In this document: piece after piece, positions 1 through 33,365 of the stretch
Layout: the number at the start of each line of letters is the position of its first letter
Position numbering within the stretch: the stretch's first letter is position 1
DNA from: a virus
Lineage: Duplodnaviria > Heunggongvirae > Uroviricota > Caudoviricetes
Length of the DNA: 33,365 nucleotides
Virus record (IMG/VR): IMGVR_UViG_2737471753_000001
Span: 1 to 33,365 of that record
Reading direction: 5' to 3' (one strand)
Made by a program: the position numbers and the translations under genes
The notes under the pieces: model-generated
Seen by the model: the letters and a program-made list of their open reading frames with translations, nothing else
The model's database searches: none
Told to the model about the DNA's origin: nothing

Positions 1-249
1 TCACAATGACAGGCTTAGTTGATCCCTTCCGTAGTGAGACGCCGGAAAGGCATCGTGGGGTATGAAGTCAGGCGGTAACGGCGCAATACCTGCGCGCTTT
101 GTGACTTCCCTTTCCACGCTATTAAGCGTGGTAAATGACCGGCTACATTCCAGATTCTGGCACTGGTGATACTGCCTGATTGTCATGTTGGTCATTCTTC
201 GGCTGGTGCGGGTGCGGGCCATAGCGCCGCAGAATGGACATCTGAACAT
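1..249 (-). CDS. ogr: Ogr/Delta-family zinc-finger late transcription activator
   Basis: 82-aa ORF MFRCPFCGA...YHQCQNLECSRSF with a C-x2-C...C-x4-C zinc-finger pattern, closely resembling P2 Ogr as recalled; SD-like GGGGAG upstream of the ATG at 249; stop codon is the first 3 nt of the window. Confidence 0.85.
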   Translation of the reverse strand: MFRCPFCGAMARTRTSRRMTNMTIRQYHQCQNLECSRSFTTLNSVEREVTKRAGIAPLPPDFIPHDAFPASHYGRDQLSLSL

Positions 250-287
250 AATGATGACTCCCCGTGAGAGTTGAACTCCATTTCATT

Positions 288-1397
288 TTATTCAGTTTCC
301 GCTATCCAGTCAGGAATTTTTGCTTCAAGCTCAAGCTGCGTGGTAAAACCGCTGTTATCAATGGTGTGCTCGGCCTTTGCAATAATCCAGTCCTGATTGT
401 CGATGTCATTTTTGAAGCCTGTCACCGTGCCATGCATTTCAGGGTAGAGTTCTGCACGTCCACGCGCCAGCGTGATGGAGAATGATGCGGCTCCGCGTTG
501 TAGCTGCTGCCACTTTGCCGCTGCTGCGCGTCTTGCTGCCTGCTCGTTCTGATAAGTTTTGCGTAACACAAACACATTGCCTTCCGCGCCTTCCATATAA
601 TCACCTTCACGGCTGCTGCTTTTCTCCTTTTTGGGTTTTGGCGGTTTGCGGCGTTTCACGCTGACTTTTTTCTTTTTCCCGTAATTAAGATCAAGCCAGT
701 AAGCGCGTACCCCCGTATACGCTTCGCGGTCAGCAATGCGGAACTGATGGCGATCGCCGCTGCTGCGTGTGATGGCGAACGATGGCAACGGCTGGCCCTG
801 TGCGTTCACGCCACCGCCGGGCATGATGAATAACAGATTACCGCTTTTTACCGTGGTGATTGCGCCCAGCATTTCCGCCATGCGCGTAAGGAAGGACATG
901 TCGCTTTCTTCAGTCTGGTCGGCGTGGTCGATTTCGATATCCATCAGCATTTCGCTGATTTGCGGTTTCAGGCCGTACCGATGAGCGATGGCGGATACCA
1001 CACGCTCAACGGTCACATCATGCCATGACACCTCACGTTTAACGTTAAATTCATCCCGAAAATCTGCGCTTCTGGCTGAAACAGTCAGCCTGTCCGGCGG
1101 TCCTTCGTGAGCGATTTCATCAACAATGTAAGTGCCTTTTTCTGTCAGCGGTTCTCCTTTCCAGCCAATGAGAACCGTCAGGCGCGCGCCCCGTGGCGGT
1201 AGCTGCAACTGACCATCCGCATCATCCAGCGTGATGGTGAGCTGGTCCGCCTCAAATCCCCGGTTGTCGGTCAGTGACAGGCTCATCAGGCGCTCTGCCA
1301 CGCCTGACAGCGTTTTACCCTCCGCGAGAATATCAAAATCCGGCATTTTCACGGGGTCTGTGCCCTGACTGAGCAATTGCATGGTGGTGTCGGTCAT
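288..1397 (-). CDS. D: tail protein D (late control gene D family)
   Basis: Track ORF 288..1418 (376 aa) matches P2 gpD in size and sequence character; start placed at the internal ATG at 1397 (MTDTTMQLL...) because it is preceded by a strong SD (AGGGAGGGAAAG) whereas the ATG at 1418 is not. Confidence 0.85.
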   Translation of the reverse strand: MTDTTMQLLSQGTDPVKMPDFDILAEGKTLSGVAERLMSLSLTDNRGFEADQLTITLDDADGQLQLPPRGARLTVLIGWKGEPLTEKGTYIVDEIAHEGPPDRLTVSARSADFRDEFNVKREVSWHDVTVERVVSAIAHRYGLKPQISEMLMDIEIDHADQTEESDMSFLTRMAEMLGAITTVKSGNLLFIMPGGGVNAQGQPLPSFAITRSSGDRHQFRIADREAYTGVRAYWLDLNYGKKKKVSVKRRKPPKPKKEKSSSREGDYMEGAEGNVFVLRKTYQNEQAARRAAAAKWQQLQRGAASFSITLARGRAELYPEMHGTVTGFKNDIDNQDWIIAKAEHTIDNSGFTTQLELEAKIPDWIAETE

Positions 1398-1453
1398 CTT
1401 TCCCTCCCTGTGCGGCATGGTCGCATGTGCGTGCGGAGGGGGTTACTGCTTTT

Positions 1454-1477
1454 TGTTGTCGCCGGGTCGGGAGAACG
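1454..1477. promoter_or_regulatory. candidate Ogr-type late-activator binding site (TGTTGT-N12-AGAACG) in the D/FI divergent region
   Basis: TGTTGTcgccgggtcgggAGAACG about 80-100 bp upstream of the FI ATG; the same TGTTGT-N12-AGAAC architecture recurs at 20463..20486 between O and P; resembles the P2 late-promoter TGT-N12-ACA dyad as recalled (one mismatch, TGT-N12-AGA). Confidence 0.4.
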
Positions 1478-1553
1478 GCGCAGGGGTGAGATTACGCGCG
1501 TGGTGGGTGATGATTGTTGCCGAATCATTTAACGGATACAAGGGGCTGAAGCT

Positions 1554-2738
1554 ATGAGTGAAACTCGTTTTCATGGTGCCCGTGTTACGGAAAATACCGA
1601 CCTGGTAACAGCGATTAACGATGTTGATTCCAGCGTTATCGGTATCGTGGCAACGGCGGATGATGCGGACGCGAAGCTGTTCCCGCTGAACAAGCCCACA
1701 CTGCTGACCCGCGTCAATGACGTGCTGGGAAAATGCGGAACAACGGGGACGCTTTATCGTGCGCTTAAGGCCATCGCAGACCAGGTGAGCACAAAGGTGA
1801 TCGTCGTTCGCGTGGCTGAACACAAAGAAGAAGACGGAAAGACGCAGGATCAACTGGTTATCGGTGGTTCTGAGGATGACGGCAGCTATACGGGGATGTA
1901 TGCGCTGCTTGTTGCAGAGCAGGATGAAAGCATCGGATACCGTCCGCGTATTCTGGCCGCGCCGGAGCTGGACACGGAGGCGGTAACAAAATCCCTGTGC
2001 GTGATTGCGGGTAAACTGCGCGCGTTTGTGTATGCCACATGTCATGGTTGTAACACGATGGCTGAGGCGATTACCTACCGCCAGAAATTCAACGAACGTG
2101 AGGTGATGCTCTTATGGCCTGACTTCATCGCCTACAACCCGAAAAGTGGCAAAAACGAAACGTTCCCCGCGCCTGCTTATGCGTGCGGCCTTCGTGCGTA
2201 CATTGACCATGAGCAGGGCTGGCACAAATCGCTGTCCAACGTTCCGGTTAAAAATGTGCTGGGAATGTCCAGGCATGTGTTCTGGTCGTTGCAGGCCGAA
2301 GACAGTGATGCCAACAGCCTCAATAACAAAGAAATCACGACCATTATTCGTCGCAACGGGTTCCGCTTCTGGGGCAACCGCACACCGGAAACGAACGCCT
2401 ACATCTTTGAGGTGTATACCCGAACCGCACAGGTGCTGGCTGATTCAATTGCGGAAGCGCAGTTTGAAACCATCGACAGTCCACTGACGCCTGCGAACGT
2501 GAAGGATGTTATCAGTGCCATCAGGGCAAAACTGGATTCGCTGGTTACTGCCGGGAAACTGATTGGTGCGGAGTGCTGGTATGACGTGGTGGATAACGGC
2601 ACCACGAATTTACGTCAGGGACGTGTGCGTATTCGCTACAAATATACGCCCGTTCCGCCACTGGAAGACATGGAGCTTTACCAGACGTTTACTGATGAAT
2701 TCTTTGGTCCCGCATTTGCGGTGCTGGGAGGTGCCTGA
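1554..2738 (+). CDS. FI: contractile tail sheath protein
   Basis: 394-aa ORF with RBS AAGGGG at 1540..1545; sequence and size match P2 gpFI (recalled as 396 aa), e.g. conserved ...GWHKSLSNV...GFRFWGNRT...YTPVPPLE... Confidence 0.92.
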   Translation: MSETRFHGARVTENTDLVTAINDVDSSVIGIVATADDADAKLFPLNKPTLLTRVNDVLGKCGTTGTLYRALKAIADQVSTKVIVVRVAEHKEEDGKTQDQLVIGGSEDDGSYTGMYALLVAEQDESIGYRPRILAAPELDTEAVTKSLCVIAGKLRAFVYATCHGCNTMAEAITYRQKFNEREVMLLWPDFIAYNPKSGKNETFPAPAYACGLRAYIDHEQGWHKSLSNVPVKNVLGMSRHVFWSLQAEDSDANSLNNKEITTIIRRNGFRFWGNRTPETNAYIFEVYTRTAQVLADSIAEAQFETIDSPLTPANVKDVISAIRAKLDSLVTAGKLIGAECWYDVVDNGTTNLRQGRVRIRYKYTPVPPLEDMELYQTFTDEFFGPAFAVLGGA

Positions 2739-3250
2739 TGGCTGTACCAAAACATCTTCGCTTTTTTACGTTGTTTGTGGATGGTGAAAACGAAGTGGGT
2801 AAAGTGACATCCGTCACGCCGCCCAAACTGACGCGCAAAACCGACAGCTATCGTGGTGGTGGCATGATGGGGGCGGTAAGTATTGATCTCGGTCTGGACG
2901 ACTCCGCGCTTGATGCGAGTTTTGTTATGGGGGGAGCTGTTCGTGCGCTGTTCCTTAAATATGGCGGCACGATTGACGGCACGCTGCTGCGTTTTGCGGG
3001 TGAATACTACACCGATGCAGAAAGCGATCTGTATGAAATCGAGATGCGCGGACGTGTGACGGAAATTGATATGGGGGAAGCCAAACAGGGCGAAGCCACA
3101 TCACACACTTACGCTGTCAAAAACACCTACTACAAGCTGAGCGTTAACGATCGCCCGCTGTGGGAAATCGACCTGTTGAACCACATCTACCGGAAGGACG
3201 GCAAGGACATTGTGCCTGACCGTATCCGTTCCGCGCTTGGGCTTGGCTGA
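2738..3250 (+). CDS. FII: tail tube protein
   Basis: 170-aa ORF whose ATG overlaps the FI stop (ATGA-type coupling); size and sequence fit P2 gpFII. Confidence 0.9.
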   Translation: MAVPKHLRFFTLFVDGENEVGKVTSVTPPKLTRKTDSYRGGGMMGAVSIDLGLDDSALDASFVMGGAVRALFLKYGGTIDGTLLRFAGEYYTDAESDLYEIEMRGRVTEIDMGEAKQGEATSHTYAVKNTYYKLSVNDRPLWEIDLLNHIYRKDGKDIVPDRIRSALGLG

Positions 3251-3305
3251 TAAGTAATATGCAGGCGGCGCAGTGCGTCGCCTCTGACTGAAAAGGAGAC
3301 AACTG

Positions 3306-3680
3306 ATGAAAGACATCGATACTGAAACCCGGAATAACACCGTGGCGGATGATGTGACGGCAGGTGAGGATATGGCTGTCGAACGTGGCGTAAAACTGAC
3401 CCGACCAATTGAGCGTGGTGGCGAAAAAATCACGTATGTGGAGATCACCGGGGCTATTGAACAGGCTGGATCCCTGCGTGGTCTGTCGCTGTCTGATGTG
3501 CTGAATCTGAAAGCGGATACCATGTTCACGCTGTTGCCTCGCGTGACCTCGCCACGACTGGATGAAGTGATGATTAAAAAAATGTCGTCACGCGATTTTA
3601 TTCAGTTGTGCGCTGTGGCTGTAAATTTTATGAGCGAGCCAGACTCTGGCGCGAAGAGCGTGCAGGAGACGGCGGCGTAA
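3306..3680 (+). CDS. E: tail assembly chaperone E (tape-measure chaperone)
   Basis: 124-aa ORF directly upstream of the tape-measure gene with a long overlapping -1 frame ORF, as in the P2 E/E' arrangement. Confidence 0.8.
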   Translation: MKDIDTETRNNTVADDVTAGEDMAVERGVKLTRPIERGGEKITYVEITGAIEQAGSLRGLSLSDVLNLKADTMFTLLPRVTSPRLDEVMIKKMSSRDFIQLCAVAVNFMSEPDSGAKSVQETAA

Positions 3681-3844
3681 TCACCCTGGTGTGCTTTGAT
3701 CACATCGAAGATCTGGTGGCAGATATCGCCGCCATTTTTAACTGGTCGCCCGCCGAAATCTTCATGATGACGCCCGGCGAAGTGGTTAGCTGGCGTGAGC
3801 GGGCGGCACTTCGCAGCGGGAATGCAGACAATGAAGACTCTTGA
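3306..3844 (+). CDS. E+E' fusion chaperone produced by a predicted programmed -1 ribosomal frameshift
   Basis: The -1 frame is open from 3578 to 3844 and overlaps the T start; an X_XXY_YYZ slippery heptamer A_AAT_TTT lies in the E frame at 3623..3629. Mirrors the conserved chaperone frameshift upstream of tape-measure genes. Confidence 0.5.
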
Positions 3845-6638
3845 TATCCGGGTCGCTTTCAGCGCCGTTGACAGGCTGACCCGACCTGCCGAAAACGCCC
3901 GCCGCCTGATGGGGCAGTTTGGTGACTCCATCCAGCGAACGCAGGGGGCGATCAAAAATCTCGAGCGTCAGGCGCGATCATTTGAGCGCGCCCGCGACGC
4001 TGTCAGTAAAGCGGATGCGGGCATCGTGAAAGCACGACGCCAGCTTAACGCCCTTAATCAGTTACAACGCACGGGTACAGTGCTCAGCGAAAAACAACAA
4101 AAGCTGATGCAGCAGTTAAGCACCCGGCTTGAACGCCTGAATGAATCGCGTACACGGGAAATTCAGAAAATGCGGGAGCTTGGCGGAGAGCTGAAACGCC
4201 ACGGCATTTCCCTGACAGGCAGCGATAACACCATCCAGCAGGCCATCAGACGCACCGAACAGTACAACAACCAGCTTGAACGCGAACGGCAGGCGCTTGC
4301 GCGTGTAACGCGGGCGCGTGAGCGGTATTCGCGCGCGCAGGAAACAGCGGGAAAACTGAAAACAGGTGGTGCGCTGGCAATTGGTGCGGCAGCGGCGGGC
4401 GGCTATGCTGCCGGGCGTTTTTTGCAGCCTGCGATCGGGTTCGGGAAAGAGATGTCCCGCGTTCAGGCGCTGACGCGAATCGACCAGAACAGCCCACAGT
4501 TTAAGGCGCTGCGTGAGCAGGCGTTAAAACTTGGCTCTGAAACGCAGTTCACCGCTGGAGATGCCGCCAGTGGACAGGCATTTCTTGCAATGGCTGGCTT
4601 CACACCACAGGCCATTCAGGCTGCGCTTCCCGGTGTGCTGAGCATGGCAACGGCTGGCGGTATGGATCTCGGCGAGACGGCGGATATTGGCTCAAACATC
4701 CTGACGCAGTTCGGCCTTTCTGCCGACCAGATGGACCGGGTCGGTGACACGCTCACCGCAGCGTTTACCCGTACCAACACTGACCTTCGCGCACTGGGCG
4801 AAACCATGAAATATGCAGGTCCGGTGGCGGGCAAGCTGGGAATATCGCTGGAGCAGGCCGCAGCGATGGCGGGCGTGCTGGCGAATATGGGTATCAGGGG
4901 AAGTGATGCCGGGACGGCAATGCGTGCCAGCCTGGCTCGTCTGGCATCACCGCCAAAGGCGGCAGCAGAGGCGCTGAAAGAGCTTGGTGTGGCAGTCTCT
5001 GACGCGAACGGCAAAATGCGCCCGATGGAGGATGTGCTGGCCGATCTTTATAAAGCCACCCGCAAATACGGGGAAGTTGACCGGGTATCGTTCTTTAAGG
5101 ACATTGCCGGAGAAGAGGCTTTCACATCGTTTATGGCGCTCGTTGATGCAGCGGGTGACGGTTCCTTACCTAAACTGAGAAAAGAACTTGAAGGCGCACG
5201 CGGTGAGGCTGAACGCACAGCAAAGGTTATGGCCAACAACCTTGATGGCGATCTGAAATCACTCGGCAGTGCATGGGAAGGGTTGCGCATCCGCATTGCA
5301 GATCTGATTGACGGTCCGCTGCGTTCTGTCACGCAGTGGCTCACGCGGGTGGTATCAAGGGTGACGGCGCTGGCGCAGGCCCATCCGGCACTGACGCGCC
5401 AGCTACTGATAGCAGGCGGTGCGTTGCTGGCAATGACTGCAACGATTGGCTCGTTGTCGCTGGTTATTGGCGTGCTTCACGGGAAACTGGCCACGTTACG
5501 TCTTGGTTTTTCTCTCCTGACCGGATCAATGAATGTCGTCAGGGTGCTGCCAGCACTATGGGGAATGGTAACAGGTTCCATCTCGTTGCTGGGTGGCGCT
5601 ATCGGGGCGCTGTTCAGTCCGGTCGGATTGATTGTTGCCGCGTTTGTGGCTGCGGCGGTTCTCATCTGGAAATACTGGGAACCCATCAAGGCGTTTTATG
5701 CCGGGGTGTTCAGTGGGATTATGGAACGGCTGGCTCCGTTGCGCGAAACCTTTGAACGGTTTGGTCCTGTTTTTGATGTCGTGCGCGATGGGATTATTCA
5801 GCTCTTTAACTGGTTTAAATCGCTGCTGTCACCGATGGAGTCCAGCAAGGAAACGCTGGATAAATGCACCAGTGCTGGCGAGATATTCGGTAACGTTCTT
5901 GGTGGCGCGCTACAGCTTGTTCTGACGCCTGCAAAAATGCTGCTGGATACGCTGGCGTGGATACTTGAAAAACTCGGTGTGCTTCCGGATGAAGCGGAAA
6001 GGGCGAGAAAGAAAATCGAAGACGCACAGCGTGCGGCCATTCTTCAGGACAAGGTTGCCTTGCTTCAGGGGGACCTGGCGAAAATCAATCCGCCGAAGCC
6101 TGTAGAAAATGGCAATGGCACCGGAGGTGATAACCCCAAAGACAATAAACCGCTCACAGACAGCAATACTGGTACGCTGCGCAGACTCAGCAAAATTGCT
6201 GATAACACAGGTAAGCTGGTTGATGAGACGAAAAAACGCATTGGCCCCGGCGATATTGTCTTTAAGAACCTGCCCCGCGCACTTGCTGTTCGTGGGGAGT
6301 GGCAGGAGCGGAAGATTGCGCAGGTCAGTAAGCCTGCCCCCGCAATTAATATCACACCCGTGGTCCCGGCTCCGCTGCCTCCGGCGCTGGTCCCTGTTGT
6401 TGCGGCCAGCTCCCGCCCGGTGGCGGAGGCCATACGATCTCCAGTGGCATCAGTTCCTGTAACTTCCCGTAACCGGGAGCCTGTTGCCTCAGGATTTGGC
6501 GGTGAAATTCATGTTCATCTGCATAACGTCGTTACACAGAATCCCCGCGAACTGGCGAAACTGGTCGGTGAAATGGTCAGGGCAGAAATGGAACGGCGCG
6601 CCCGTGCCGGGCGTGGCAGTTTTTACGATAAAGATTGA
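3831..6638 (+). CDS. T: tail tape measure protein
   Basis: Long ORF (track 3795..6638, 947 aa) with coiled-coil-like N-terminal half, Gly/Ala-rich hydrophobic segments and a long C-terminal region; start placed at ATG 3831 (MKTLDIR...) with GGGA about 10 nt upstream; ATG 3822 is an alternative. Confidence 0.9.
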   Translation: MKTLDIRVAFSAVDRLTRPAENARRLMGQFGDSIQRTQGAIKNLERQARSFERARDAVSKADAGIVKARRQLNALNQLQRTGTVLSEKQQKLMQQLSTRLERLNESRTREIQKMRELGGELKRHGISLTGSDNTIQQAIRRTEQYNNQLERERQALARVTRARERYSRAQETAGKLKTGGALAIGAAAAGGYAAGRFLQPAIGFGKEMSRVQALTRIDQNSPQFKALREQALKLGSETQFTAGDAASGQAFLAMAGFTPQAIQAALPGVLSMATAGGMDLGETADIGSNILTQFGLSADQMDRVGDTLTAAFTRTNTDLRALGETMKYAGPVAGKLGISLEQAAAMAGVLANMGIRGSDAGTAMRASLARLASPPKAAAEALKELGVAVSDANGKMRPMEDVLADLYKATRKYGEVDRVSFFKDIAGEEAFTSFMALVDAAGDGSLPKLRKELEGARGEAERTAKVMANNLDGDLKSLGSAWEGLRIRIADLIDGPLRSVTQWLTRVVSRVTALAQAHPALTRQLLIAGGALLAMTATIGSLSLVIGVLHGKLATLRLGFSLLTGSMNVVRVLPALWGMVTGSISLLGGAIGALFSPVGLIVAAFVAAAVLIWKYWEPIKAFYAGVFSGIMERLAPLRETFERFGPVFDVVRDGIIQLFNWFKSLLSPMESSKETLDKCTSAGEIFGNVLGGALQLVLTPAKMLLDTLAWILEKLGVLPDEAERARKKIEDAQRAAILQDKVALLQGDLAKINPPKPVENGNGTGGDNPKDNKPLTDSNTGTLRRLSKIADNTGKLVDETKKRIGPGDIVFKNLPRALAVRGEWQERKIAQVSKPAPAINITPVVPAPLPPALVPVVAASSRPVAEAIRSPVASVPVTSRNREPVASGFGGEIHVHLHNVVTQNPRELAKLVGEMVRAEMERRARAGRGSFYDKD

Positions 6639-6650
6639 GGAGTCATGGCT

Positions 6651-7139
6651 ATGATGATGATCTACGGCATGTTTGTTTTTGAGCTGCGCACGCTGCCGCA
6701 TCAGCAGTTACAGCAAAACAAAAGCTGGCGGCATGTGAAAAATGAACGCGTTAACCGTTCAGCAAGCTGGCAGTATATCGGTGCAGGTGATGATCGCATC
6801 GTTCTTTCTGGTGTGCTTTATCCTGAAATTACAGGTGGCGAAGTGTCGCTGTCGCTGCTGACCACGCAGGCGTATACAGGACGACCCTGGCCTTTGATTG
6901 ATGGCGTCGGGCAGATTTACGGCATGTATGTCCTGACCGGAACGAATACGACCCGTTCCGAGTTTGATCGCTACGGTAAGGCGAAAAAGATAGAATTTTC
7001 ACTGACCCTTGAACGCTGTGATGAGGATTTGCGGGAGCGCCTGCAATCCTCATCGTTCAGTGATATGCTGTCCGGCTTCAAAGATAAGGTGACATCATCT
7101 CTTAACAGCGCGGCCAGTTCAGTTAAAGGGCTGTTCTGA
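6651..7139 (+). CDS. U: tail protein U
   Basis: Track ORF 6645..7139 (164 aa) resembles P2 gpU; SD GAGGAG at 6636..6641 is best spaced for the ATG at 6651 (MMMIYGMFVF...). Confidence 0.85.
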   Translation: MMMIYGMFVFELRTLPHQQLQQNKSWRHVKNERVNRSASWQYIGAGDDRIVLSGVLYPEITGGEVSLSLLTTQAYTGRPWPLIDGVGQIYGMYVLTGTNTTRSEFDRYGKAKKIEFSLTLERCDEDLRERLQSSSFSDMLSGFKDKVTSSLNSAASSVKGLF

Positions 7140-7150
7140 TTTAACACAAA

Positions 7151-7186
7151 AACCGCTAATGGTCAGATTAGCGGTTATTTTGTTTT
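7151..7186. terminator. bidirectional intrinsic terminator between convergent U and invertase genes
   Basis: Perfect 10-bp stem AACCGCTAAT / ATTAGCGGTT with 6-nt loop GGTCAG, preceded by an A-run and followed by ATTTTGTTTT. Confidence 0.75.
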
Positions 7187-7762
7187 CTGACTCTTCTCTA
7201 TTGTTCCGCTTGATTCTCCTGCGGGGTGGTAACGATAAATCGTCGATGTACCAATGCCGTAAATTATTGCCAGTTGTTTTCTGTCGTGACCGTTTTTAAT
7301 CAGCCTTGCTATTTGCTCATGCTGTTCTTTTGTCAGCTTCGGTCGACGTCCGCCTGTGCGCCCCCGTGCGCGCGCTGCCGCCAGTCCGGCCAGTGTACGT
7401 TCAACAATTAATTCACGTTCCATTTCAGCCAGGGCACCCATCACGTGGAAGAAAAAACGCCCCATTGGAGAAGATGTATCTATGCTGTCGGTCAGACTGC
7501 GAAAATTAATCCCTCGCTCCCGTAGTTCTCCGACGAGAGAAATCAGATGTTTCATGCTTCGCCCAAGGCGATCCAGTTTCCAGACAACCAGCGTGTCACC
7601 TTTTTGAAGCCGCTTTAAAGCGCGTTTTAATCCCGGTCGGTCTGTCTTTGTCCCGCTTAATTTATCTTCAAATATTTGTTCACATCCTGCACAAACAAGA
7701 GCGTTTCGTTGCAGGTCTGTATTCTGGTCATTTGTTGATACCCTTACATAACCAATCAGCAC
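7175..7762 (-). CDS. pin: serine recombinase, DNA invertase of the Pin/Gin/Hin/Cin family
   Basis: N-terminus LIGYVRVSTNDQNTDLQRNAL... (catalytic Ser region), resolvase core ...WKLDRLGRS...SPMGRFFFHVMGALAEMERELI... and a C-terminal HTH; start placed at the GTG giving (M)LIGYVRV, as in Gin/Pin; track ORF extends to a TTG at 7780. Confidence 0.9.
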   Translation of the reverse strand: MLIGYVRVSTNDQNTDLQRNALVCAGCEQIFEDKLSGTKTDRPGLKRALKRLQKGDTLVVWKLDRLGRSMKHLISLVGELRERGINFRSLTDSIDTSSPMGRFFFHVMGALAEMERELIVERTLAGLAAARARGRTGGRRPKLTKEQHEQIARLIKNGHDRKQLAIIYGIGTSTIYRYHPAGESSGTIEKSQKTK

Positions 7763-7816
7763 ACTGAATCTCCCGTCCAAAAGCGCAAATCATGCCATGC
7801 AGGCCGGAAACGGCCA

Positions 7817-7842
7817 TTATCTAAAACCTCGGTTTACAGGAA
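7817..7842. other. left inversion crossover site (gix/hix-like, 26 bp)
   Basis: TTATCTAAAACCTCGGTTTACAGGAA; inverted-repeat partner of 10847..10872; a 24-bp perfect inverted repeat CCTCGGTTTACAGGAAACGGTAAA spans 7827..7850 and 10839..10862; matches the Gin/Hin crossover-site pattern as recalled. Confidence 0.85.
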
Positions 7843-8784
7843 ACGGTAAATCAGGCTTCTGGCGCATTACAGAAAAACCAGAACGGCGCAGATATTCCGG
7901 GGAAAGATACCTTCACCAAAATATTGGGGCCTGCCGCGCATATAGCGCATGGCTGAATATTGGTGGCGATAGTCAGGTCTGGACAACCGCACAATTCATT
8001 TCGTGGCTGGAGAGTCAGGGGCATTTAACCATCCTTACTGGATGTGCAAAGGCTCATGGCTTATGCAAATAATAAGGTCATTACAGATACAGGTTGCGGA
8101 AATATTTGTCTTGCAGGTGCTGTGGTGGAAGTTATTGGCACCCGCGGCGCAATGACCATACGCGTTACCACGCCGAGCACGTCCAGCGGTGGCGGAATCA
8201 CTAACGCTCAATTCACTTATATTAATCATGGTGATGCTTACGCTCCTGGCTGGCGACGAGACTACAACACGAAAAACCAGCAGCCTGCATTTGCTTTAGG
8301 GCAAACAGGACGCAGGGTCGCAAATGATAAAGCTGTTGGCTGGAACTGGAATAGCGGCGTTTATGATGCAGATATCAGTGGCGCATCGACATTAATCCTC
8401 CACTTTAATATGAATGCGGGGAGTTGCCCTGCTGTACAGTTCCGCGTGAATTACAGAAATGGCGGTATCTTTTATCGTTCAGCGCGTGATGGTTATGGCT
8501 TTGAAGCTAACTGGTCAGAGTTTTACACCACAACACGCAAACCCTCTGCGGGAGATGTTGGTGCATATACGCAGGCAGAATGTAACTCAAGTTTATTACA
8601 GGTATTCGCCTTGGCGGTCTGTCATCTGTTCAGACATGGAATGGTCCTGGCTGGTCTGACAGGTCAGGTTATGTCGTTACTGGTTCAGTTAACGGAAACC
8701 GTGATGAATTAATTGATACAACTCAGGCAAGGCCAATTCAGTATTGCATTAATGGAACGTGGTATAACGCGGGAGTATTTAATT
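7843..8784 (+). pseudogene. alternative tail-fibre C-terminal (receptor-binding) cassette, currently not fused to H, apparently interrupted by frameshifts
   Basis: Reading out from the left crossover site in the H frame gives fibre-like sequence that stops after about 42 codons; the protein-like reading continues through three further frames (track ORFs 7797..8072, 8044..8712, then a frame ending ...[17 protein letters not shown]...), with shifts at A- and G-runs. Confidence 0.45.
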
Positions 8785-9234
8785 ATGATGCACTTAAAAA
8801 ATATTACTGCTGGCAACCCTAAAACAAAAGAGCAATACCAGCTAACAAAGCAATTTAACATCAAATGGCTTTATTCAGATGATGGAAAAAACTGGTATGA
8901 GGAACAAAAGAATTTCCAGCCAGACACTTTGAAAATGGTCTATGACCATAACGGCGTTATTATTTGTATTGAAAAGGATGTTTCAGCAATTAATCCGGAA
9001 GGCGCAAGCGTCGTTGAATTACCTGATATTACAGCAAATCGCCGGGCTGATATTTCGGGTAAATGGATGTTCAAAGATGGCGTAGTGATAAAGCGAACTT
9101 ATACCGAGGAGGAACAGAGGCAGCAGGCAGAGAATGAAAAGCAAAGCCTGTTGCAACTTGTCAGGGATAAAACCCAGCTATGGGACTCACAGCTACGGCT
9201 GGGTATCATTTCCGACGAGAATAAACAAAATTAA
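8785..9234 (+). CDS. tail fibre assembly protein (Tfa; Mu U / P2 G family), plus-strand copy
   Basis: [22 protein letters not shown]...[41 protein letters not shown]...; RBS GGGA upstream of ATG 8785. The conserved Tfa C-terminus (...[28 protein letters not shown]) continues in another frame to about 9316, implying a 1-nt shift near 9225. Confidence 0.7.
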
Positions 9235-9328
9235 CCGAGTGGATGCTCTATGCGCAGAAGGTCGAATCCACAGACACCTCCAGCCTGCCAGTAACGTTTC
9301 CAGAACAACCAGAATGAAACAAGGCCCG

Positions 9329-9850
9329 CTATCGGGCCTTAATTTTATTCAGGCTTTTGTGGCCATTCAGGATTTGCCGTATCCACACGGCTGACCAGAA
9401 CACTATAGCGTTCCATGACTCCAGTCGTGCGCGTTCCTCATCCGTCGCCATATTCAGCCTGACAGCGCGTTCCAGTGGCTGAATAACGTTTTCTGCTTCG
9501 GAAAGTAACGCGGCCTTTTGTGATTCGGCCTGTTGTTGTTGCTCGTCTGCCGTATAAATCCGTTTAACCACAGCTCCGTCCTTAAACATCCACTTACCGG
9601 AATCATCAGCACGACGATTAGCTGTAATATCAGGAACCTCAACGACGCTATAACCTTCAGGGTTAAGCGTGGAGCATCTTTGTGATGGCGACAATAATAT
9701 TATTTGCATCGTAAACAATCTTTATGTGTCTGGCTGAAAGTTTTTCACTTCCTCATACCAGTTTTTTCCGTCTTCGGACCATAACCAGATAACATCAAAT
9801 TCTTTGTTAGCTGATATTGTTCTTTTGTTTTGGATTTCCAGACTTAATAT
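9329..9850 (-). pseudogene. P2 G-like tail fibre assembly gene remnant (minus-strand copy) with N-terminal frameshifts
   Basis: Intact C-terminal part in track ORF 9329..9718 (...[34 protein letters not shown]...); N-terminal part [13 protein letters not shown]... is readable only by switching frame at least three times. Confidence 0.55.
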
Positions 9851-10846
9851 TTTTTAAATGCTGCATAAATTACACCTGTGCGACGTTATACCATGTGCCA
9901 TTGATGTATTTTTGTATTGGTCTGAATACTGCCGGATCATCGCCATCAACTTCACCGACAATGCCAAGCCCGTAATTGCATGACCTGATTTCTCATACAT
10001 CACGCCTTTTTGCATAGTCTGAACAACACGTGTGCCAAGTCGGACATCTCTCACATAACGTGAATCAAATTGCCATAGTTGCCGGGAATAACTTGCGAGC
10101 CGCAAAGCCAGTTCCCGTTATTATCCATGTACGCCTGACCATCGGTACCATTGGCTGTCCTTGAGTTATTAATCATGTAGATGCCAAATTGCTTATTCCC
10201 CAGTCCACCAATCATAAATTTGCGATCAGCGTGGTCCTGACGAAGTAATGCCTGCGCACCATCGGTGGATACCGCATTGCGTCCCCAAATAACATTCTGG
10301 TCACGCATATGAATCCACATGCCGGTACTACTGTTAATTGCAAAACGGTTTGCAATATATCCCTGTAACATCAAGACCATGCCCATGCTTATCCGACCAG
10401 TTCTAAGGTTAATCGTAAAGGGGCGTAATGGCCCTATATCACCATTTTCTCCCTCATTCTCTCGTGTAGGGATGATATGCAGGCATTCTTCAGAACGGCG
10501 AAAAATGGCACCAAAAGATGAATTAAATATCCTCAGTGCATTGACTGTCGATATTTTTACTTCACTGCTGAAAAGGCTTTAACAAGACAGACAAAGCATC
10601 CCATTTAAGATTCATCAGGTCTTTTGTTGTGGTGCTTTGTTTGCTTCTCCATTTGAAATATTCATTGCCGTTGTCGCCTGTTTCAAACCACATGTATGAA
10701 TCAGTATCGCTATCGGCATCATTTTAAAACCAATCTTTGCCCAGTCAGTATTTCGAATCCAGGCAAGGATTGAGTCGTTTTCAAATTAAGCCCACCGGAC
10801 AAGGTATCGCCATTTTTTTGCACGGCGTACCAGCCCTGTTTACCGT
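9851..10846 (-). pseudogene. P2 H-like tail-fibre C-terminal cassette (currently joined to H) degraded by frameshifts and stops
   Basis: Fibre-like sequence is scattered over three frames (GNAVQKNGDTLSGGL..., ENDSILAWIRNTDWAKIGFK..., ...FDSRYVRDVRLGTRVVQ..., ...GEVDGDD..RPIQKYINGTWYNVAQV*), with a stretch around 10390..10560 closed in all frames. In the current orientation H terminates 21 codons past the crossover site. Confidence 0.5.
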
Positions 10847-12136
10847 TTCCTGTAAACCGAGGTATTCGATAACAGCGGCAACGGTCGATTTCGCAAGAAT
10901 ATCCCGCCCGACTTTTGTCAGGGTTGCCAGGCTGGCGACATCATTCCCCGTAAAATACGGAAACTTGTCTGCCGCAGTAGCAAGCCCGGCCAGCGCCGTC
11001 AGGGTGGCATCTTTCGGTTGCTTACCCGCAAGCGCTTTAGTCATGGTGGTCGCAAAATTCGGGTCGTTTCCCAGCGCCGCCGCTAACTCGTTCAGCGTAT
11101 TCAGTGCGTCAGGTGACGAATCTACAAGGGCGGCAATCGCAGCCATAACGAAAGCCGTGCTTGCGATTTGGGTATTATTCGTTCCCTGTCGCGCAGTTGG
11201 CGTTGTTGGCGTTCCGGTCAACGCAGGACTGTTTAAGGGCGCTTTCTTGTTCGTTTCATCCATTACCGCCTTAACCGCTTTCGATGTCGCGGCCAGTGTT
11301 TCAGACGTGCTGTTGGTGGCACTACTGAGCTGGACTATCCCTTTTTGTGCCGTCGTGGCGTCCTGAGCGGTATATTTTGCGTTAGCAAGGTCATACGCGG
11401 CCTTTACTGCTTTCGGCGTTGCAGCCTGCGTTTCAGACGTGCTGTTGGTGGCGCTACTGAGCTGGACAAGGCCTTTTCGTGCCGTCGTGGCGTCCTGAGC
11501 GGTATATTTTCCGTTAGCTAGGTCATACGCGGCCTTAACCGCTTTCGGCGTTGCAGCCTGCGTTTCAGACACGCTGTTAGTGGCGCTACTGAGTTGAACA
11601 AAGCCTTTTGCGGTCAGCGAGGCGTCCGGGTGACGTCGTGACTGTTCATGCTCTTTCAGTTTGTCATCCACGTAATCCACTGTGGCCATCACCATGGTGT
11701 TATCCACGGTAAGCGCCACGGTGGCCGTGCTGGATACGGTCAGAATGGTGCGAAATGTTTGTGCACGTCCGGACCCTTCGGCAACGGTTGGTTTGTAACT
11801 TTCGGCAGTATTGCCCACCGCGATTAAATCGCCGTGCTCATCAAATACACCAATTTCCCGGATCCAGAATCCGCCCGTTTCAGGAGGAATAACCAGCTCC
11901 GCAATAATGCGGTTCTGATGTGTTGCGTCCAGGATGACGCGATTAACAGTGTGTCGCCACACCTCATGCACCAGACGGGTCTGCTTACTGTCTGGTGTGG
12001 GCAACGTGCCGCCACCGTCGCCCACGGCCATATGAGTCAGGCGGACAGGCTTACCATCTGGCGCGGCTGCCTGAGCTAATTTTTTGGCACCTGTATCGGT
12101 GATAACGGTTTTAAATTTTCGTGTTGTGGTACTCAT
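10781..12136 (-). CDS. H: tail fibre protein H, constant N-terminal region plus a short out-of-module tail
   Basis: 451-aa ORF with conserved fibre N-terminus and an internal threefold 44-aa repeat; positioned after I as in P2; the crossover site lies 22 codons before its stop. Confidence 0.85.
   Translation of the reverse strand: MSTTTRKFKTVITDTGAKKLAQAAAPDGKPVRLTHMAVGDGGGTLPTPDSKQTRLVHEVWRHTVNRVILDATHQNRIIAELVIPPETGGFWIREIGVFDEHGDLIAVGNTAESYKPTVAEGSGRAQTFRTILTVSSTATVALTVDNTMVMATVDYVDDKLKEHEQSRRHPDASLTAKGFVQLSSATNSVSETQAATPKAVKAAYDLANGKYTAQDATTARKGLVQLSSATNSTSETQAATPKAVKAAYDLANAKYTAQDATTAQKGIVQLSSATNSTSETLAATSKAVKAVMDETNKKAPLNSPALTGTPTTPTARQGTNNTQIASTAFVMAAIAALVDSSPDALNTLNELAAALGNDPNFATTMTKALAGKQPKDATLTALAGLATAADKFPYFTGNDVASLATLTKVGRDILAKSTVAAVIEYLGLQETVNRAGTPCKKMAIPCPVGLI
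10847..10872. other. right inversion crossover site (gix/hix-like, 26 bp) inside the H reading frame
   Basis: TTCCTGTAAACCGAGGTATTCGATAA; inverted partner of 7817..7842; encodes ...VIEYLGLQET... in the H frame, analogous to the crossover site inside Mu gene S. Confidence 0.85.
11269..11640. repeat. tandem direct repeat, 132-bp unit, about 2.8 copies, inside H
   Basis: Units begin at 11269, 11401 and 11533 and are nearly identical; they encode a repeated 44-aa fibre shaft segment (...QLSSATNSTSETQAATPKAVKAAYDLAN.KYTAQDATTA.KG.V...). Confidence 0.85.
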
Positions 12137-12138
12137 GC

Positions 12139-12669
12139 TTAATCGTCCGGATAAATGGTAATAACTTCACCGTCATAAGTTGCCGCCGCTGCAAAAATAT
12201 CCCCCGGAATTTCCTGAATGATATTCAGCCCTGTCATGTGGCGGCTGACCGGACGGGCATCAGCAATCAACCGCTCCATTTCCAGATACATTTCCTCCGT
12301 CACGCCACTGTCCAGTGTGCCGACTTCAACGGTAAATGTTCCCGGTTCTCCGCCGAACTCCCACCACTCAGACACGCGAATGAGGTATCCCAGCGGCTCA
12401 ATGGCCCTGCGCAGTGCGCTGATGGTCCCTTTGTGTCGGTGTATCAGCCATGCATCACGAATCACCTGTCGTTTTGTCTCTTCCGGCCAGTTGCGATCCC
12501 AACGGTCAACGGAAAATGCCCAGGCGAGATAAGGCAGCAGGTGCACCGGGCAGGTGTCCGGCGACCACAGCGTGTTGAGGTCTACCGGGATGTCTGTAAT
12601 GCGCGTTCCGACAGCTTCGGCACAACGCATGAAACTGCTGGCTGATGGTGGTAACAGTGAATTACTCAT
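12139..12669 (-). CDS. I: baseplate assembly protein I
   Basis: Track ORF 12139..12702; start placed at ATG 12669 (MSNSLLPP...), which overlaps the J stop and gives 176 aa, the size recalled for P2 gpI. Confidence 0.85.
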   Translation of the reverse strand: MSNSLLPPSASSFMRCAEAVGTRITDIPVDLNTLWSPDTCPVHLLPYLAWAFSVDRWDRNWPEETKRQVIRDAWLIHRHKGTISALRRAIEPLGYLIRVSEWWEFGGEPGTFTVEVGTLDSGVTEEMYLEMERLIADARPVSRHMTGLNIIQEIPGDIFAAAATYDGEVITIYPDD

Positions 12670-13558
12670 TGCGCCCACCTTCGCTGATGGTGAACGACTC
12701 ACAGCGCGCCGCCTGTATGTCGCTGATGGCCATATTCTGTGTGGGTTCGATTATCTCCACGCGTTGCACACCGTGCACATGCAGTGCGGCAGCAATGGCG
12801 GACAACGCCACGTCCTGACCGATAAGCCCCTGCTCAGCCAGCCACTTCCTGAACGACGATTCAGCCGCCGCCAGAATAGGTTCGGATTCCGGGCCGGGGT
12901 AAAAGTACAGTTTTGCATTCAGCCGCCATGTCACGATTCTGGCGCTCTGTACAGTAAGGCGGTCGGCCACCGGGCGGGTATCCTCTGCATTCAGAACGGC
13001 GCGAACGGTATTAAGCAACGCCTCCGTTGCTGTGCCGTCGCCTTCAGTGGACAGGATGGAAACCGTCACATTTGCCGGAGACGGACTGATAGCCCGCGCA
13101 TCACGCACCAGACCGCTGGCGCTGCGGGCAAAATACTCGTATGCACCTGACGGGCCAGCAACACTCAGGCCATCGTACGCCCGCTGCGCCCGCAGTCTCA
13201 GCGAGGTGTCACTTTCCATCACTGCGTCGGTGGTATCCGTTGCCGGAGTGATGGTCAGGCGCTTTGTGTTCATATTGCCCGCGAGGTTGTCCAGGTCTGT
13301 CCCGGCGCTGTGGCTTAACATGCAGGCGCGTGCCCCCTCGTTAACCCGCTGGCGTAACAGCATTTCACGAAACGACATGGTTTGAGCGATAACGTTAAGG
13401 GGTTCCGATTCCAGCTCCAGCGCGGCGGAAACGGCTTCACGCTGTTCGGCGGGATAAGCCGCAATCATCATGGCCTTTGTGTCAGCCAGAATTGCCTCAA
13501 AGTCAGGCTCCGCGATGATGGCGGGGTCCGGTAACTGTGAAAGGTCAACGGCGGGCAT
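12662..13558 (-). CDS. J: baseplate assembly protein J
   Basis: 298-aa ORF; size and position between W and I as in P2; tightly coupled to its neighbours. Confidence 0.88.
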   Translation of the reverse strand: MPAVDLSQLPDPAIIAEPDFEAILADTKAMMIAAYPAEQREAVSAALELESEPLNVIAQTMSFREMLLRQRVNEGARACMLSHSAGTDLDNLAGNMNTKRLTITPATDTTDAVMESDTSLRLRAQRAYDGLSVAGPSGAYEYFARSASGLVRDARAISPSPANVTVSILSTEGDGTATEALLNTVRAVLNAEDTRPVADRLTVQSARIVTWRLNAKLYFYPGPESEPILAAAESSFRKWLAEQGLIGQDVALSAIAAALHVHGVQRVEIIEPTQNMAISDIQAARCESFTISEGGRNE

Positions 13559-13561
13559 GAT

Positions 13562-13912
13562 TTACTCCCTTAGCGTGATGGTTAATTCAACATTCTGCAT
13601 GGTCTGCATGACAGTGCCCGACAGCGTCACCCCGGCGCGGCCTCCCGCTTTCCAGACAACGTCGATGGCATCCAGGGCAATGCGGGGTTCCCATCGTGTC
13701 AGCGCAATCACGGCAGCACTCATGCATTGCAGACGCGTGGTGTTATTCATGGGTTCGTCAATCAAATCAGGCACAAGGCTGCCATATTCCCGTCGCATAA
13801 CCCGGCTTGCCAGCGGGGTGGTCAGGATATCCCTGACTGACTGTTTCAGGTGCTCCATATCGTTCAGGTTTCCCGTCCCGTCCGGATTCATTCCTGTGTA
13901 GCGGGTTGTCAC
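13562..13912 (-). CDS. W: baseplate wedge protein W
   Basis: 116-aa ORF; size and position match P2 gpW. Confidence 0.85.
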   Translation of the reverse strand: MTTRYTGMNPDGTGNLNDMEHLKQSVRDILTTPLASRVMRREYGSLVPDLIDEPMNNTTRLQCMSAAVIALTRWEPRIALDAIDVVWKAGGRAGVTLSGTVMQTMQNVELTITLRE

Positions 13913-14490
13913 TGCGGGCCTCCTGTCGAATCGCTGCCGCCTTTCACGCCACCGTGTTTATGCGTATGCACTGTGATGCCGTTTGAGGTGAAGTTGCCGC
14001 CGCTGTGCGTGATATTGCCGCTCATCTTTCCTCCTTTTGTGACGTCAAGCGTCGCCGTTCTCAGAAGGTTTGTGCATTCCACGACGGGCGTATCCAGTTT
14101 CACGCTGACGGATGCCTGTAAAGTGGCCGTTTTCATGCCGCTGGCGCTCAGTGCGCCTGCGTCCGCGTCGTAGCGGAACACCGCGCCATCCGGCGCGCTG
14201 ACCACGATTTCTTTCAGGCTTTTGCCGGGTGCCGGACTGGCATCACTCCACAGGCTGCCAATTATCATGGCGGTTTCCGGGTTGCCGCCAATGCAGGCAA
14301 TTACCACCTGTTCGCCTGGTGATGGCGGCAGCCACACATTGAAGGCTCCCGCGCGCGTGGTGTTCCAGCGCAACCATCCTGTTTCCAGTTCGCCGCTGCG
14401 AACGCGCACGCGCCAGGACTTCTCATCAATTTCAGAGATGATCCCGGTGCGGATGATATTGCTCAGCAGTCGCATGAGTTCTGCGCTCAC
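13909..14490 (-). CDS. V: baseplate spike/hub protein V
   Basis: 193-aa ORF, ...IIRTGII...GEQVVIA..GG......LHTHKHGG... resembling P2 gpV; start overlaps the S stop. Confidence 0.85.
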   Translation of the reverse strand: MSAELMRLLSNIIRTGIISEIDEKSWRVRVRSGELETGWLRWNTTRAGAFNVWLPPSPGEQVVIACIGGNPETAMIIGSLWSDASPAPGKSLKEIVVSAPDGAVFRYDADAGALSASGMKTATLQASVSVKLDTPVVECTNLLRTATLDVTKGGKMSGNITHSGGNFTSNGITVHTHKHGGVKGGSDSTGGPQ

Positions 14491-15131
14491 CGTACAGCCT
14501 CCGCAATCCGGCCCAGCATCGTGTTATAAATCAGGCGCTCATCTGCCTGGCTGATACCCAGCAGCTCACGTACCGGGTAATCGGTGAAAATGCCCGGCGC
14601 AACCTGATCGCGCTCACCGAACTGATGAACGCGGGCAATACGTGCGGACACGCCGCTGTAACCCACCGTCACACCGGAAGCATCTGCACGGGCTTTCAGG
14701 TAGCGGGCGGTGCGCAGTTTTACGAACATGGGGACGCGCTTTGTGCTGTCCTGGTTGATGCGCCGGGTGCGTATTTCCAGAAAACGGTCGATGTCATCCC
14801 GGTAAAACGTGCGGATATTGTTTTTATCCTCATCCCACCCGGTAATGGTTCGCCCGTATTTCCCCGTGTCGTGATGCCAGTTTTTCAGCGTGCGTGCTTC
14901 GTTATTCCAGATAAAGCGAATGCGCTCCTGTATCCGGGTTACGCGGCGTCTGCGTGGTGTCCACGCGGTCCCGTCCGGCGCTTTCTGTGACCGGATACGC
15001 GCCTGCTGGGCGCGGCGTAAATCCTGTGCCAGCTTTCTGGCGATGTTATTGATGGCCTGCTGATTCAGGCTGTCGCGGATGGCCTCAAAGGTTTCATCCA
15101 CGCGGGTGAATGCCTTATCCATCGCTTTCAC
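14487..15131 (-). CDS. S: tail completion protein S
   Basis: 214-aa ORF immediately downstream of R with overlapping start/stop; longer than recalled for P2 gpS, so the start is uncertain. Confidence 0.7.
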   Translation of the reverse strand: MKAMDKAFTRVDETFEAIRDSLNQQAINNIARKLAQDLRRAQQARIRSQKAPDGTAWTPRRRRVTRIQERIRFIWNNEARTLKNWHHDTGKYGRTITGWDEDKNNIRTFYRDDIDRFLEIRTRRINQDSTKRVPMFVKLRTARYLKARADASGVTVGYSGVSARIARVHQFGERDQVAPGIFTDYPVRELLGISQADERLIYNTMLGRIAEAVR

Positions 15132-15582
15132 CCCACGTCACATCCTGGAATACATGCGACCAGTCGCCTTCGGAAGAGGGCAGACGGGGTTTTGGCTCCG
15201 GCAGGTGTTCTGCCTGCGGTGTGCCCTGACTGTTGCGCGTGATGCGAACGCGTTCCCACAGGGGGAGCGTAAACAGGAGGTCGGCGCTGTCATCGTCATT
15301 GATAACGGCGGAGAATTTGATGTCCTGATTACGCTCAGGGTTGAGCAACAACTGTGGCTGATTTTCGGATAACCACGCCAGCAGCGGCAGCGTGAGGTCA
15401 TCCAGCTCCCCGGCGTAATCCATGACAAACATCACCATCTGATAGCGGTAAACAAACGATGGGGTTTCTCCTGTCGTTTCAATGTTGCCGCTCTCCACGA
15501 AAATGGTGAATTTTTCCGGGTTGGCCTGACACCATCGGCATGAACGGGTCATGGCTTCACGCAGGGAATCAGTTTTCAGCAT
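15115..15582 (-). CDS. R: tail completion protein R
   Basis: 155-aa ORF, the size recalled for P2 gpR, in the conserved position after the lysis genes. Confidence 0.8.
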   Translation of the reverse strand: MLKTDSLREAMTRSCRWCQANPEKFTIFVESGNIETTGETPSFVYRYQMVMFVMDYAGELDDLTLPLLAWLSENQPQLLLNPERNQDIKFSAVINDDDSADLLFTLPLWERVRITRNSQGTPQAEHLPEPKPRLPSSEGDWSHVFQDVTWGESDG

Positions 15583-15859
15583 GGTTGTTATCCTCGTTGT
15601 TCAGTCGTTGCAGCCTGCGCTGTTCCAGTAATTCAATGGCCCGTTTATCCGCGTTACAGGTTTCCAGTGCATCCAGAAGGCGGTCGCCCCATATACCGAG
15701 ATTTCCCCATGTGGGAGTGTCAGGGAAGGGGGGAGGCGTTACCGGTATGGTCAGCGTCTGCGGTATAAGCCGGACTGACGGCGCTGGCCGTGGCGCGTTC
15801 TGCGTGCCTGCGCAACCTGTCAGTAAAACGAGCGTCAGGCAAAGCGTGGGCGCATTCAT
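15569..15859 (-). CDS. lysC: o-spanin (Rz1-like outer-membrane lipoprotein)
   Basis: MNAPTLCLTLVLLTGCAG... signal peptide with lipobox, Pro-rich body; reading frame embedded in the 3' part of the i-spanin gene and running into R, as for P2 lysC. Confidence 0.7.
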   Translation of the reverse strand: MNAPTLCLTLVLLTGCAGTQNAPRPAPSVRLIPQTLTIPVTPPPFPDTPTWGNLGIWGDRLLDALETCNADKRAIELLEQRRLQRLNNEDNNHAEN

Positions 15860-16127
15860 CTTTTGCAATATCGTTGCGTAGCTGTTCACGTCTGGCCTCT
15901 CCGTCCTGATTTCGCTGTTGATTTTCCACGCGGAGTTGCGCCAGCACCTGCTGCATATCCTGTACCCCGGCGCTGATGATATTCAGGGTGTCGGCGGTAC
16001 GTTTCAGGGCGCTGGCCTGCGCTTCGTTTCTGGCGTTCTCCCGGCCCAGCGACCACGACAGACGCATGGATGTTCCCCATGCGGCAATCAGAAGGAAAGC
16101 GACGCCCAGCGTGGGCCAGAGCTTCAT
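15720..16127 (-). CDS. lysB: i-spanin (Rz-like inner-membrane spanin)
   Basis: Start placed at MKLWPTLGVAFLLIAAWG (N-terminal TMD) overlapping the endolysin stop; coiled-coil-like periplasmic region; o-spanin embedded in the +1 frame. Confidence 0.7.
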   Translation of the reverse strand: MKLWPTLGVAFLLIAAWGTSMRLSWSLGRENARNEAQASALKRTADTLNIISAGVQDMQQVLAQLRVENQQRNQDGEARREQLRNDIAKDECAHALPDARFTDRLRRHAERATASAVSPAYTADADHTGNASPLP

Positions 16128-16516
16128 GCCGGATAAACTCCGTGTGGTAACTGAAAATGCGGTCCGTCTTTCAGGGTCTTCCAGTCGCCGCCCCATTCCA
16201 CCGGAATATTCAGTTCCCGGCTGGCCTGTCTGAATGCTGCTGCGATTTTTTCGTACAGCGGCCATTCCCATGACACCTGGCTGCCGATATAAGCCACAAC
16301 ATCCACGGCATGCCCCGTAAGGTGGCGACTGTTCATGGTCTGGCTCTTACCCGTGGCCACAAGTTGCTTCTGGCGGTAACGGCTGCGCAACCCTTCGGTG
16401 ATACCAAAATCCACTTCCGAGATTTCCAGTGCCCGTCGGGTCACTTTCACCAGATCAGGATTTACGCCCTGCAAATTCTTTTCGCTCCGGCTGCTGAATT
16501 TAAATGTGTTGCTCAT
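16124..16516 (-). CDS. endolysin, peptidase M15 family (L-alanyl-D-glutamate peptidase type)
   Basis: 130-aa ORF with zinc-ligand pattern ...SRHLTGHAVDV...DGPHFQLPH typical of VanY/M15 endolysins; sits between holin and spanins. Confidence 0.7.
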   Translation of the reverse strand: MSNTFKFSSRSEKNLQGVNPDLVKVTRRALEISEVDFGITEGLRSRYRQKQLVATGKSQTMNSRHLTGHAVDVVAYIGSQVSWEWPLYEKIAAAFRQASRELNIPVEWGGDWKTLKDGPHFQLPHGVYPA

Positions 16517-16836
16517 TCGTCCTTCTCCTTCACCCTGCGATTAAAGGCCGCAATAACCTTGTCGCGTGCTTTCTCTGCCCCCATGAAACCGATTGATGCG
16601 CCGATAAACGTCACGGCATCTTCAGGAAAACCGAAGAAGCGCAACGACCCGGCCACGGCCATGGCAAGAACGCCGCACGCCAGCGATCCCGTTACGGTCT
16701 GAACCAGTGTTCGTCCGTCATAAAGACTCATCAGCGCGGAAATGCTGACCGCCGCGCCTACTGCATACACCGTTGGCAGGTGGTCAAAGAGCCATGCAAT
16801 AACCTGCTCTGTGATCCCTGTTTGAATGGTGCTCAC
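16516..16836 (-). CDS. holin (three predicted TMDs)
   Basis: GTG start preceded by GGGGGGAG; hydrophobic segments VYAVGAAVSISALMSL, SLACGVLAMAVAGSL, VTFIGASIGFMGA and a charged C-terminus (...RRVKEKDE); stop overlaps the endolysin start. Confidence 0.65.
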
Positions 16837-16838
16837 TG

Positions 16839-17039
16839 CTACTCCCCCCACAACTGAATCATTTCTCGTTTCTTCTTCTCCGGCTCCGGCATCTCCACGT
16901 CCTGCCCGGCGTCCAGAAATACCTGCTGACAGAGTCCGGGGTTGGCATCCAGCACCTTTTCGGTGACGCCCTGCGTCGTGCCGTAGTACCGAAAACAGAG
17001 CGAATCCACGGTGTCGCCTTCCAGTGCCTTCACTTTCAT
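16839..17039 (-). CDS. X: tail protein X (LysM-like)
   Basis: MKVKALEGDTVDSLCFRYYGTTQGVTEKVLDANPGL... resembles P2 gpX; track ORF extended upstream, start placed at the ATG at the L stop. Confidence 0.8.
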   Translation of the reverse strand: MKVKALEGDTVDSLCFRYYGTTQGVTEKVLDANPGLCQQVFLDAGQDVEMPEPEKKKREMIQLWGE

Positions 17040-17542
17040 CAGCACAATTCCGCAAAGATTCGCGGGCGGCACAGAATGTCAGAGATGGCCCAGCTCACAT
17101 CGCGCCACAAATCCGATGTCTGTATATCCAGTGCGTCCGCCCGGCGGTCGCCCTTGTCCGTTGTGTCCGCATCGCGGTAACGCTCCAGAATCAGGGCGCG
17201 CGTGGCGGTATAAACAGCATTGCGCCAGTGCCAGAGATTGACGCTTTCTCCGTTAATTACGGGTGCCGGAACATCGGCCAGCGTCTGATGGCCAGCTGCC
17301 TGCTGTTCCTGCTGCCATGCTTCCAGCTCGCGGGTAACGTGTGCCACAGCCCCGGTGGCAGTATGCAGCAGGCGGGAGGTGGTCACGCGGCCCGGCAGTC
17401 GTACCGCCAGACGCAGCTCGCGCAGCACAATATCCGGCCAGAATGCACCCGCTGAAATGCGGGTATCGCCATCATCGGTATCGGTGATGTCGTCCTCTGC
17501 GGGTCTGGGTTCAGTTCTGGCAACCATACTCATGGGGTTCAC
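17039..17542 (-). CDS. L: head completion/stabilisation protein L
   Basis: 167-aa ORF in the conserved position after M; size matches P2 gpL. Confidence 0.8.
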   Translation of the reverse strand: MNPMSMVARTEPRPAEDDITDTDDGDTRISAGAFWPDIVLRELRLAVRLPGRVTTSRLLHTATGAVAHVTRELEAWQQEQQAAGHQTLADVPAPVINGESVNLWHWRNAVYTATRALILERYRDADTTDKGDRRADALDIQTSDLWRDVSWAISDILCRPRIFAELC

Positions 17543-17547
17543 TCCTG

Positions 17548-17620
17548 AAAAAAATCGGGCGGTGGGTGCGCGGTGTAAACGGTCACGGAGTCAAACCGGA
17601 ACACCGCGCACGCCGCCCGC
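17548..17620 (-). terminator. candidate intrinsic terminator/attenuator between M and L
   Basis: On the minus strand a GC-rich imperfect long stem (GGGCGGCGTGCGCGGTG ... CACCGCGCACCCACCGCCC) is followed by a T7 run and then the L RBS and ATG. Confidence 0.4.
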
Positions 17621-17635
17621 TGACGGGGTCAGTCG

Positions 17636-18436
17636 TTAACCGCGCTTCGCCTTCTGCGTCGCGGTGGTTTTTCGTGTTGCAGGCTTCCGCGTTGTCTTTT
17701 TACTTTTGCTGCTTTCGTCCTGCGTCTGCTGTGCGCTGGCGTCTTCTGGTGCGGCTGCGGAATCGGCTTTTTTCAGGGCGCGGGAAAGGGTTGCAATCTC
17801 GCGTTTCACACCTGCGTTCGGGTTCAGGTGCATTGCTTCGCGCAGCAGCTTCAGTGACAGGGCCATGCTGTCCGTATCACTCAGGCCACGGCGGGCAAAG
17901 GCGCACGCTTTGCATAATTTGGCGCGCACTTCGTCCGGCATGTCCTGGTCGGTGACAATCTCCCGGAGGGTGTCCAGTGGTTCGATAAAGGCGGACAAAT
18001 CCGCGTCGGCATCCGTCCCGGCCCGCGTCAGTACCGGATTACAGATTTCTTCGGTCAGTACCGTGGCAGCAGTACGTCCAAAGTTATCCGGCATGATGAG
18101 GTTGTGACGGACCACATATGCACCAATACGCAGCGCCAGCGGAAGATCGCCGCAGTCAATCGCCCAGACCATCAGCGTGGCAATCACTTCATCCTGCTGC
18201 CCGCCGTCAGCCTCCAGCGTTCCCTCAATCCAGCCGGAAAAGTCCGGCAATAACTCTTTTTTGATGGCGGCTTTCGCGCTTCTGGCCTGTACGCCCTTAA
18301 GCCGGGCCTGTGCCAGACGCAGACGATACAGCACCTCTTCATGCGCGGTACGCGCGGCGTGGTCCACGCCTTCATTCGCCCGGCCTGCGCGCTGTGCCAT
18401 CACGTTCTGCCAGTGTTGCTGTGCAGGAGTAATCAT
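17636..18436 (-). CDS. M: terminase small (endonuclease) subunit
   Basis: 266-aa ORF between N and L as in P2; sequence character matches P2 gpM. Confidence 0.85.
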   Translation of the reverse strand: MITPAQQHWQNVMAQRAGRANEGVDHAARTAHEEVLYRLRLAQARLKGVQARSAKAAIKKELLPDFSGWIEGTLEADGGQQDEVIATLMVWAIDCGDLPLALRIGAYVVRHNLIMPDNFGRTAATVLTEEICNPVLTRAGTDADADLSAFIEPLDTLREIVTDQDMPDEVRAKLCKACAFARRGLSDTDSMALSLKLLREAMHLNPNAGVKREIATLSRALKKADSAAAPEDASAQQTQDESSKSKKTTRKPATRKTTATQKAKRG

Positions 18437-18481
18437 TTTTTCTCTCCGTTACAGGCGGGCATGATGCCCGCCGTGAGGTGA

Positions 18482-19534
18482 TTAGCTGTCGGCGAACTTC
18501 AGGCCAGTGACCATCGCGCACTTGCCATAGTCTTCAACGACATAAGCGTCATTGATGGACTGGTAGGTGGCGATGCGGTTGTATTCCGGCTCGTCTTTCA
18601 TCAGGCGACGCATTGTTCCTTTCTGCCAGTAAATTGACAGGTTGTTGAACGAGGTGATCAGCATCGTTGCATCCGGGAAGAACGGCGCAAGGAATACATC
18701 CAGCCCGCCAATGGCGCGCGATGACAGGATGAGCTGTCCGGCAAGTAATTCCGCATTGGGATTCTGGCCGCTGATGCTGTTCAGCACGGGCAGACGCAGC
18801 GAGTTAAACAGGTTGCGCCCCATAATCACCACGAGGTCGTCAGCTTCCTTGTGCCATTCATCCAGCAGGGATGAGCGCGCGTCCTGTACCAGTGCATCAG
18901 CGTTCGCATATTTACCCGCGTGCGCCACGGTGTTGTCCATGTTGCGGGAGGTCAGCGTTACATCATTCATAACGCGCTCGCTGGCGTCGGTTCTGATGTG
19001 CTCCAGCCATCCCACGTTAACGTCCTGAAGCAGCTTGTTAGTGCTGAAGTTGGACTCATCTGCGTGAGACGTGCCGTTGAAACCGATCATGATGCGGTCA
19101 AGCGCCACCTGCCGGGCAATCTGTGTGCTGACGCGGGACTGAAAATCAGGGTGTGCCGCCCAGGCATCAAGCTGCGGATACGAAATAAACGTGTCGTAGT
19201 TCACCTGTTCGCACTGGTATTTGCGGTTTTTCAGATCAACCACGTTATTCGGGTTACGGCGTTTTGTGCCGTCATAACTGGTATTCGTGCGCGCAATCGG
19301 CCCGGTGGTGTCCAGGAGGATTTTTTCGCCTTTCTGGTCAGTCACACCGAACACGTTAATTTTTTTTGTAAATTCAGTGCTCTCCTTTACTGCGTTTTCA
19401 AAACGCTGCTGCACCGAGGGTTCTACGGTAAATCGCGATACCAGTGCAGATACCGGGATATTGTTAAGCGACGCCTGCTGCGCCATATAGCAACCCAGCT
19501 TGTTGCGGGTAATATCTGACATCACCAGATTCAT
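18482..19534 (-). CDS. N: major capsid protein
   Basis: 350-aa ORF with RBS AAGGAG upstream of ATG 19534; contains ...RFTVEPSVQQ... and other P2 gpN-like segments. Confidence 0.9.
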   Translation of the reverse strand: MNLVMSDITRNKLGCYMAQQASLNNIPVSALVSRFTVEPSVQQRFENAVKESTEFTKKINVFGVTDQKGEKILLDTTGPIARTNTSYDGTKRRNPNNVVDLKNRKYQCEQVNYDTFISYPQLDAWAAHPDFQSRVSTQIARQVALDRIMIGFNGTSHADESNFSTNKLLQDVNVGWLEHIRTDASERVMNDVTLTSRNMDNTVAHAGKYANADALVQDARSSLLDEWHKEADDLVVIMGRNLFNSLRLPVLNSISGQNPNAELLAGQLILSSRAIGGLDVFLAPFFPDATMLITSFNNLSIYWQKGTMRRLMKDEPEYNRIATYQSINDAYVVEDYGKCAMVTGLKFADS

Positions 19535-19556
19535 AAAAATTTGCTCCTTTGTCTTA

Positions 19557-20393
19557 TCAGAAGTCAGCCAGCTGGTCGGAGGCTGCGCCCGTTGCGGTGA
19601 AGCGGTTCTGCGGATCGCCGTCCTGCGTGCGCAGTTTTTCCTTCAGTGCTGTCAGCTCTGTGGTCAGTGACGTGATTTTCTGGCGGTCCTGCTGATGGCG
19701 GGTTTCCAGCACATTAAAACGGTCGATAATGTCGGCCTGTGACGTTGCGACGCCTTCCACCGCTTCCTGAATACGGGAGAAACTGGCGTCATCCGCTTTG
19801 CGGCCACGACCAATAATCCCCATTACGCGGTTAAACCACTGGGTGCCTTCTTCCTGGCGTTGTTCTGCCATTTCGATGATTTCAGACTCGATGGCTTCGG
19901 AAATGAGCGGTGCTTCACCCTGGACACTGTTGAACGTCATCACCGCCTGACGTTGCTGTGCCGTGAATTTCAGGCGCTCAGTGCCCAGGCTTGCCGGGGT
20001 GTCGGTCATCGCCAGCCCGACCAGATAGGCGCGCCCGTTAACGGAGAACTGCGGGTGCAGTTCGATACTGGAATAGATTTTCTTGCCGTCCGCGACAAGC
20101 TGCTTCATGCGCTCGGTCGGTTCGATTTCTGCATACAGCGCAGTACGTCCGGCCAGCGGACCTTCCGTAATGTCTTCCGTACTCAGTGCGGTGACATCGC
20201 CCATTGCGGAAAATTCGCTTGACGGGCATGGCGAGAGATAGTGCTCAACGTTCACGCGGGCAGCGTAAACATCCGGGTTGAAGTTCTCGGCGGCTTCACG
20301 CAGATGCACCGGACTGATTTCACGGCCATCAACAGTTGATCCGGAGACAGCCACGCGAAACTTTTTGCGGGATGTCTTTTTTTCATTAGCCAT
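19557..20393 (-). CDS. O: capsid scaffolding protein (protease domain family)
   Basis: Track ORF 19557..20426; start placed at MANEKKTSRKKF (SD GAGGGG upstream); resembles P2 gpO. Confidence 0.85.
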   Translation of the reverse strand: MANEKKTSRKKFRVAVSGSTVDGREISPVHLREAAENFNPDVYAARVNVEHYLSPCPSSEFSAMGDVTALSTEDITEGPLAGRTALYAEIEPTERMKQLVADGKKIYSSIELHPQFSVNGRAYLVGLAMTDTPASLGTERLKFTAQQRQAVMTFNSVQGEAPLISEAIESEIIEMAEQRQEEGTQWFNRVMGIIGRGRKADDASFSRIQEAVEGVATSQADIIDRFNVLETRHQQDRQKITSLTTELTALKEKLRTQDGDPQNRFTATGAASDQLADF

Positions 20394-20462
20394 AGTTTTT
20401 GCCCCTCTGACTGGTTCTTCAGTCATGATGGCAAAGCGTAACAGGCTGATACAAAGGGCTTT

Positions 20463-20486
20463 TGTTGTAAGAAAACGGCCAGAACA
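20463..20486. promoter_or_regulatory. candidate Ogr-type late-activator site (TGTTGT-N12-AGAACA) between divergent O and P
   Basis: TGTTGTaagaaaacggccAGAACA, same architecture as 1454..1477; centred roughly 55 bp from plausible start points for both flanking operons. Confidence 0.4.
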
Positions 20487-20547
20487 GGGGGTTAAGGAGA
20501 ACGGTTTCGCGCGCGGGTAATCTTCCTGTAATTACTCAGGGGGAGCA

Positions 20548-22299
20548 ATGATTCAGGACGCTTTTGTGCGCCAGCGTGCGCGGCAACTTTACTGGCAGGG
20601 TTATCCGCCCGCAGAAATATCACGTCTGATGGGAATAAACCCGAACACGATTTATGCGTGGAAAAAACGCGACCAGTGGGATGAAACGCCACCCGTGCAG
20701 CGTGTCACGCAGTCCATCGATGCGCGCCTCATCCAGCTTACTGAAAAACAGAATAAAACAGGTGGTGACTTTAAGGAAATAGACCTGCTGACCCGGCAGC
20801 TTAAAAAACTGCATGATGGCCAGCCGGATGCGACGGCCACAGGAAAGAAAGGCCGGGCGAAAAAACTTAAAAATCATTTCACGCCGGAGCAGATTGCCGC
20901 ACTGCGGGAAAAAATCATCAGCAGGCTGGAGTGGCATCAGCGGGGCTGGTTTGACTCCCTGACCCTTTGCAGTGAAGCCGGGATACGTAACAGGATGATC
21001 CTGAAATCCCGACAGATTGGGGCGACCTGGTATTTTGCACAGGAAGCACTGCTGATGGCGCTGCGTGACGATGTGGCACAACCTTACCAGCGTAACCAGA
21101 TTTTTTTGTCTGCGTCGCGTCGTCAGGCGTTCCAGTTTAAAAGCATTATTCAGAAGGCCGCGGCTGAAGTTGATGTGGAGCTGAAAGGGGGCGATAAAAT
21201 CATCCTCTCCAACGGCGCAGAACTGCATTTTCTCGGTACTTCTGCTGCGACGGCACAGTCCTACACAGGCAATTTTTATTTTGATGAATTTTTCTGGGTC
21301 AGTCGCTTTGCTGAACTGCGCAAGGTGGCTGGCGCTATGGCAACCCTCAGCGGACTGCGGCGCACCTACTTCTCCACGCCATCAACCGAAACGCACGAGG
21401 CATACGTCTACTGGAACGGCGACCGCTGGAACGAGAAAAAGGCCGCGCATAAACGCCAGCGTTTTTCTGTGGACTGGAAAACGCTGCATAACGGGCTTAT
21501 CTGCCCCGACCGGACGTGGCGGCAAATTGTCACGCTGGAAGATGTGGTTAATCACGGCTGGAAACACACCGATATTGATGAAATTCGTGATGAAAACACC
21601 GAAGACGAGTTCCGCAATCTCTATATGTGTGAGTTTGTCCGCGAAGGGGAATCGGCATTTAACCTGAATATCCTGATTGGCTGCGGCGTTGACGGATACG
21701 ACGACTGGAAAGACTGGAAACCTTTTGCTCCCCGCCCGATGGGAAATCGTCCGGTATGGATTGGGTATGACGCAAACGGCAGCAGTGGCAACGGCGACAG
21801 CGGCGCTGTGTCCGTGGTGGTTCCTCCGGCTGTTCCTGGTGGCCGTTTTCGAACGGTGGAGACGCGACGCGTTCAGGGGCTGGAGTTTGAAGAACAGGCC
21901 AGAGTCATTGAAGAGTTCACGTGTCGCTACAACGTGGAACACATCGGCATTGATGTGACGGGCGGGAACGGGGAGGCTGTTTATCAGATAGTGAAACGGT
22001 TTTTCCCTGCTGCTATTCCGTACACCTTCACGCTGTCATCAAAACGGTCGCTGGTACTGAAAATGCTGCAAATAATGCGTGCCGGGCGGTGGGAATACGA
22101 TCGCGCCGAACGCGAACTGGTCGCGGCCTTTAACGCCGTGCGTAAGGTGAAAACACCGGGCGGCTTTATCACTTACGAAACGGACCGCGCGAGGGGGATC
22201 AGCCACGGCGACCTTGCGTGGGCGACCATGCTTGCTGTCATTAACGAACCGATTGGCGGCGAAGGAGAAAACGAGCGTTTCACGGTTATGGAGTTCTGA
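20548..22299 (+). CDS. P: terminase large (ATPase) subunit
   Basis: 583-aa ORF; size and sequence fit P2 gpP; divergent from O as in P2. Confidence 0.9.
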   Translation: MIQDAFVRQRARQLYWQGYPPAEISRLMGINPNTIYAWKKRDQWDETPPVQRVTQSIDARLIQLTEKQNKTGGDFKEIDLLTRQLKKLHDGQPDATATGKKGRAKKLKNHFTPEQIAALREKIISRLEWHQRGWFDSLTLCSEAGIRNRMILKSRQIGATWYFAQEALLMALRDDVAQPYQRNQIFLSASRRQAFQFKSIIQKAAAEVDVELKGGDKIILSNGAELHFLGTSAATAQSYTGNFYFDEFFWVSRFAELRKVAGAMATLSGLRRTYFSTPSTETHEAYVYWNGDRWNEKKAAHKRQRFSVDWKTLHNGLICPDRTWRQIVTLEDVVNHGWKHTDIDEIRDENTEDEFRNLYMCEFVREGESAFNLNILIGCGVDGYDDWKDWKPFAPRPMGNRPVWIGYDANGSSGNGDSGAVSVVVPPAVPGGRFRTVETRRVQGLEFEEQARVIEEFTCRYNVEHIGIDVTGGNGEAVYQIVKRFFPAAIPYTFTLSSKRSLVLKMLQIMRAGRWEYDRAERELVAAFNAVRKVKTPGGFITYETDRARGISHGDLAWATMLAVINEPIGGEGENERFTVMEF

Positions 22300-23345
22300 T
22301 GAGCAGAAAAAATAAAAAAGTGCGCATGAGTTCACGCATTGATCTCGCTGATGCGCTCAGGAAAGAATCATCGCTCAGTGCATTCACATTTGATGGTCCT
22401 TATCGCCTGACCGGGCATGACCTGCTGGACAATATGTACTGTGCTGATAACGGGCGGTGGTATGAAACCCCGGTGGACTGGTACGGTCTGGCAAGAGCTG
22501 CCCGGCAAACGTCCTGGCATCAGTCTGCGCTTTACTTTAAGCGCAATGTATTGCTCGGTTGCTATATTCCTCACCCGCTGCTTTCCCGGCAGGATTTCTC
22601 GGCGCTGGCGCTGGACTGGTTTGTGTTCGGTAACGCATTCCTTGAGCTTCGAAGCAATATGCTCGGTGAACCGCTTAAATTACGGCACGCCCTGGCGAAA
22701 TACATGCGACGCGGAAGCGATCTTGAATCATGGTGGTATGTGCAGGATGGCAAGGACGCGTTCCAGTTTCGCCCTGGCAAAGTGTGCCACCTGATGAATC
22801 CGGATATTAACCAGGAAATCTACGGCATGCCGGAATATCTTGGCGCATTACTCTCGGCCAGCCTGTCTCATTCGGCGGACATGTTCAGAAAACTGTATTA
22901 CGACAACGGATCCCACGCCGGGTGCATCATCTACATCGGTGCAGCGCAGGTAAACCGCGAAAGCATGGACTCCCTGAAAGAAACGCTACAGGGGGCACGT
23001 GGTGGTGGTGCGTTTAAAAACGTGCTCATTCATGCGCCCAACGGGGGCAAAGAGGGGGTGCAAATTTTGCCGTTCCAGCAGATCACCGCAAAGGATGAGT
23101 TCATGAATGTTAAGGCGGCATCCCGTGATGATGTGCTGGCTGCGCACCGCGTTCCACCGCAACTGATGGGGGCAATGCCGGGCGAAAAAAGTGCGTTTGG
23201 TGATGTGGAGAAGGCCGCGCGGGTTTACGCAATTAACGAGCTGATGCCCGTCATGGAGGCCATGAAGCACATCAATGACTGGCTTGGCGAAGAGGTGATC
23301 CGCTTTAACCCTTACGCACTGTTAGACACCCAGCCCACATCCTGA
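22299..23345 (+). CDS. Q: portal protein
   Basis: 348-aa ORF, start overlapping the P stop; fits P2 gpQ. Confidence 0.9.
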   Translation: MSRKNKKVRMSSRIDLADALRKESSLSAFTFDGPYRLTGHDLLDNMYCADNGRWYETPVDWYGLARAARQTSWHQSALYFKRNVLLGCYIPHPLLSRQDFSALALDWFVFGNAFLELRSNMLGEPLKLRHALAKYMRRGSDLESWWYVQDGKDAFQFRPGKVCHLMNPDINQEIYGMPEYLGALLSASLSHSADMFRKLYYDNGSHAGCIIYIGAAQVNRESMDSLKETLQGARGGGAFKNVLIHAPNGGKEGVQILPFQQITAKDEFMNVKAASRDDVLAAHRVPPQLMGAMPGEKSAFGDVEKAARVYAINELMPVMEAMKHINDWLGEEVIRFNPYALLDTQPTS

Positions 23346-23770
23346 CGCGCTTCGCTTGTCTGCTGCTTCGCCGGGGCATAAAAAATTTATGCCCCGACTC
23401 TCCAGCTCCTGTATCAGTCAGATAATTTCACGACGCTTTCCTGCTGATTGCCATCATCGACAGTCAGACTCTTACGCAATCCCACCGCGTTGACTGCATG
23501 TTCTCGCCGTCTCAGTGCGATTTTGACGGCCTTACCTTTCACCCCATCAAATCAAAAGCTCTCACGTCTTTTTCACGCTCAGCGTGAGAAATACAGCCAT
23601 TCTGTTGTATCTCTGCGACATCGTTCAGGGAATGCTATTTACCCCCTGAAACGCGGGCTGTTCCCCCGTCACCTGCGCGCAGAAAAAACGCGTTTTTTTG
23701 TGCACGCACGGATCCCTGACGGATCCAGCCGCCACGCGGGCCGGAAGGGCAAAAAGTCGTTCAAAAAAAT

Positions 23771-23796
23771 TGTGCAAATTTGTGCACTATTGTGCA
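23771..23796. repeat. three direct TGTGCA repeats at exact 10-bp phasing
   Basis: TGTGCAaattTGTGCActatTGTGCA at 23771, 23781, 23791; helical-turn phasing suggests a protein-binding array. Confidence 0.6.
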
Positions 23797-23810
23797 GTGT
23801 GAAGAGCAAT

Positions 23811-23840
23811 AAAAAAGGGCTTTATTAGCCCTTAATTTTT
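23811..23840. terminator. bidirectional intrinsic terminator at the 3' end of the cargo operon
   Basis: Stem AAGGGC / GCCCTT with 7-nt loop, flanked by an A6 run and AATTTTT; on the minus strand the hairpin is followed by TTTTTTATT just after the PIN-like gene stop. Confidence 0.7.
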
Positions 23841-24477
23841 ACCTTCCCCAGTCCCGATCAGGAAGTCTATCTTTGAAGGCAAGGTAATCGTAAAACTCAC
23901 GAGTATGGGAAAAAATACATTCGCACATTGCAGCGCCAGCGTTTGAAAGAGCCAATTTCAACATGCCGTCAGGTTTAGGATTGCTCACCAAATTTTCATA
24001 AACTTGAGCCTGATCTAAACCGTGGACACATAACAAAAGCGAAGACTCAAAGGTAACAACCGCATCCAGTAAACGCTGATGAATCACGGAAAGGGTCGGT
24101 TGGTTTGCAACAATTGCAGTCAAACAGCGGCGATCACCAGTCATAAAAATGGCTTCTGGGTTCTCTATGCACGAGGCAAGCAATAGCTGTTCGCCTACAT
24201 CAATTCCGGGCACACTCCCCAAAAGCTCAATAAGCTGGGAGTCCTGAACTTCCGGGATATCCTGTACAGATTCAATGAAGGCTCCCACTTGCTCGTAAAC
24301 AACTTGGCTACCACACTTCCTGATTGCTTTATCAGGATTTTTCGGCAGAAGCTGAAAACGAGCAGCAGGGTTAATGAAGATCTGTTCGGGGGGTTGATTA
24401 AAAACCACTGGCAGTTGTGATAACAGATTGCACTGGGCCAGCTTCAAAATGACATCATTATCAGAAAGAACAATCAC
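23839..24477 (-). CDS. PIN-like (DUF4411-type) putative nuclease, second gene of cargo cassette
   Basis: 212-aa ORF, GTG start with SD GGGGAA, beginning (M)IVLSDNDVILKL (PIN beta1-Asp pattern) with later acidic motifs (...IFMTGDRR...); start 4 nt downstream of the upstream gene's stop; AT-rich relative to phage core. Confidence 0.5.
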   Translation of the reverse strand: MIVLSDNDVILKLAQCNLLSQLPVVFNQPPEQIFINPAARFQLLPKNPDKAIRKCGSQVVYEQVGAFIESVQDIPEVQDSQLIELLGSVPGIDVGEQLLLASCIENPEAIFMTGDRRCLTAIVANQPTLSVIHQRLLDAVVTFESSLLLCVHGLDQAQVYENLVSNPKPDGMLKLALSNAGAAMCECIFSHTREFYDYLAFKDRLPDRDWGR

Positions 24478-24480
24478 TTA

Positions 24481-25479
24481 TTATTCCCCGATTAGATTTT
24501 CTAAAACCTTAAGATCATCTTCGTGGATATTTTCTAAATCCATCCCGCTTTTCATCATGGCCCTCACAAAATCCTGATCTGAGTCTTCACCAGCGCAGAG
24601 TGATTTAACAGCGTTAACAGCAACGCCCCAGCAGTTCTGCGCGAAACCATAATTTAAAGCGATGTGAGTTGGGTCAATGTGATTATCACTTCCAAACTTT
24701 TGAGCTGCGCGAGCCAAGCCTGGCCCGTTCAACCTGCCAGCGGTAGGAACGATACGTAAAGACTTCTGCCCCGAAATGACCTGGAAGGCGAATTCGTTAG
24801 CTTCTTTCTCTACGTTGTCCGTCGAAGCATTCTCAATTTTTGCGTCAATATGGCACTGCCCGTTTTCTGCGTTCAGATGCCCTCTGGCGATATGGCCTAA
24901 CTCATGCGCGAGATCAAACAGCATATAGCCGTATTTCTGAGGCTGAGTAAGAACAATCACCGGGCGCCCGTGACTCATTAGCGCCAGTCCGGCCATTTTT
25001 TTTGCAGCTTGTGGGAAGCATTTTAGATAAACAACAGGAATGCCAATCGAATGACAGTATGTTACCAGGCTATCTAGCGACACCCATGATTCCTTAGTAA
25101 GGATCTGGGTTCTTATCGCCAAAGGATCCAGCACTGCACTAGCATCGTAAGGGACTTTGAAATTAGACGCGACAATACCGGCCGCAGTATAGGCAACAGC
25201 AGTAGCGATATCTAAATCGTTCTCGGCTACATTTTGGCGATGTTTATATTTATGGTTTCCACCAAAATTAAAGCATACCCCTTCGCTACCATCTTTCAGG
25301 CTATCCGGGAGAATGCTAAACATACGCGCAAGGTGCAGGCACGCATACTGGCGCCCTGATGGGGTGTCAGCAAGCTTCTCATCCCACCAATCAGGCAACA
25401 ACCTGCGGATGTAAGAGAGATTAAACCCGGCCCGGCCGAATTTAGAATATATCTGACTCATCTGATTATGGTTCGTCAT
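24481..25479 (-). CDS. COG2856 / ImmA-IrrE family zinc metallopeptidase-domain protein, first gene of cargo cassette
   Basis: 332-aa ORF with AGGAGG RBS; central ...GIPVVYLK...PVIVLTQPQKYGYMLFDLAHELGHIARGH...EKEANEFAFQ... (HEXXH plus downstream E-x-EAN-FA signature) and unassigned N- and C-terminal regions. Confidence 0.7.
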   Translation of the reverse strand: MTNHNQMSQIYSKFGRAGFNLSYIRRLLPDWWDEKLADTPSGRQYACLHLARMFSILPDSLKDGSEGVCFNFGGNHKYKHRQNVAENDLDIATAVAYTAAGIVASNFKVPYDASAVLDPLAIRTQILTKESWVSLDSLVTYCHSIGIPVVYLKCFPQAAKKMAGLALMSHGRPVIVLTQPQKYGYMLFDLAHELGHIARGHLNAENGQCHIDAKIENASTDNVEKEANEFAFQVISGQKSLRIVPTAGRLNGPGLARAAQKFGSDNHIDPTHIALNYGFAQNCWGVAVNAVKSLCAGEDSDQDFVRAMMKSGMDLENIHEDDLKVLENLIGE

Positions 25480-25637
25480 AAGAGCCTCCTAACTGCGTGT
25501 GTAAGCGAAATGCCATTTATTATTAGCTTAGTTATGACACAAAAGCGCGCACACTATAAGCATAAAACGGCGAAAGTCATAACTATTTCGGTTGTGTGGA
25601 AAATGGGTAATTTCTTCTTAGAGCAGCTTATATCGGC

Positions 25638-28025
25638 TTAGTTCCGCGAAAATGCCGCTTTCATCCTATTCACAAGATCGCTTGTTTTTTGCTTCGCCGC
25701 CATCACTTGCGACGGCAGCCTCTCCAGCCCCGACGCGGCCCGGTTGCGCGATACCAGCCGCCCGTCCTGCACGGTCATAACAAGATCGCCGCACGCCACT
25801 GACGCACCGGCCATCATCGATCTGACCATTCCGGCGCTGGCATCAATCCCACGTAGCGCCAGCAGTTCACTGATCTGCTGCTCTTTCACGGATAACCCGT
25901 CCCCGTCTTTCCGTTCCGGTGGCCGTTTTTTACGCTTACTGCGCACATCGTCACTAAGCCGCTGCGCCAGTTCTCGCTTTTCCTGCCGGGAAAGCGCATC
26001 AAAATTCACCGTCACGCCCTCAGCTGGTGCAGTCATTTCTGACTGCCCTTTAGCTTCGCTGGCGGCATGTTCAACACCGTCAGCACCTGCCGCGGGATCC
26101 CGCGTACAGTTATTGACAGAACTCCGAGGGGCGGCGCTGCCGCCTGAAAAACCAACGTCAACGGCCACACCGTCAGCGCTCTGGCGCTTCGGCACGATTT
26201 TGTATTGAGTGGTGCGGGTGAAGATCAAAGAGTCATTGCCCGTGATCGGGCAGTAAATACCAGTGATTCGCTGGACGTTATCGCCGTAGGCGTTGCCATT
26301 TTCAGTGATTTCATAGTTCAGACGGATGCGCAGTTTATCGCGCTCAACCAACGGGCCACCCTGGGCTAATACGTAGTTATCCCATTCACCACCGTTAGCA
26401 GCCTGCCGGGCGGTTTCCAGTTCAGGGTGTAACACCAGTTCGCGATCGCCCAAGCGGCGAAGTTCGCGATATACCGTGACCGGCGCACCGCCGATCTGCT
26501 GAAACTGGCGAATAGCCCAGCGCGATGCCCACGCGCTAACACGGAGTGACATTTCTTTCAGGTCTTCCCCGGTTTCGTCGTCCTTCTCACCATCCAGCGC
26601 GAAGCCGTCGATATTCTTCGAAATGTATTTCGCTATGTAGCCGGTTGCGCTGCCGTGGGCATCGTCGATCGGCACAACCTGAAAGCGGTTTTCCTGCGCT
26701 CCCGGTTCGTTGCCGTCTTCTTTCAGGGCATATTTACGGAAGATTTCGCGCGCCTGCTCGACGCATTCCGGGCGCATAAAAAGAAGTAAATGCCAGTGTG
26801 GCGTTGCATCGTGGTGCGGTTCGACCACGCGGAAACCAAAGACGCGGATCCCTTTTCTCTTCCACGCTGCGCGGGTTCTCGCCCAGACTTTGCAAAGATA
26901 TTGCTGCGTCTCGCGCGGCGACGCGCCACAGTATTTATTATTGCGGCGCCCGTTATGCTGCATGGAGTGGTAACGGGAAGGTGCTGTCAGCGTGTAGAAG
27001 TCACCGGCCAGCCCTTCCAGCTTCGCCAGATCTTCAAATCCGCGCATTCTCGTCATGAGTTCGCGGCGACGGTTGGCCGGATTGGCAACACTACCGGCGA
27101 CTTTATCGATCAGTGAAATGCGCTCGCCCGTGTCCTGGTCTTCCAGCTCCATAGCCTTAAGGTATTCACGGTTAGCCTTTTTCTGGGCCAGCCATTCCGT
27201 AAGGCACGGGGCGCTACTGTATGGGGAAGATTTTTTCTGGACGTATCCCGCCGCGATCATCAAGTGCTCACGCCATCGGGCATGGATACGGCGCAGGCGG
27301 TTTAACCACCATTGCGGTGACTCAAGACGGAGAACCGCGCGTAACGCGTCCTCCGCTTCAAGTTCTTCATTGCAATACGCTGTCCAACCTGGGATCGGCG
27401 TTTTTAGATGCACCGCCAGCGACGCAATACGGCCATAGCCAGAAAGCGCCGCGAACTCAGGATCGCCGGTGCGCGCCAACTGGTAATCGGACTCGCGTAT
27501 AAACTCGCTCGTAAAGATATCGGCAAGCGTATAAGCCAGTCTTTTTAACTCTTTTTTCCCTGCCCAAAGCATACGGAAAAGCTGATCGCGGATTGGCAGC
27601 AGAATGCCAGGCATCACAGTGTCAGGCTGGTAAACACTGTTCACGCTATCAATACGTGTTAATACGTGGCGCTCAAAGGTATTAACCAGCCAGTGATCTG
27701 CCGCTTTGCGGTCTTTCGCGTCCAGTGCATCCAGCTTCGCGGCAAAGTGGCGGCGGATATACTGCGGAAGGGAAGCCAGACGGCGACGCAGCAGCTTGCT
27801 GCGCTCCGACTTTTCGTCCTCCGCTACCAGTTCACTGAACGCAATATGCTTGCGGGTGCCGTCCGGCGTGAGATAGTCGAAACCATCCAGCCCCGTCGCT
27901 ACATCAACGCCAATCGGCTGGTATGGTTTGTTCCCGCCATAAGCGTAAGGGGTAGCATTATCAGTGCTACCCGAATACGGTGGAGGTGGAGAAGGGGCGC
28001 GACGGCCACGGGTTGCCGTAGTCAT
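25638..28025 (-). CDS. A: rolling-circle replication initiator (gpA family)
   Basis: 795-aa ORF with ...HWHLLLF... and ...GYIAKYISK... motifs typical of P2 A-type nicking initiators; start overlaps the methyltransferase stop. Confidence 0.9.
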   Translation of the reverse strand: MTTATRGRRAPSPPPPYSGSTDNATPYAYGGNKPYQPIGVDVATGLDGFDYLTPDGTRKHIAFSELVAEDEKSERSKLLRRRLASLPQYIRRHFAAKLDALDAKDRKAADHWLVNTFERHVLTRIDSVNSVYQPDTVMPGILLPIRDQLFRMLWAGKKELKRLAYTLADIFTSEFIRESDYQLARTGDPEFAALSGYGRIASLAVHLKTPIPGWTAYCNEELEAEDALRAVLRLESPQWWLNRLRRIHARWREHLMIAAGYVQKKSSPYSSAPCLTEWLAQKKANREYLKAMELEDQDTGERISLIDKVAGSVANPANRRRELMTRMRGFEDLAKLEGLAGDFYTLTAPSRYHSMQHNGRRNNKYCGASPRETQQYLCKVWARTRAAWKRKGIRVFGFRVVEPHHDATPHWHLLLFMRPECVEQAREIFRKYALKEDGNEPGAQENRFQVVPIDDAHGSATGYIAKYISKNIDGFALDGEKDDETGEDLKEMSLRVSAWASRWAIRQFQQIGGAPVTVYRELRRLGDRELVLHPELETARQAANGGEWDNYVLAQGGPLVERDKLRIRLNYEITENGNAYGDNVQRITGIYCPITGNDSLIFTRTTQYKIVPKRQSADGVAVDVGFSGGSAAPRSSVNNCTRDPAAGADGVEHAASEAKGQSEMTAPAEGVTVNFDALSRQEKRELAQRLSDDVRSKRKKRPPERKDGDGLSVKEQQISELLALRGIDASAGMVRSMMAGASVACGDLVMTVQDGRLVSRNRAASGLERLPSQVMAAKQKTSDLVNRMKAAFSRN

Positions 28026-28936
28026 TGCGCGATCTCCATGTAGGCTTTTAAGAAAGTAGCGGCTGCATAGATATTTACGGCGTTTCCGCTGGCGCGTAGT
28101 TTTCCCACTCTGGAGGGAACCCCATCAACCAGAGGCTTAAGGCCGGGTTTAACTGGCCTCCACTTTCCATCTCTGCAAAAGAGCCAGTCAGCAGATCCCC
28201 AGAATCCGTTAACCGGGCCGGGCCTGCTATCTGCGCTGTCACATCCAGCGTATCCGTTGACAGCTTCCCGTGCCGCATCCTTCCCCCCTGATACCCGCCC
28301 TTTCCATCCCTCGCCGTAGGGGTGGGCCAGCCCGCAAGACAAGCAAAGTCCTGTAAGTTCGACTGCCGACCAGCCAGCTTCTTGGCGATCACCTTCTCGG
28401 CATCCTGATAAGCGTTCTTCGTATTGCTCGCGGTTGGAGTCGGCCAGCCAGTAAGTACGCTCCCGGATGTGCGGCGCACCGACGCCCGCAGACGGAAACG
28501 CCGACGCCCCGAAGGCATAGCCCAAACTTTCCATGTCTGTTTGTACAAGGTCGATCCAGACTTCTGCATCTTTGCTTGAAGACTGTTCGCCAAATATAAC
28601 GACAGGGCGTTGCTGGCCTGCAAGCCAATGAACGGCGGGCCATAGGTGCCGCTCATCATCAAATTGTTTTCCTTCGCCTGCCTGGCTGAAAGGTTGGCAT
28701 GGGCAACTTGCTGTCCATACTGGGCGGTCATCCGGCCATCCTGCAACGCGCAAAGCCCGGGGCCAGCCTCCAAAACCTGCAAACAGGTGGACTTGAGAGA
28801 ATCCTTTAATGTCATTTGGGGTTACATCCTCAACGGAACGAGTATCAACAACGCCGGAAGCGATAAGCCCGGCATCAATGAGGTTGCGCAGGTATTGCGC
28901 GGCGAAGGGGTCGATTTCGTTGTAGTAGGCGGTCAC
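28022..28936 (-). CDS. DNA (cytosine-5) methyltransferase, possibly frame-disrupted
   Basis: 304-aa frame carries C5-MTase motif I (FAGFGGW), motif IV (SCPCQPFSQAG), a motif VIII-like HIRERTYW and a C-terminal GNAV; a +1 frame (track ORF 28075..28815) is open across most of the gene and carries a duplicated GWPTPTA motif. Confidence 0.65.
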   Translation of the reverse strand: MTAYYNEIDPFAAQYLRNLIDAGLIASGVVDTRSVEDVTPNDIKGFSQVHLFAGFGGWPRALRVAGWPDDRPVWTASCPCQPFSQAGEGKQFDDERHLWPAVHWLAGQQRPVVIFGEQSSSKDAEVWIDLVQTDMESLGYAFGASAFPSAGVGAPHIRERTYWLADSNREQYEERLSGCREGDRQEAGWSAVELTGLCLSCGLAHPYGEGWKGRVSGGKDAAREAVNGYAGCDSADSRPGPVNGFWGSADWLFCRDGKWRPVKPGLKPLVDGVPSRVGKLRASGNAVNIYAAATFLKAYMEIAQ

Positions 28937-29253
28937 TGCTGCCCCTCCGCCTTTCGGCTACACCGATCGATTACTTGGTACTGAATTTCTAAACCCAGCT
29001 TTTCAGCAAGCGCGTGCTCTGCCTTAGCTCCCGCAGACTGCTGCCAGCCATCCAGCAAGAAGATCCCGTCAGCACAACGCAACATGGCGAAGCAAATATC
29101 CATGTATTCCGCCTGCTCTAATCCGTCCGGCAAAATCGCCGGATTAAGGGCAACGTTTCCGCGTCGCACTACGTGCCCAGCTGCACGGTTAAAAGCCTGC
29201 CGATTGAATCCAGGCAAACCGCTCATCGGGCCAGCGATATAGATTTTTGCCAT
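28933..29253 (-). CDS. DUF4406-like (nucleoside 2-deoxyribosyltransferase-like fold) protein
   Basis: 106-aa ORF MAKIYIAGPMSGLPGFN...; coupled (overlapping start/stop) to the Dam and C5-MTase genes. Confidence 0.5.
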   Translation of the reverse strand: MAKIYIAGPMSGLPGFNRQAFNRAAGHVVRRGNVALNPAILPDGLEQAEYMDICFAMLRCADGIFLLDGWQQSAGAKAEHALAEKLGLEIQYQVIDRCSRKAEGQQ

Positions 29254-30224
29254 TAAAAAGCCTCCAGATCGCCAAACGTGCCCGCCGCAACCATCGCGTT
29301 GTAAGTCGCATCACCCATCACGGCGCCACAATCAGGGCAACCGCCGCCGTAACGCCCGCAGCAGTCGCAGACAGGCAGCACGCCGATCACTTCTTTGGCC
29401 TTCTGTCGGTTGTTTTTGTCAGTGCTGACGGAACGTTGCACGCTGATTTTGTGCATCTTGAAGGGCTGATAAATCGCGCGGGTGGCTTCGGTGTCGCTGT
29501 TGGAAATGACGACCTTCACGCCATGCTTACGGTTAACTTCCAGCAGTGCCTGGACTAACTGGCGGTGGTTGTCTTCCGTGAATGGTTCGGTGTGGTATTG
29601 GGTAAAATCGGCTGTTTTGCTTTCAGGCAGGTAAGGCGGATCGCAGTAAACGAGAACATCGCCACCCGTGACGACCTGTAGAGAACGCTGGAACGGCGCG
29701 CACAGAAATATTGCCTTTGTATCGTTGGCCTTTTCGGCAAACAGGCGGATTTCATTTTCAGGAAAGTAGACGCTCTTATACTTGCCAAACGGCACGTTAA
29801 AGCCAGTCTTCCGGCTGTATCGGCATAAGCCGTTATAACCGTGGCGATTCAGATACAGGAATTGAGCAGCGCGCATAATGCACGCCATTTCAGCGCCATA
29901 ACGCAACCCACCGCTTTTGACCGTACCCACCTGCTTATTGAACGCGGCGCGGACTTCGTTGTATCCCTGCGGGCTGTTCTTACTGTTGAACAGTTCACGG
30001 GCCGCATCGATCACTAAGTCCGGGTAACGGGTGACTTCCCGATACAGGTTAATAAGATCCGGGTTGATATCAGCCAGCACATAGCGGCGGTATTCAGTCG
30101 CCAGAAATACCGATGCGCCGCCTACGAACGGTTCGATCAGGCAGTCGGCTTTAGGAAGATGCGGCAGCAGGTCAGGGAGGACACGGGTTTTTCCCCCTGC
30201 CCATTTGATGAACGGGCGGATCAT
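29253..30224 (-). CDS. dam: DNA adenine methyltransferase (Dam-like, N6A) with Cys-rich C-terminal extension
   Basis: Start placed at MIRPFIKWAGGK (SD GGAG upstream); DPPY motif (...VYCDPPYLPE...); C-terminal tail ...PVCDCCGRYGGGCPDCG... resembles a zinc ribbon. Confidence 0.8.
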   Translation of the reverse strand: MIRPFIKWAGGKTRVLPDLLPHLPKADCLIEPFVGGASVFLATEYRRYVLADINPDLINLYREVTRYPDLVIDAARELFNSKNSPQGYNEVRAAFNKQVGTVKSGGLRYGAEMACIMRAAQFLYLNRHGYNGLCRYSRKTGFNVPFGKYKSVYFPENEIRLFAEKANDTKAIFLCAPFQRSLQVVTGGDVLVYCDPPYLPESKTADFTQYHTEPFTEDNHRQLVQALLEVNRKHGVKVVISNSDTEATRAIYQPFKMHKISVQRSVSTDKNNRQKAKEVIGVLPVCDCCGRYGGGCPDCGAVMGDATYNAMVAAGTFGDLEAF

Positions 30225-30225
30225 T

Positions 30226-30438
30226 TTACAGGACTCCGTAATGGGAAGCTGGAATAGAAGGGCGCTGCAATTCTTCAATGCAGTGCTGGCGCAGATTGCT
30301 TATAAAATTGGTTGCTACAGACCCACTGGCAGAAAGGGTTAACTCACCATCACGGCGGGTTTTAATGGTTAACCCTTCATTTTCGATAGCAGGTAAAAGA
30401 ACATGCAAAATGAAACTATATTGTTCACGTCTGGTCAT
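30226..30438 (-). CDS. hypothetical protein
   Basis: 70-aa ORF (MTRREQYSFILHVLLPAIENEGL...) with SD GGAGGAAG; ends 2 nt before the Dam start. Confidence 0.45.
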   Translation of the reverse strand: MTRREQYSFILHVLLPAIENEGLTIKTRRDGELTLSASGSVATNFISNLRQHCIEELQRPSIPASHYGVL

Positions 30439-30524
30439 AATCTCTTCCTCCAAAAAAGAATGAGTTGAACCGCCGCCACTTAATAAAGGGGCGGAGAAAA
30501 CAGAGTTGATTTTTTAAAACCGAA

Positions 30525-30785
30525 TTACTTAATTAGCTTTTTAAATAACTCAGCCAGAGTAAGCAGGAAGCCTTTATTTATTCTTTGGGTATAAATAAAA
30601 GGTTTATTTTTACCTTTGATAAATTGAACCTTCGCCGGTTCGGGCTTAAAAAATCTTCCGTCCGGCGTTTCCAGCCAGCCGCGTGAGTTCTTGAAGTGTG
30701 TGACCTGGCACCCATGCTTAAGCAGGCTTGCCAGTGATGGGCCTTCATCGTGCATTACTGCCCCCTTGCTTATACATCTGATCAA
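30525..30785 (-). CDS. hypothetical protein (AT-rich island)
   Basis: 86-aa ORF in a visibly AT-rich stretch; start uncertain (internal MHDEGPSL... possible); overlaps the next ORF. Confidence 0.3.
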   Translation of the reverse strand: MIRCISKGAVMHDEGPSLASLLKHGCQVTHFKNSRGWLETPDGRFFKPEPAKVQFIKGKNKPFIYTQRINKGFLLTLAELFKKLIK

Positions 30786-30996
30786 CCGTGTGCATGGCTT
30801 CCGCTAAAGCAAAATCACGCCCGTAATAATCGCCATTACTGGAAATACGATAAGAGTGTTTAAATGTAAAAGGATTACGCGGGCATTTCTGAATAGTGAA
30901 GCCACGATATAAATACGAGTGACGACTTAACTGTATTAATTGCACAGCCACAAAAGCCCCCTCACATTCCCAATTTAAGTAATTCGCCATCAACAT
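30745..30996 (-). CDS. hypothetical protein (AT-rich island)
   Basis: 83-aa ORF; no recognisable motif. Confidence 0.3.
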   Translation of the reverse strand: MLMANYLNWECEGAFVAVQLIQLSRHSYLYRGFTIQKCPRNPFTFKHSYRISSNGDYYGRDFALAEAMHTVDQMYKQGGSNAR

Positions 30997-31165
30997 GGCG
31001 GGCCACGTCTTTGGTGATTTTCTTAATCAGCTTTTTATCCCTGACCATAAACTCGCCTCGATTGGTGCGAATCATGAAGCCCGTTTGCATATCTTTTAAA
31101 TGGGTGTCCAGAATGTCGTTGCATTCACGCACCCGGTTTTCGTGGTTGGCTGTTTTCTGGCTCAT
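30962..31165 (-). CDS. hypothetical early protein downstream of cox
   Basis: Track ORF 30962..31342 overlaps cox in another frame; start placed at MSQKTANHENR... just after the cox stop (67 aa). Confidence 0.35.
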   Translation of the reverse strand: MSQKTANHENRVRECNDILDTHLKDMQTGFMIRTNRGEFMVRDKKLIKKITKDVARHVDGELLKLGM

Positions 31166-31175
31166 CGCGTTAACC

Positions 31176-31457
31176 TCAAAGACCGATCCACAGCAACCAA
31201 GCATCGCGCTGTTCTTTCGGACGGTTGTAGTAGGCGTCTCGCATTGCGCGGTTGAACTCAGGGATATAGATCCAGTTCTCAGCGCGGGCGCCCAAGCTTT
31301 CCGGGTTCTTCCACGGGATGATCGGCAACTTACCGTCTTCAATCATGCTCTTAACCGTGGCGGGCTTCTTACCGATCAATTCGGCAAATTTTGGGTATGG
31401 AACCGCGTCAACAGCGTGACGCACTTCAATGAACCCCTCTAACTCTTTGTCTGTCAT
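31176..31457 (-). CDS. cox: Cox-like excisionase / early-operon regulator
   Basis: 93-aa ORF ...VPYPKFAELIGKKPATVKSMIEDGKLPII...NWIYIPEFN...RDAWLLWIGL resembling P2 Cox; first gene of the minus-strand early operon. Confidence 0.85.
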   Translation of the reverse strand: MTDKELEGFIEVRHAVDAVPYPKFAELIGKKPATVKSMIEDGKLPIIPWKNPESLGARAENWIYIPEFNRAMRDAYYNRPKEQRDAWLLWIGL

Positions 31458-31552
31458 AGTGTTTTACCTCTCATTGAAGATAGGCCGGGATTTTTAGCCA
31501 CGCCCGGCGCGTGGTATTCTGGTGTTTCCACACAACCAGAAAGGAGATTTTT
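31458..31552. promoter_or_regulatory. divergent early/lysogenic promoter-operator region
   Basis: 95-bp spacer between divergent cox and plus-strand genes containing dyads GCCGGG-N13-CCCGGC and CCACGC-N5-GCGTGG plus -35/-10-like hexamers on both strands (e.g. TTGAAG; TATTCT). Confidence 0.5.
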
Positions 31553-31789
31553 ATGTCTCAGAAAGAAGTACCTATCTACATTCCTGCTGAACTTGAATAC
31601 CTCGTTGCTAATGACTTGGCTTGCTTACGCTTCCACTACCACTTAGCTACACCTACAAAACTGCCCGAAGCTGGTGAGCTGTTTACTGGTTTAACCGTTG
31701 AGCAAGCAAAAGACACCGTAACCTTCCTTCAGCAATACATTGCTAAAGCTGAACTTGCCGCCTCACTGTCCCCGAAGCGGAGCCACTAG
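31553..31789 (+). CDS. hypothetical protein encoded between the switch region and repressor C
   Basis: 78-aa ORF with RBS AAGGAG at 31541..31546 (MSQKEVPIYIPAELEYLVANDL...); no recognisable motif; P2 has no gene at this position. Confidence 0.5.
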   Translation: MSQKEVPIYIPAELEYLVANDLACLRFHYHLATPTKLPEAGELFTGLTVEQAKDTVTFLQQYIAKAELAASLSPKRSH

Positions 31790-31994
31790 TTTTAACCGTC
31801 CCCGCATAACGTCCATTTGGGAAATAACTACGGCGGAATTCAGCAAAATGGATTCCGTCACTTCTGTTGTCCTGCTCAAGTCTTCCACTCATTTGTGCTA
31901 ATCTCCGCATTAGCGCTAGGCGCTTATTTCGGCTTGTAACTGCTTATATTGGCGGTTGCTCATGGTAGAGATTACCACCCTTAAGGAGAATGTT

Positions 31995-32315
31995 ATGGTA
32001 GAGATCCCTACCCCGTCAAGCGGCGTGGGTGAAAAAATCAGAGCTATCAGAGATGCAGAGGGGTTAACAAGGCAGCAATTCTTTGAATTAACTGGAATAC
32101 CTGCTGGCACGCAGAAGTATTACGAGACAGGAAGAGTGGAGAGCATTGGTAGCGATATCTTGCTTAAGATCACTCAGCATTCACGTTTCGCAAAATATAC
32201 GCTCTGGCTAATGACTGATAAGACCGCCCCTCAAGCTGGTCAAATCGCACCGGCCCTCGCACACATTGGGCCAGAGTCAACTGGATCAGGCCGCTCAGAG
32301 ACACAAACTGGCTAA
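31995..32315 (+). CDS. C: immunity repressor C
   Basis: C-terminal ...FAKYTLWLMTDKTAPQAGQIAPALAHIGPES... resembles P2 C; start placed at ATG 31995 with RBS AAGGAG; an in-frame ATG at 31962 shares the sequence ATGGTAGAGAT. Confidence 0.8.
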   Translation: MVEIPTPSSGVGEKIRAIRDAEGLTRQQFFELTGIPAGTQKYYETGRVESIGSDILLKITQHSRFAKYTLWLMTDKTAPQAGQIAPALAHIGPESTGSGRSETQTG

Positions 32316-32384
32316 CCATCTATAAACATTACATTTTCACTATCTGTTACCAGGATGGGGAAATAAACGCCGGAGGGCTTTCTT

Positions 32385-33365
32385 ATGTCGATTAAGAAGC
32401 TCGAAGGTGGTCAATATGAAGTAGACGTATGGCCGCGCGGACGTAACGGAAAACGTATCCGCAGGCGATTTGAGAAGAAACAAGAGGCGGTTCTTTTTGA
32501 GCGTTATGTATTAGCCAACGCCGACAAAAAAGAGTGGCTGGGCGCGAGCGTTGACCGTCGCACCTTAAGCGAGTTGTTAGATACCTGGTGGCTGCTGTAC
32601 GGACAGACTCAGGAAAATGGCGAGATTGAAAAGCGGCACCTGAATAAAACAATCAGGGCACTGGGCGATCCAGCCGTTAACCGACTGAACAAGCGAATGA
32701 TTGCTCAGCACCGAGGCCAACGGCTGGAAGACGGTATCAGCGCTGCAACGATCAACCGGGATATTTACCGCTTATCCGGGATGTTCAGCACGTTGATAAA
32801 ACTGGAAGAGTTCAGGAAGGAAAACCCCTGCAAGGGTCTAGAACCATTGAAAGAAGCGCCGCCAGCTATGACCTATCTAGCAAAATCAGAGATCAGCAGA
32901 TTGCTGGATACTCTGACCGGCGACGATCGACGTGTAGCACTGCTATGCCTCAGCACCGGCGCACGCTGGGGCGAAGGCAGCACGCTGCGAGGTGAGCAGG
33001 TTAATCACGGGCGCGTAACGTTCCTTAAGACCAAAAACGGAAAAAAGCGCACCGTTCCGATATCGGAAGAACTGGAGAAAGAGATCAAGACCAGCGACAC
33101 CGGGCCACTGTTCAAAGTTGACTATGAAAACTTCTGCGAACGACTCAAACAGGTTAAGCCCGATTTACCACGTGGGCAGGCCACACACGTTCTTCGGCAT
33201 ACTTTCGCAAGCTGGTTCATGATGAATGGAGGAAACATTATTGCGTTACAGCAAATTCTGGGGCACGCCAGCATACAACAGACGATGGTTTATGCTCACC
33301 TTGCCCCCGATTACCTGCAACACGCGGTAACGTTAAACCCTCTCGGCGGTGGGCTGGCGGTGTGA
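32385..33365 (+). CDS. int: tyrosine integrase (P2 Int family)
   Basis: 326-aa ORF with RBS GGAGGG; C-terminal catalytic region ...HVLRHTFASWFMMNGGNIIALQQILGHASIQQTMVYAHLAPDYL... (R...H-x-x-R...Y); stop codon is the last 3 nt of the window. Confidence 0.92.
   Translation: MSIKKLEGGQYEVDVWPRGRNGKRIRRRFEKKQEAVLFERYVLANADKKEWLGASVDRRTLSELLDTWWLLYGQTQENGEIEKRHLNKTIRALGDPAVNRLNKRMIAQHRGQRLEDGISAATINRDIYRLSGMFSTLIKLEEFRKENPCKGLEPLKEAPPAMTYLAKSEISRLLDTLTGDDRRVALLCLSTGARWGEGSTLRGEQVNHGRVTFLKTKNGKKRTVPISEELEKEIKTSDTGPLFKVDYENFCERLKQVKPDLPRGQATHVLRHTFASWFMMNGGNIIALQQILGHASIQQTMVYAHLAPDYLQHAVTLNPLGGGLAV

What the first reader, a model, noticed from the sequence alone, without database searches (positions are those of the whole stretch)
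1398..7186. Tail sheath-tube-tape-measure block (FI-FII-E-T-U) is inverted relative to D/ogr and to H, breaking P2 synteny
In P2 the genes run co-directionally as H-G-(Z/fun)-FI-FII-E-T-U-D-ogr, with D as the last gene of the F operon. Here D and ogr are on the minus strand at 1..1397, FI..U are on the plus strand at 1554..7139, and U ends at a bidirectional terminator convergent with the invertase gene. D is therefore separated from its operon and shares a 156-bp divergent region with FI. The left breakpoint coincides with where P2 has its Z/fun accessory locus. I found no gix-like site at either breakpoint, so this is not a simple Pin inversion at canonical sites. D would need its own promoter, possibly the dyad at 1454..1477 acting bidirectionally.
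Basis: partly seen in the sequence, partly recalled or inferred. Interest (0 to 1): 0.6.

Follow-up and report, generated by a model that had tools for sequence, protein, structure and literature searches.

The report
Clade-wide inverted tail-gene block, P2-like prophage
The tail sheath-to-gpU gene block does run opposite to its direction in phage P2, but this is the fixed, normal layout of a large known group of P2-like prophages (about a quarter of complete E. coli genomes), and gene D appears to be switched on from the back side of the same activator site that drives the sheath operon.

Summary
FI-FII-E/E'-T-U lie on the plus strand (1554-7139). A 156-bp divergent region separates D from FI, and a bidirectional terminator (7151-7176) faces a Gin-like invertase gene. 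It is neither an artefact, nor a switch, nor new. The same contiguous layout occurs in Xuanwuvirus phages (P88 and relatives, 93-97% nt). It also occurs in Senquatrovirus, Reginaelenavirus and Reipivirus records, and in 61 of 61 Enterobacterales loci whose gpD is at least 61% identical. All 19 loci with gpD at most 54% identical keep P2 order. The native D/FI junction is contiguous in 1355 of 5426 complete E. coli genomes; the flipped junction is in none. The only gix sites flank the tail-fibre segment, and SEN5 has the inversion without an invertase. In the intergenic region, a TGT-N12-ACA-type box (1457-1474) has -10-like hexamers at positions 44-49 from its centre on both sides: 29/34 on the D side and 32/34 on the FI side in non-redundant relatives, against 2/15 on the back side in collinear phages. 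This mirrors P2's shared pP/pO activator site. A bidirectional Ogr-dependent pD/pF pair is therefore likely but not mapped.

The parts
1..249 (-). ogr-type late activator gene (82 aa, C4-x2-C7-x22-C30-x4-C35 zinc finger)
   Evidence: PF04606 Ogr_Delta scores 62.5 bits against a cut-off of 26.3. The translation shows the motif. PGAP annotates it as ogr/Delta-like.
288..1397 (-). gene D (gpD, baseplate hub/late control D), 369 aa; start at 1397 rather than the longer ORF start at 1418
   Evidence: phrog_52 E=1e-166; PF05954. PGAP uses the same start. GGGAGGG lies 5 nt upstream of the ATG.
1417..1425 (-). predicted pD core promoter: extended -10, TG(1425-1424)-c-GACCAT(1422-1417) read on the minus strand; predicted start about 1409-1411
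   Evidence: An A2/T6 hexamer starts at position 44 from the box centre in 29/34 non-redundant relatives, and G at position 42 is conserved. It is absent at that position in collinear phages, 2/15. This is inferred, not mapped.
1457..1474 (.). Ogr-type activator box TGTCGCCGGGTCGGGAGA (TGT-N12-AGA; centre between 1465 and 1466), shared by pD and pF
   Evidence: It is positionally conserved as TGT-N12-ACA/AGA in about 62 of 67 related intergenic regions. The same box type lies in the window's O/P region at 20466-20483.
1484..1514 (+). predicted pF core promoter: -35-like GGGTGA 1484-1489, -10 GATGAT 1509-1514; predicted start about 1520-1522
   Evidence: The consensus gCgtGa lies at positions 19-24. 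An A2/T6 hexamer lies at positions 44-49 in 32/34 relatives, and in 13/15 collinear phages.
1554..2738 (+). FI, tail sheath
   Evidence: phrog_23 E=9e-125; PGAP annotation.
2738..3250 (+). FII, tail tube
   Evidence: phrog_55. PGAP annotates it as 'major tail tube protein'.
3306..3844 (+). E (3306-3680) and the E' frameshift extension (about 3689-3844), tail assembly chaperones
   Evidence: phrog_103. PGAP annotates a GpE family protein at window 3689-3844. The P2 E/E' arrangement is shown.
3831..6638 (+). T, tape measure protein (longest ORF starts at 3795; PGAP start is 3831)
   Evidence: phrog_28 E=3.5e-214.
6645..7139 (+). U, tail protein
   Evidence: PF06995 scores 131.5 bits. It is 100% identical to P88 gpU.
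7151..7176 (.). bidirectional intrinsic terminator between U and the invertase gene
   Evidence: A 10-bp stem with T-runs on both strands; sequence.
7175..7762 (-). Gin/Pin-like serine DNA invertase (neighbour of the block, not its cause)
   Evidence: PF00239 plus PF02796. It is 92.6% nt identical to the Mu gin region. Its gix sites lie at 7824-7842 and 10847-10865 only.

Best explanation
The window is an almost complete P88-like (Xuanwuvirus, Peduoviridae) prophage. In it, the FI-FII-E/E'-T-U segment, together with its late promoter pF, was inverted once in an ancestor of a large Enterobacterales-infecting clade. The arrangement has been fixed ever since. One breakpoint lay just upstream of the pF activator site and the other at the U/D boundary. 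As a result the tail genes are now read as two divergent late units from one 156-bp control region. pF drives FI..U rightward to the terminator at 7151-7176. A new promoter, pD, drives D leftward, probably reading on into ogr. Both use the single dyad-symmetric Ogr box at 1457-1474. Ogr, encoded at 1-249, binds that box and recruits RNA polymerase to core promoters whose -10 elements sit 44-49 bp from the box centre on either side. This places the box near -55 for both, as at P2's divergent pP/pO pair. The shown parts are the arrangement, its distribution and fixation, and the conserved mirror-symmetric motif geometry. The inferred parts are the transcription start sites, the Ogr dependence of pD, and read-through into ogr.
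For: Arrangement and fixation:
- Megablast gives one contiguous match over D<-|->FI..U|<-invertase in P88, P884B11, 520873, 503458, 500465-2, Shae_phiSM, PhiR44_2 and Chuche. Annotated maps agree.
- D and U lie on opposite strands in SEN4/SEN5 and in the Klebsiella Kp48xx phages, but are collinear in all more distant Peduoviridae listed.
- 61/61 genome loci with gpD at least 61% identical are inverted, and 19/19 with gpD at most 54% identical are collinear.
- Nearest neighbours of D, FI and U always belong to the same arrangement class. For D, every inverted-class sequence is closer to all other inverted ones than to any collinear one.
- The native junction is in 1355/5426 complete E. coli genomes. 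The flipped junction is in 0 of the 1411 genomes that carry both halves.

Promoter:
- TGT-N12-ACA/AGA sits centrally in the intergenic region across genera.
- A -10-like hexamer starts at position 44 on the D side in 29/34 relatives and on the FI side in 32/34. At all other offsets it occurs in 0-21%.
- TG is conserved at positions 41-42 on the D side.
- Only 2/15 collinear loci have such a hexamer on the back side of pF (Fisher p=2.6e-6).
- The P2 record annotates one activator site for pO and pP, with start sites 55-56 bp to either side.
- The window's O/P region has the same box and geometry.
- An Ogr zinc-finger protein is encoded.
- P2 late promoters and their Ogr dependence are summarised in PMC3931495.
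Against: - No transcript data exist, so both start sites are predictions.
- The window's box has AGA instead of ACA. Its pD -10 (GACCAT) and -35 region are weak, and the predicted D leader is only about 13-15 nt.
- 5 of 34 lineages lack an A2/T6 hexamer at position 44 on the D side.
- Five loci (L023, L028, L030, L045, L051) had no box within one mismatch and were anchored less securely. L045 and L051 were left out.
- The anchoring on the box was done by me, and in the collinear control the FI-side -10 helped to choose the anchor. The back-side count is unaffected by that.
- An in-situ inversion cannot be strictly told apart from an ancient module replacement in the opposite orientation.
Confidence: 0.7

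Rival explanations
1. D is transcribed from an Ogr-independent promoter, either a constitutive or otherwise regulated sigma-70 promoter in or near the 156-bp region. The dyad then serves only pF.
For: The D-side element is an extended -10 (TG-n-hexamer), a type that can work without a -35 element or an activator. The box in the window deviates from the consensus (AGA). No start site or Ogr footprint is available.
Against: The D-side hexamer keeps an invariant distance to the box centre (position 44 in 29/34). Its distance to the D start codon varies from about 7 to 30 nt. The geometry mirrors the FI side and P2 pP/pO. Late-only expression of a structural baseplate gene is expected.
Confidence: 0.22
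2. The inverted block arose by replacement: a FI-U module from another phage lineage was inserted in the opposite orientation, rather than by inversion in place.
For: P2-like phages are mosaic. The window's own ogr allele is only 48% identical to that of P88 although the neighbouring D is 98% identical. The exact breakpoints are no longer recognisable.
Against: FI, FII, U and D diverge from P2 to a similar degree (45, 42, 46 and 49%), comparable to V and J (46 and 55%). D and FI identities co-vary across the 80 loci, and the arrangement classes coincide for D, FI and U. pF carries the same box type as the O/P region.
Confidence: 0.06
3. The block is a programmed, reversible invertible segment flipped by the adjacent Gin/Pin-like invertase at non-canonical sites.
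For: The invertase gene abuts the right end of the block.
Against: No inverted repeat flanks the block, and the only gix pair is at 7824-7842/10847-10865. SEN5 and most of the 61 inverted loci have no invertase there, while two collinear loci do. The flipped junction is found in 0 of 1411 E. coli genomes.
Confidence: 0.01
4. Assembly artefact or a strain-specific rearrangement.
For: None beyond the difference from P2.
Against: The identical junction is found in 1355 complete E. coli genomes and in independently sequenced phage genomes from four genera.
Confidence: 0.01

Closest known systems
Escherichia phage P88 and other Xuanwuvirus (P884B11, 520873, 503458, 500465-2, Citrobacter phage Shae_phiSM)
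   Same: They are 93-97% nt identical over window 295-8000 in one contiguous piece. Gene order and orientation are the same: D(-), FI..U(+), invertase(-), invertible tail-fibre segment, H(-). The D/FI intergenic region is 157 bp with the same box.
   Different: The ogr allele downstream of D is only 48% identical. The cargo between Q and A differs: P88 has ParM/partition genes, while the window has an M78-like gene. The P88 paper does not comment on the inversion.
P2 divergent late promoters pP/pO (NC_001895 features 3016, 3057-3087, 3127)
   Same: One dyad-type activator site lies between two divergent late operons, with start sites 55-56 bp either side of its centre. The TGTTGT half-site and dependence on an Ogr zinc-finger activator are also shared. 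The window's D/FI region has the same size class and the same symmetric -10 placement.
   Different: In P2 this architecture serves P and O only, and D is the last gene of the pF operon. Here it is used a second time, for D and FI. The pD/pF start sites are unmapped.
P2 F operon (FI-FII-E-E'-T-U-D, then ogr)
   Same: It has the same genes, the same internal order FI to U, the E/E' frameshift pair, and ogr directly after D.
   Different: FI-U is inverted as a unit. D has its own upstream region and a different N-terminal 12-18 residues. Protein identities to P2 are only 33-49%.
Salmonella phages SEN4/SEN5 (Senquatrovirus); Klebsiella Kp4871-3 (Reginaelenavirus) and Kp4847-1 (Reipivirus)
   Same: They share the inverted FI-U block and a divergent D/FI region of about 147-157 bp. 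That region has an exact TGT-N12-ACA (SEN5, Kp4871-3) or TGT-N12-AGA (Kp4847-1) box.
   Different: gpD is only 63-72% identical. SEN5 has no invertase between G and U.
Mu G segment / Gin
   Same: The adjacent 3-kb tail-fibre segment (7817-10872) has gix inverted repeats. The invertase gene region is 92.6% nt identical to Mu gin.
   Different: This system concerns the tail-fibre C-termini only and does not delimit the FI-U block.

Membership tests
Xuanwuvirus (P88-like Peduoviridae) | High nucleotide identity and collinearity with the type phage P88 across the genome | tested here: inconclusive
   95.3% identity over 96% of window 1-8000 in one piece. Gene order matches from D to A. The whole-genome identity that genus membership would rest on was not computed. 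The ogr region and the cargo region differ.
P2-type Ogr/Delta-dependent late promoter (for pF and the proposed pD) | TGT-N12-ACA partial dyad upstream of the core promoter | tested here: met
   TGT-N12-AGA at 1457-1474, one mismatch. It is exact in SEN5, Kp4871-3 and many of the 67 related regions.
P2-type Ogr/Delta-dependent late promoter (for pF and the proposed pD) | Activator site centred near -55 from the transcription start | not testable with these tools
   No start sites are available. -10-like hexamers at positions 44-49 on both sides would place the starts at about 55-57, as at P2 pP/pO.
P2-type Ogr/Delta-dependent late promoter (for pF and the proposed pD) | Cognate Ogr/Delta zinc-finger activator (CX2CX22CX4C) encoded by the phage | tested here: met
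   PF04606 scores 62.5 bits, and the motif is C4, C7, C30, C35.
P2-type Ogr/Delta-dependent late promoter (for pF and the proposed pD) | Transcription requires the activator (and its contact with the RNA polymerase alpha subunit) | not testable with these tools
   This needs reporter assays or in vitro transcription.
P2 F operon as a single unit FI..U-D | D co-directional with and directly downstream of U | tested here: not met
   D is on the opposite strand, 5.2 kb from U.
Gin/Pin/Hin-type invertible segment (for the FI-U block) | Inverted-repeat crossover sites (gix/hix) at both boundaries | tested here: not met
   There are no gix-like sites within 3 mismatches except 7824-7842 and 10847-10865, and no inverted repeat pairs 1398-1553 with 7140-7186.
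Gin/Pin/Hin-type invertible segment (for the FI-U block) | Both orientations occur among otherwise near-identical genomes | tested here: not met
   The native junction is in 1355 genomes and the flipped junction in 0 of 1411.

The most novel reading that the evidence does not exclude
An ancient inversion put gene D behind the symmetric Ogr box of pF, and a new core promoter (extended -10 at the mirror position) evolved there. One activator dimer site now fires two tail operons in opposite directions. It also keeps ogr under late positive feedback through a new D-ogr transcript. This would be a natural example of promoter birth by co-option of the back side of a dyad activator site, traceable across dozens of genera.
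Probability: 0.55. Interest if true: 0.3.

Novelty: already known. Interest (0 to 1): 0.17.

Why it matters
Mostly it matters as a correction. P2 itself is not representative of gene order for a very common group of P2-like prophages, so a difference from P2 here is not a sign of misassembly or recent rearrangement. The useful by-product is a concrete, testable promoter model for gene D in this clade, with coordinates. It may also help with annotation: spurious small ORFs are called in the D/FI intergenic region of P88 and SEN5, and the D and O start codons can be corrected. The clade may also include the Pectobacterium, Xenorhabdus, Photorhabdus and Kosakonia genera that make tailocins, but I did not check whether the loci found are those tailocin clusters.

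Tried and rejected
- An exact TGT-N12-ACA search in the window found no site at any late promoter. The site only appears with one mismatch, so I relied on cross-genus alignment.
- The generic sigma-70 scan found nothing in 1398-1553 and no more sites than shuffles overall. That is expected for activator-dependent promoters, so it is uninformative.
- The inverted-repeat search for block-flanking repeats gave only short, low-identity chance pairs such as 1347-1372/7425-7450 (26 nt, 77%). I rejected these as recombination sites.
- A literature search found no explicit description of the inversion or of a D promoter. It covered the P88, SEN4/5, global P2-like diversity, xenorhabdicin, carotovoricin and kosakonicin papers. 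The library lacks most subscription journals, so absence is weak evidence.
- A Biopython NJ tree timed out. I replaced it with identity-matrix criteria.
- The hairpin scan downstream of U in relatives showed hairpins in many but not all lineages, with no sequence conservation.
Full report
**1. What is in the window**

The window is an almost complete P2-like prophage read from its ogr end to its int end. The genes are as follows:
- ogr at 1-249(-)
- D at 288-1397(-)
- FI at 1554-2738(+) and FII at 2738-3250(+)
- E at 3306-3680(+), with E' at about 3689-3844
- T at 3831-6638(+); the longest ORF starts at 3795
- U at 6645-7139(+)
- a hairpin with T-runs on both strands at 7151-7176
- a Gin/Pin-type serine invertase gene at 7175-7762(-)
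- a 3-kb tail-fibre segment bounded by gix repeats at 7817-7857 and 10832-10872
- then H, I, J, W, V, S, R, lysis genes, L, M, N and O, all on the minus strand
- P and Q on the plus strand, cargo, A, B, cox, C and int

Compared with the annotated P2 record, only FI..U is flipped. D and ogr keep the direction of H and stay next to the int end. The D/FI intergenic region is 156 bp. This includes the absence of gix-like sites at the block ends: the gix core with up to 3 mismatches occurs only at 7824-7842 and 10847-10865.

**2. Is it unusual? No.**

Close relatives share the layout. Megablast of window 1-8000 against phage genomes gives a single contiguous match across D, the divergent region, FI..U, the terminator and the invertase. 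The matching phages are P88, P884B11, 520873, 503458, 500465-2, Shae_phiSM, PhiR44_2 and Chuche, at 93-97% identity. The annotated maps of P88 and Shae_phiSM show the same strands. These phages belong to the ICTV genus Xuanwuvirus.

More distant genera share it too. tblastn with gpD and gpU shows the two genes on opposite strands about 5 kb apart in three further groups: Salmonella SEN4/SEN5 (Senquatrovirus), Klebsiella Kp4871-3 (Reginaelenavirus) and Kp4847-1 (Reipivirus). In these, gpD is 63-72% identical to the window's. In every listed phage with gpD at most 53% identical, the two genes are adjacent and co-directional. That group includes P2, phiCTX, and Burkholderia, Ralstonia and Mannheimia phages. 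This indicates that the collinear order is ancestral for the family and the inverted order is derived.

A wider scan gives a clean split. I scanned one genome per bacterial species with a gpD alignment and mapped the window's proteins onto the 80 loci returned.
- All 61 loci with gpD at least 61% identical have FI divergent from D and U convergent with the tail-fibre genes.
- All 19 loci with gpD at most 54% identical are P2-like.
- The inverted loci come from Salmonella, Citrobacter, Enterobacter, Klebsiella, Raoultella, Kosakonia, Kluyvera, Yokenella, Trabulsiella, Pantoea, Erwinia, Mixta, Brenneria, Pectobacterium, Symbiopectobacterium, Serratia, Hafnia, Edwardsiella, Yersinia, Providencia, Morganella, Xenorhabdus and Photorhabdus.

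The sequence data fit a single origin. In identity matrices, the nearest neighbour of every D, FI and U sequence has the same arrangement. For D, every inverted-class sequence is closer to all other inverted ones than to any collinear one. One old event, with D and the block evolving together since, is the simplest reading.

**3. Not an artefact and not a switch**

- A 1-kb query across the D/FI junction is contiguous in 1355 of 5426 complete E. coli genomes. The best match is strain KA0011, where the prophage sits next to fieF and pfkA.
- I built the junction that would exist if the block were flipped to the P2 order (U joined to D). It is found joined in none of the 1411 genomes that carry both halves.
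- SEN5 and most inverted loci have no invertase between the tail-fibre genes and U. Two collinear loci (L068, L085) do have one, between the tail-fibre genes and FI. The invertase is cargo of the accessory hotspot next to the tail-fibre genes and serves the gix-flanked fibre segment.

**4. How D is probably expressed**

*P2 provides a precedent.* The P2 record annotates a single activator-binding site (3057-3087) for the divergent promoters pP and pO. Their transcription starts are at 3016 and 3127, which is 55-56 bp either side of the site centre. P2 late promoters share TGT-N12-ACA and depend on the zinc-finger activator Ogr (PMC3931495).

*The window has the components.* It encodes an Ogr protein with the CX2CX22CX4C motif. 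Both of its divergent late regions contain TTTTGTTGT-N12-AGAAC. These are 1457-1474 between D and FI and 20466-20483 between O and P.

*The box is conserved across genera.* An alignment of the D/FI region from four genera shows the box as the most conserved element. It is an exact TGT-N12-ACA in SEN5 and Kp4871-3. I then anchored 67 related intergenic regions on the box and reduced them to 34 sequences less than 85% identical to one another.

*The -10 placement is mirror-symmetric.* A hexamer with A at position 2 and T at position 6 starts exactly 44 nt from the box centre in 29/34 on the D side and 32/34 on the FI side. At every other offset from 21 to 75 the frequency is 0-21%.
- The D side also conserves TG one base upstream of the hexamer, which is an extended -10. 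It conserves TT at positions 21-22, where a -35 element would be.
- The FI side conserves gCgtGa at positions 19-24.
- The distance from the D-side hexamer to the D start codon varies, while its distance to the box does not. This ties the hexamer to the box.

*A negative control supports specificity.* In 15 collinear P2-type loci anchored the same way, the FI side has the hexamer at position 44 in 13/15. The back side has it in only 2/15 (29/34 against 2/15, Fisher p = 2.6e-6).

*Window coordinates for the model:*

| Element | pD (minus strand) | pF (plus strand) |
|---|---|---|
| -35-like | weak | 1484-1489 (GGGTGA) |
| Extended -10 TG | 1425-1424 | none |
| -10 hexamer | 1422-1417 (GACCAT) | 1509-1514 (GATGAT) |
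| Predicted start | about 1409-1411 | about 1520-1522 |
| Start codon | 1397 (after a GGGAGGG ribosome site) | 1554 |

No start site has been mapped, and I found none in the literature available to me.

**5. Consequences and inferences**

In P2, ogr is directly downstream of D, and the record annotates one terminator after ogr for both the ogr transcript and the F operon. From my own knowledge of P2, ogr is also transcribed late by read-through from pF. This would give selection a reason to keep pD Ogr-dependent, but it is inference. A sigma-70-like site upstream of ogr (CTGACT-17-TAAAAT, 313-285, minus strand) may be ogr's own promoter. That scan found no more sites than shuffles.

**6. Comparison, novelty and score**

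The phage is a member of a known, classified and extremely common group, and the arrangement is visible in deposited annotations. None of the nine papers I opened comments on the inversion or on a D promoter. The promoter model is therefore a small addition, which rests on motif geometry only. I score interest at 0.17. The most novel reading still open is promoter birth by co-option of the back side of a dyad activator site, at probability about 0.55 and interest about 0.3 if shown.

Noticed in passing
window 7817-10872: There is a Mu G-like invertible tail-fibre segment. The 41-nt gix inverted repeats (88% complementary) lie at 7817-7857 and 10832-10872. Internal mirror-image repeats (8730-9131 against 9525-9923) mark two opposed sets of fibre C-terminus and assembly genes. 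The gin region is 92.6% nt identical to phage Mu.
   Followed up: partly
window 1-294: The ogr allele is mosaic. Identity to P88 stops at 295 and P88's ogr-like gene is only 48% identical. Alleles in Trabulsiella, Symbiopectobacterium, Erwinia, Mixta and Pantoea loci are 88-91% identical. The Ogr box in the D/FI region is nevertheless near-identical to that of P88 (two bases differ) and identical to that of Shae_phiSM.
   Followed up: partly
window 20393-20426: The longest O ORF starts at 20426. The second Met (MANEKK..., 20393) aligns with the P2 gpO N-terminus and is the start annotated in P88. With that start the O/P intergenic region is 154 bp, almost the size of the D/FI region. Its box (20466-20483) has -10-like hexamers TAATCT (20518-20523) and CATCAT (minus strand, 20430-20425) at positions 44 and 45.
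   Followed up: partly
window 13909-15582: R, S and V overlap or abut (S 14487-15131, V 13909-14490), with no gap equivalent to P2's orf30/pV region. This lineage seems to have only two late control regions, O/P and D/FI, each divergent. The same holds in P88.
   Followed up: no
window 1426-1437 (D-side positions 29-40 from the box centre): An alternating purine-pyrimidine, CG-rich tract is conserved in the pD spacer across genera. It is CGCGCGCG in most relatives and GCACGCACA in the window. Its role is unexplained. It has no counterpart on the FI side.
   Followed up: no
window 23448-25479: The cargo between Q and the replication genes differs from P88, which has ParM/partition genes there. 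The window has a 332-aa protein with an M78/IrrE-like peptidase domain (weak PADLOC hits to PD-Lambda-2_B, CapP and RmrA). It also has two ORFs (212 and 126 aa) with no family match.
   Followed up: partly
L008 (NZ_JBQPOM010000071.1, 'Vagococcus sp. WN89Y'): A 226-kb contig of a Firmicute assembly carries this enterobacterial prophage with gpD 97% identical. This is probably contamination or a mislabelled assembly.
   Followed up: no
L001 2529-2660; L004 11800-11952: RefSeq/GenBank annotate small 'hypothetical proteins' inside the D/FI intergenic region of P88 and SEN5. They overlap the conserved promoter elements and are probably spurious.
   Followed up: no
L062 (Yersinia aleksiciae), D side of the intergenic region: An ATG lies at positions 56-58 from the box centre, at the predicted transcription start. 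Either this ATG is not the D start, or D is translated from a leaderless mRNA in this lineage.
   Followed up: no
phage records NC_049344.1 and NC_049341.1: Escherichia phages 520873 and 503458 carry an IS100 (IS21-family) insertion inside the region matching window 287-7855. These 'phages' may therefore be defective prophages.
   Followed up: no

Follow-up and report, generated by a model that had tools for sequence, protein, structure and literature searches.

In phage P2 (NC_001895), the divergent late promoters pO and pP share one annotated activator site (3057..3087), with transcript starts at 3016 on the minus strand for the P operon and at 3127 on the plus strand for the O operon. The core of this site consists of TGT at 3063-65 and CCA at 3078-80, with a centre at 3071.5 that lies 55.5 bp from each start, and the two -10 elements, TAGCCT (T-7 at 3023) and GAAACT (T-7 at 3120), are 97 bp apart and each 48.5 bp from that centre. 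The V promoter (PV) has the form TGTTGT-N12-CAA with the -10 element CAATCT, again 48.5 bp from the centre. The F promoter (PF; activator site 17555..17583, start at 17626-17628) carries the dyad GGTTGT-N12-CCAACC and the -10 element GAAAAT, 49.5 bp from its centre; it is one-directional and drives FI-FII-E-E'-T-U-D, with D as the last gene and ogr reached by read-through of this 6.4-kb operon. Thus, the P2 annotation and the mapped PP/PO starts establish that one Ogr site can serve two divergent late promoters. A link between Ogr and RNA polymerase's alpha subunit is provided by the ogr suppressors of rpoA109 that are cited in PMC11434276.

In Stenotrophomonas phage Smp131, late promoters were predicted from sites with the consensus TGT-N12-ACA, and two of them, PP' and PO', have identical coordinates on opposite strands (PMC3931495). 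Smp131 is P2-like with rearranged tail genes, as is the DNA described here, but its JIHG genes are split from the V...D genes, and a shared site between D and FI was not proposed for it. The papers on phages P88 and phiSM do not discuss promoters.

The DNA analysed here (the window) is the whole 33.4-kb stretch of positions 1 to 33,365. By its sequence it is a P2-type Escherichia coli prophage and belongs to the P88 group (the genus Xuanwuvirus in the family Peduoviridae). Citrobacter phage Shae_phiSM, Xuanwuvirus P884B11, and Escherichia phage P88 share 96 to 98.6% identity with bases 292-3300; E. coli KA0011 shares 99.9% identity with bases 1-1600; and of 5426 complete E. coli genomes, 1397 (about a quarter) carry the D-FI region. 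The gene map was derived from open reading frame (ORF) lists and Pfam matches:

249..1, minus strand: ogr, late activator (Ogr/Delta zinc finger; PF04606 Ogr_Delta, E = 3.4e-17)
288..1397, minus strand: D, tail baseplate hub (Phage_GPD; PF05954, E = 1.4e-17)
1554..2738, plus strand: FI, tail sheath, first gene of the FI-FII-E-T-U operon (Phage_sheath_1 and related Pfam families, ORF map)
2738..3250, plus strand: FII, tube
between FII and T, plus strand: E
3795..6638, plus strand: T, tape-measure
6645..7139, plus strand: U, at whose end the operon ends
7175..7780, minus strand: serine invertase (Resolvase and HTH_7)
after the invertase up to O, minus strand: tail-fibre, baseplate, lysis, and head genes
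from 20548, plus strand: P and Q

The gene order of P2 is FI-FII-E-T-U-D-ogr on one strand, whereas in the window the block from FI to U is inverted and D-ogr is left alone. The ogr gene is directly downstream of D, with a gap of 38 bp, and ogr homologues adjoin D in all relatives examined. Its match to Ogr_Delta scores 62.5 bits against a cut-off of 26.3, so that the element encodes a cognate activator. The D protein is 98% identical to D of P88 and Shae_phiSM. DNA similarity to the P88-type phages begins at about 288-295, at the D stop codon, and the window Ogr shares 90% identity with the Ogr of Enterobacter phage phiT5282H but only 44% with that of P88; to judge from these identities, the ogr allele of the window (1..295) is a mosaic replacement. 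As a separate observation, the serine invertase adjoins tail-fibre and assembly ORFs on both strands (7797..10386), which points to a host-range segment, situated between the inverted F operon and the tail-fibre gene, that can be inverted.

The divergent genes D (ATG at 1397, minus strand) and FI (ATG at 1554, plus strand) are separated by 156 bp, within which the following elements were recognized; the promoter of ogr is included for comparison:

1454..1477, either strand: predicted Ogr-type activator box TGTTGT-N12-AGAACG (from sequence, recurrence, and conservation)
1509..1514, plus strand: predicted FI promoter (PF) -10 element GATGAT, 48.5 bp from the dyad centre, with a conserved A-N3-T
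1486..1491, plus strand: weak -35-like GTGAGA, 17 bp upstream of the FI -10 element, with conserved positions and a presumed promoter role
1417..1422, minus strand: predicted D promoter (PD) -10 element GACCAT, 48.5 bp from the dyad centre, with the mirror A-N3-T
285..313, minus strand: sigma-70-like ogr promoter CTGACT-17 bp-TAAAAT, overlapping the D stop codon (promoter scan)

The box, found exactly where a preliminary description of this DNA had placed it, consists of TGTTGT (1454-1459), a 12-base spacer cgccgggtcggg (1460-1471), and AGAACG (1472-1477), with a core of TGT (1457-1459) and AGA (1472-1474) centred at 1465.5. Its halves are nearly reverse-complementary, as had been stated, since GTTGT agrees with GTTCT (the reverse complement of AGAAC) at four of five positions, and the gap contains no other strong dyad, the next candidate scoring 9 compared with 13.5. 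The starts of D, with a strong ribosome-binding site (GGGAGGGA) upstream of the ATG at 1397-1395 on the minus strand, and of FI at 1554 likewise stand as described. Two details need adjustment. (i) The distance of about 55 bp given in the preliminary description applies to the predicted transcript starts (about 1410 for D and 1521 for FI) but not to the start codons, which lie 68.5 bp (D) and 88.5 bp (FI) from the dyad centre. (ii) The dyad is centred between the two genes only in part, being displaced by 10 bp from the gap midpoint toward D.

The comparison with the P2 late promoters proposed in the same description shows the same register (TGTTGT, 12 bases, xxA) as the annotated P2 activator sites, at a -10 distance of 48.5 to 49.5 bp at PF, PV, PO, and PP; with an Ogr_Delta gene 1.2 kb away, this agrees with the proposed Ogr-type box. 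The geometry is identical to that of the mapped P2 promoters. As in PP/PO, one TGTTGT-N12-xxA dyad lies between divergent late operons, and the T(-7) positions of the two predicted -10 elements (1417 and 1514) are 97 bp apart and symmetric about 1465.5, so that a single strong dyad is equidistant from both predicted promoters. Also as in PP/PO, the -35 regions are poor, GC-rich spacers lie beside the -10 elements, and the genome carries its own gene for an Ogr-family activator. The differences are that the window box would serve D(-ogr) and FI...U while the P2 site serves P-Q and O...S, that its right half-site is AGAAC and not CCATC, and that the starts are mapped in P2 and predicted in the window. 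Relative to P2 PF, which shares the register and drives the same FI-led tail operon as the predicted window PF, the window box is predicted to act in both directions.

A promoter scan of 1398..1553 found no consensus sigma-70 promoter, as expected for activator-dependent promoters; an upstream dyad, -10 elements with poor -35 regions, and an encoded Ogr/Delta activator are together the features of a P2-type late promoter. Several points speak against a shared Ogr box. The -10 hexamers are weak (GACCAT matches three and GATGAT four of six consensus positions); the right half of the core is AGA and not ACA, so that the box has five of the six core positions of TGT-N12-ACA; and the predicted D leader, which contains the ribosome-binding site, is only about 13 nucleotides (nt) long, the FI leader being about 33 nt.

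Considering the evidence below, we estimate a probability of roughly 0.78 that the dyad at 1454..1477 is one Ogr site serving back-to-back, activator-dependent late promoters, PF and PD. By this account, which is built on sequence comparison, Ogr would first be made from its own sigma-70-like promoter at 313..285 (minus strand), which is followed by a ribosome-binding site, GGGGAG, and by the ogr ATG at 249; an ogr promoter is likewise annotated at the corresponding position of P2. We infer that Ogr would then bind the dyad about 55 bp upstream of both starts and, by analogy with P2, recruit RNA polymerase from about -55 through the alpha C-terminal domain. Because the dyad is symmetric in its placement, Ogr could act on polymerase on either side. 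Rightward, PF (-10 element at 1509-1514) would start at about 1521 and express FI-FII-E-T-U, including sheath, tube, tape-measure, and U; leftward, PD (-10 element at 1422-1417) would start at about 1410 and express D and probably ogr. Given a D-ogr gap of only 38 bp, the leftward transcript probably makes more Ogr, a positive feedback in which D and ogr would form a short operon and Ogr could reinforce its own synthesis. Thus ogr, which P2 reaches through its 6.4-kb operon, could be reached in the window through a 1.1-kb D transcript. The inversion of the FI-U block would have cut D from the F operon and created a second shared box of the PP/PO type, and PD would give D late expression in the lineage that carries the inverted block. 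The D/FI shared box is a new example and not a new mechanism, the P2 P/O site being the precedent.

The separation of D from the F operon, assumed in the preliminary description, was confirmed in a genome scan that used one genome per bacterial species and D-protein alignment and returned 80 loci. FI is divergent from D at every scanned locus at which D is at least 61% identical to that of the window, and the P2 order U-D occurs at every scanned locus at which D is at most 54% identical. This split by gene order indicates that the FI|D arrangement defines a large and old clade. Among the hosts of the divergent loci are Salmonella, Edwardsiella, Serratia, Erwinia, Pantoea, Klebsiella, Xenorhabdus, Photorhabdus, Providencia, Morganella, Yersinia, Hafnia, and others, so that the clade with FI|D-ogr spans many genera of Enterobacterales.

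In a five-genome alignment covering four genera (the window, P88, Enterobacter phiT5282H, and Klebsiella ST16-OXA48phi5.4 and 3LV2017), the gap has a mean identity of 65%, while TTTTTGTTGT and the A and T of both -10 candidates are invariant. For a broader sample, 34 gap sequences with less than 85% identity were aligned on their best dyad. All scanned loci with the FI|D order have one TGT-N12-A(C/G)A dyad in the gap, and in these nonredundant relatives it is almost invariant. Numbered from the centre, the left half has T-9 in 34/34, G-8 in 32/34 (C in the other two), and T-7 in 34/34 sequences, and the right half has A+7 in 33/34, C (24) or G (10) at +8, and A+9 in 33/34. Most flanking positions show less than 60% consensus, and the most conserved features are the dyad core and two mirror-image -10 signatures. 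These signatures, an A at -11 and a T at -7, were tested in 33 sequences after removal of one that was misaligned. On the FI side, A-N3-T occurs at +45/+49 in 32 of 33 relatives and at any other offset in at most 7; on the D side, the mirror A-N3-T occurs at -45/-49 in 29 of 33 and at any other offset in at most 8. Elsewhere, at offsets 13 to 74, the median for the signature is 0 to 1. Shared ancestry can keep positions conserved among relatives, but the gap as a whole shows low mean conservation. In the -35 region on the FI side, G at +23 (34/34) and T at +22 (27/34) give the consensus gCgtGa, in which conservation is limited to the TGA core. With both predicted -10 elements at 48.5 bp and conserved to this extent, the earlier proposal that one Ogr-type site serves both directions has comparative support.

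The same counts bear on the main rival, namely, that the box activates FI from PF only, that D is expressed from an Ogr-independent promoter or as part of another transcript, and that the D-side hexamer is conserved for other reasons. PF would be the ancestral promoter, moved along with the inverted block; the D-side GACCAT is the weaker and slightly less conserved element (29/33 compared with 32/33); and the D leader would be unusually short. However, the D-side A-N3-T stands at the exact mirror distance and at no other offset, and, at 20 to 25 nt upstream of the ATG, it clears the ribosome-binding site. Neither another upstream promoter candidate for D nor a sigma-70 consensus was found in the gap, and DNA farther upstream on the D strand is antisense to the F operon. 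Since the P2 PP/PO pair, in addition, provides one site with two promoters at the same spacing, we regard activation of FI alone as unlikely.

The half-sites vary symmetrically by lineage, as GTTGT/ACAAC, GTTCT/AGAAC (Providencia), CTTGT/ACAAG (Morganella), and ATTGT/ACAAT, as expected for a site that is read by a symmetric dimeric DNA-binding protein. Symmetry apart, the D/FI box has a counterpart in the window, which comprises the following elements:

20463..20486, either strand: second box TGTTGT-N12-AGAACA, centred at 20474.5 in the 121-bp divergent gap between O and P (pattern search)
20430..20425, minus strand: candidate O -10 element CATCAT, 49.5 bp from the O/P box centre
20518..20523, plus strand: candidate P -10 element TAATCT, 48.5 bp from the O/P box centre

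This O/P box corresponds to the P2 site that is annotated as "activator binding site; pO, pP promoters". The window contains two exact copies of TGTTGT-N12-AGAAC, compared with 0.01 expected from shuffled sequences, and these lie only in divergent late gaps (D/FI and O/P). When TGT or TCT, 12 bases, and ACA or AGA (T[GC]T-N12-A[CG]A) were required together with a -10 element (A at position 2 and T at position 6) at 48.5 ± 1 bp, the window gave five matches, four of which are the D/FI and O/P sites, each in both directions. In the same scan of four related genomes, both sites were matched both ways, and two of the genomes each had one further bidirectional site. The two sites also covary, as in each of four genomes the D/FI and O/P boxes agree in their half-site variant: the window has AGAAC, phiT5282H and ST16-OXA48phi5.4 have AGACC, and 3LV2017 has ACAAC. 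We considered whether the half-site variant tracks Ogr specificity and rejected this idea: the window has AGAAC, the type of the P88 D/FI box, although its Ogr is closer to that of phiT5282H (AGACC). Ogr-family proteins show cross-activation, and half-sites that, outside the core, do not follow the ogr allele fit with this property.

Another reading is that the inverted repeat arose by chance or that the dyad is a site for some other DNA-binding protein, for example, a repressor or nucleoid protein. Generic short patterns lend it some weight, as neither TGT-N12-ACA (3 found compared with 7.5 expected) nor TGT-N12-AGA (6 compared with 10.4) is enriched in the window; the evidence thus lies in the longer motif, its position, and its conservation, short patterns being uninformative alone. 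A weight matrix built from the dyad regions of the relatives ranks the D/FI site at the top with 22.3 bits, while the O/P site scores 13.9, near the shuffle maximum (mean, 12.3; highest, 17.0). Sites at 10680 and 16045 are also near that maximum, and we therefore rejected the matrix as a stand-alone detector: alone, it cannot separate the O/P site from the best shuffled match, and recognition depends on context. Against binding by another protein or chance stand the two exact copies in late divergent gaps, the near-invariance of the dyad across many genera of Enterobacterales, the covariation of the D/FI and O/P sites within each genome, and a register and -10 distance equal to those of the four P2 late promoters for which activator sites are annotated. 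Taken together, these make such a reading highly improbable.

Least credible of all is that the gap encodes a small protein, a structured RNA, or a terminator: a 44-codon ORF (1394..1528, minus strand) is annotated in P88 (SF19_gp50) and as a hypothetical protein in several E. coli RefSeq records, but at seven related loci (L014, L016, L030, L044, L059, L060, and L086) no ORF that begins with ATG crosses the dyad on either strand, the alignment contains insertions and deletions and lacks a codon-like conservation pattern, 1440..1492 folds no better than shuffled sequences (z = -0.41 and -1.80), and no T-run follows the dyad on either strand. We therefore rejected both the small ORF, which is not conserved among related phages, and the hairpin or terminator; the annotated 44-codon ORF probably represents regulatory DNA miscalled as a gene.

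A box shared by PF and PD would explain how late control of D is maintained in P2-like prophages with an inverted tail operon, a very common group, and it provides precise coordinates for two predicted promoters and one predicted activator site. Moreover, the 33 gaps show the requirements of an Ogr box (TGT, 12 bases, A-x-A, and a -10 element ending 48.5 bp away) better than the four P2 promoters alone. A more tentative extension, to which we would give somewhat less than even odds, is that the FI|D-ogr clade expresses its whole late gene set from two shared Ogr boxes, having lost the V promoter and joined O to G in one operon, with a tight positive feedback through D-ogr that sharpens the late switch and, possibly, a third site inside the lysB-like gene. 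The window ORFs that correspond to S and V of the P2 gene order, an assignment by position only, overlap by four bases (14487..14490), leaving no room there for the terminator, orf30, and V promoter of P2. The genes from O to G may thus form one long operon in this clade.

The putative third site, an 18/21 copy of the dyad and spacer, lies on the minus strand at 16034..16054 within the lysB-like (Rz-type) gene (16124..16516). It reads GGTCGCTGGGCCGGGAGAACG where the D/FI box has TGTCGCCGGGTCGGGAGAACG (1457..1477), and no such match was found in 300 shuffles. The copy is also present in Shae_phiSM and is absent from phiT5282H, 3LV2017, and ST16-OXA48phi5.4. No -10-like hexamer lies 48.5 bp downstream of it, and equivalence of this site (centre, 16045.5) to the P2 V promoter was rejected, as ACGTAC, the hexamer at +44..+49, does not resemble a -10 element. 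The copy could be a third Ogr site with a different geometry or a relic of recombination.

Two other exact matches to TGT-N12-ACA lack late-promoter geometry. One is in the gap downstream of Q (23603..23620; TGTTGTATCTCTGCGACA), which was rejected as a late promoter for want of a -10 element at the right distance on either strand. The other (TGTTCTTACTGTTGAACA, at 29975..29992 in the ORF 29253..30278) forms a perfect TGTTC-N8-GAACA palindrome.

A GC-rich block (CGCGCGCG or CAYGCGCGCG) occurs at 1423..1440 and at 20507..20517, directly upstream of the D-side and P-side -10 elements, respectively. The block is weaker on the FI side and is conserved across genera (relatives in loci L004-L063), and P2 PP has a similar sequence, cgcggggcgcg.

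The ATG at 20426, which opens the longest O ORF and is the start chosen in the Shae_phiSM annotation, overlaps the predicted -10 element of the O promoter and lies upstream of the predicted O transcript start (about 20418). Judging from the sequence context, the true O start is likely the in-frame ATG at 20393, which is preceded by GAGGGG; the Pfam GPO match starts at residue 10 of this shorter form.

Finally, in the Shae_phiSM record (L002; OR565851.1), the product names of at least two genes within 2294..4745 look misassigned. The D homologue is labeled as an ogr/Delta zinc finger protein and the sheath gene as a late control gene D protein, while the real ogr homologue, at 2003..2251, carries no annotation.

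Follow-up and report, generated by a model that had tools for sequence, protein, structure and literature searches.

A Gin-type DNA invertase gene, two gix-like crossover sites and a P2-type tail fibre gene H lie next to each other in the window (the whole stretch of DNA analysed, 33,365 nucleotides), and the segment between the two sites is occupied by a pair of convergent cassettes, each composed of a fibre C-terminus and a tail fibre assembly gene. The window matches CP021179 (E. coli 81009) with 100% identity, and the element harbouring the locus is a P88-like prophage of the family Peduoviridae, which is complete. Its host, strain 81009 (PCM-2857), belongs to ST131 and serves as a reference strain of ST131 clade C1-M27. 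The structural, lysis and tail module of the prophage (window positions 292-23796, 23.5 kb) shares 97% identity with P88 (Xuanwuvirus), while a match to P88, which was sought across the window, was not found for the early, replication and lysogeny region (23.8-33.4 kb). With 97% identity over 292-23796, a figure for part of the genome only, and an unmatched remainder, the prophage is placed near the threshold of the genus Xuanwuvirus.

The invertase is encoded on the minus strand (7175..7762; 195 aa, GTG start). In agreement with the original prediction of a Pin/Gin/Hin-family serine invertase at this position, the deduced protein, a Gin-type small serine recombinase, matches the Pfam families Resolvase (1.5e-50, N-terminal catalytic part) and HTH_7 (1.1e-13, C-terminal helix-turn-helix), as well as the Gin entries 4m6f and 3uj3 of the PDB (E ~1e-100). 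The catalytic Ser9, which is exchanged in 3uj3 (an S9A mutant), is present and unmutated, and residue 114 is Met, as in the wild type. Within residues 1-123 there are two differences from Mu Gin (K39R and V120I), the catalytic domain being ~98% identical, and beyond ~residue 125 the DNA-binding domain is diverged from Gin. A single PGAP protein accession, WP_000905060.1, is common to the invertases of 81009, the O145 RM strains and E110019.

The Fis enhancer, as described for hin, is normally found at the 5' end of the invertase gene, ~100 bp from one of the sites (PMC3798978). Across the first 180 nt of the invertase gene the identity to Mu gin is 175/180, and from this near-identity a candidate Fis-dependent recombinational enhancer may be placed in the 5' part of the gene (7655..7717, minus strand). 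Two Fis-core-like 15-mers, GACCTGCAACGAAAC and GAAGATAAATTAAGC, both the same as in Mu, are centred there at 7710 and 7662 with a spacing of 48 bp, i.e. ~120 and ~168 bp from the centre of the left crossover site. The scan was performed with a degenerate 15-mer motif that gives many matches, among which only the 48-bp-spaced pair is suggestive; because of this degeneracy the pair taken alone is weak evidence, and inversion may, judging from the sequence, depend on Fis. A scan of positions 7000-11000 for sigma-70 promoters yielded nothing above chance, and the invertase gene is therefore given no promoter here.

Both of the 26-bp crossover-like sites, predicted to lie in inverted orientation, could be confirmed. 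The left one (7817..7842, plus strand), TTATCTAAAACC TC GGTTTACAGGAA, has one mismatch to Mu gix, and the right one (10847..10872, minus strand), TTATCGAATACC TC GGTTTACAGGAA, located within the reading frame of H, has two. The central dinucleotide is TC in both (7829-7830 on the left, 10859-10860 on the right). The search of the window with the 26-mer of Mu gix at up to three mismatches returned exactly two matches, as compared with 0 in 100 shuffles; further gix-like sites, which would point to a shufflon, were absent from the window within three mismatches. The sites are embedded in a 41-nt inverted repeat with 88% identity (7817-7857 / 10832-10872), the perfect core of which was computed to be 25 nt (7826-7850 / 10839-10863) and not 24 bp as had been proposed.

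The constant N-terminal part of the P2-type tail fibre H (10859..12136, minus strand, 426 aa) consists of a Phage_tail_fib N-terminal domain and three Phage_fiber_2 repeats, and is unrelated to the constant part of Mu S (14.8% identity). In the present orientation it is continued by a variable C-terminal part of the Sv type with homology to Mu Sv (9870..10858, minus strand), and a tail fibre assembly chaperone of the U type (9345..9866, minus strand, Caudo_TAP) lies in the expressed orientation. The silent cassette, on the plus strand, comprises an alternative fibre C-terminus of the S'v type (7831..8782; gp37_C domain, homology to Mu S'v) and an assembly chaperone of the U' type (8785..9317, Caudo_TAP). 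Between the convergent chaperone genes there is a bidirectional terminator hairpin (9320..9341). The crossover falls inside the fibre ORF, and the constant N-terminus is combined with one of two C-termini, each accompanied by its own assembly chaperone; GLQETVN is the reading across the crossover site in both fusions, H-Sv and H-S'v. As for the two convergent cassettes of the original prediction, their gene content is supported by homology (gp37_C, two Caudo_TAP), but none of the four genes is an intact ORF as written, a point on which the original prediction is silent. The stop of H, said to lie 22 codons past the right site, is indeed found there in the frame as written (10781-12136, minus strand), and it is so placed because of a one-base deletion at 10827.

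As deposited, every one of the four cassette genes carries frameshifts and is flagged as such by PGAP. The comparison revealed 23 one-base deletions between 7917 and 10827, all inside the segment, and no insertions; all the deletions save one (22/23) are homopolymer contractions. Four are located in S'v (7917, 8020, 8057, 8590), one just upstream of the U' start codon (8770), one within U' (9226), one between the U' and U genes (9342), six in U (9412, 9673, 9681, 9725, 9796, 9827) and ten in Sv (9971, 10069, 10355, 10361, 10381, 10574, 10586, 10721, 10782, 10827). The base in question is kept by RM12275, P88 and Mu at 22 of the 23 sites, and at the remaining one, 8057, it is missing in RM12275 as well and kept in P88, Mu and E110019. 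Restoring the 23 bases leaves H (758 aa), S'v, U' and U all open, with no other lesions. In the repaired S'v (318 aa), the frame runs uninterrupted between the gix site and the stop codon. Identity to the respective Mu counterpart amounts to 96.9% for S'v, 97.7% for U' (177 aa), 95.4% for U (175 aa) and 70.8% for Sv (332 aa); the full-length repaired H (H-Sv, 758 aa) shares 95.9% identity with H of P88.

The distribution of these lesions follows the boundaries of the segment. They end exactly at the gix sites, the flanking phage genes remain intact over ~13 kb, and just one indel was found in the 12.9 kb that follow the segment on its right. Moreover, the clonal O145 assemblies RM12275-C1 and RM8843-C1, when compared over 15.9 kb, show 0 substitutions and 12 indels, 10 of which fall between the gix sites. 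Since the same indel cluster is seen in these clonal sisters, the 23 deletions would almost certainly represent assembly errors (PacBio consensus) and not biological changes, and such errors probably stem from a culture containing both orientations. The 81009 genome was assembled with HGAP4 from PacBio RS II reads, and Illumina reads (HiSeq 2x125) were mapped onto it, which should have made the correction of indels possible; whether such a correction was applied is unstated in that report (PMC5823992).

Both arrangements of the segment occur among the relatives of the prophage, the records collinear with the native arrangement numbering 80 and those collinear with the arrangement inverted in silico numbering 94. 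Opposite orientations are found even in closely related isolates: O145 isolates RM8988-C1, RM8843-C1 and RM12275-C1 are opposite to RM8995-C1, and the same holds true for the sister isolates 2022S01-140-18 and 2022S01-140, and for GF161 as compared with GF8 and GF75. In the case of E110019, whose invertase protein is identical to that of the window, the chromosome carries the segment in the native orientation, and an extra contig of 25.4 kb has the same chromosomal flanks with the segment inverted, as judged from annotation tables and shared protein accessions. Both orientations were hence assembled from that isolate alone. It is very likely that the switch is active, and for 81009 itself the indel scar indirectly suggests that the segment may flip there too.

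Other interpretations of the locus have to be considered. If the 23 frameshifts were real, the locus would be a decayed remnant with a fibre cut at 451 aa and cassettes reduced to pseudogenes, and no functional fibre would be made even if the segment flipped. Such a view matches the deposited sequence and its PGAP annotation, and Illumina data did exist for the 81009 genome. However, the lesions are -1 events exclusively, 22 of 23 of them in homopolymers, insertions, nonsense substitutions and larger deletions being absent, and they stop exactly at the gix sites next to ~13 kb of intact phage genes; in addition, every ORF is reopened by the repair, and clonal O145 assemblies with zero substitutions between them are set apart by this pattern as well. 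Real pseudogenisation was rejected on these grounds, the bases being kept in relatives (22/23 in RM12275) and no defect being left after repair, and we consider it very unlikely.

Ambiguous mapping to a second copy of the segment might also have generated the artefacts, in which case they would say nothing on inversion in 81009. A second matching place in the 81009 chromosome does exist for the full query, as it does for the right half of the segment. When the halves were searched separately, however, the left one (7860-9300) proved to be single-copy in 81009, yet it has 6 deletions; a collapsed repeat should, moreover, yield substitutions instead of pure deletions, and the deletions end at the gix sites. 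Multi-copy mapping was hence discarded as the cause of the errors and seems very unlikely. It may also be supposed that all the parts are present and that the invertase or the sites are inactive in this lineage, as could be argued from the two changes relative to Mu gix in the outer half-site of the right site and from a C-terminal DNA-binding domain in the invertase that has diverged from that of Gin. Against such a frozen state, the same invertase accession occurs in P88-like prophages of both orientations, including those within E110019, and the 26-bp sites of RM12275 and P88 have the same sequences as those of the window, leaving this possibility extremely unlikely.

With high confidence, we regard the locus as a Gin/gix inversion switch, homologous to the G segment of Mu, in the fibre gene of a P88-like prophage, the frameshifts being PacBio artefacts for which mixed orientation is the most likely source. 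In the minus-strand late operon V-W-J-I-H, the 426-codon constant part of H would be transcribed over the right gix into the facing cassette, giving, in the orientation as sequenced, H-Sv followed by the chaperone U. Invertase dimers are predicted to bind the two 26-bp sites and, assisted by host Fis at the candidate enhancer near the start of their own gene, to cut at the central TC, strand rotation then inverting the 3.0-kb segment. After the inversion, the reading frame of H would continue into S'v, with the chaperone U' coming next, and H-S'v together with U' would provide virions with a second receptor specificity, each of the two fibre forms presumably having its own. The presence of both orientations in the sequenced culture would most likely explain why the PacBio consensus deletions are confined to the segment.

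In RefSeq, four phage genes of 81009 are called pseudogenes and the fibre is truncated, likely as a result of assembly errors; the prophage itself is probably fully functional. We are inclined, albeit with some reserve, towards the joint reading that the indel scar ending at both crossover sites is a by-product of active flipping in the sequenced culture and that the "extrachromosomal" contig deposited for E110019 is spurious and represents its alternative orientation. Invertible segments can leave error scars and spurious extra contigs, which is of relevance when pseudogenes or "plasmids" are being counted. Should this be general, pseudogene calls within invertible segments would be systematically wrong, and the indel scars and orphan contigs with the alternative orientation in public long-read assemblies could be mined for active invertible segments without recourse to reads.

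Gin-type fibre switches are textbook knowledge, and the same switch logic is represented by the C segment-Cin of P1/P7 and the P segment-Pin of e14. The layout of the Mu/D108 G segment (gin, gix, S'v, U', U, Sv, gix) is that of the window, and the C segments of P1 and P7 are 88-92% identical to the segment analysed here. The original suggestion that the Mu G or P1 C logic operates on a P2-type fibre is well founded. At the nucleotide level, 91.5-95% identity to Mu/D108 extends over the segment and over two-thirds of the invertase gene, counted from its 5' end. For Mu, the published host sets are E. coli K-12 for G(+) and E. coli C, Shigella sonnei and Citrobacter for G(-). The constant part of the fibre, however, is a 170 aa S in Mu and a 426 aa part of the P2 H type in the window, and Mu is a transposable phage whereas the window represents an integrating prophage of the P2 family.

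The combination of a P2-type tail with a Mu-type G segment is already known, being deposited and annotated in P88, and it occurs commonly in genomes of E. coli. Phage P88 (Xuanwuvirus P88, Peduoviridae; KP063541 / NC_026014) has the same gene order (T, U, invertase, S'v-U', U-Sv, H, I, J, W, V) and is 95.6% identical over window positions 7100-10950, in the same orientation; its record annotates the invertase, two fibre genes and two assembly genes. The fibre host-range determinants of P88 were studied in the accompanying paper, where inversion is not mentioned (PMC5285337). Meanwhile, for P2-like prophages of EPEC E2348/69, Goldberg et al. (2014, PMC4272514) demonstrated coexisting orientations in clonal cultures, using whole-genome sequencing together with PCR. 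Because the module is annotated in P88 and experiments have demonstrated inversion in P2-like prophages of E. coli, there is nothing new in the locus as such, and its biological addition is small. As to minor differences, Sv of P88 has a 19-nt insertion that the window is without, and one of the EPEC E2348/69 loci is a three-site shufflon, whereas the locus in the window has two sites only.

The window matches the chromosome of Escherichia coli 81009 (CP021179), a urinary isolate of ST131 clade C1-M27, at 100% identity. The element around the invertible segment is a complete P2-family prophage. One strand carries ogr, D, U and the genes for sheath, tube and tape measure; V-W-J-I-H and the genes for lysis, head, portal and terminase are on the opposite strand. 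Further genes encode a gpA-type replication protein, an integrase and two methyltransferases. Positions 292-23796 share 97% identity with Escherichia phage P88 (Peduoviridae; type species of Xuanwuvirus), which carries the same invertase (annotated in its record as a 'DNA invertase') and the same two convergent fibre/chaperone cassettes in the orientation of the window, with 26-bp crossover-site sequences identical to those of the window.

An invertase with an inverted pair of crossover sites had been predicted from the sequence alone, and both the coordinates and the description were borne out. The 26-bp gix site of Mu, as it stands in the Mu record at the annotated ends of the G segment, served as the query for a search of the window with up to three mismatches. 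Exactly two matches were obtained, the left site at 7817-7842 (TTATCTAAAACCTCGGTTTACAGGAA), 54 bases upstream of the invertase start, and its inverted partner at 10847-10872 (TTATCGAATACCTCGGTTTACAGGAA), while the same search of 100 shuffles at up to three mismatches returned no match. The sites lie in an inverted repeat of 41 nt at 88%, the perfect core of which measures 25 nt rather than the 24 bp originally predicted. Inversion by serine recombinases requires equal central dinucleotides in the two sites, and in both this dinucleotide is TC. Such a site pair is one of the features by which membership of the Din family was assessed; a small serine recombinase is another. The invertase ORF (7175-7762, minus strand; extended to 7780 in a mechanical ORF list) has a GTG start and encodes 195 aa; profile searches detected the Resolvase catalytic domain at 1.5e-50 and, at 1.1e-13, a helix-turn-helix of the resolvase type. 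A bidirectional terminator-like hairpin (7151-7176) is located between gpU and this convergent gene.

Comparison of complete E. coli genomes with the deposited (native) form and with an inverted form, built in silico by exchange at the central TC, showed that both orientations occur in nature: at a collinearity threshold of at least 80% of the query, 94 records matched the inverted and 80 the native form. Closely related isolates differ in this respect, the native form being found in O145 strains RM8988-C1, RM8843-C1 and RM12275-C1, in 2022S01-140-18 and in GF161, versus the inverted form in O145 RM8995-C1, in 2022S01-140 and in GF8 and GF75, respectively. The prophage of strain E110019, 99.8% identical to the window across the 9.9 kb right of the segment and annotated by PGAP with the same invertase accession (WP_000905060.1), is in the native form on the chromosome. 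The segment is inverted in a 25.4-kb linear 'extrachromosomal' record of that strain (NZ_CP035755.1, 25,421 bp), which has chromosomal flanks (flk and a neighbouring transporter), the same phage proteins as the chromosome and many frameshifts. Hence, both orientations were present in one E110019 read set, and NZ_CP035755.1 is not a replicon but a leftover assembly contig that represents the alternative orientation. In EPEC P2-like prophages, sequencing and PCR have demonstrated coexisting orientations (PMC4272514).

As deposited, H (10781-12136) reaches a stop 22 codons past the crossover site, the other cassette coding sequence is broken into short ORFs, and all four cassette genes are flagged by PGAP as frameshifted. 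Alignment of the window to P88, the RM12275-C1 O145 prophage and Mu, with E110019 compared at one site, revealed 23 one-base deletions between 7917 and 10827 and no insertions in the segment relative to these references. At 22 of the 23 positions the base is present in P88, RM12275 and Mu alike; at 8057 it is kept by P88, Mu and E110019 and absent from RM12275. All but one of the deletions remove a base from a homopolymer run. Outside the segment, the indels on the left side either compensate each other in pairs, within divergent tape-measure or intergenic sequence, or are isolated non-coding differences (e.g. at 1400), and the 12.9 kb to the right contain one indel, within a non-coding A run. 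With the 23 bases restored, H becomes a 758-aa protein 95.9% identical to that of P88, the S'v frame runs without interruption from the crossover site as far as its stop codon, U' and U encode 177 and 175 aa, and no nonsense codon or further lesion is left in the cassette genes.

Deletion-only, homopolymer-biased errors are a typical signature of PacBio RS II data, and the 23 deletions are probably assembly errors, which would make the RefSeq pseudogene calls in this ST131 reference strain artefacts, a mildly useful point. The 81009 genome was assembled with HGAP4 from PacBio RS II reads; Illumina reads were 'aligned', and the paper describes no correction step (PMC5823992). Genuine decay of the cassettes would not give 23 contractions, no other type of lesion and sharp limits at both crossover sites. 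A second genomic copy does not account for the errors: the right half of the segment has another match elsewhere in the 81009 genome, but the left half is single-copy and still contains six deletions. Moreover, the clonal O145 prophages of RM12275-C1 and RM8843-C1, both from PacBio assemblies, differ over 15.9 kb by no substitutions and 12 one-base indels, 10 of which lie between the gix sites (6728-9785 of the RM12275-C1 locus), so the pattern recurs independently of 81009. The simplest common cause would be that both orientations, mixed in the sequenced DNA, degrade the consensus inside the segment; actively inverting segments can leave indel scars, as well as spurious alternative-orientation contigs, in long-read assemblies.

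The Mu-like block (7383-10879), which begins near codon 126 of the invertase gene, takes in the whole segment and ends 7 nt past the right site, shares 91.5% nucleotide identity with Mu and ∼95% with D108; the P1/P7 C segments are 88-92% identical across the segment. In the G(+) orientation, the Mu record has the same gene order (gin, boundary, S'v, U', U, S), and the repaired products are 96.9% (S'v), 97.7% (U'), 95.4% (U) and 70.8% (Sv) identical to those of Mu. The constant part of Mu S, however, is unrelated (14.8%) to the 426-aa constant part of H, which contains P2-type collar and fibre-repeat domains and is fused in frame to the variable part. Together with the recombinase type, the site pair and the two orientations in nature, this in-frame fibre fusion places the locus among Din systems and supports the original interpretation as a Mu/P1-type invertible fibre segment. 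Within the H constant part, three tandem 132-nt repeats (11268-11663; 100%, 89% and 61% identity) encode 44-aa Phage_fiber_2 repeats.

The invertase matches solved Gin structures at ∼1e-100 and keeps Ser9, which is replaced in one of them (S9A). At position 114 it has the wild-type Met, in contrast to the Val of both solved Gin chains. Since M114V is the Fis-independent activating substitution in Gin, the invertase would be expected from its sequence to require both Fis and an enhancer. Residues 1-123 differ from Mu Gin at two positions, so that the catalytic domain is ∼98% identical, while the C-terminal DNA-binding domain is diverged from about residue 125 on; Mu/D108 nucleotide identity begins at 7383-7407, inside the gene. 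Hence, a mosaic joint lies within the invertase gene, between the two domains. In the Din family the enhancer sits in the 5' part of the invertase gene, and Kahmann and colleagues reportedly located that of Mu within gin in 1985. The hin enhancer lies ∼100 bp away from one site (PMC3798978). Near-identity to Mu gin (175 of the first 180 nt) points to a candidate enhancer here, and a degenerate motif scan found a Fis-core-like pair spaced by 48 bp (centres 7710 and 7662) and identical to the Mu sequence, which is suggestive only.

Late V-W-J-I-H transcription (minus strand) would run past the right site and into the cassette that faces H, yielding H-Sv and U in the deposited orientation and H-S'v and U' after inversion, while the non-facing cassette, without a 5' part, would stay silent. 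A bidirectional terminator hairpin (9320-9341) separates the convergent chaperone genes of the cassettes. Strand exchange by the invertase, assisted by Fis bound to the enhancer, would take place at the central TC. In Mu, G(+) and G(-) particles differ in the enterobacterial lipopolysaccharides to which they adsorb, and by analogy inversion may alter the host range. P88, other Xuanwuvirus records and ∼170 complete E. coli genomes likewise combine a P2-type tail with a Mu-type G segment; hence the arrangement is already known and offers nothing new.

Elsewhere in the prophage, the gpD ORF (288-1418, minus strand) is open over 376 aa with a Phage_GPD match, yet PGAP lists only an 801-nt CDS and a partial fragment in 81009 and E110019 alike; the one-base difference from P88 and E110019 at 1400 is just upstream of the likely gpD start. 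The early region of the prophage, unmatched in P88, contains genes for a C5 cytosine methyltransferase (28022-28936, minus strand) and a Dam-like N6-adenine methyltransferase (29253-30278, minus strand). Between the portal and gpA-type replication genes, at the position of the P2 cargo hotspot, lies a two-gene insert (23839-25479, minus strand). Its products are 212 aa (no family match) and 332 aa long, the latter having a Peptidase_M78/IrrE-like domain and weak PADLOC matches to PD-Lambda-2_B, CapP and RmrA.

Follow-up and report, generated by a model that had tools for sequence, protein, structure and literature searches.

The 23 single-base frameshifts in the tail-fibre module of the prophage carried by Escherichia coli ST131 strain 81009 are, with a probability of about 93%, homopolymer undercalls in the PacBio consensus, which would most likely have arisen from mixed orientations of an invertible DNA segment; the fibre switch itself would be normal and functional. 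Because the frameshifts are best read as consensus errors, the four fibre-module genes are almost certainly intact in the strain, as judged from sequence comparisons. The underlying biology is the already known Mu/P1-type host-range fibre switch.

The window, i.e., the whole stretch of 33,365 nucleotides that was analysed, is a P88-like (P2-family) prophage and has 100% identity to the 81009 sequence NZ_CP021179.1. The 81009 genome was determined from PacBio RS II reads assembled with HGAP4 (PMC5823992). Illumina reads were aligned as well, and the paper describes no correction step (PMC5823992). As a counterpoint, the errors persist in 81009 although Illumina reads existed.

An invertible tail-fibre segment with two crossover sites

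Positions 7843–10846 of the window constitute the interior of a Gin/Cin-type invertible tail-fibre segment, which has a 26-bp crossover site at either end and an intact invertase adjoining it. The features are as follows, with each contraction given by the position it follows.

7175–7762, minus strand: intact gene for a DNA invertase of 195 aa, a serine recombinase of the Gin/Cin/Pin/Hin type
7817–7842, plus strand: left 26-bp crossover site, TTATCTAAAACCTCGGTTTACAGGAA, an arm of inverted repeat I3
7843–8782, plus strand: silent alternative fibre C-terminal cassette (Sv'-like), 5 contractions (7917, 8017, 8057, 8590, 8770)
8785–9317, plus strand: tail fibre assembly chaperone gene tfa' (U'-like), 1 contraction (9226)
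9345–9866, minus strand: tail fibre assembly chaperone gene tfa (U-like), 6 contractions (9412, 9673, 9681, 9724, 9796, 9827); a further contraction (9342) lies at the boundary of its stop codon and the spacer
9870–10846, minus strand: fibre C-terminal cassette (Sv-like), joined to the constant part in the window orientation, 10 contractions (9968, 10066, 10353, 10360, 10381, 10574, 10586, 10721, 10782, 10827)
10847–10872, minus strand: right 26-bp crossover site (reverse complement TTATCGAATACCTCGGTTTACAGGAA), inverted relative to the left site
10873–12136, minus strand: uninterrupted N-terminal part of the tail fibre gene (Sc), the constant part, which lies beyond the invertible segment

The invertase matches the Pfam families Resolvase (PF00239, 1.5e-50) and, at its C-terminal HTH, HTH_7 (PF02796, 1.1e-13), and its translation contains the YVRVST catalytic-serine motif. 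An identical protein (WP_000905060.1) is annotated in 81009, E110019, O145 strains, and KA0011. In Gin/Hin systems, a Fis-dependent recombinational enhancer lies in the 5' portion of the invertase gene. The crossover core has two matches in the whole window, as compared with 0.05 expected by chance. The left site matches sites listed for prophage Phi4 of strain EC958, and the right site is identical to the 5' site of that prophage (PMC4134206). A multi-site shufflon of the Min type, with the frame breaks being cassette junctions, was ruled out, as the window has just these two crossover sites.

Further carriers of the prophage were found as draft assemblies (the L series) with contigs encoding a tape-measure protein identical to that of the window. 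The constant fibre part Sc, which matches Pfam Phage_tail_fib and has three Phage_fiber_2 repeats, shows zero indels against L019, L021, and the sister strain KA0011. Once the 23 missing bases are filled in, the window has the layout of a fibre switch, with the constant fibre N-terminus lying beyond the segment and two opposed cassettes within it, each followed by a tfa gene. The same layout is present and intact in phage P88 and in L015–L023. The inverted block from the sheath gene to gpU and the short gpD annotation were considered as signs of a rearrangement and rejected, since the P88 gene order is identical; the gpD frame is open over 369 codons.

The segment really inverts, and both orientations are found among isolates. 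The carriers sharing the identical tape-measure protein include L016, L019, and L021, in which the segment is flipped, and L023 and 81009, in which it is not. The segment of the O145 strain RM8995-C1 is likewise flipped relative to its sister strains, and the E110019 assembly includes a spurious contig with the alternative orientation. In KA0011 the segment is locked in the flipped state; an IS26 insertion and a deletion took out half of it and left the fibre gene truncated. In the ST131 strain EC958, about 50% of the PacBio reads showed prophage Phi1 in the flipped orientation (PMC4134206).

Position and type of the single-base gaps

As deposited, the four expected genes break into short ORFs, and RefSeq flags four features in the segment as 'frameshifted' pseudogenes and lists a truncated 451-aa 'tail fiber protein'. 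The frame breaks reported in the initial annotation are thus present in the sequence as given. They resolve into 23 one-base deletions, each of which shortens a run of 2–5 identical bases by one, with most in runs of 2–4 bases. The three examples singled out earlier are all of this kind: an A5 run read as A4 at 7918–7921, which the initial annotation had placed near 7925; another A5 run read as A4 at 9227–9230 in the plus-strand tfa gene; and a TT pair reduced to T at 10828, corresponding to AA becoming A on the minus strand. Similarly, the stretch of the minus-strand cassette described as closed in all frames corresponds to five gaps within 254 nt (10574–10827). The share of runs contracted increases with length, from 0 of 1,535 single bases to 1.3% of 2-base, 4% of 3-base, 21% of 4-base, and 46% of 5-base runs; none of the five runs of 6–7 bases is contracted, a small sample.

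All of the gaps lie between the two crossover sites, from 7917 to 10827, with the first and last being 88 and 32 nt inward, respectively, of the central dinucleotides of these sites. This confinement to the segment is far beyond chance (~8e-25 under a uniform model for all 23 falling inside the 2,974-nt segment). The earlier observation that the breaks are restricted to the fibre cassettes and tfa genes was also borne out by KA0011, which differs from the window over 30,181 flanking nt by six substitutions and 0 indels. In the cassette retained by KA0011 (a stretch including part of tfa), there are 13 one-base gaps, all bases missing in the window, along with one interior substitution.

The same contrast was seen with independent assemblies having the prophage at the same chromosomal site as in 81009. 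With the segment flipped first, L019 and L021 align with 81009 over 22.8 kb with two substitutions and exactly 23 gaps, all of them losses on the 81009 side. The 3-kb segment accounts for 23 deletions, 0 insertions, and one substitution, and the other 19.8 kb for 0 indels and one substitution. L023, which is oriented like the window, reveals the same 23 gaps in 81009. L019, L021, L023, and the retained part of KA0011 are thus free of these gaps. A comparable pattern occurs in four O145 assemblies of one prophage, which have nine, seven, seven, and one private homopolymer deletions within the segment, as against one deletion in total over 4 x 8,000 flanking nt.

Filling in the 23 bases restores all four frames and leaves no in-frame stops. 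The Sv'-like cassette becomes a single frame that stays open for 320 codons between the crossover site and the stop, has a gp37_C Pfam match, and is identical at 319 of 321 aligned positions to the C-terminus of the intact fibre in the alternative orientation in E110019; L019, L021, and L023 have its five missing bases. The repaired tfa' product (177 aa; Caudo_TAP, 6.4e-37) has its exact sequence on 635 public contigs and is named in one source as a phage D108 tail fibre assembly protein, while the truncated 149-aa product is found on a single public contig, that of 81009. The repaired tfa product (175 aa; Caudo_TAP, 5.3e-38) is identical at 175 of 175 positions to the E110019 and O145 protein, and its exact sequence is on 603 public contigs. 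The Sv-like cassette is open for 334 codons in KA0011, where it is flipped, and L019 and L021 agree with KA0011. Sc together with the repaired Sv-like cassette makes a 758-aa fibre, with an exact match on four public contigs; the broken 451-aa product is found on one public contig only, the 81009 chromosome.

Origin of the gaps

The initial annotation offered two explanations, consensus errors caused by reads of mixed orientation or genuine decay of the receptor-binding module. With regard to the first, the artefact itself is well supported by the PacBio origin of the sequence, the occurrence of contractions only, their bounding by the crossover sites, the private sets of deletions in other assemblies, and the existence of both orientations. 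The errors most likely stem from mixed orientation among the 81009 reads, although here we rely on inference. The serine invertase flips the 3.0-kb segment between the two 26-bp crossover sites, and the constant fibre N-terminus is thereby fused to one or the other C-terminal receptor-binding cassette, which has its own assembly chaperone gene (tfa) behind it. The sequenced 81009 culture probably contained both orientations, such that opposite-orientation reads would have spoiled the pile-up precisely from one crossover site to the other. Consensus calling would then have failed at homopolymer length, the point least constrained by long reads. Balanced orientation mixtures are a documented source of clustered polishing mistakes (PMC9980784).

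A counterpoint comes from a second invertible fibre segment in the 81009 assembly, which was located through synteny with EC958 in a Phi4-like lambdoid prophage by trpA. This segment has near-identical crossover sites but is without frameshifts, and therefore invertibility alone is insufficient to produce the errors. Its own invertase is truncated, and so this segment was perhaps unmixed in the culture. The E110019 chromosome has no gaps inside the segment when compared with the alternative-orientation contig, which fits polishing after the assembler had separated the two orientations.

The Phi4-like prophage also gives the 81009 chromosome a second region that matches, and repeats are described in PMC8235852 as a known source of residual errors. 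Long-read errors might accordingly have been left by cross-mapping between repeats, ignored multi-mapped reads, or low local coverage, with no role for inversion. We consider this very unlikely. The Phi4-like copy is just 70–81% identical inside the segment, reaches 95% identity only beyond the crossover sites, where errors are absent, and is itself clean. In addition, the limits of the errors are the crossover sites rather than the edges of sequence similarity.

Genuine decay would mean that the 23 frame-breaking deletions truly accumulated in 81009, leaving a fibre-less or domesticated prophage. All four genes are indeed broken in the deposited sequence, and loss of the module does occur in the lineage, as in KA0011 through the IS26 insertion and deletion. 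However, decay under relaxed selection is expected to bring substitutions, stops, and insertions along with deletions, and the segment instead has deletions and a lone substitution in 3 kb, next to 19.8 kb devoid of indels. The deletions are absent from every other carrier compared, no stops remain once the frames are repaired, and the repaired proteins have exact public matches while the broken products occur on the 81009 record only. The mostly 2–4-base runs affected are also unlike replication slippage, which prefers long runs, yields gains as well as losses, and would not halt at crossover sites. This second explanation of the initial annotation is hence scarcely tenable, and nothing in the data suggests a fibre-less prophage.

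Were the contractions real in the 81009 stock, an unknown process would have to delete single bases from short runs only between the crossover sites, such as error-prone repair linked with repeated inversions, and we give this little credence indeed. Function of the genes as they stand, by programmed frameshifting or homopolymer phase variation, can be dismissed: its sole point in favour is the location of the breaks in homopolymers, and it would require 23 independent shifts, many of them at runs that are just 1–3 bases long in the window, even though the ORFs are single and long in P88, Mu, D108, and P7, and intact homologues differ from the window only by the 23 gaps.

Relation to known fibre switches

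The consensus artefact carries small biological weight, and its practical use is in database hygiene. The four 'frameshifted' pseudogenes and the 451-aa 'tail fiber protein' in RefSeq are false for 81009, and false frameshifts of a similar kind occur in this segment in several O145 assemblies. Inferences on prophage decay, host range, or pseudogene load from such complete long-read genomes would be misleading. A cluster of homopolymer deletions between crossover sites can mark an actively inverting segment.

Comparison with intact homologous cassettes, which had been proposed as a check on the frame breaks, revealed homologues with single long ORFs. One of the closest known systems is Escherichia phage P88 (Peduoviridae, Xuanwuvirus P88; KP063541), in which the gene order is the same throughout the tail region: gene D (minus strand), sheath to gpU (plus), invertase (minus), silent cassette with its tfa (plus), and the other tfa with the full fibre (minus). 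P88 has 96.1% nucleotide identity to window positions 7101–12200. In this isolated phage the four fibre-module genes are intact and all 23 bases missing from the window are present; a real, in-frame 18-nt difference occurs in one cassette. The G region of Mu/D108 (Gin) and the C segment of P7 have 91–95% DNA identity to the segment and invertase of the window, and the G segment of Mu/D108 (Gin) and the C segment of P1/P7 (Cin) share its S-U / U'-S' layout. Unlike in Mu, D108, P1, and P7, the module in the window resides in a P2-family prophage, is joined to a P2-type fibre N-terminus, and is broken in its deposited form by what we take to be consensus errors.

Two published cases resemble the proposed assembly artefact. 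EC958 (Forde et al. 2014, PMC4134206) belongs to the same ST131 clone and has the same 26-bp crossover sequences (Phi4 sites), and its mixed-orientation culture upset the PacBio assembly. There the outcome was separate alternative contigs that were curated by the authors, whereas in 81009 the 23 undercalls remained in the chromosome as deposited. In the second case (Wick et al. 2023, PMC9980784), a fim switch at near 50:50 likewise gave a dense cluster of small errors within the invertible element of a long-read assembly. The fim case involved ONT reads and 314 bp, as compared with PacBio RS II reads and a 3-kb segment in 81009; because this 3-kb segment is coding, its errors yield false pseudogenes.

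Single-base gaps in the tail fibre segment

Window positions 7100–11000 match the E. coli 81009 chromosome (NZ_CP021179.1) at 100% identity; the strain is an ST131 C1-M27 isolate from urine, and the full window corresponds to positions 307103–340467 of that chromosome. The prophage is complete, belongs to the P2 family, and is inserted between fieF and cpxP. Its invertible fibre segment is bounded by two 26-bp crossover sites.

Features of the fibre switch (window positions)
7175–7762, minus strand: serine invertase gene, intact, with Resolvase and HTH_7 domains
7817–7842: left 26-bp crossover site, TTATCTAAAACCTCGGTTTACAGGAA, inverted relative to the right site
7843–8782, plus strand: silent alternative cassette, inside the segment
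8785–9317, plus strand: tfa', second chaperone gene, inside the segment
9345–9866, minus strand: tfa, chaperone gene of the fused cassette, inside the segment
9870–10846, minus strand: cassette now fused to the constant part, inside the segment
10847–10872: right 26-bp crossover site, reverse complement TTATCGAATACCTCGGTTTACAGGAA, inverted relative to the left site
10873–12136, minus strand: constant N-terminal part of the tail fibre gene, outside the segment

All four fibre and tfa genes are fragmented and flagged as 'frameshifted' in RefSeq. The initial annotation had noticed these breaks, and its three example shifts were correct (7918–7921, 9227–9230, and 10828). The segment is 2,974 bases long in the window versus 2,996 in full-length relatives, and alignment with these relatives reveals one-base gaps in the window without compensating insertions. 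The gaps total 23, and each leaves a homopolymer run one base short. The true lengths of these runs are 2 (n=6), 3 (n=4), 4 (n=7), and 5 (n=6); the fraction of runs affected climbs with length, from 1.3% of 2-base runs to 46% of 5-base runs, and all 1,535 single bases of the segment are retained. Measured from the exchange points, the first gap lies 88 nt inward of the left and the last 32 nt inward of the right; under a uniform model, the probability of all 23 indels landing within the segment is ~8e-25.

Undercalled homopolymers are among the errors known to persist in PacBio consensus sequences. The spectrum of the 23 gaps fits such undercalling, and we consider it highly probable from sequence comparison (roughly 0.93–0.95) that the frameshifts are consensus artefacts of one deposited assembly. 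The 81009 genome was assembled de novo with HGAP4 from PacBio RS II reads; Illumina reads were aligned with BWA/GATK, and the announcement describes no explicit correction step (PMC5823992). Homopolymeric tracts have likewise been blamed for discrepancies between platforms in strain EC958 (PMC4134206).

The same prophage in other assemblies

A search for exact copies of the window's tape-measure protein located carriers of the same prophage, several of which occupy the same chromosomal site, adjoining tpiA-cdh-sbp-pfkA-fieF. The fibre module is intact in these assemblies: carriers in the window's orientation encode a 758-amino acid fibre and tfa products of 175 and 177 amino acids, and carriers in the flipped orientation a 744-amino acid fibre and a 320-amino acid silent cassette. 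For two metagenome contigs, from ENA (L019) and JGI (L021), the segment was flipped computationally and 22.8 kb aligned to 81009. The differences consist of two substitutions (10643 and 12512) and exactly 23 one-base gaps, all of which are bases absent from 81009. The same 23 gaps occur in the window relative to L023, a locus with the segment oriented as in the window. Every one of the 23 bases missing from the window is present in phage P88, and none present in the window is missing from P88. The frame breaks read from the window by itself were borne out by these intact homologues, whose fibre genes are unbroken where the window has gaps.

Genuine decay of the fibre module, one of two explanations initially proposed, is rejected. 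A decaying module should have substitutions, in-frame stops, and insertions as well as deletions, whereas the 3-kb segment has 23 deletions, no insertions, and one substitution in the metagenome alignment (0 indels and one substitution in the other 19.8 kb). Decay lesions should also recur in close relatives, but none of the 23 is common to any other carrier of the prophage compared. Lengthening the runs at just the 23 gap sites restored one open frame per gene in all four genes, with no stop codons left. The repaired 758-amino acid fibre has exact matches in the public protein collection on four contigs and the repaired Tfa proteins on 603 and 635 contigs, the 175-amino acid Tfa being the protein annotated in E110019 and O145 strains. 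The broken 451-amino acid fibre and 149-amino acid Tfa' each occur on one contig, the 81009 chromosome.

Unlike the false decay in 81009, the complete genome of KA0011 (L009, NZ_AP029163.1) has genuinely lost the fibre module, with its switch frozen. It holds the same prophage, with six substitutions and no indels over 30,181 flanking bases. Positions 7828–10954 of this locus correspond to window 7817–11015 and contain an IS26 copy (9065–9769) and an adjacent deletion. Half of the segment has been removed together with one of the crossover sites and the 3' end of the constant part of the fibre gene, which locks the remaining segment in the flipped state. The retained cassette is open over 334 codons, and the stretch in common differs by 13 one-base gaps, all in the window, and one interior substitution.

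Two other genes were annotated as short. Gene D (288–1397, minus strand) appears in RefSeq for 81009 as a 267-amino acid protein accompanied by a short partial ORF; in the window all 369 codons of the frame are open, the gene is annotated full-length in KA0011, and its shortness in 81009 is an annotation inconsistency rather than a lesion. The DNA adenine methylase gene (about 29445–30224, minus strand) is annotated as incomplete, with the C-terminus missing, in both strains. Because 81009 and KA0011 have no indel difference there, this shared truncation, in contrast to the fibre frameshifts, is probably real.

Inversion as a probable source of the consensus errors

The evidence favours the other initial proposal, consensus error over an inverting region: only run contractions occur, they are confined to the segment, and they are absent from the other carriers of the prophage. 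A culture of mixed orientation could generate consensus errors between the crossover sites, and such a mixture is the likely cause in 81009, since the errors begin and stop just inside the exchange points and the segment occurs in both orientations. Both were found in carriers of the identical prophage, and sister O145 strains also differ in this way, with the segment flipped in RM8995-C1. In the ST131 EC958 prophage Phi1, about half of PacBio reads had a flipped segment (PMC4134206), and dense clusters of polishing mistakes have been attributed to balanced orientation mixtures (PMC9980784).

A linear 25,421-bp 'extrachromosomal' record of E110019 (L010, NZ_CP035755.1) is the chromosomal prophage region with the fibre segment reversed. 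It includes the chromosomal genes flk and an arabinose transporter, and also has frameshifts near its ends. This record is no replicon and resembles a spurious alternative-orientation contig as described for EC958.

The segment (about 4001–6996 of each locus) shows 9, 7, 7, and 1 homopolymer deletions in four O145:H28 assemblies of one prophage (RM8843-C1, RM8988-C1, RM8995-C1, and RM12275-C1; L004–L007). The deletion sets differ per assembly, and therefore so do the RefSeq 'frameshifted' tail fibre genes; some deletions are at the same runs as gaps in the window. The flanks are essentially identical: 4 x 8,000 nt contain a single one-base deletion.

A second invertible fibre segment occurs in 81009 itself, in a Phi4-like lambdoid prophage adjoining trpA (8600–13600 of L013, NZ_CP021179.1 3222000–3271000). 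Its crossover sites are near-identical to the window's, its own invertase is truncated, and its orientation is opposite to the EC958 reference; the invertase of the window could invert it in trans. No frameshifts were found in this segment, which implies that an invertible segment is not error-prone per se and that a real mixture in the culture would be required. Cross-mapping between the two segments is rejected as the error source, as they are only 70–81% identical inside the segment.

Relationship to known fibre switches

The crossover core has two matches in the entire window versus 0.05 expected by chance, and the sites agree with those tabulated for EC958 prophage Phi4 (PMC4134206). Within the constant part, three tandem 132-nt repeats (11268–11663; 100%, 89%, and 61% identical) encode Phage_fiber_2 repeats. 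Their copy number differs among relatives, the fibre having 758 amino acids in the window versus 714 (one unit fewer) in RM12275-C1 and another compared locus, L020.

Among isolated phages, Escherichia phage P88 (Peduoviridae, Xuanwuvirus) is closest; it shares the gene order of the prophage and is 96.1% identical to window 7101–12200. The sheath-to-gpU tail block (288–7139) is on the plus strand, inverted relative to the canonical P2 order, with gene D and ogr on the minus strand. P88 and >1,000 E. coli genomes have this order too, which marks it as characteristic of the lineage and as neither a rearrangement nor a misassembly.

The segment has the S-U / U'-S' layout known from the G segment of Mu/D108 and the C segment of P1/P7, and the region is 91–95% identical to these in DNA sequence. 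In every respect tested, the element has the properties of a Gin/Cin-type fibre switch. It contains nothing new, being closely related to the P88 module and the Mu/D108 G segment.

Follow-up and report, generated by a model that had tools for sequence, protein, structure and literature searches.

A predicted Ogr-type activator site shared by the divergent O and P late promoters of a P88-like prophage

The activator Ogr binds inverted repeats centred near position -55 and requires the α subunit of RNA polymerase (PMC3152322), and rpoA109 suppressors have been located in ogr (PMC11434276). The P2 record (NC_001895) carries three annotated activator binding sites, one of which (3057..3087) is assigned to pO as well as to pP and is flanked by the mapped starts of P (3016, minus) and O (3127, plus). 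A 24-mer anchored on the TGTTGT of P2 (GGTTGT at pF) matches the centres of the three annotated sites within 1 bp. Measured from the centre of this 24-mer, the mapped starts are found at a distance of 55.5 bp for pO, 55.5 bp for pP, 56.5 bp for pV and 57.5 bp for pF, and the -12..-7 hexamers of the P2 late promoters begin 31-33 nt after it. Comparable elements have been predicted in phages of other hosts. In the Ralstonia phages phiRSA1 and phiRSY1 the motif TGTTGT-N13-ACAACA is predicted at four late promoters (PMC5694545), and in the Stenotrophomonas phage Smp131 a single set of TGT-N12-ACA coordinates is assigned to PP′ on one strand and to PO′ on the other (PMC3931495).

The DNA analysed here, referred to as the window, is a stretch of 33,365 nucleotides (IMG/VR record IMGVR_UViG_2737471753_000001) which is a P88-like prophage of E. 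coli (Xuanwuvirus, Peduoviridae, P2 family). Its late-gene half corresponds gene by gene to that of Escherichia phage P88 with 97-100% identity (Table 1). The early, replication and immunity region (23400-32400) is unlike P88, the replication protein being 32%, the C protein 40% and the integrase 48% identical, and it includes an ORF resembling Fil of phage 186 (30525-30785, minus). In terms of these comparisons the prophage is a mosaic.

Table 1. Positions in the window of the genes, predicted activator sites and promoter-like elements
Feature	Position	Strand	Remarks
ogr-like gene, presumed cognate activator (82 aa)	1..249	minus	Pfam Ogr_Delta (PF04606), E = 3.4e-17; directly downstream of D
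D	1397-288	minus	P88 counterpart
D-side extended -10-like element, TG-C-GACCAT	1425-1417	minus	hexamer 31 nt after 24-mer
Second copy of the predicted site, TGTTGT-N12-AGAACG	1454..1477	none	between divergent genes D and FI; one mismatch; weight-matrix rank 2, 21.9 bits
FI-side -10-like hexamer, GATGAT	1509-1514	plus	31 nt after 24-mer
FI-FII-E-T-U	1554-7139	plus	P88 counterparts
O-N-M-L-X-lysis-R-S-V-W-J-I-H-G	20393 down to about 9400	minus	P88 counterparts
gpO, capsid scaffold/protease	19557..20393	minus	leads leftward late operon; Pfam Phage_GPO, E = 1.3e-90; P88 gpO 100% identical
Extended -10-like element of the inferred gpO late promoter, TG-C-CATCAT	20425..20433	minus	hexamer 32 nt after 24-mer; ATGATGGCA kept in relatives
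T-tract adjoining the TGTTGT half, O side (TTTTGTTGT)	20459..20462	none	also at the D/FI site and most relatives' sites
Proposed Ogr-type activator binding site, common to the P and O late promoters	20463..20486	none	TGTTGT-N12-AGAACA, imperfect dyad, centre 20474.5
GC-rich block CGCGCGCGGG just 5′ of the P-side hexamer	20507..20517	plus	CGCGCGC invariant in four-genus alignment
-10-like hexamer of the inferred gpP (terminase/portal) late promoter, TAATCT	20518..20523	plus	31 nt after 24-mer; invariant in four genera
gpP, large terminase	20548..22299	plus	leads P-Q late operon; Pfam Terminase_6N/6C/Terminase_5; P88 99% identical
P-Q	20548-23345	plus	P88 counterparts

The O/P site and its counterpart between D and FI

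The divergent genes O and P are separated by an intergenic region of 154 bp (20394-20547). On its plus strand the sequence TGTTGTAAGAAAACGGCCAGAACA is found at 20463-20486 without a mismatch, which bears out the TGTTGT-N12-AGAACA motif of the original prediction. The distances given there, 70 bp to the gpO start on the minus strand and 62 bp to the gpP start on the plus strand, are likewise correct, since gpO starts at 20393 and gpP at the ATG at 20548. For gpO, position 20393 is preferred over 20426 because the P88 annotation, a ribosome-binding site (GAGGGG) and the Pfam alignment, in which the GPO domain begins at residue 10, all favour it. The rejected ATG at 20426, which opens the longest ORF, would fall inside the presumed -10 element of the O promoter.

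In the extended dyad TGTTGT faces TGTTCT, and five of the six positions are complementary. The classical consensus, TGT-N12-ACA, takes in the inner TGT and the first half of the right hexamer; at the O/P site this inner frame reads TGT-N12-AGA, a 5/6 match by which the element belongs with the partial dyads of the TGT-N12-ACA type. This reading is also why an exact scan of the window for TGT-N12-ACA, which gave 3 matches where 7.5 are expected and none at the late promoters, missed the site. The P2 sites come no closer to it, reading TGT-N12-CCA, CCA and CAA in this frame. As far as these alignments go, the usually quoted consensus is too strict and the O/P site is a one-mismatch variant of it in the same frame. 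A search of the O/P region for inverted repeats returned trivial palindromes only.

The second copy of the motif is located between D and FI. The two sites had been described as exactly conserved; this holds for TGTTGT and for the N12 spacing but not for the right hexamer, which is AGAACG at D/FI, so that the hexamers agree at 11 of 12 positions. At the same time, the common sequence reaches farther outward than had been stated and comprises TTTTGTTGT-N12-AGAAC(A/G)G. Since D is inverted relative to P2 and divergent from FI, an arrangement kept in four genera, this second activator site looks bidirectional too, with -10-like hexamers placed at like offsets on both sides.

With at most one mismatch, TGTTGT-N12-AGAACA occurs twice in the window, at O/P and D/FI only, against 0.15 matches expected; matches with two mismatches are as numerous in coding DNA as chance predicts. 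A weight matrix derived solely from the six sites present in the relatives phiT5282H, 3LV2017 and ST16-OXA48phi5.4, with the window left out, ranked 20458-20487 first (28.6 bits) and 1449-1478 second (21.9 bits), followed at 1.0 bits by 30687-30716, which belongs to the early region and has no late promoter. The best score among 30 shuffles was 14.6. A chance occurrence of the motif is excluded. The original prediction had named a similar frequency in coding regions as the observation that would speak against it; no comparable coding match was found, and the only other copy of the motif again sits at late promoters, between D and FI. A further site, for example upstream of V or R, was sought with the weight matrix over the whole window, and nothing scored above 1 bit. 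The gap between lysB and R (15583-15719) has no motif either, and the region upstream of V, which had been singled out for scanning, yielded nothing: V overlaps S and the weight matrix finds no site there.

Promoter elements and conservation in relatives

On both sides of both sites, -10-like hexamers are present 31-32 nt from the 24-mer, and the same offsets recur in the other three genera. These hexamers were picked by their position and are weak (CATCAT, GACCAT). The offsets imply predicted starts about 55-56 bp from the centre of the 24-mer. Transcription of gpP would begin near 20530 and that of gpO near 20419; the two starts would be 111 bp apart, giving leaders of 18 nt (P) and 26 nt (O) that contain the ribosome-binding sites. 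A scan for sigma-70 -35/-10 promoters on both strands of the interval 20300-20650 detected none, and no -35 element is recognisable, as is to be expected since the promoters should depend on an activator. Directly upstream of the P-side hexamer, CGCGCGC(G)GG is invariant across genera (the window and loci L003-L005 and L010-L014), and a similar block, CGCGCGCG, precedes the D-side hexamer of the relatives.

The O/P region was compared with those of phages of three other genera, Enterobacter phiT5282H, Klebsiella 3LV2017 and Klebsiella ST16-OXA48phi5.4, to which it is about 70% identical. The sequence TTGTTGT-N12-A[GC]A[AC]C is present in exactly two copies in each of five genomes (the window, P88 and the three relatives), one at O/P and the other at D/FI, and in every case the TGTTGT half points to O or D. 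In the four-genus O/P alignment the invariant blocks are ATGATGGCA on the O side, TTGTTGT, GCCA.A.C, and CGCGCGC plus TAATCT, while the 12-bp spacer and most other positions vary. The right half-site is only loosely conserved (AGAAC, AGACC, ACAAC or ACAGC) and the dyad is therefore markedly asymmetric. Relatives of the 3LV2017 type read exactly TGT-N12-ACA.

Scanning a genome collection with gpO produced 7 loci and added five genera. Prophages of Pectobacterium, Brenneria, K. michiganensis and Serratia, with gpO proteins 63-66% identical to that of the window, retain TGTTGT-N12-ACA(A/G)CC, and in a Symbiopectobacterium prophage, whose gpO is 69% identical, the site takes the variant form TTTTGT-N12-AGACCT. 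The 80 loci obtained from a scan of IMG/VR all encode a gpO at least 99% identical to that of the window and were used only in a limited analysis of polymorphism. From 77 of them the intergenic region was recovered, and it falls into 19 haplotypes, among which there is no change in TTTTGTTGT, one in AGAACA and several in the spacer and flanks; these changes, though small in number, fit the pattern of conserved half-sites and a variable spacer.

Two observations concern the records themselves. One locus (L009, NZ_JBQPOM010000071.1), labelled Vagococcus sp., has a P88-like gpO region 98% identical to that of the window on a contig with a Gram-positive label, which is probably due to contamination or mislabelling. 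Its O/P site reads AGAACG, a second change in AGAACA and the same as in the D/FI copy of the window. The annotated starts of FI in phiT5282H (5397-6623) and ST16-OXA48phi5.4 (35465-36763) are apparently too far upstream: a conserved MSETRFHG start is present downstream of them, and the extensions cover the activator site and the promoter.

The presumed activator and the use of the site

The ORF at 1-249 matches PF04606 with 62.5 bits against a cutoff of 26.3 and carries the zinc-finger motif C4-X2-C7-X22-C30-X4-C35 (CX2CX22CX4C); a presumed cognate activator of the C4 type is thus encoded in the window. The protein is 44% identical to P2 Ogr, and each of the seven genomes compared encodes an Ogr homologue. 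In P88 an unannotated homologue directly follows D (34476-34724); it is 48% identical to the window protein, and the activator sites of the two phages are the same. With Ogr of the Enterobacter phage phiT5282H the window protein shares 90% identity. Judging from these identities, the activator apparently moves together with the early module when that is swapped, and different versions of it appear able to stand in for one another at the same sites. A sigma-70-like promoter, CTGACT-17-TAAAAT (285-313, minus), overlaps the stop codon of D, with the ATG of ogr 36 nt farther downstream. P2 likewise has its own ogr promoter between D and ogr, and in the window ogr could be read from both this promoter and the D-side late promoter.

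We consider it very probable that positions 20463-20486 constitute the binding site of an Ogr-family activator and that this site serves both of the divergent late promoters. The zinc-finger protein encoded at 1-249 (minus) would bind the 24-bp imperfect dyad, which would be placed about 55 bp upstream of two activator-dependent late promoters devoid of a -35 element. By analogy with P2, the bound activator should recruit the host RNA polymerase through the C-terminal domain of its α subunit. A single bound complex would serve both directions, possibly at the same time: to the right the promoter with TAATCT for P-Q (terminase and portal), and to the left the promoter with TG-C-CATCAT for O-N-M-L and the genes downstream (head, lysis and tail). 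The original prediction of an activator site gains support from the ogr gene, from the frame and geometry known from P2 and from the conservation of the half-sites. Its more guarded suggestion that both divergent promoters might share this predicted site agrees with the symmetric placement of the hexamers in four genera and with the single pO/pP site of P2.

An alternative explanation would be that the dyad is an Ogr site for one of the two promoters only, the other one being served by a separate, weaker site or being independent of the activator. The asymmetry of the dyad, whose orientation relative to the gene pairs is always the same, could be taken to mean this, as could a weak -35-like TTGAGC 18 nt upstream of CATCAT on the O side of the relatives, which could give some activator-independent activity. 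We nevertheless regard this explanation as improbable. The 154-bp intergenic region has one site only and no second weight-matrix match above 1 bit, and a promoter of the sigma-70 type was not detected. Moreover, the hexamers are found at 31-32 nt on both sides, at both sites and in four genera, and the P2 record has a single pO/pP site with starts at +55.5 and -55.5.

It is very unlikely that the motif is recognised by a factor other than Ogr (a host nucleoid protein, another phage regulator, or a packaging or replication element) or is kept only through shared ancestry, as might be argued from the imperfect match to the classical consensus and from the fact that P88 and the window have the same sites with Ogr proteins only 48% identical: the half-sites and spacer are conserved as in a protein-binding dyad among relatives about 70% identical whose flanks diverge, the site is restricted to the two late divergent promoter regions and agrees in frame and distance with the activator sites annotated in P2, a search of the whole window against Rfam matched no family, and cross-activation among diverged Ogr-family proteins is established for P2, P4, 186, PSP3 and phiR73.

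If the O/P dyad is indeed a bidirectional Ogr site, the D/FI site looking bidirectional as well and a separate V promoter being absent, the two sites appear from their layout to serve four late transcription units. A wider proposal can be put forward only tentatively, and we think it possible but on the whole rather doubtful: that in the group made up of P88, Novemvirus, Reginaelenavirus and Reipivirus two bidirectional sites, O/P and D/FI, run the whole late regulon, with the asymmetry of the dyad determining how strong the divergent promoters are relative to each other, or which of them fires first, and with feedback from D to ogr. The asymmetry recurs consistently: the TGTTGT half is nearly invariant, mostly with a T-rich outer flank, the right half varies and the orientation is fixed. 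Four promoters would then be driven from two bound complexes, and the D-side promoter would close a positive feedback loop on the activator because ogr is located directly downstream of D.

Two hairpins are found along the leftward genes. A very stable one (17548-17619, minus; -50.6 kcal/mol, z = -5.35), followed by seven U, is located between gpM and gpL, inside the presumed long transcript from O to G and with no activator site downstream; it may act in attenuation, termination or processing of the transcript. A GC-rich hairpin at 9320-9341 with T-runs on both strands, between convergent tail-fibre assembly genes, is likely a bidirectional terminator ending the late operon.

Significance and comparison with described systems

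In the searchable literature we found no description of the late promoters or of ogr in P88-like phages and no transcription start, footprint or reporter data for this lineage; the P88 genome paper and the paper on Citrobacter phiSM make no mention of ogr or late promoters. With the O/P element, a well-known class thus gains a newly annotated member. Our understanding of P2-type late control is unchanged, because P2 itself already has a shared pO/pP site annotated. What is gained is a usable annotation for a very common prophage family of E. coli and other Enterobacterales, namely the predicted late promoter positions in P88-like phages and the sequence most likely recognised by their Ogr proteins, with all structural and lysis genes apparently under two sites. 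This should be of help in engineering or inducing these prophages and in reading their transcriptomes.

The closest described counterpart is the pO/pP site of P2, bound by Ogr or by the Delta protein of P4. Like the site in the window it is single and lies between divergent P and O genes, and both phages encode an Ogr zinc-finger activator. The TGTTGT left half, the 24-bp frame and the hexamer distance of 31 nt are alike, and the mapped pO and pP starts of P2 are 111 bp apart, the same separation as predicted in the window (20419 to 20530). The right half differs, with CCATCC in P2 and AGAACA in the window, and the orientation of the dyad is reversed, TGTTGT facing P in P2 and O in the window. 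In P2 there are additional sites, for pV and pF, that act in one direction, whereas the window has only one other, the apparently bidirectional site between D and FI. In contrast to P2 there is no separate V promoter in the window, where R, S and V adjoin one another and the search gave no third site.

The Ralstonia phages phiRSA1 and phiRSY1 resemble the window in having the TGTTGT half-site and an Ogr homologue, their motifs being upstream of the homologues of P, O, V and FI (PMC5694545). Their motif is a perfect dyad with an N13 spacer, predicted only and present in four promoter regions, as opposed to an imperfect dyad with an N12 spacer in two regions of the window. The common coordinates of PP′ and PO′ in Smp131 amount to a shared site, as in the window, although this phage is of another genus and sequence, its site is a prediction only and its tail operons are arranged differently.

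Follow-up and report, generated by a model that had tools for sequence, protein, structure and literature searches.

A two-gene M78 metallopeptidase and PIN-like protein cassette in the gpA-Q hotspot of a P2-like prophage: a candidate toxin-antitoxin-type defence module

Results

Layout of the cassette

The 33,365-nt stretch of DNA analysed here (the window) represents a complete P2-like prophage from E. coli. Two minus-strand genes for proteins of 332 and 212 amino acids, just as the first-pass annotation had described them, occupy the interval from replication gene A to portal gene Q. In E. coli 81009, where the DNA is identical, RefSeq annotates the genes on either side as 'replication endonuclease' (gpA) and 'phage portal protein' (Q). 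The cassette and its signals are composed of the following features:

24481-25479, minus strand: gene 1, ATG start, 332 aa, ImmA/IrrE-type (M78) metallopeptidase
24781-25044, minus strand: M78 peptidase core of gene 1, residues 146-233, envelope of the Pfam PF06114 match
24892-24906, minus strand: HELGH zinc-binding/catalytic motif of gene 1, H192-H196, read from the sequence
23839-24477, minus strand: gene 2, GTG start, 212 aa, PIN-like protein
24028-24477, minus strand: PIN core of gene 2, about residues 1-150
23842-24027, minus strand: helical extension of gene 2, about 60 aa, with a conserved NPKPDG motif
24475-24483, minus strand: gene junction TAA TAA GTG, a double stop followed by an in-frame GTG and preceded by GGGGAA, read from the sequence
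25480-25637, minus strand: regulatory region of the cassette, 158 bp, intergenic, upstream of gene 1
25553-25580, minus strand: sigma-70-like promoter candidate, ATGACT, 16-nt spacer, TATAGT, 9/12 matches in a consensus scan
25529-25585, no strand assigned: perfect 10-nt inverted repeat TAGTTATGAC / GTCATAACTA, from a repeat search, candidate operator
25485-25490, minus strand: Shine-Dalgarno sequence AGGAGG of gene 1, 5 nt before the ATG, read from the sequence
23807-23833, minus strand: intrinsic terminator, 7-bp stem AAGGGCT/AGCCCTT with a 5-nt loop and a T-run, from a terminator scan and sequence reading

The GTG of gene 2 had been placed 4 nt after the gene 1 stop; reading of the sequence gives a spacing of 3 nt, with both genes in one frame. 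Among homologous loci the intergenic gap ranges from -33 to +27 nt in 35 of 38 cases at the species level, and a 4-nt overlap is frequent. This range and the overlaps are consistent with translational coupling. The cassette had also been described as richer in AT than the phage core, and in fact its GC content is 0.455 versus 0.535 in the rest of the prophage, where only 5% of equal-sized windows reach a comparable AT-richness. Likewise, the GC3 values of the cassette genes (0.43-0.48) contrast with 0.61 in gpA and Q. Close variants of gene 1 differ by 128 synonymous versus 27 non-synonymous codon changes, those of gene 2 by 83 versus 25, and there are no premature stops in either gene. Judged from these substitutions, both genes are under purifying selection. 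Since there is an excess of synonymous changes, the frames are intact and both proteins have homologues across phyla, genes 1 and 2 are real genes rather than chance open reading frames.

The 158-bp region upstream of gene 1, which had been noted as the promoter region, is present in exactly the 13 E. coli genomes that bear the cassette and in no others. The idea that it is part of a shared hotspot backbone was rejected because its distribution is restricted to cassette carriers. No credible small open reading frame was found inside it. The promoter consensus scan as a whole does not exceed the shuffled expectation. The promoter candidate is located in a non-coding block of about 66 nt, which in the alignment keeps about 92% identity even in a lineage with a protein identity of only about 56%. 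The arms of the inverted repeat (25576-25585 and 25529-25538) are 37 nt apart and lie on either side of the -35 and -10 elements. A 9-nt core of the repeat is kept, with unchanged spacing, in 12 loci including one of the divergent lineage (L086). Thus positioned around the promoter, the repeat may represent an operator. Downstream of gene 2, the scan recovered the predicted terminator as a stem-loop with a T-run at 23833-23815. Together with its own promoter the cassette, which is native to E. coli, comprises 1.8 kb.

Gene 1 codes for a predicted M78 metallopeptidase

The ImmA/IrrE signature that had been recognised in gene 1 is corroborated by a match to Pfam PF06114 (E 1.1e-7, 32.2 bits, cutoff 22) and by a comparison of the predicted structure with solved structures, in which CapP and IrrE are the nearest folds. 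The PADLOC profiles PD-Lambda-2_B, capP and RmrA match over residues 146-233, i.e. at the domain level only. In an alignment of 63 homologues down to 31% identity, H192, E193, H196 and E224 are invariant, and so is H201; by analogy, E224 would be the third zinc ligand. On the basis of its sequence, gene 1 belongs to the ImmA/IrrE (M78) metallopeptidases (Pfam PF06114, COG2856, DUF955), and proteolytic activity is predicted. The peptidase core is preceded by a family-specific N-terminal domain with an invariant LPxWWD motif (residues 28-33), and the C-terminal region is all-helical in the structure model. No HTH is detectable by sequence in gene 1 when N-terminal or C-terminal sub-profiles are used.

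Gene 2 codes for a PIN-fold protein

For gene 2, a PIN-like nature with later acidic motifs had been proposed along with a structure prediction as a check. The model (pLDDT 94) shows a VapC-type PIN fold, a three-layer alpha/beta/alpha arrangement with a central parallel sheet; the best Foldseek E value for this model is 0.31. D6, D8, E96 and D115 do not vary among 83 homologues with 20-44% identity, and the conservation of E144 is 90% or higher. In the model, D6 and D8 follow beta1, E96 is located at the start of a helix, and D115 and E144 follow strands in T-G-D115 and T-F-E144. The modelled positions of these acidic residues match the canonical catalytic positions of VapC and the PIN topology. 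According to the model, gene 2 is a PIN-fold protein, and nuclease activity is predicted.

The profile searches that had been suggested gave Pfam (PF06114) and PADLOC domain matches for gene 1, but gene 2 was matched by nothing in Pfam (E ≤ 1), NCBIfam or PADLOC (E ≤ 1). In PHROGs it matches a single family of unknown function, and searches of the PDB by phmmer and by profile returned nothing relevant. Marginal sequence support for a PIN domain comes from Pfam PF01850, which is touched by two of the 83 family members (best E 0.0013). Neither DUF4411 nor DUF3368 occurs among the Pfam matches listed in the gene 2 scans. The P4 gene gop was considered as a relative of gene 2 and ruled out (hhalign probability 0.1). 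At 50% identity the gene 2 family splits into about 1,550 clusters, with members from many phyla. Neither Pfam nor PADLOC includes this family, and a name for it would allow many 'hypothetical' genes to be annotated better.

The two genes form a conserved and mobile module

Starting from gene 1, gene 2 was found immediately downstream on the same strand in 38 of 41 eligible species-level loci. Starting from gene 2, gene 1 lies immediately upstream in 26 of 26 viral contigs. Gene 1 occurs without gene 2 in three loci; the converse was never found among the loci seeded with gene 2. The gene order is constant, with the protease gene always first. By this criterion of co-occurrence, the two genes are an obligate module that spans many bacterial phyla. 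A fusion of the two domains (Rosetta-stone) was not found among 362 proteins. It is from the linkage that we infer a physical interaction of the two proteins.

The module is carried by chromosomes, P2-like phages, a phage-plasmid-like element and a megaplasmid. Homologues of gpA and/or Q are kept in 23 of the 26 viral loci, with gpA identities from 34 to 100%, and these loci hold two cassette lineages (about 97% and about 56% identical). The assumption of a hotspot for variable cargo proved correct: the cassette is present in 13 of 5,426 E. coli genomes, versus about 1,120 that have the adjacent cos flank. The gpA-Q locus is a cos-adjacent hotspot with variable cargo, and the cassette recurs there in diverged P2-like phages. 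None of the deposited phage genomes in INPHARED contains gene 2.

Some chromosomal copies are found amid metabolic or housekeeping genes and not in defence islands.

Two kinds of neighbours deserve attention. In three Pseudomonas loci a small HTH-like gene is located directly upstream of the pair, with Pfam HTH matches that stay below threshold (E 0.006-0.07). Neither a separate HTH gene nor an HTH domain was detected in the cassette of the window, and most other family members likewise have no HTH component. In seven of the 38 species-level loci the M78 and PIN pair adjoins homologues of P4 beta (PF14350 = PD-Lambda-2_C) and of P4 cII, where it fills the slot that gop takes in P4; these members are distant from the cassette of the window. 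P4 beta and cII are themselves components of validated defence systems.

Discussion

Previous reports

The first-pass annotation could not assign the pair to a named system. This view has to be revised, as known kinds fit (Matelska 2017; Ernits 2023) and the exact pair (WP_052929074 and WP_052929073) is listed as 'Peptidase_M78 + hypothetical' among the cargo of the P2 hotspot (Rousset 2022 Table S5A). It is not among the systems reported there as validated, and it goes unmentioned in the main text of the 2021 hotspot preprint and of the 2026 P2/P4 preprint. The known cargo of the gpA-Q position includes old, tin and a number of validated defence systems (Rousset 2022; Vassallo 2022). The P2 hotspot also contains cargo unrelated to defence, such as partition systems and a cytolethal distending toxin, and only three of eight additional P2 candidates that were tested proved active (Rousset 2022). 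The clpP-dependent TA system E101 (Rousset 2020/21) was dismissed as evidence on the pair because its proteins are different.

Operons of DUF955 and PIN-like genes have been predicted as TA systems, the HTH-containing ones as 'three-component TA systems', with PIN groups COG2405, DUF4411, PIN_14, PIN_20 and PIN_26 (Matelska 2017). Furthermore, PIN-like domains are reported among the associates of the ImmA node in a network analysis (Ernits 2023). The pair is not new as a kind: it fits the DUF955 and PIN-like class (Matelska 2017) and the ImmA/Rosmer zone (Ernits 2023).

Proposed function and alternatives

That the pair is a candidate abortive-infection or TA-like anti-phage module, as had been proposed, is still its best reading. 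Specifically, we propose with a probability of roughly 0.6 that the cassette is a protease-gated PIN nuclease, a two-gene TA-type module for abortive infection against other phages. The prophage would carry it at the cos-adjacent gpA-Q hotspot as lysogenic-conversion cargo. Both genes would be driven by the promoter of the cassette, perhaps under control via the 10-nt inverted repeat, and their translation would be coupled. In this scheme the effector would be the PIN-like protein, a VapC-type metal-dependent nuclease and probably an RNase. In the lysogen, nuclease activity would be held off by the M78 metallopeptidase, which would double as sensor or switch. A cue from infection would alter the activity or stability of the protease, possibly through self-cleavage, through cleavage of the C-terminal extension of the nuclease, or because the protease protein is titrated away or destroyed. 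This would free the nuclease to halt the cell or the phage. The toxic partner, the binding between the gene 1 and gene 2 proteins, the trigger, the nuclease substrate and the defence phenotype are what we infer here. The occurrence of gene 1 alone in three loci, and of gene 2 never alone, is as expected if gene 1 is the antitoxin.

The polarity could be reversed here, because in PD-lambda-2 it is the Xre-M78 component that is toxic alone and is rescued by its partner (Vassallo 2022). The metallopeptidase would then be a toxic effector acting on an essential host or phage protein, and the PIN-like protein would restrain it or serve as a second effector or sensor. The invariant HExxH, which implies that proteolysis matters, would suit this role, as would the weak matches of some distant gene 1 homologues to Pfam Peptidase_U49 (Lit). 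The Lit protease cleaves EF-Tu, and Makarova and colleagues are said to have predicted COG2856 as a toxin in 2009. We nevertheless regard this arrangement as unlikely: a lone toxin should not be tolerable in the three loci where gene 1 is solo, an invariant PIN active site is unexpected in a mere inhibitor, ImmA-type proteins are the confirmed antitoxins of the validated RosmerTA defence systems (Ernits 2023; Millman 2022), and the protease-first order corresponds to the commoner antitoxin-first pattern (Ernits 2023). Quite unlikely, in our judgement, is that the TA pair acts purely in addiction, i.e. that post-segregational killing serves to stabilise the prophage or the cargo of the hotspot, and that the pair plays no part against phages. 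This reading accounts for the TA-like architecture, for the mobility of the module, seen in its range of carriers (see above), and for the copies amid housekeeping genes, but not for the recurrence at a cos-adjacent hotspot rich in defence systems or for the association of distant members with beta and cII defence components. It overlaps with the main explanation because many TA modules do both jobs.

Canonical ImmA, IrrE and CapP all have HTH repressors as cleavage targets (Matelska 2017; Ernits 2023), and in keeping with this the cassette might serve prophage regulation, with an ImmA-like anti-repressor protease cutting a phage, satellite or host repressor and the PIN protein processing RNA. 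The strict partner of the protease is a nuclease and not a repressor, though, the pair is just as well conserved outside phages, and the P2 version has neither an HTH gene nor a detectable HTH domain. Despite the small HTH-like gene directly upstream in Pseudomonas members and the operator-like inverted repeat around the promoter, such a function is thus very unlikely. A role in counter-defence, in which the protease and/or the nuclease would disable host or rival defences for the benefit of the phage during lytic growth, appears highly improbable to us. Anti-defence genes do occur in phage variable regions (Rousset 2022) and both proteins resemble active enzymes, but the cassette brings along a candidate sigma-70-type promoter and a terminator, suggesting expression in the lysogen, chromosomal loci outside phages are widespread, and the architecture resembles TA and Rosmer systems.

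Going beyond the protease-gated nuclease of the main reading, one may speculate that the pair is its minimal HTH-less form, with direct sensing of infection by the protease and post-translational control of the nuclease in place of repressor cleavage, and that it also serves as a swappable effector cartridge in the gop slot of beta-cII systems. This is a tentative idea that we consider doubtful. If the cartridge part holds true, Rosmer-, PD-lambda-2- and P4 gop-type systems would be one modular family with a conserved beta/cII chassis and swappable toxins; the link to beta and cII homologues may point to modularity on a wider scale among the systems of such hotspots. An active cassette would be the first experimentally tractable defence pair of an ImmA protease and a PIN nuclease. 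It would also provide a clean model for phage sensing and toxin control by M78 proteases in TA-like defence, since it does without a layer of HTH repressors, which makes Rosmer, CapP/CapH and ImmA/ImmR systems more complicated.

Comparison with known systems

With respect to fold and motifs, the peptidase domain of gene 1 is nearest to CapP and IrrE, and it shares the HExxH...E motif set of CapP/CapH, ImmA/ImmR and IrrE/DdrO. In CapP and IrrE the C-terminal part carries a GAF-like sensor domain, whereas that of gene 1 is all-helical in the model. In addition, the cassette has no separate gene for an HTH substrate, and downstream of gene 1 there is a single nuclease gene and not a regulated operon. 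From VapBC systems the cassette differs in the partner of the PIN protein, which is a 332-aa metallopeptidase with an active site and not a small DNA-binding VapB antitoxin. Moreover, additional helices and a C-terminal extension (about 60 aa) are present in gene 2, which shows no significant sequence similarity to VapC.

PADLOC makes no system call for the pair, as there are only domain-level matches to gene 1 and none to gene 2. The best of these matches is PD-Lambda-2_B (E 9e-10, core domain only). PD-lambda-2, however, consists of three genes (HigB-like A, Xre-M78 B and Beta-protein C), and the window has neither a HigB-like nor a Beta gene; in PD-lambda-2, furthermore, toxicity resides in the M78 protein (Vassallo 2022). 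Like PD-lambda-2 and P4 gop-beta-cII (Ghisotti 1990; Rousset 2022), the cassette is cargo of the cos-adjacent P2/P4 hotspots. Unlike the P4 system, the cassette in the window has no beta and no cII, and gop is unrelated to gene 2.

The likeness to RosmerTA (RmrT/RmrA) lies in a two-gene module of an ImmA/M78 Zn-peptidase and a toxin partner that is phage-borne or mobile. Twelve PADLOC RmrA profiles match gene 1, weakly and only in the peptidase core (E 4.6e-6 to 3.7e-3, best 23.7 bits), whereas gene 2 does not match any PADLOC RmrT profile (E ≤ 1). The N-terminal Xre HTH, which is frequent although not universal in RmrA, is undetectable in gene 1. While 58% of the Rosmer-node pairs are toxin-first (Ernits 2023), the order here is always protease-first. 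The validated Rosmer toxins belong to an unknown or a membrane-depolarising type and are not PIN proteins (Millman 2022; Ernits 2023).

The class predicted by Matelska 2017 resembles the pair in having a co-directional PIN-like gene immediately 3' of a DUF955/M78 gene with an HExxH motif, and in the Pseudomonas members of the M78 and PIN family even a separate HTH-like gene is present upstream. On the other hand, the HTH component is missing from the P2 version, gene 2 has no Pfam DUF4411, DUF3368 or PIN match, and the class itself is a prediction. Taken together, what sets the cassette apart from the known and predicted kinds is the lack of a detectable HTH, the family-specific N-terminal LPxWWD domain, the protease-first order and the beta/cII neighbours of some of its distant members.

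Organization of the cassette within the prophage

The window spans ogr to the integrase gene and represents a complete P2-like prophage; E. coli 81009 carries an identical copy, located between fieF and cpxP. Exactly as claimed in the first-pass annotation, two minus-strand ORFs lie between replication gene A and portal gene Q:

22299-23345, plus strand: portal gene Q, flanking the cassette
23839-24477, minus strand: gene 2, 212 aa, GTG start
24481-25479, minus strand: gene 1, 332 aa, ATG start
25638-28025, minus strand: gene A, replication endonuclease (gpA), flanking the cassette

The distance from the gene 1 stop to the GTG is 3 nt rather than the 4 nt originally stated; the junction reads GGGGAA TAA TAA GTG, and both genes are in one frame. 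AGGAGG is found 5 nt ahead of the gene 1 start, and the terminator proposed downstream was located after gene 2 as a 7-bp stem-loop with a T-run. The described AT-richness also proved correct, with a GC content of 0.455 in the cassette versus 0.535 in the remainder of the prophage; GC3 is 0.43-0.48 in the cassette genes versus 0.61 in gpA and Q. Synonymous changes outnumber non-synonymous ones among close variants, at 128 to 27 for gene 1 and 83 to 25 for gene 2, and neither gene shows a premature stop. Gene 1 and gene 2 are real genes under selection. A 57-aa ATG ORF (25468-25641, plus strand), which runs antisense over the whole promoter region into the 5′ end of gene 1, is probably spurious.

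The 158-bp region upstream of the cassette is present only where the cassette is present. A block of ~66 nt within it is ~92% identical even to the lineage whose proteins are ~56% identical, and it contains a −35/−10-like pair bracketed by a perfect 10-nt inverted repeat, TAGTTATGAC/GTCATAACTA, that is kept in 12 loci. No small regulator ORF fits in the 158-bp region. We infer that the conserved block is a candidate promoter and operator. Between the cassette lineages, the non-coding promoter block (25529-25585) is better conserved than the coding sequence.

Other parts of the prophage show peculiarities of their own. On the P2 map, the tail block FI-FII-E-T-U should be co-directional with gpD and ogr. 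Here (area 288-7139) the block (1554-7139, plus strand) is inverted versus gpD and ogr (1-1088, minus strand), and the annotated gpD, adjoined by a partial pseudogene, is just 266 aa long; this may be a rearranged, tail-defective prophage. A recombinase/invertase gene (7175-7762) adjoins several frameshifted or partial tail-fibre and tail-fibre-assembly genes, and this region (7175-10086), which has the lowest GC of the prophage (0.40-0.49), has the appearance of an invertible tail-fibre segment that has decayed. Further accessory cargo is located between gpA and the early genes (28022-30224), namely a DNA cytosine methyltransferase gene overlapping the end of gpA, a DUF4406 protein gene and a truncated Dam methylase gene.

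Sequence features of the two proteins

The Pfam and PADLOC HMM searches suggested in the first-pass annotation recognized gene 1, but not gene 2. Residues 146-233 of gene 1 match Peptidase_M78 above the curated Pfam threshold, in agreement with the ImmA/IrrE-type peptidase that had been claimed, and the PADLOC profiles PD-Lambda-2_B, capP and a dozen RmrA models match this M78 core only. Across 63 homologues with identities down to 31%, H192, E193, H196, H201, D212 and E224 are invariant, as is an N-terminal L-P-x-W-W-D motif. Profiles of the N-terminal 118 and C-terminal 95 residues retrieved no HTH and nothing else from the PDB, nor did a Pfam scan of N-terminal fragments reveal an HTH; thus neither route detects the Xre HTH that RmrA-like proteins typically have. 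Taken together, the conserved core and the blank searches at both ends indicate that gene 1 encodes an apparently active M78 peptidase between family-specific helical regions. Several distant gene 1 homologues (P0187, P0188, P0192, P0194, P0197, P0200, P0206 and P0209, and a further case at L006:6001-7032) carry precomputed Pfam Peptidase_U49 matches. The Lit protease, the phage-exclusion enzyme of e14 that cuts EF-Tu, belongs to U49, and these matches hint that the gene 1 family sits between M78 and U49.

For gene 2, the sole match in family libraries (Pfam, PADLOC and others) was a PHROG of function unknown. Even so, the family is sizeable: a word-indexed search yielded 96 clusters of homologues and an exhaustive profile search 1,550 representatives at 50% clustering, the best 150 of which are almost all standalone proteins of 200-215 aa. 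Among 83 homologues (20-44% identity), invariance is confined to columns D6, D8, G95, E96 and D115, with conservation of at least 90% at E144 and D170. In the structural model, D6 and D8 immediately follow strand 1, a helix begins at E96, D115 lies within T-G-D past a strand, and E144 lies within T-F-E past the last core strand. In this model the conserved acidic residues occupy PIN catalytic positions, which favours the PIN-like protein with acidic motifs that had been proposed; sequence-level support is marginal, with Pfam PIN matched by 2 of 83 family members. The PIN core of ~150 residues is followed by a conserved helical extension of ~60 residues with an NPKPDG motif.

Linkage and mobility of the gene pair

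Seeding with gene 1, with each species represented by a single genome, recovered 43 full-length relatives from Proteobacteria, Planctomycetota, Verrucomicrobiota, Cyanobacteria, Chloroflexota, Acidobacteriota, Armatimonadota, Ignavibacteria-like bacteria and Myxococcota; the DNA downstream was long enough in 41. A gene 2-family ORF lies immediately 3′ on the same strand in 38 of these 41 loci, usually overlapping or within ~25 nt, and the remaining three have gene 1 without gene 2. Conversely, gene 1 is directly upstream in all 26 loci seeded from gene 2 in IMG/VR viral contigs. Since gpA (identity down to 34%) and/or Q homologues surround the pair in 23 of these 26, two cassette lineages (~97% and ~56% protein identity) occupy one hotspot, between gpA and Q, in diverged P2-like phages. 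The cassette occurs in 13 of 5,426 complete E. coli genomes, the adjoining cos-side DNA in ~1,120. It is also found on a Pseudomonas megaplasmid and between metabolic genes of a metagenomic chromosome. No gene 2 homologue was detected in 50,697 deposited phage genomes (tblastn, E 1e-5), and prophages and metagenomes are thus far the only sources of the module, which has yet to turn up in an isolated phage. Gene 1 and gene 2 form an obligate, mobile module. The "plasmid" pENTAS02 of Enterobacter soli (L093, NC_015969.1, 32,574 bp) is in fact the genome of a P2-like phage, encoding capsid, terminase, portal and gpA, and carries the same cassette at the gpA-Q position (gene 2 96% identical).

Proposed function

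As two active-site-bearing enzymes are strictly linked and translationally coupled in a horizontally mobile unit with its own promoter and terminator at a defence hotspot, we favour, with a probability of roughly 0.6, a toxin-antitoxin (TA)-type abortive-infection module. Its effector would be the PIN nuclease, held in check by the M78 protein, which would also serve as the switch. We assign these roles because the antitoxins of RosmerTA defence systems are ImmA-type proteins (delta-rmrA could not be transformed) and because gene 1 occurs alone while gene 2 alone was not seen. Both points speak against the reverse polarity, in which the M78 protein rather than the PIN protein is toxic; this appears improbable, even though PD-lambda-2 has an Xre-M78 protein that is toxic in its own right. 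A pure addiction module is slightly less probable still; we give little credence to a regulatory role in the prophage, and least to counter-defence. The earlier interpretation of the cassette as an anti-phage module is supported as a candidate.

Comparison with known systems

Three Pseudomonas loci (L094:3591-3986, L003:4594-4998 and L038:5132-5470) have an extra small gene (~131 aa) overlapping the gene 1 start, with an Xre-like HTH signature and Pfam HTH matches below threshold; the L003 copy was missed by the gene caller. PIN-like genes 3′ of HTH-DUF955 genes have been predicted to form three-component TA systems (Matelska et al. 2017), and this form, HTH-like + M78 + PIN, is complete in the three loci. 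In seven loci among the most divergent (L035, L038, L044, L047, L051, L052 and L054; e.g. L047:7597-9298, L052:2230-3952), the pair is accompanied by homologues of P4 beta and P4 cII. The direct neighbour is the beta homologue, a Beta_protein (PF14350, E 1e-53 to 1e-63) corresponding to PADLOC PD-Lambda-2_C, and it is followed by a convergent gene for a ~200-aa homologue of P4 cII (BLASTP E 2e-14), in which an EIKSD motif points to a PD-(D/E)xK nuclease. The genes are arranged as in P4 gop-beta-cII, the M78 + PIN pair taking the place of gop. Both gop-beta-cII and PD-lambda-2 have been validated as defence systems, and the pair may provide a modular connection to systems of the beta/cII type.

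An association of the ImmA/Rosmer antitoxin node with PIN-like domains has been noted, no such pair having been validated in that study (Ernits et al. 2023). This exact accession pair is listed among P2 hotspot arrangements as 'Peptidase_M78 + hypothetical' (Rousset et al. 2022), the main text of which reports neither a test nor a validation of it. The cassette is therefore not new in kind, the kind having already been predicted and partly validated, and this pair is already catalogued. As a model for protease-controlled toxins, the HTH-less cassette has the merits of being compact and native to E. coli. It differs from the predicted and Rosmer-type systems in that it is without a detectable HTH, its gene 1 has a distinct N-terminal LPxWWD domain, its order is always protease-first, and its PIN family lies outside Pfam and PADLOC and bears a C-terminal extension.

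Follow-up and report, generated by a model that had tools for sequence, protein, structure and literature searches.

A cytosine methyltransferase gene of a P2-like prophage is open in two frames over about 80% of its length, both frames are conserved among relatives, and the gene is not broken. The locus probably encodes a two-polypeptide m5C methyltransferase, the second subunit of which is nested in the gene of the first. It lies in a stretch of 33,365 nucleotides (IMGVR_UViG_2737471753_000001), the whole of which is referred to here as the window. The larger frame is designated frame A and its product alpha, while the nested frame, at +1 relative to A, is designated frame B and its product beta.

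Frame A, taken from the list of open reading frames (ORFs), occupies 28022..28936 on the minus strand, starts with GTG and specifies 304 aa. Its start shares the bases GTGA with the stop of an upstream DUF4406 gene, and its stop shares ATGA with the start of a replication endonuclease gene. PGAP names the protein 'DNA cytosine methyltransferase' (WP_072129282.1), and a match to phrog_363 spans its full length; PF00145 of Pfam is matched with 42.4 bits (cut-off, 22) over residues 74-172 only. In the comparisons with M.HhaI, the sequence of which was not taken from a database record, the frame A profile matched M.HhaI residues 72-178 (E 1e-17; hhalign, E 9e-14). The C5-methyltransferase motifs that the original prediction had named in the 304-aa frame are all present: motif I, FAGFGGW (AdoMet binding; A 52-58, 28763..28783, minus strand), aligns with M.HhaI FAGLGG; motif IV, SCPCQPFS (A 77-84, 28685..28708, minus strand), containing the catalytic cysteine, aligns with PCQAFS, and its residues P79, C80, Q81, F83 and S84 are invariant in 47 sequences; and motif VIII, HIRERTYW (A 156-163, 28448..28471, minus strand), aligns with QKRERIYM. 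The ENV-like motif VI takes the form FGEQ. Compared with M.HhaI, frame A is without 35 residues between motifs I and IV, and elements resembling motifs II-III appear N-terminal to motif I. Motif X (SGNAVN; core GNAV, A 284-287, 28076..28087, minus strand) aligns weakly with HhaI FGNSV, has G284 and N285 invariant in 47 relatives, and is followed by a C-terminal helix encoded past the stop of frame B.

The AlphaFold2 model of A comprises a confident N-terminal domain (residues 1-168) and a helix at residues 274-303 (pLDDT, 64-89), and its fold matches are to C5-methyltransferases, over the large domain only. The middle of the frame, approximately residues 170-275 (28112..28428, minus strand), is open, poorly conserved and predicted to be disordered (pLDDT, 23-49), and no in-frame folded small domain, comprising the target-recognition domain and motif IX, was found in A between motifs VIII and X. 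Given a pLDDT below 50, poor conservation and no A-frame selection pattern over residues 170-275, A alone is not a canonical single-chain C5-methyltransferase. The middle of frame A is a linker, the DNA of which is held mainly by the constraint on frame B.

Frame B (28075..28815, minus strand; ORF list), of 246 aa, lies wholly inside A and overlaps it over 741 of 915 nt (81%), in a register in which codon position 3 of B is codon position 1 of A. It matched the PHROG families phrog_1008 and phrog_31772; no match was obtained in Pfam and NCBIfam, and searches of PDB sequences with the B sequence and with the B profile returned chance matches only. The AlphaFold2 model of beta alone was very poor (mean pLDDT, 35.7), too poor for a fold search. 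B has its own conserved start, created by biased codon choice in A. In the window, the sequence of the start region (28813..28831, minus strand), made from A codons E36 D37 V38 ... N41 D42, contains a GAGG (28831-28828), a one-codon ORF, ATG-TAA (28827-28822), and the ATG of B (28815-28813), with a Shine-Dalgarno spacing before ATG 28815 that is long, at 12 nt. Among relatives, a B-frame ATG is found inside A codons 28-44 in 52 of 53 loci. The codon for D37 is GAT in 46 of 49 Asp codons (94%, versus 42% overall), R33 is encoded by the rare Arg codon AGG in 18 of 53 loci (34%, versus 8.8% overall), and R33-S34 is written AGG-AGY or CGG-AGC in 25 of 53 loci, which places AGGAG or GGAG 8 nt before the ATG.

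Frame B was open in 80/80 related genome loci, and the +1 pair of A and B was also present in six phages, epsilon15, K1H, RcAqua, BcepC6B, LASTA and JC01. In the intact genes (59/59), stops in the +1 frame number 0-10 and all lie close to the ends, the longest run without one being 213-411 codons, while the +2 frame contains about 15 stops; at each of eight loci, the observed length of the +1 ORF was reached by 0-0.5% of synonymous-codon shuffles of A. The middle region of A is open in about 75 of 80 loci and is kept open by only about 15% of B-synonymous codon shuffles; with its openness above this expectation, A must be read through its middle. Codon-position variability over 53 loci shows mosaic dual coding, with constraint on A only at the N-terminus and after the B stop, on B only in the WPTP-repeat region, and on both in between. 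Residues 1-78 and 283-300 of A follow the ordinary pattern, the third position being far more variable than the first and second; at A 121-150 and 241-282, conservation of the third position equals that of the first (0.17-0.40); the WPTP region shows the codon-position pattern of frame B; in the middle of A, amino-acid difference amounts to 0.74-0.85 and the first position of A is the most variable; and past the B stop, the third-position variability of A is back to 0.56-0.63. Constraint on both frames is found at the B segment GSTLYKQTWK (B 87-96, 28528..28557, minus strand), encoded by the same DNA as A 'WIDLVQTDMESL', where G87, S88, W95 and K96 of B are nearly invariant and the third-position variability of A is down to 0.17, under the 0.31 of its first position.

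GWPTPTA modules were located by pattern search at B 123-129 (28427..28449, minus strand; LADSNRE in A) and B 162-168 (28310..28332, minus strand; LAHPYGE in A), and the GGCTGGCCNACNCCNACNGCGAG pattern occurs exactly twice in the window, against zero expected from 100 shuffles. The original prediction had described a +1 frame of 246 codons encoding this motif twice, had stated that the two DNA copies differ only at third codon positions of that frame, and had taken this as purifying selection on it. All of this was borne out: each of the four sites at which the copies differ is a third codon position of B, where the change is synonymous in B and alters the amino acid in A, and the B-register variability over the 53 loci argues for selection. 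The codon after the motif (AGC/AGG) has a further difference at B position 3, which this time changes the residue (S/R), and the distance between copies, given earlier as about 130 nt, was measured as 117 nt. In the 53 distinct loci, the 'LAGWPTPTA.D' segment differs between pairs by a mean of 0.39/0.28-0.29/0.58-0.60 at codon positions 1/2/3 of B. The wobble pattern is beyond chance and recurs in relatives, each of which carries 1-5 WPTP modules.

Towards its end, frame B contains the segment LNPALSLWLMGFPPEW (B 222-237, 28105..28152, minus strand), which resembles C5-methyltransferase motif IX and over which the codon-position pattern is of the B type (0.20/0.16/0.36), B being the constrained frame there. 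When the B profile was aligned with this M.HhaI sequence (hhalign), the only match was to residues 273-290, which is motif IX (E 0.33); the similarity of beta to HhaI motif IX, which falls on QLNPALSLWLMGFPPEW, is short and, taken alone (E 0.1-0.33), lacks significance. When B 199-237 and A 279-304 were joined in a chimera, the alignment was colinear with HhaI motifs IX-X at an E of 0.01. Judged from these alignments, B carries a putative motif-IX-like segment that is absent from A, and the two frames are complementary; the recognition modules are probably located in the nested subunit.

A nucleotide query of 1201 bases around the gene (27900-29100) matches a complete E. coli genome with 100% identity, and in that genome frame A is intact according to PGAP, and the exact 304-aa protein occurs on 73 contigs. 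At least 8000 candidate homologues of frame A were scored, all significant, and the matches listed, apart from those that were truncated, were colinear with it along 93-100% of the query; for frame B, 3147 homologues and 10,422 representatives of 50%-identity clusters (E<=1e-3) were obtained. The A/B family occurs in phages and prophages whose hosts are Gamma-, Beta- and Alphaproteobacteria and Desulfovibrio, the phage groups including P2-like, epsilon15-like, Kagunavirus, Casjensviridae and others. The neighbours are the DUF4406 gene, a remnant of a Dam-like methylase and the replication endonuclease of the P2-like prophage, which places the locus between the Dam-like methylase gene and replication gene A; no nuclease gene is adjacent to the methyltransferase locus, which indicates an orphan enzyme and not a restriction-modification pair. 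Annotation of the family varies: PGAP calls frame A only, genes called on Logan contigs (L005-L007) represent frame B only, at least one phage record, that of JC01, labels frame B as the methyltransferase, and the K1H record has both frames as two CDS, with frame B named 'Mte8'. In the literature searched on overlapping methyltransferase genes in phages, on Mte8 and on motif IX in an alternative frame, no description of the A/B family was found; the nested arrangement has so far been described for one enzyme, M.EcoHK31I, and is mostly missed by genome annotation.

The original prediction had offered two readings, one protein whose N-terminal portion comes from frame A and whose C-terminal portion comes from frame B owing to a frameshift near 28450-28470, or two proteins in overlapping frames, and the latter is strongly supported by the open frames, the shuffles, the codon-position variability and the conserved start of B. 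Motif X (GNAV), overlooked at the time, lies at the C-terminus of A and rules out a simple A-then-B fusion; the frameshift is contradicted by the identical sequence in a complete genome, by homologues colinear with A and by the sporadic nature of hybrid proteins. Each frame has its own homologues, and Pfam searches of conceptual A-B-A and B-A chimeras did not extend the PF00145 match past motif VIII. As evidence against its claim, the original prediction had named homologues colinear with the whole 304-aa frame and free of GWPTPTA-type motifs, in combination with a wobble pattern confined to this sequence: colinear homologues of A do exist, but the wobble pattern recurs and B is open in relatives. 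The chance that the gene is a frameshifted pseudogene or contains an assembly indel near 28445-28470, as recognisable motifs in two frames of a single sequence might suggest, is practically nil, and this explanation is already refuted by the comparative data, namely, the 1201-base identity to a complete genome with an intact gene, the 73 contigs with the exact protein, the presence, as a rule across Proteobacteria, of colinear full-length A homologues together with full-length B ORFs, and the selection that holds both frames open. Programmed ribosomal frameshifting from A to B and back to A, yielding a single canonical polypeptide, fits the colinearity of A (N-terminus), B (WPTP, motif IX) and A (motif X) with a canonical C5-methyltransferase and the rare natural hybrids (P0011, P0278, L060, L071 and L073), and yet it strikes us as very improbable: at least four shifts would be needed, running through A, B, A ('NGFW..CRDGKW'), B ('LNP..PEW') and A ('GNAV'); by eye, no slippery site was seen at the B-to-A junction in the window, the one junction inspected, or at this place in the family consensus; B stays open over some 80 codons ahead of any such junction and possesses a conserved ATG and Shine-Dalgarno sequence of its own; the middle of A is held open; and the A-to-B hybrids are one-offs with differing junctions. 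The heptamer GGGAAAA, a candidate slippery site close to the B-to-A junction in the window, was rejected, as it lies (by eye) in the A register, from which a -1 slip leads to the third frame and not to B, and is absent from the family consensus; P0011 (a single 2145-nt contig) and P0278 were rejected as single-chain relatives, being only 2 of 270 frame-B matches scanned (P0001-P0120 and P0241-P0390).

Conservation of the +1 frame could alternatively reflect constraint at the DNA or RNA level, such as repeated protein-binding sites or RNA structure, instead of translation of B, and the unit GGCTGGCC.AC.CC.AC.GCGAG is indeed a DNA repeat; we find this scarcely credible, since the three-base periodicity in the B register (53 loci; position 2 lowest, position 3 highest), the avoidance of stops over 213-411 codons and the conservation of an ATG with a Shine-Dalgarno sequence are signatures of translation. 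It is unlikely that B is a real overlapping gene with a product unrelated to methylation (e.g., an anti-defence or regulatory protein) and that alpha is complete, with its middle as the target-recognition domain. B is without a recognised domain and folds poorly alone, disorder is common in overprinted viral proteins, the resemblance to motif IX is weak in statistical terms, and PGAP and most annotators take A as the complete enzyme. Against this, the middle of A is poorly conserved, without an A-frame selection pattern and predicted to be disordered, so that A appears to be without a folded target-recognition domain and motif IX; the conserved C-terminal segment of B sits exactly at the place of motif IX relative to motif X of A; the only characterised gene of such architecture needs both chains (PMC2836561); and A and B are conserved together in 80/80 loci.

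In the two-polypeptide enzyme that we favour, alpha (304 aa) would be the catalytic chain with the AdoMet-binding large domain, contributing motif I, motifs IV-VIII and the motif X helix, with an unstructured linker between. Beta (246 aa) would be translated in the +1 frame from an ATG of its own, some 120 nt into the alpha gene, and would begin with an unconstrained leader of about 55 residues. It would contribute what is missing from alpha: the helix-hairpin segment SS.SA.LQ..L / GSTLYKLTWK..PSGR..LRAS, 'LAGWPTPTA.D' modules in variable number, in which target recognition probably resides, and a helix resembling motif IX (QLNPxxSxWLMGxPxEW). By analogy with M.EcoHK31I, alpha and beta may associate to form the active enzyme, and the substrate of this orphan enzyme would be phage or host DNA, with evasion of restriction as the most likely purpose. 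The data establish both ORFs, their conservation across the family, purifying selection specific to each frame and a conserved start of beta, while we infer the translation of beta, its association with alpha into a functional heterodimer, target recognition by beta and the biological role. Selection on both frames and the conserved start of beta speak indirectly for two polypeptides that are both made and both needed for methylation. That the phage and prophage orphan m5C family as a whole (>10,000 clusters at 50% identity) is obligately alpha/beta, with a DNA-recognition subunit in the +1 frame and 1-5 WPTP modules, is a wider proposition, to which we give slightly less than an even chance.

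Reviews describe C5-methyltransferases as monomers with two exceptions (PMC3404938), and the present locus and its relatives point to one of these, the exception with an out-of-frame nested second subunit, as being widespread among phage-borne orphan methyltransferases. If the wider proposition is true, few dual-coding regions known from dsDNA phages would be as long or as widely conserved as this overlap, and the architecture of M.EcoHK31I, thought to be a curiosity, would be common, with specificity residing in the subunit that annotation usually omits. Owing to the inconsistent annotation, frame A expressed alone to determine specificity may fail or mislead. The clean natural mosaic of dual coding over about 740 nt can serve as a benchmark for overlapping-gene detectors, and the locus can be used to study two proteins sharing sequence space.

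The closest known system is M.EcoHK31I (E. coli HK31; YGGCCR), an alpha/beta C5-methyltransferase (Lee, Kam and Shaw 1995, via PMC2836561 and PMC3404938), for which formation of the active enzyme by alpha-beta association was shown experimentally, N-terminal deletions of beta led to a progressive loss of activity, with almost none left by 41-42 residues, and the target-recognition domain was placed in alpha (PMC2836561, PMC3404938). [quoted passage not shown] Alpha of M.EcoHK31I reportedly measures 309 aa in the 1995 paper, close to the 304 aa of alpha here; beta of M.EcoHK31I has 176 aa, whereas beta here reaches 246 aa and covers 81% of alpha. M.EcoHK31I belongs to a restriction-modification system, while the gene described here is a prophage orphan; moreover, beta here has repeated WPTP modules under B-frame selection and the inter-motif region of alpha looks unconstrained and disordered, which suggests that, unlike in M.EcoHK31I, target recognition lies in beta. 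M.AquI (Agmenellum quadruplicatum) is likewise naturally split into two polypeptides that are both needed, with the split in or around the variable region (PMC3404938), but here beta is nested in alpha and motif X is kept on alpha. The monomeric M.HhaI and M.HaeIII (PF00145) share with alpha motifs I, IV, VI, VIII and X and the predicted fold of the large domain, but neither motif IX nor a folded small domain was found in frame here. Long same-strand overprinted genes of viruses are mostly found in small RNA or ssDNA viruses and encode a de novo, unrelated protein (PMC8227390). The present locus resembles them in its segregated constraints, each frame being conserved where the other is permissive, and in the reduced synonymous variation in the overlap; it differs in that 741 nt overlap in dsDNA phages and prophages, and in that the nested product resembles a part that was split off from the same ancestral enzyme.

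Two minus-strand reading frames from the ORF list share this DNA, namely, frame A (28022..28936, 304 aa) and frame B (28075..28815, 246 aa), the latter in the +1 register relative to A, with codon position 3 of B coinciding with codon position 1 of A. Frame A carries the motifs FAGFGGW, SCPCQPFS, FGEQ, and HIRERTYW and, near its C terminus, SGNAVN (motif X), which the original prediction did not mention, while the Pfam threshold for PF00145 is passed by residues 74-172 only. The predicted product of frame B contains STLYK, QTWK, and LSTDTLDVTAQIAGPAR. A pattern search returned exactly two copies of the repeat GGCTGGCCNACNCCNACNGCGAG, at 28427-28449 and 28310-28332 with a spacing of 117 nt, whose four differences all fall at third positions of B, where they are silent (GWPTPTA in both copies), and change amino acids in A (LADSNRE versus LAHPYGE), and the observation of the original prediction is thereby confirmed.

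Of the two readings offered there, that of a methyltransferase gene carrying a frameshift near 28450-28470 is wrong, since frame A is called by PGAP as a DNA cytosine methyltransferase and as intact, 73 contigs carry the identical 304-aa protein, and the homologues listed are colinear with it. All 8,000 candidates scored in the homologue search with frame A were significant; those among the matches listed were colinear with it over 93 to 100% of the query unless themselves truncated, and phrog_363 was matched end to end. A pseudogene or a sequencing indel is likewise excluded by the comparative data. The other reading, two proteins in overlapping frames, holds, with both frames conserved and selection on each. 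The separate homology searches proposed for each frame gave abundant A-colinear homologues and a large family for B as well.

The search with frame B gave 3,147 matches; among the representatives of clusters built at 50% identity, 10,422 matched with an E value of ≤1e-3. Proteins of this family are 200 to 480 aa long and nearly all are without a Pfam domain; PF00145 occurs in 1 of 149, which is a hybrid. The frame B homologues are not independent genes: at each of the 80 loci that frame A retrieved from genomes (of Gamma-, Beta-, and Alphaproteobacteria, of Desulfovibrio, and of various MAGs), the +1 frame was open from about 60 to 115 nt past the A start to about 50 nt short of the A stop. 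Across 59 intact genes, stops in the +1 frame numbered 0 to 10 and lay only at the ends, and the longest open run was 213 to 411 codons; in the +2 frame, stops numbered about 15, and the longest run without one was about 70 codons. A frame in the same +1 relation underlies the methylases annotated in phages epsilon15, RcAqua, BcepC6B, and LASTA.

Database annotation of the gene pair is inconsistent. Both ORFs are annotated in phage K1H (L089 840-1664; "C-specific methylase ORF29" and "Mte8-like protein ORF28"), PGAP records annotate A only, and the genes called on Logan contigs L005-L007 (2886-3884) list B only. The "DNA methyltransferase" CDS of Cronobacter phage JC01 (L094 906-1989) is frame B, its true frame A being unannotated, and the B-type PHROGs families phrog_1008 and phrog_31772 carry the name "DNA methyltransferase." In a 90%-identity collection, the methyltransferase (28025-28936, minus strand) is grouped in a 987-member cluster represented by a 796-aa replication endonuclease. 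This grouping appears to be an artefact, possibly arising from gene calls that run together over the ATGA junction, and could mislead name transfer. Sporadically, at genome loci L060, L071, L073, L080, and L052 and in the frame B homologues P0011 and P0278, indels or stops either fuse parts of A and B or truncate A with B open; some of these loci are MAGs with homopolymer runs, where assembly error is likely, and at L071, which comes from a Paraburkholderia caffeinilytica isolate genome, the N terminus and middle of B are linked to the C terminus of A.

Four tests on sequence support selection on frame B as a protein: (i) when A was shuffled synonymously, with its protein and codon usage preserved (1,000 shuffles for each of eight divergent loci), the observed +1 ORF length was attained in 0 to 0.5% of shuffles at every locus; (ii) codon-position variability across 53 distinct loci forms a mosaic; (iii) the start of B is conserved; and (iv) A is itself kept open. 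In the mosaic, A residues 1-78 have a normal single-gene pattern (third position, 0.5 to 0.65; first and second, about 0.15 to 0.25), whereas at A residues 121-150, over GSTLYKLTWK of B, A third positions fall to 0.17 to 0.40, at or below first positions. The WPTP-repeat region follows the frame B pattern (B positions 1/2/3, 0.39/0.28/0.58-0.60), and past it A-type 'NGFW.DADWLFCRDGKW', B-type 'QLNPALSLWLMGFPPEW' (0.20/0.16/0.36), and A-type 'RVGRLRAYGNAI' stretches alternate, until directly after the B stop A third-position variability is back to 0.56 to 0.63. Where B dominates, A is open in about 75 of the 80 loci versus on average about 15% of B-synonymous shuffles, so that translation of A must extend through its middle. 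It is very probable that the dual coding is genuine and under selection.

The initiation site of B is built from the conserved A motif DERSIEDV..D, with a B-frame ATG within A codons 28-44 in 52 of 53 loci. Asp37 is GAT in 46 of 49 cases, versus 42% GAT overall, a usage that creates the ATG, and Arg33-Ser34 is encoded by AGG-AGY or CGG-AGC in 25 of 53 loci, which places AGGAG or GGAG 8 nt upstream of it; among all Arg codons of these genes, AGG accounts for only 8.8%. In the window, B starts at ATG 28815 (minus strand), with GAGG 12 nt upstream, and a one-codon frame B ORF, ATG-TAA (28822-28827, minus strand), lies between them, six bases upstream of the start, at the position of the B start ATG in most other clades (-45 relative to LSARQA); the enterobacterial clade seems to have moved its start four codons downstream. 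At A codons 85-96, 33 of 53 loci have a further Shine-Dalgarno sequence paired with TTG or ATG, which makes a shorter B isoform possible; additional B-frame ATGs of the window are at 28731 and 28659/28656, and a TTG is at 28662.

Window positions 27900-29100 are 100% identical to the E. coli KA0011 chromosome, and the gene sits among the early genes of a P2-like prophage, in the minus-strand order cox, fil, small ORFs, Dam-like methylase remnant, DUF4406, methyltransferase, and replication endonuclease gene A. Start-stop overlaps at GTGA (28933-28936, minus strand; DUF4406 and the frame A methyltransferase, here called alpha, with frame B as beta) and ATGA (28022-28025, minus strand; alpha and gpA) suggest that translation is coupled along the early operon. 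The Dam-like adenine methylase ORF (29253-30278, minus strand; 341 aa; TTG start), whose tail reads ...CDCCGRYGGGCPDCG..., is given by PGAP as a pseudogene without its C terminus followed by a hypothetical-protein fragment; a deletion seems to have created the single long ORF by fusing the two in frame.

In the AlphaFold2 model of A, the N-terminal domain (residues 1-168, for the most part at pLDDT 80 to 94) and the C-terminal helix (280-303) are confident, and residues 170-275 are below 50. The matches of this model to M.HhaI, M.HaeIII, DNMT2, and DNMT1 span about 170 columns, the large catalytic domain, in agreement with a profile match to M.HhaI 72-178; from these matches, A has motifs I, IV to VIII, and X and is without a folded small domain or motif IX. 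Frame B alone models poorly (pLDDT 35.7) and had no sequence match in Pfam, NCBIfam, or PDB. Its conserved parts are a helix (SS.SA.LQ.SL.SRL), a hairpin (GSTLYKLTWK...PSGR..LRAS), one to five 'LAGWPTP.A.D' modules, and PARLTASG.MLTGS..GGQLNP..SRWLMG.P.EW. Against M.HhaI, the sole hhalign match of the B profile, QLNPALSLWLMGFPPEWE / KLHPRECARVMGYPDSYK, is weak (E, 0.33) and lies in motif IX, and B 199-237 joined to A 279-304 as a chimera aligns colinearly with HhaI 274-312 (motifs IX and X), again weakly (E, 0.01); both fall exactly where an alpha/beta model predicts. A residues 1-38 (28823-28936, minus strand), AYYNEIDPFAAQYLRNL...GVVD, resemble C5-methyltransferase motifs II and III (M.HhaI 'VYSNEWDKYAQEVYEMNF..GD'), the N terminus is predicted to be strand-helix-strand ahead of the motif I strand, and motifs I and IV (A 48-84) are separated by 35 fewer residues than in M.HhaI; a permutation in this family may have carried the motif I unit to a place after motif III.

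We consider it probable that the two products assemble into an m5C methyltransferase of the same alpha/beta kind as M.EcoHK31I. The serious rival accepts B as a real overlapping gene and gives it a function unrelated to methylation, against which stand the way the two frames complement each other and the M.EcoHK31I precedent. Programmed frameshifting between A and B, yielding one polypeptide, is highly improbable: at least four shifts would be required, the start of B itself and the long open stretches upstream of the junctions would be left unexplained, and the junctions of the rare hybrids (P0011, P0278, L060, L071, and L073), which look like mutations or assembly errors, differ. A constraint on DNA or RNA as the source of +1 conservation is also highly improbable, as it does not account for triplet periodicity in the B register, stop avoidance, or the conservation of the ATG with its Shine-Dalgarno sequence.

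In reviews, the two-polypeptide C5-methyltransferases are M.AquI and M.EcoHK31I only (PMC3404938), and the locus is possibly the main body of an enzyme kind that is known but supposedly exceptional. The value of the result lies in the breadth of the family, in the implications for annotation and expression experiments, and in the possibility of specificity residing in the nested subunit. According to the statements on M.EcoHK31I in PMC2836561, which cite Lee et al. 1995 and Fung et al. [quoted passage not shown] The prophage locus has the architecture described for M.EcoHK31I. Unlike M.EcoHK31I, however, the prophage enzyme is an orphan, its beta spans 81% of alpha, and the selection pattern together with the disordered alpha middle suggests that the recognition modules reside in beta rather than in alpha.

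Follow-up and report, generated by a model that had tools for sequence, protein, structure and literature searches.

Same-strand embedded genes are known from tailed phages, where lambda Rz/Rz1 and P2 lysB/lysC overlap over ∼60–100 codons, the second gene lying wholly inside the other in the +1 frame and the two products cooperating. Among C5-cytosine methyltransferases, two polypeptides from one stretch of DNA are described for the YGGCCR-specific M.EcoHK31I (Lee, Kam and Shaw, 1995, as covered in PMC2836561 and PMC3404938), whose β chain is encoded wholly inside the α gene in another frame. In these accounts, β is a separate polypeptide that works from its own plasmid, the TRD is placed in α, and the enzyme belongs to a restriction-modification system. 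M.AquI is also an α/β C5 methyltransferase; its motifs IX and X lie on the small chain, which PMC3404938 does not describe as embedded in the other gene.

The C5 methylase gene considered here lies in a window of 33,365 nucleotides (the whole stretch of DNA analysed), in a P2/186-like prophage with 100% identity to that of E. coli KA0011. By gene calls and domain searches, the minus strand carries, in order, a small ORF, a Dam-family methylase, a DUF4406 protein, the C5 methylase and replication gene A. The small ORF directly 5′ of Dam (30226–30453, 75 aa from TTG 30453; phrog_21140, 3.4e-41) is kept in SEN5, phiT5282H and KA0011; in relatives and in KA0011 it is annotated with a length of 213 nt. 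Gene A, encoding the rolling-circle nickase, occupies positions 25638–28025 downstream (PF05840 Phage_GPA, 4.3e-105; phrog_91, 1e-261). Read from the sequence, the Dam stop and DUF4406 start share TAATG (29253), the DUF4406 stop and the GTG start of the C5 gene share GTGA (28933–28936), and the C5 stop and gene A start share ATGA (28022–28025), with GGAG(G) 7–8 nt 5′ of the next start at each of the three junctions. Coordinates, domain calls and junctions thus agree with the preliminary description of three consecutive, coupled minus-strand genes upstream of gene A. The operon is closer to that of 186 than to that of P2: Cox, DUF4761 and Fil are all found in it, whereas we saw no homologue of gene B.

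The C5 gene (28022–28936, minus strand) encodes, from its GTG start, a protein of 304 aa (α, frame A) that matches phrog_363 over its full length (1.8e-78) and PF00145 (7.7e-11) over residues 74–172 only, corresponding to profile positions 65–167 of 324. Its motifs follow the order NEID (II-like), FAGFGG (I), PCQ (IV), GEQ (VI), HIRER (VIII), a linker and GNAV (X), and include the elements typical of PF00145, namely the PCQ cysteine loop, an ENV-type Glu, a QxRxR-type motif and the AdoMet-binding FxGxG; no motif IX-like segment was seen in α. A profile of α aligns to M.HhaI residues 4–32 and 73–173 (6e-16), covering motif I and motifs IV–VIII, and the NCBIfam dcm score of α, 21, falls far under the cutoff of 100.65. 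In the AF2 model, pLDDT is 84–95 over most of residues 1–168 and 22–28 over residues 170–253, a linker predicted to be disordered, and a helix spans residues 276–303. Foldseek searches with this model returned C5-MTase large domains only, the catalytic domain matching those of M.HhaI, M.HaeIII and DNMT with E ∼1e-6. α therefore carries motifs I–VIII and X without motif IX, as in M.EcoHK31I-type enzymes. While PF00145 and phrog_363 bear out the methylase identity proposed earlier, the picture of an ordinary single-polypeptide enzyme gives way to a second ORF in the +1 frame.

This ORF (frame B, encoding β; 28075–28815, minus strand, 246 aa) lies wholly inside 28022–28936 and was absent from the preliminary description. 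It is marked by GSTLYKQTWK, LRASVRRTS, two GWPTPTA repeats and GGQLNPALSLWLMGFPPEW, and matches phrog_31772 (9.5e-39) and phrog_1008 (2.8e-27). We found 5252 homologues at E<1e-5, and clustering at 50% identity leaves 10,718 representatives of the family, which align in register starting at the N-terminus. No Pfam domain was detected in the best 120 of the 5252 homologues; Pfam and NCBIfam searches with frame B gave no matches, nor did a β profile significantly match any PDB entry. RefSeq annotates only α in the identical KA0011 prophage, and AF2 applied to β alone, on a shallow alignment of 29 sequences, produced a poor fold with pLDDT 34. The missing database matches, the α-only annotation and the poor fold speak for a reading in which only the frame A protein is made, the long +1 ORF being a by-product of α composition in GC-rich DNA and the family a wrong-frame artefact of gene callers, as do synonymous shuffles that preserve α, in which the longest +1 run averages 44% of gene length.

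The behaviour of the two frames across the family nevertheless makes such a by-product very improbable. Of 119 diverged homologues picked through frame A, 98% have an open +1 frame; its mean run is 300 codons (89% of α, against 44% in the null) compared to 61 codons for +2, and it remains open even in homologues with inserted extra repeats. At 65 loci picked by frame B, α runs open across 95% or more of β in every case, with PCQ present in 100% and GNAx in 98%. For the present gene, the 248-codon +1 run was reached in 3 of 20,000 synonymous shuffles; family-wide, the median p for β staying open is 0.0066, and for none of the 115 genes did α remain open in any of 300 shuffles. The single-gene p-values are modest because α composition alone yields long +1 runs. 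The overlap, 246 codons here and up to ∼390 in relatives, is conserved in Enterobacterales, in Pseudomonas, in Burkholderiales and in further groups.

Selection differs along the gene. We compared 39 disjoint close pairs, counting substitutions that are silent in A but change the amino acid in B against the reverse, and obtained 383:49 for α codons 1–40, 321:66 for codons 41–80, 350:247 for codons 81–160, 494:858 for codons 161–240, 160:148 for codons 241–285 and 179:83 for codons 287–304. The reversal at codons 161–240 means that frame B is no mere passenger: purifying selection in mid-gene acts on frame B, where α is predicted to be disordered, and the predicted disorder coincides exactly with β conservation, which again speaks against a by-product. 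Together with codon-position entropy, which also points to mosaic selection, these counts show that both frames are maintained by selection, with the constraint mapped to each frame. By both measures, the first ∼40 residues of β are unconstrained.

Frame B begins at ATG 28815, with a candidate RBS, GAGGA (28827–28831, minus strand), 11 nt upstream, a spacing longer than ideal. Family-wide, the first frame-B ATG falls at α codons 27–41 in 109 of 115 genes; an SD duplex at or below −5 kcal/mol accompanies 53% of these starts but 22% of control positions (p=1e-5), and AGG encodes α Arg33 in 37%, compared with 7.6% gene-wide. The conserved position of the ATG, with its SD and AGG enrichment, further weakens the by-product reading, as does M.EcoHK31I, an experimental precedent. 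Close to the frame B start, an in-frame ATG-TAA is found at 28822–28827.

A programmed +1 ribosomal frameshift, producing an α-N/β-C fusion beside or instead of separate chains, would make sense of some of the same data. As α is constrained up to about codon 160 and β beyond it, the fusion would resemble a conventional one-chain methylase; the unconstrained start of β fits, and against PF00145 an α–β chimera gains a little over α by itself (46.4 versus 42.4 bits). However, frame B is open for 40–120 codons 5′ of the shift point that would be needed, its ATG lies almost always at α codons 27–41 and is SD-enriched, and α stays open in all loci through an unconstrained linker to the GNAV helix, which a fusion would not need. 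Given also that the β chain of M.EcoHK31I functions as a polypeptide of its own, we regard a frameshift as unlikely.

The reading that we favour, and hold to be probably correct, is that of a distal early operon with three independent cargo genes, the C5 methylase of which consists of two polypeptides from two frames. Its α parts would be joined by the linker of ∼80 residues, variable in sequence and kept stop-free, and β would start at its own internal ATG near α codon 41 and contribute the variable region of WPTP repeats together with a segment resembling motif IX, 'QLNPxxSxWLMGxPxEW'; the two chains would then associate to give the active enzyme, as with M.EcoHK31I. We infer that β is translated, that it assembles with α into a heterodimer and that it has a role in target recognition. 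The fuller proposal, that β with its array of 0–8 WPTP repeats is the target-recognition module and that α and β are interleaved, each structured where the other is spacer, is more tentative, and we place it somewhat below even chances.

The motif IX of β is a resemblance in pattern only, because neither the PF00145 chimera nor the PDB searches with β gave support: in frame B, GQLNPALSLWLMGFPPEW aligns without gaps with RKLHPRECARVMGYPDSY of M.HhaI, and an α–β–α chimera scores 46.1 bits against PF00145 versus 42.0 for a scrambled control, the profile recognising neither the β C-terminus as motif IX nor the α C-terminus as motif X, chimera included.

In its layout, the enzyme would belong with the known, rarely recognised M.EcoHK31I-type design. 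[quoted passage not shown] They differ in that the gene described here, an orphan, sits in the early operon of a prophage and not in a restriction-modification system, in that β spans 81% of α here, and in that the variable region (α codons 161–240) evolves as β-coding sequence and is predicted to be disordered in α, whereas the TRD of M.EcoHK31I is placed in α. With M.AquI it shares a C5 methylase split in two, the second chain carrying part of the variable region and C-terminal motifs (PMC3404938), but motif X stays on α here, and therefore the chains would be interleaved, α–β–α in motif order. Unlike Rz/Rz1 and lysB/lysC, this overlap of 246 codons would encode parts of one enzyme.

Of the accompanying genes, the one at 29253–30224 (minus strand) encodes a Dam-family N6-adenine DNA methyltransferase of 323 aa (PF02086, 9.5e-63, over profile positions 1–252 of 253; TIGR00571 'dam', 2e-81, 273.6 bits against a curated cutoff of 114.85; PADLOC orphan MTase, 1.4e-96), in agreement with its earlier identification; DPPY and, near the N-terminus, KWAGGK are both present. 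Its true start is almost certainly ATG 30224 (MIRPFIKWAGGK), 1 nt past the stop of the 75-aa ORF, the TTG at 30278 chosen previously marking an upstream in-frame extension. The gene is 97% identical at the nucleotide level to the dam gene of phiT5282H, where it is annotated as intact. Its C-terminal Cys4 tail, CxxC-x8-CxxC (29298–29372, minus strand; VCDCCGRYGGGCPDCG), is also kept in the SI7 Dam, gives short matches to phrog_20376 and RecE NF007259, and is probably a small zinc ribbon; RefSeq cuts the Dam gene into two 'partial' pseudogenes at this tail. The enzyme is predicted to be GATC-specific, a qualified assignment because it scores 280, below the cutoff of 441, with the E. coli Dam equivalog model.

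The DUF4406 protein (28933–29253, minus strand, 106 aa) is a small member of the nucleoside 2-deoxyribosyltransferase (NDT) superfamily, as had been suggested: it matches PF14359 (3.1e-31; 108.1 bits, gathering cutoff 22) and phrog_355, 'nucleoside 2-deoxyribosyltransferase' (4.9e-41), and its profile weakly matches the structures of T. brucei NDT (2a0k, E=0.0017) and 1t1j (E=0.0063). The conserved DUF4406 motifs, an N-terminal YxxGP and W..S.GA..E, are present, and Y5, G8, P9, W70, S73, G75, A76 and E79 are invariant in 24 homologues. E79 aligns with the Glu of the NDT GTAFE motif, the catalytic nucleophile of these enzymes. With NDT and DNPH1-type N-glycosidases (PF05014 and relatives) the protein thus shares this Glu and an N-terminal (I/V)Y(I/L)AGP motif, but it is shorter, at 106 versus ∼160 aa, and only weakly matched (E=0.0017).

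That Dam, DUF4406 and C5 methylase would act as one anti-restriction or DNA-modification module, in which DUF4406 would alter nucleosides or nucleotides destined for DNA, had been suggested on first inspection, and finds some encouragement in the tight coupling of the genes in a single operon, in the NDT-type Glu kept in DUF4406 and in the position of DUF4406 directly 5′ of such a C5 methylase in two phage backgrounds, the P2-like early operon and a site after the lysis cassette (L273 and L280). Co-occurrence counts speak against a three-gene functional unit, however. At 160 loci with a C5 methylase of the present type, DUF4406 lies within 2.5 kb in 8 and Dam in 27, and 15 of 80 DUF4406 loci have a C5 gene, while 51 have none of Dam, C5 and gpA. 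Any one of the three genes is dropped in close relatives, which carry Dam alone, Dam and C5, or Dam and DUF4406. SEN5 (Dam–C5–gpA), SI7 (Dam–75 aa–C5–gpA) and phiT5282H (Dam–59 aa–gpA) each have a subset of their own. No hypermodification genes are present, none of the papers found on DUF4406 dealt with what it does, and no evidence ties it to DNA modification. We therefore consider a common function of the three improbable: the genes are independent cargo with no fixed module, each of which would have been acquired separately and placed ahead of gene A, distally in the early (lytic) operon. What stands of the suggestion is the pair of methyltransferases, with no restriction gene adjoining them, and an NDT-superfamily protein.

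Because the cargo genes form an overlapping string between cox/fil and gene A, and in view of P2/186 biology, it is reasonable to propose early lytic expression and an anti-restriction or self-modification role of the methylases. Upon infection or induction, the early promoter would drive their expression, and phage DNA would be protected from host restriction. In this they resemble orphan Dam and C5 anti-restriction methylases of other phages, being phage-borne, lacking a cognate nuclease and likely expressed in the lytic cycle.

Orphan methylases are common phage cargo, and the Dam/DUF4406/C5 set is in itself ordinary. The β family, however, is nameless in spite of more than 10,000 clusters at 50% identity; such methylases may lack activity when cloned as α only, and assignments of methylomes to genes may be misread. 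The split C5 methylase type of M.EcoHK31I has reportedly already been used for targeted methylation, and if β holds specificity determinants, the family would offer a ready-made library of such enzymes. The overlap is also a rare, well-powered natural case for studying how two proteins share a sequence in which the frames take turns as structured region and spacer. If β is indeed responsible for target recognition, a gene that pipelines never call would determine which sequences thousands of 'orphan' methylases recognise, and the overlap would rank with the longest and most widely distributed same-strand dual-coding regions of bacteria and phages known so far.

The real interest of the locus is an overlooked, probable two-frame alpha/beta C5-cytosine methylase, of a kind that is known but obscure. 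As the preliminary description had it, three successive minus-strand genes are present, and the ORF list, the sequence and domain scans bear this out: a Dam-family methylase (29253-30224; PF02086, 9.5e-63; TIGR00571, 273.6 bits against a cutoff of 114.85), a DUF4406 protein (28933-29253; PF14359, 3.1e-31; phrog_355, 'nucleoside 2-deoxyribosyltransferase', 4.9e-41) and the C5-cytosine methylase, here alpha (28022-28936; PF00145, 7.7e-11 over residues 74-172; phrog_363, 1.8e-78 over the full length), followed on the same strand by replication gene A (25638-28025; PF05840, 4.3e-105), whose product is gpA. Read from the sequence, the junctions between these four genes are TAATG, GTGA and ATGA, with GGAG(G) 7-8 nt ahead of each. 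The Dam start, previously placed at a TTG at 30278, is moved to the ATG at 30224, one base past the end of a small, conserved ORF directly upstream (75 aa from a TTG at 30453; relatives have it annotated at 213 nt). Neighbouring genes in the window include those for Cox, DUF4761, Fil, integrase, portal and terminase, and the C5 gene is, over 28022-28936, 100% identical to that of a prophage adjoining cpxP in E. coli KA0011; we therefore assign the genes to the early operon of a prophage that is P2/186-like and, judged by its relatives, belongs to the family Peduoviridae. Promoter and terminator scans from cox to gpA gave the same counts as shuffled sequences, speaking neither for nor against a single operon.

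Within the C5 gene, a 248-codon stretch of the +1 frame is free of stops and holds an ORF at 28075-28815 (minus strand; 246 aa from its own ATG), here beta. Its predicted protein hits two PHROG families labelled 'DNA methyltransferase', at 9.5e-39 and 2.8e-27. A collection of 5.8 billion proteins yielded 5252 homologues at E<1e-5; the best 120 of these carry no Pfam domain, and the few named ones are hypothetical or uncharacterised. At 50% identity the family comprises 10,718 representatives, which align in register from the N-terminus and are marked by GSTLYKLTWK, LRASxRRTS, a GWPTP repeat present zero to eight times and a C-terminal GGQLNPxxSxWLMGxPxEW. Pfam and NCBIfam scans of beta gave no match, its profile found only chance matches to an S1P receptor among PDB sequences, and AF2 modelled beta alone at a pLDDT of 34, too low for a fold search.

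Both frames bear the mark of selection. With the alpha protein kept, only 3 of 20,000 synonymous shuffles of the window gene reached a +1 run of 248 codons. Among 119 homologues (45-100% identity), picked from viral and bacterial collections by similarity in the alpha frame alone, the +1 frame runs on average for 300 codons (89% of alpha) before it closes, against a mean of 61 in the +2 frame; conversely, in each of 65 unique loci picked by similarity in the beta frame, alpha is uninterrupted across 95% or more of beta, and PCQ is kept in 100% of them and GNAx at the C-terminus in 98%. Across the family, shuffles with alpha fixed matched the +1 openness of the real genes at a median p of 0.0066 (the null averaged 44% of length), and with beta fixed none of 300 shuffles left alpha free of stops in any of 115 genes. 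Insertions that add repeats lengthen both frames together, as in one locus (L004) with an alpha of 404 aa and a beta of 345 aa. By codon-position entropy, the alpha wobble position varies freely (1.2-1.5 bits) over codons 1-80 and 281-300 and is held down over codons 81-280; the third position of beta is the most variable in the middle of the gene and at codons 259-279. In 39 disjoint close pairs (75-97% nucleotide identity), substitutions synonymous in alpha and nonsynonymous in beta were counted against the reverse class: they stand at 383 to 49 over alpha codons 1-40, 321 to 66 over 41-80 and 179 to 83 over 287-304, where alpha only is constrained; at 350 to 247 over 81-160 and 160 to 148 over 241-285, where both are; and at 494 to 858 over 161-240, where beta dominates. 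Constraint is a mosaic, with alpha alone at both ends, two dual blocks, and beta dominant in the variable middle.

The AF2 prediction for alpha agrees with this substitution-based map, with residues 1-168 modelled mostly at pLDDT 84-95, residues 170-253 at pLDDT 22-28 and devoid of secondary structure, and residues 276-303 as a helix. Foldseek matched alpha to the large catalytic domain of M.HhaI, M.HaeIII and DNMTs and to nothing else, and profile alignment with M.HhaI was confined to motif I and motifs IV-VIII. A motif II-like segment (YYNEIDPFAAQYLRNL; compare VYSNEWDKYAQEVYEMN in M.HhaI), folded confidently by AF2, precedes motif I (FAGFGG, residues 52-57); given this order, the catalytic domain of alpha seems to have undergone a local permutation when set beside canonical C5 methylases. 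The case for a putative motif IX in beta is that its C-terminal segment lines up in pattern, without gaps, with motif IX of M.HhaI. On an alpha-beta-alpha chimera, PF00145 did not reach the C-terminal motifs IX and X, scoring 46.1 bits against 42.0 for a scrambled control.

In M.EcoHK31I, a two-polypeptide C5 methylase with beta nested in the alpha gene, motifs I-VIII, motif X and the TRD are on alpha and motif IX is on beta; activity takes both chains, beta can be supplied from a plasmid of its own, and its translation can begin at internal Met codons (PMC2836561, PMC3404938). The window gene has the same predicted design and is therefore filed as a member of that kind; they differ in that the selected variable region here lies in beta, whereas the TRD of M.EcoHK31I is reported in alpha. 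Literature searches found no description of the alpha/beta architecture as a family-wide trait of prophage methylases and nothing specific on overlapping genes in phage methylases. M.BatI was rejected as an unrelated Bacillus enzyme.

How beta would be started can be read in part from the family. In 109 of 115 members the first ATG in its frame lies within alpha codons 27-41. Pairing of the preceding 15 nt with the anti-SD reaches -5 kcal/mol or better in 53% of genes, compared with 22% at control positions (p=1e-5). The conserved Arg33 is encoded by the rare AGG in 37% of genes, the gene-wide figure for this codon being 7.6%, and this choice places an AGGAG 8 nt ahead of the beta ATG. Because of this ATG window, SD pairing and AGG enrichment, separate initiation of beta is favoured over frameshifting, short of proof. 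In the window, the candidate ribosome-binding site is GAGGA at 28827-28831 (minus strand), 11 nt from the ATG at 28815. It is overlapped by an in-frame ATG-TAA start-stop of the beta frame (28822-28827, minus strand), two codons upstream of the beta ATG, which might influence initiation.

The earlier reading of Dam, DUF4406 and C5 methylase as one combined module has fared poorly. At the same position in close relatives the order is Dam-C5-gpA in SEN5, Dam-75aa-C5-gpA in SI7 and Dam-59aa-gpA in phiT5282H, and among 160 diverse loci with this type of C5 methylase only 8 have DUF4406 (counted within 2.5 kb), 27 Dam and 34 gpA. Conversely, a C5 gene adjoins DUF4406 in 15 of 80 DUF4406 loci, and 51 of the 80 lack Dam, C5 and gpA altogether. 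The three genes do not make up a conserved functional unit. In two loci of a non-P2 phage type (L273, 2504-3815; L280, 2438-3810), DUF4406 and an alpha/beta-type C5 methylase directly follow the lysis cassette. This suggests that the two genes can travel together as a pair, even if linkage is absent in most of the family; since their adjacency recurs in a second phage background, a weak association exists. A lambdoid prophage of E. coli Ec1117 (L328, 2358-4125) carries the C5 methylase as a split pseudogene beside a frameshifted MT-A70 methylase, and this decay of both methylases is consistent with dispensable cargo. The label 'DNA cytosine methyltransferase (x2)' in some E. coli genomes was rejected as an alpha/beta annotation, being a split pseudogene. 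Plasmid tblastn searches for relatives linked to restriction-modification returned mostly phage-like or otherwise uninformative plasmid contexts in which no restriction gene underlay the matches.

The assignment of the DUF4406 protein as nucleoside 2-deoxyribosyltransferase (NDT)-like held up on the PF14359 and phrog_355 matches together with weak profile matches to NDT structures (2a0k, E=0.0017; 1t1j, 0.0063). Eight residues are invariant in a 24-sequence alignment (Y5, G8, P9, W70, S73, G75, A76 and E79), and E79 aligns with the Glu of the GTAFE motif, the catalytic nucleophile of NDTs. Literature searches found nothing specific on DUF4406 function or on NDT-like anti-defence roles; a paper on a dZ-phage NDT was set aside as precedent, its subject being PF05014. 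PADLOC gave no match for DUF4406 or beta.

The Dam gene, identical in E. coli KA0011, appears there in RefSeq as two 'partial' pseudogene fragments. Because its ORF is intact in the window and its C-terminal CxxC-x8-CxxC tail (about 29298-29372, minus strand) is kept in SI7 and in the 97%-identical dam gene of phiT5282H, it looks like a genuine Dam-zinc-ribbon fusion miscalled as a pseudogene. Between gene A and the portal gene, an interval that in P2 is the variable defence-gene hotspot, lie an ImmA/IrrE-type metallopeptidase (24481-25479, minus strand; PF06114; phrog_18577 over the full length) and a hypothetical protein from an ORF reported as upstream of it (about 23840-24477, minus strand). 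Weak PADLOC matches to PD-Lambda-2_B, CapP and RmrA occur here, and the two genes are possibly a phage-borne defence or sensor pair.

Upon infection or induction, the early transcript would be translated through the coupled genes; Dam would methylate its own sites, presumably GATC, and alpha and beta, made from two frames of one RNA segment, would associate into an active C5 methylase. Both methylases together would probably protect the replicating phage DNA in advance against restriction by the host, and the DUF4406 protein may, as a guess, have a nucleoside or nucleotide as its substrate and work separately from them. The probable two-frame alpha/beta C5 methylase itself emerges here as very widespread and unannotated.
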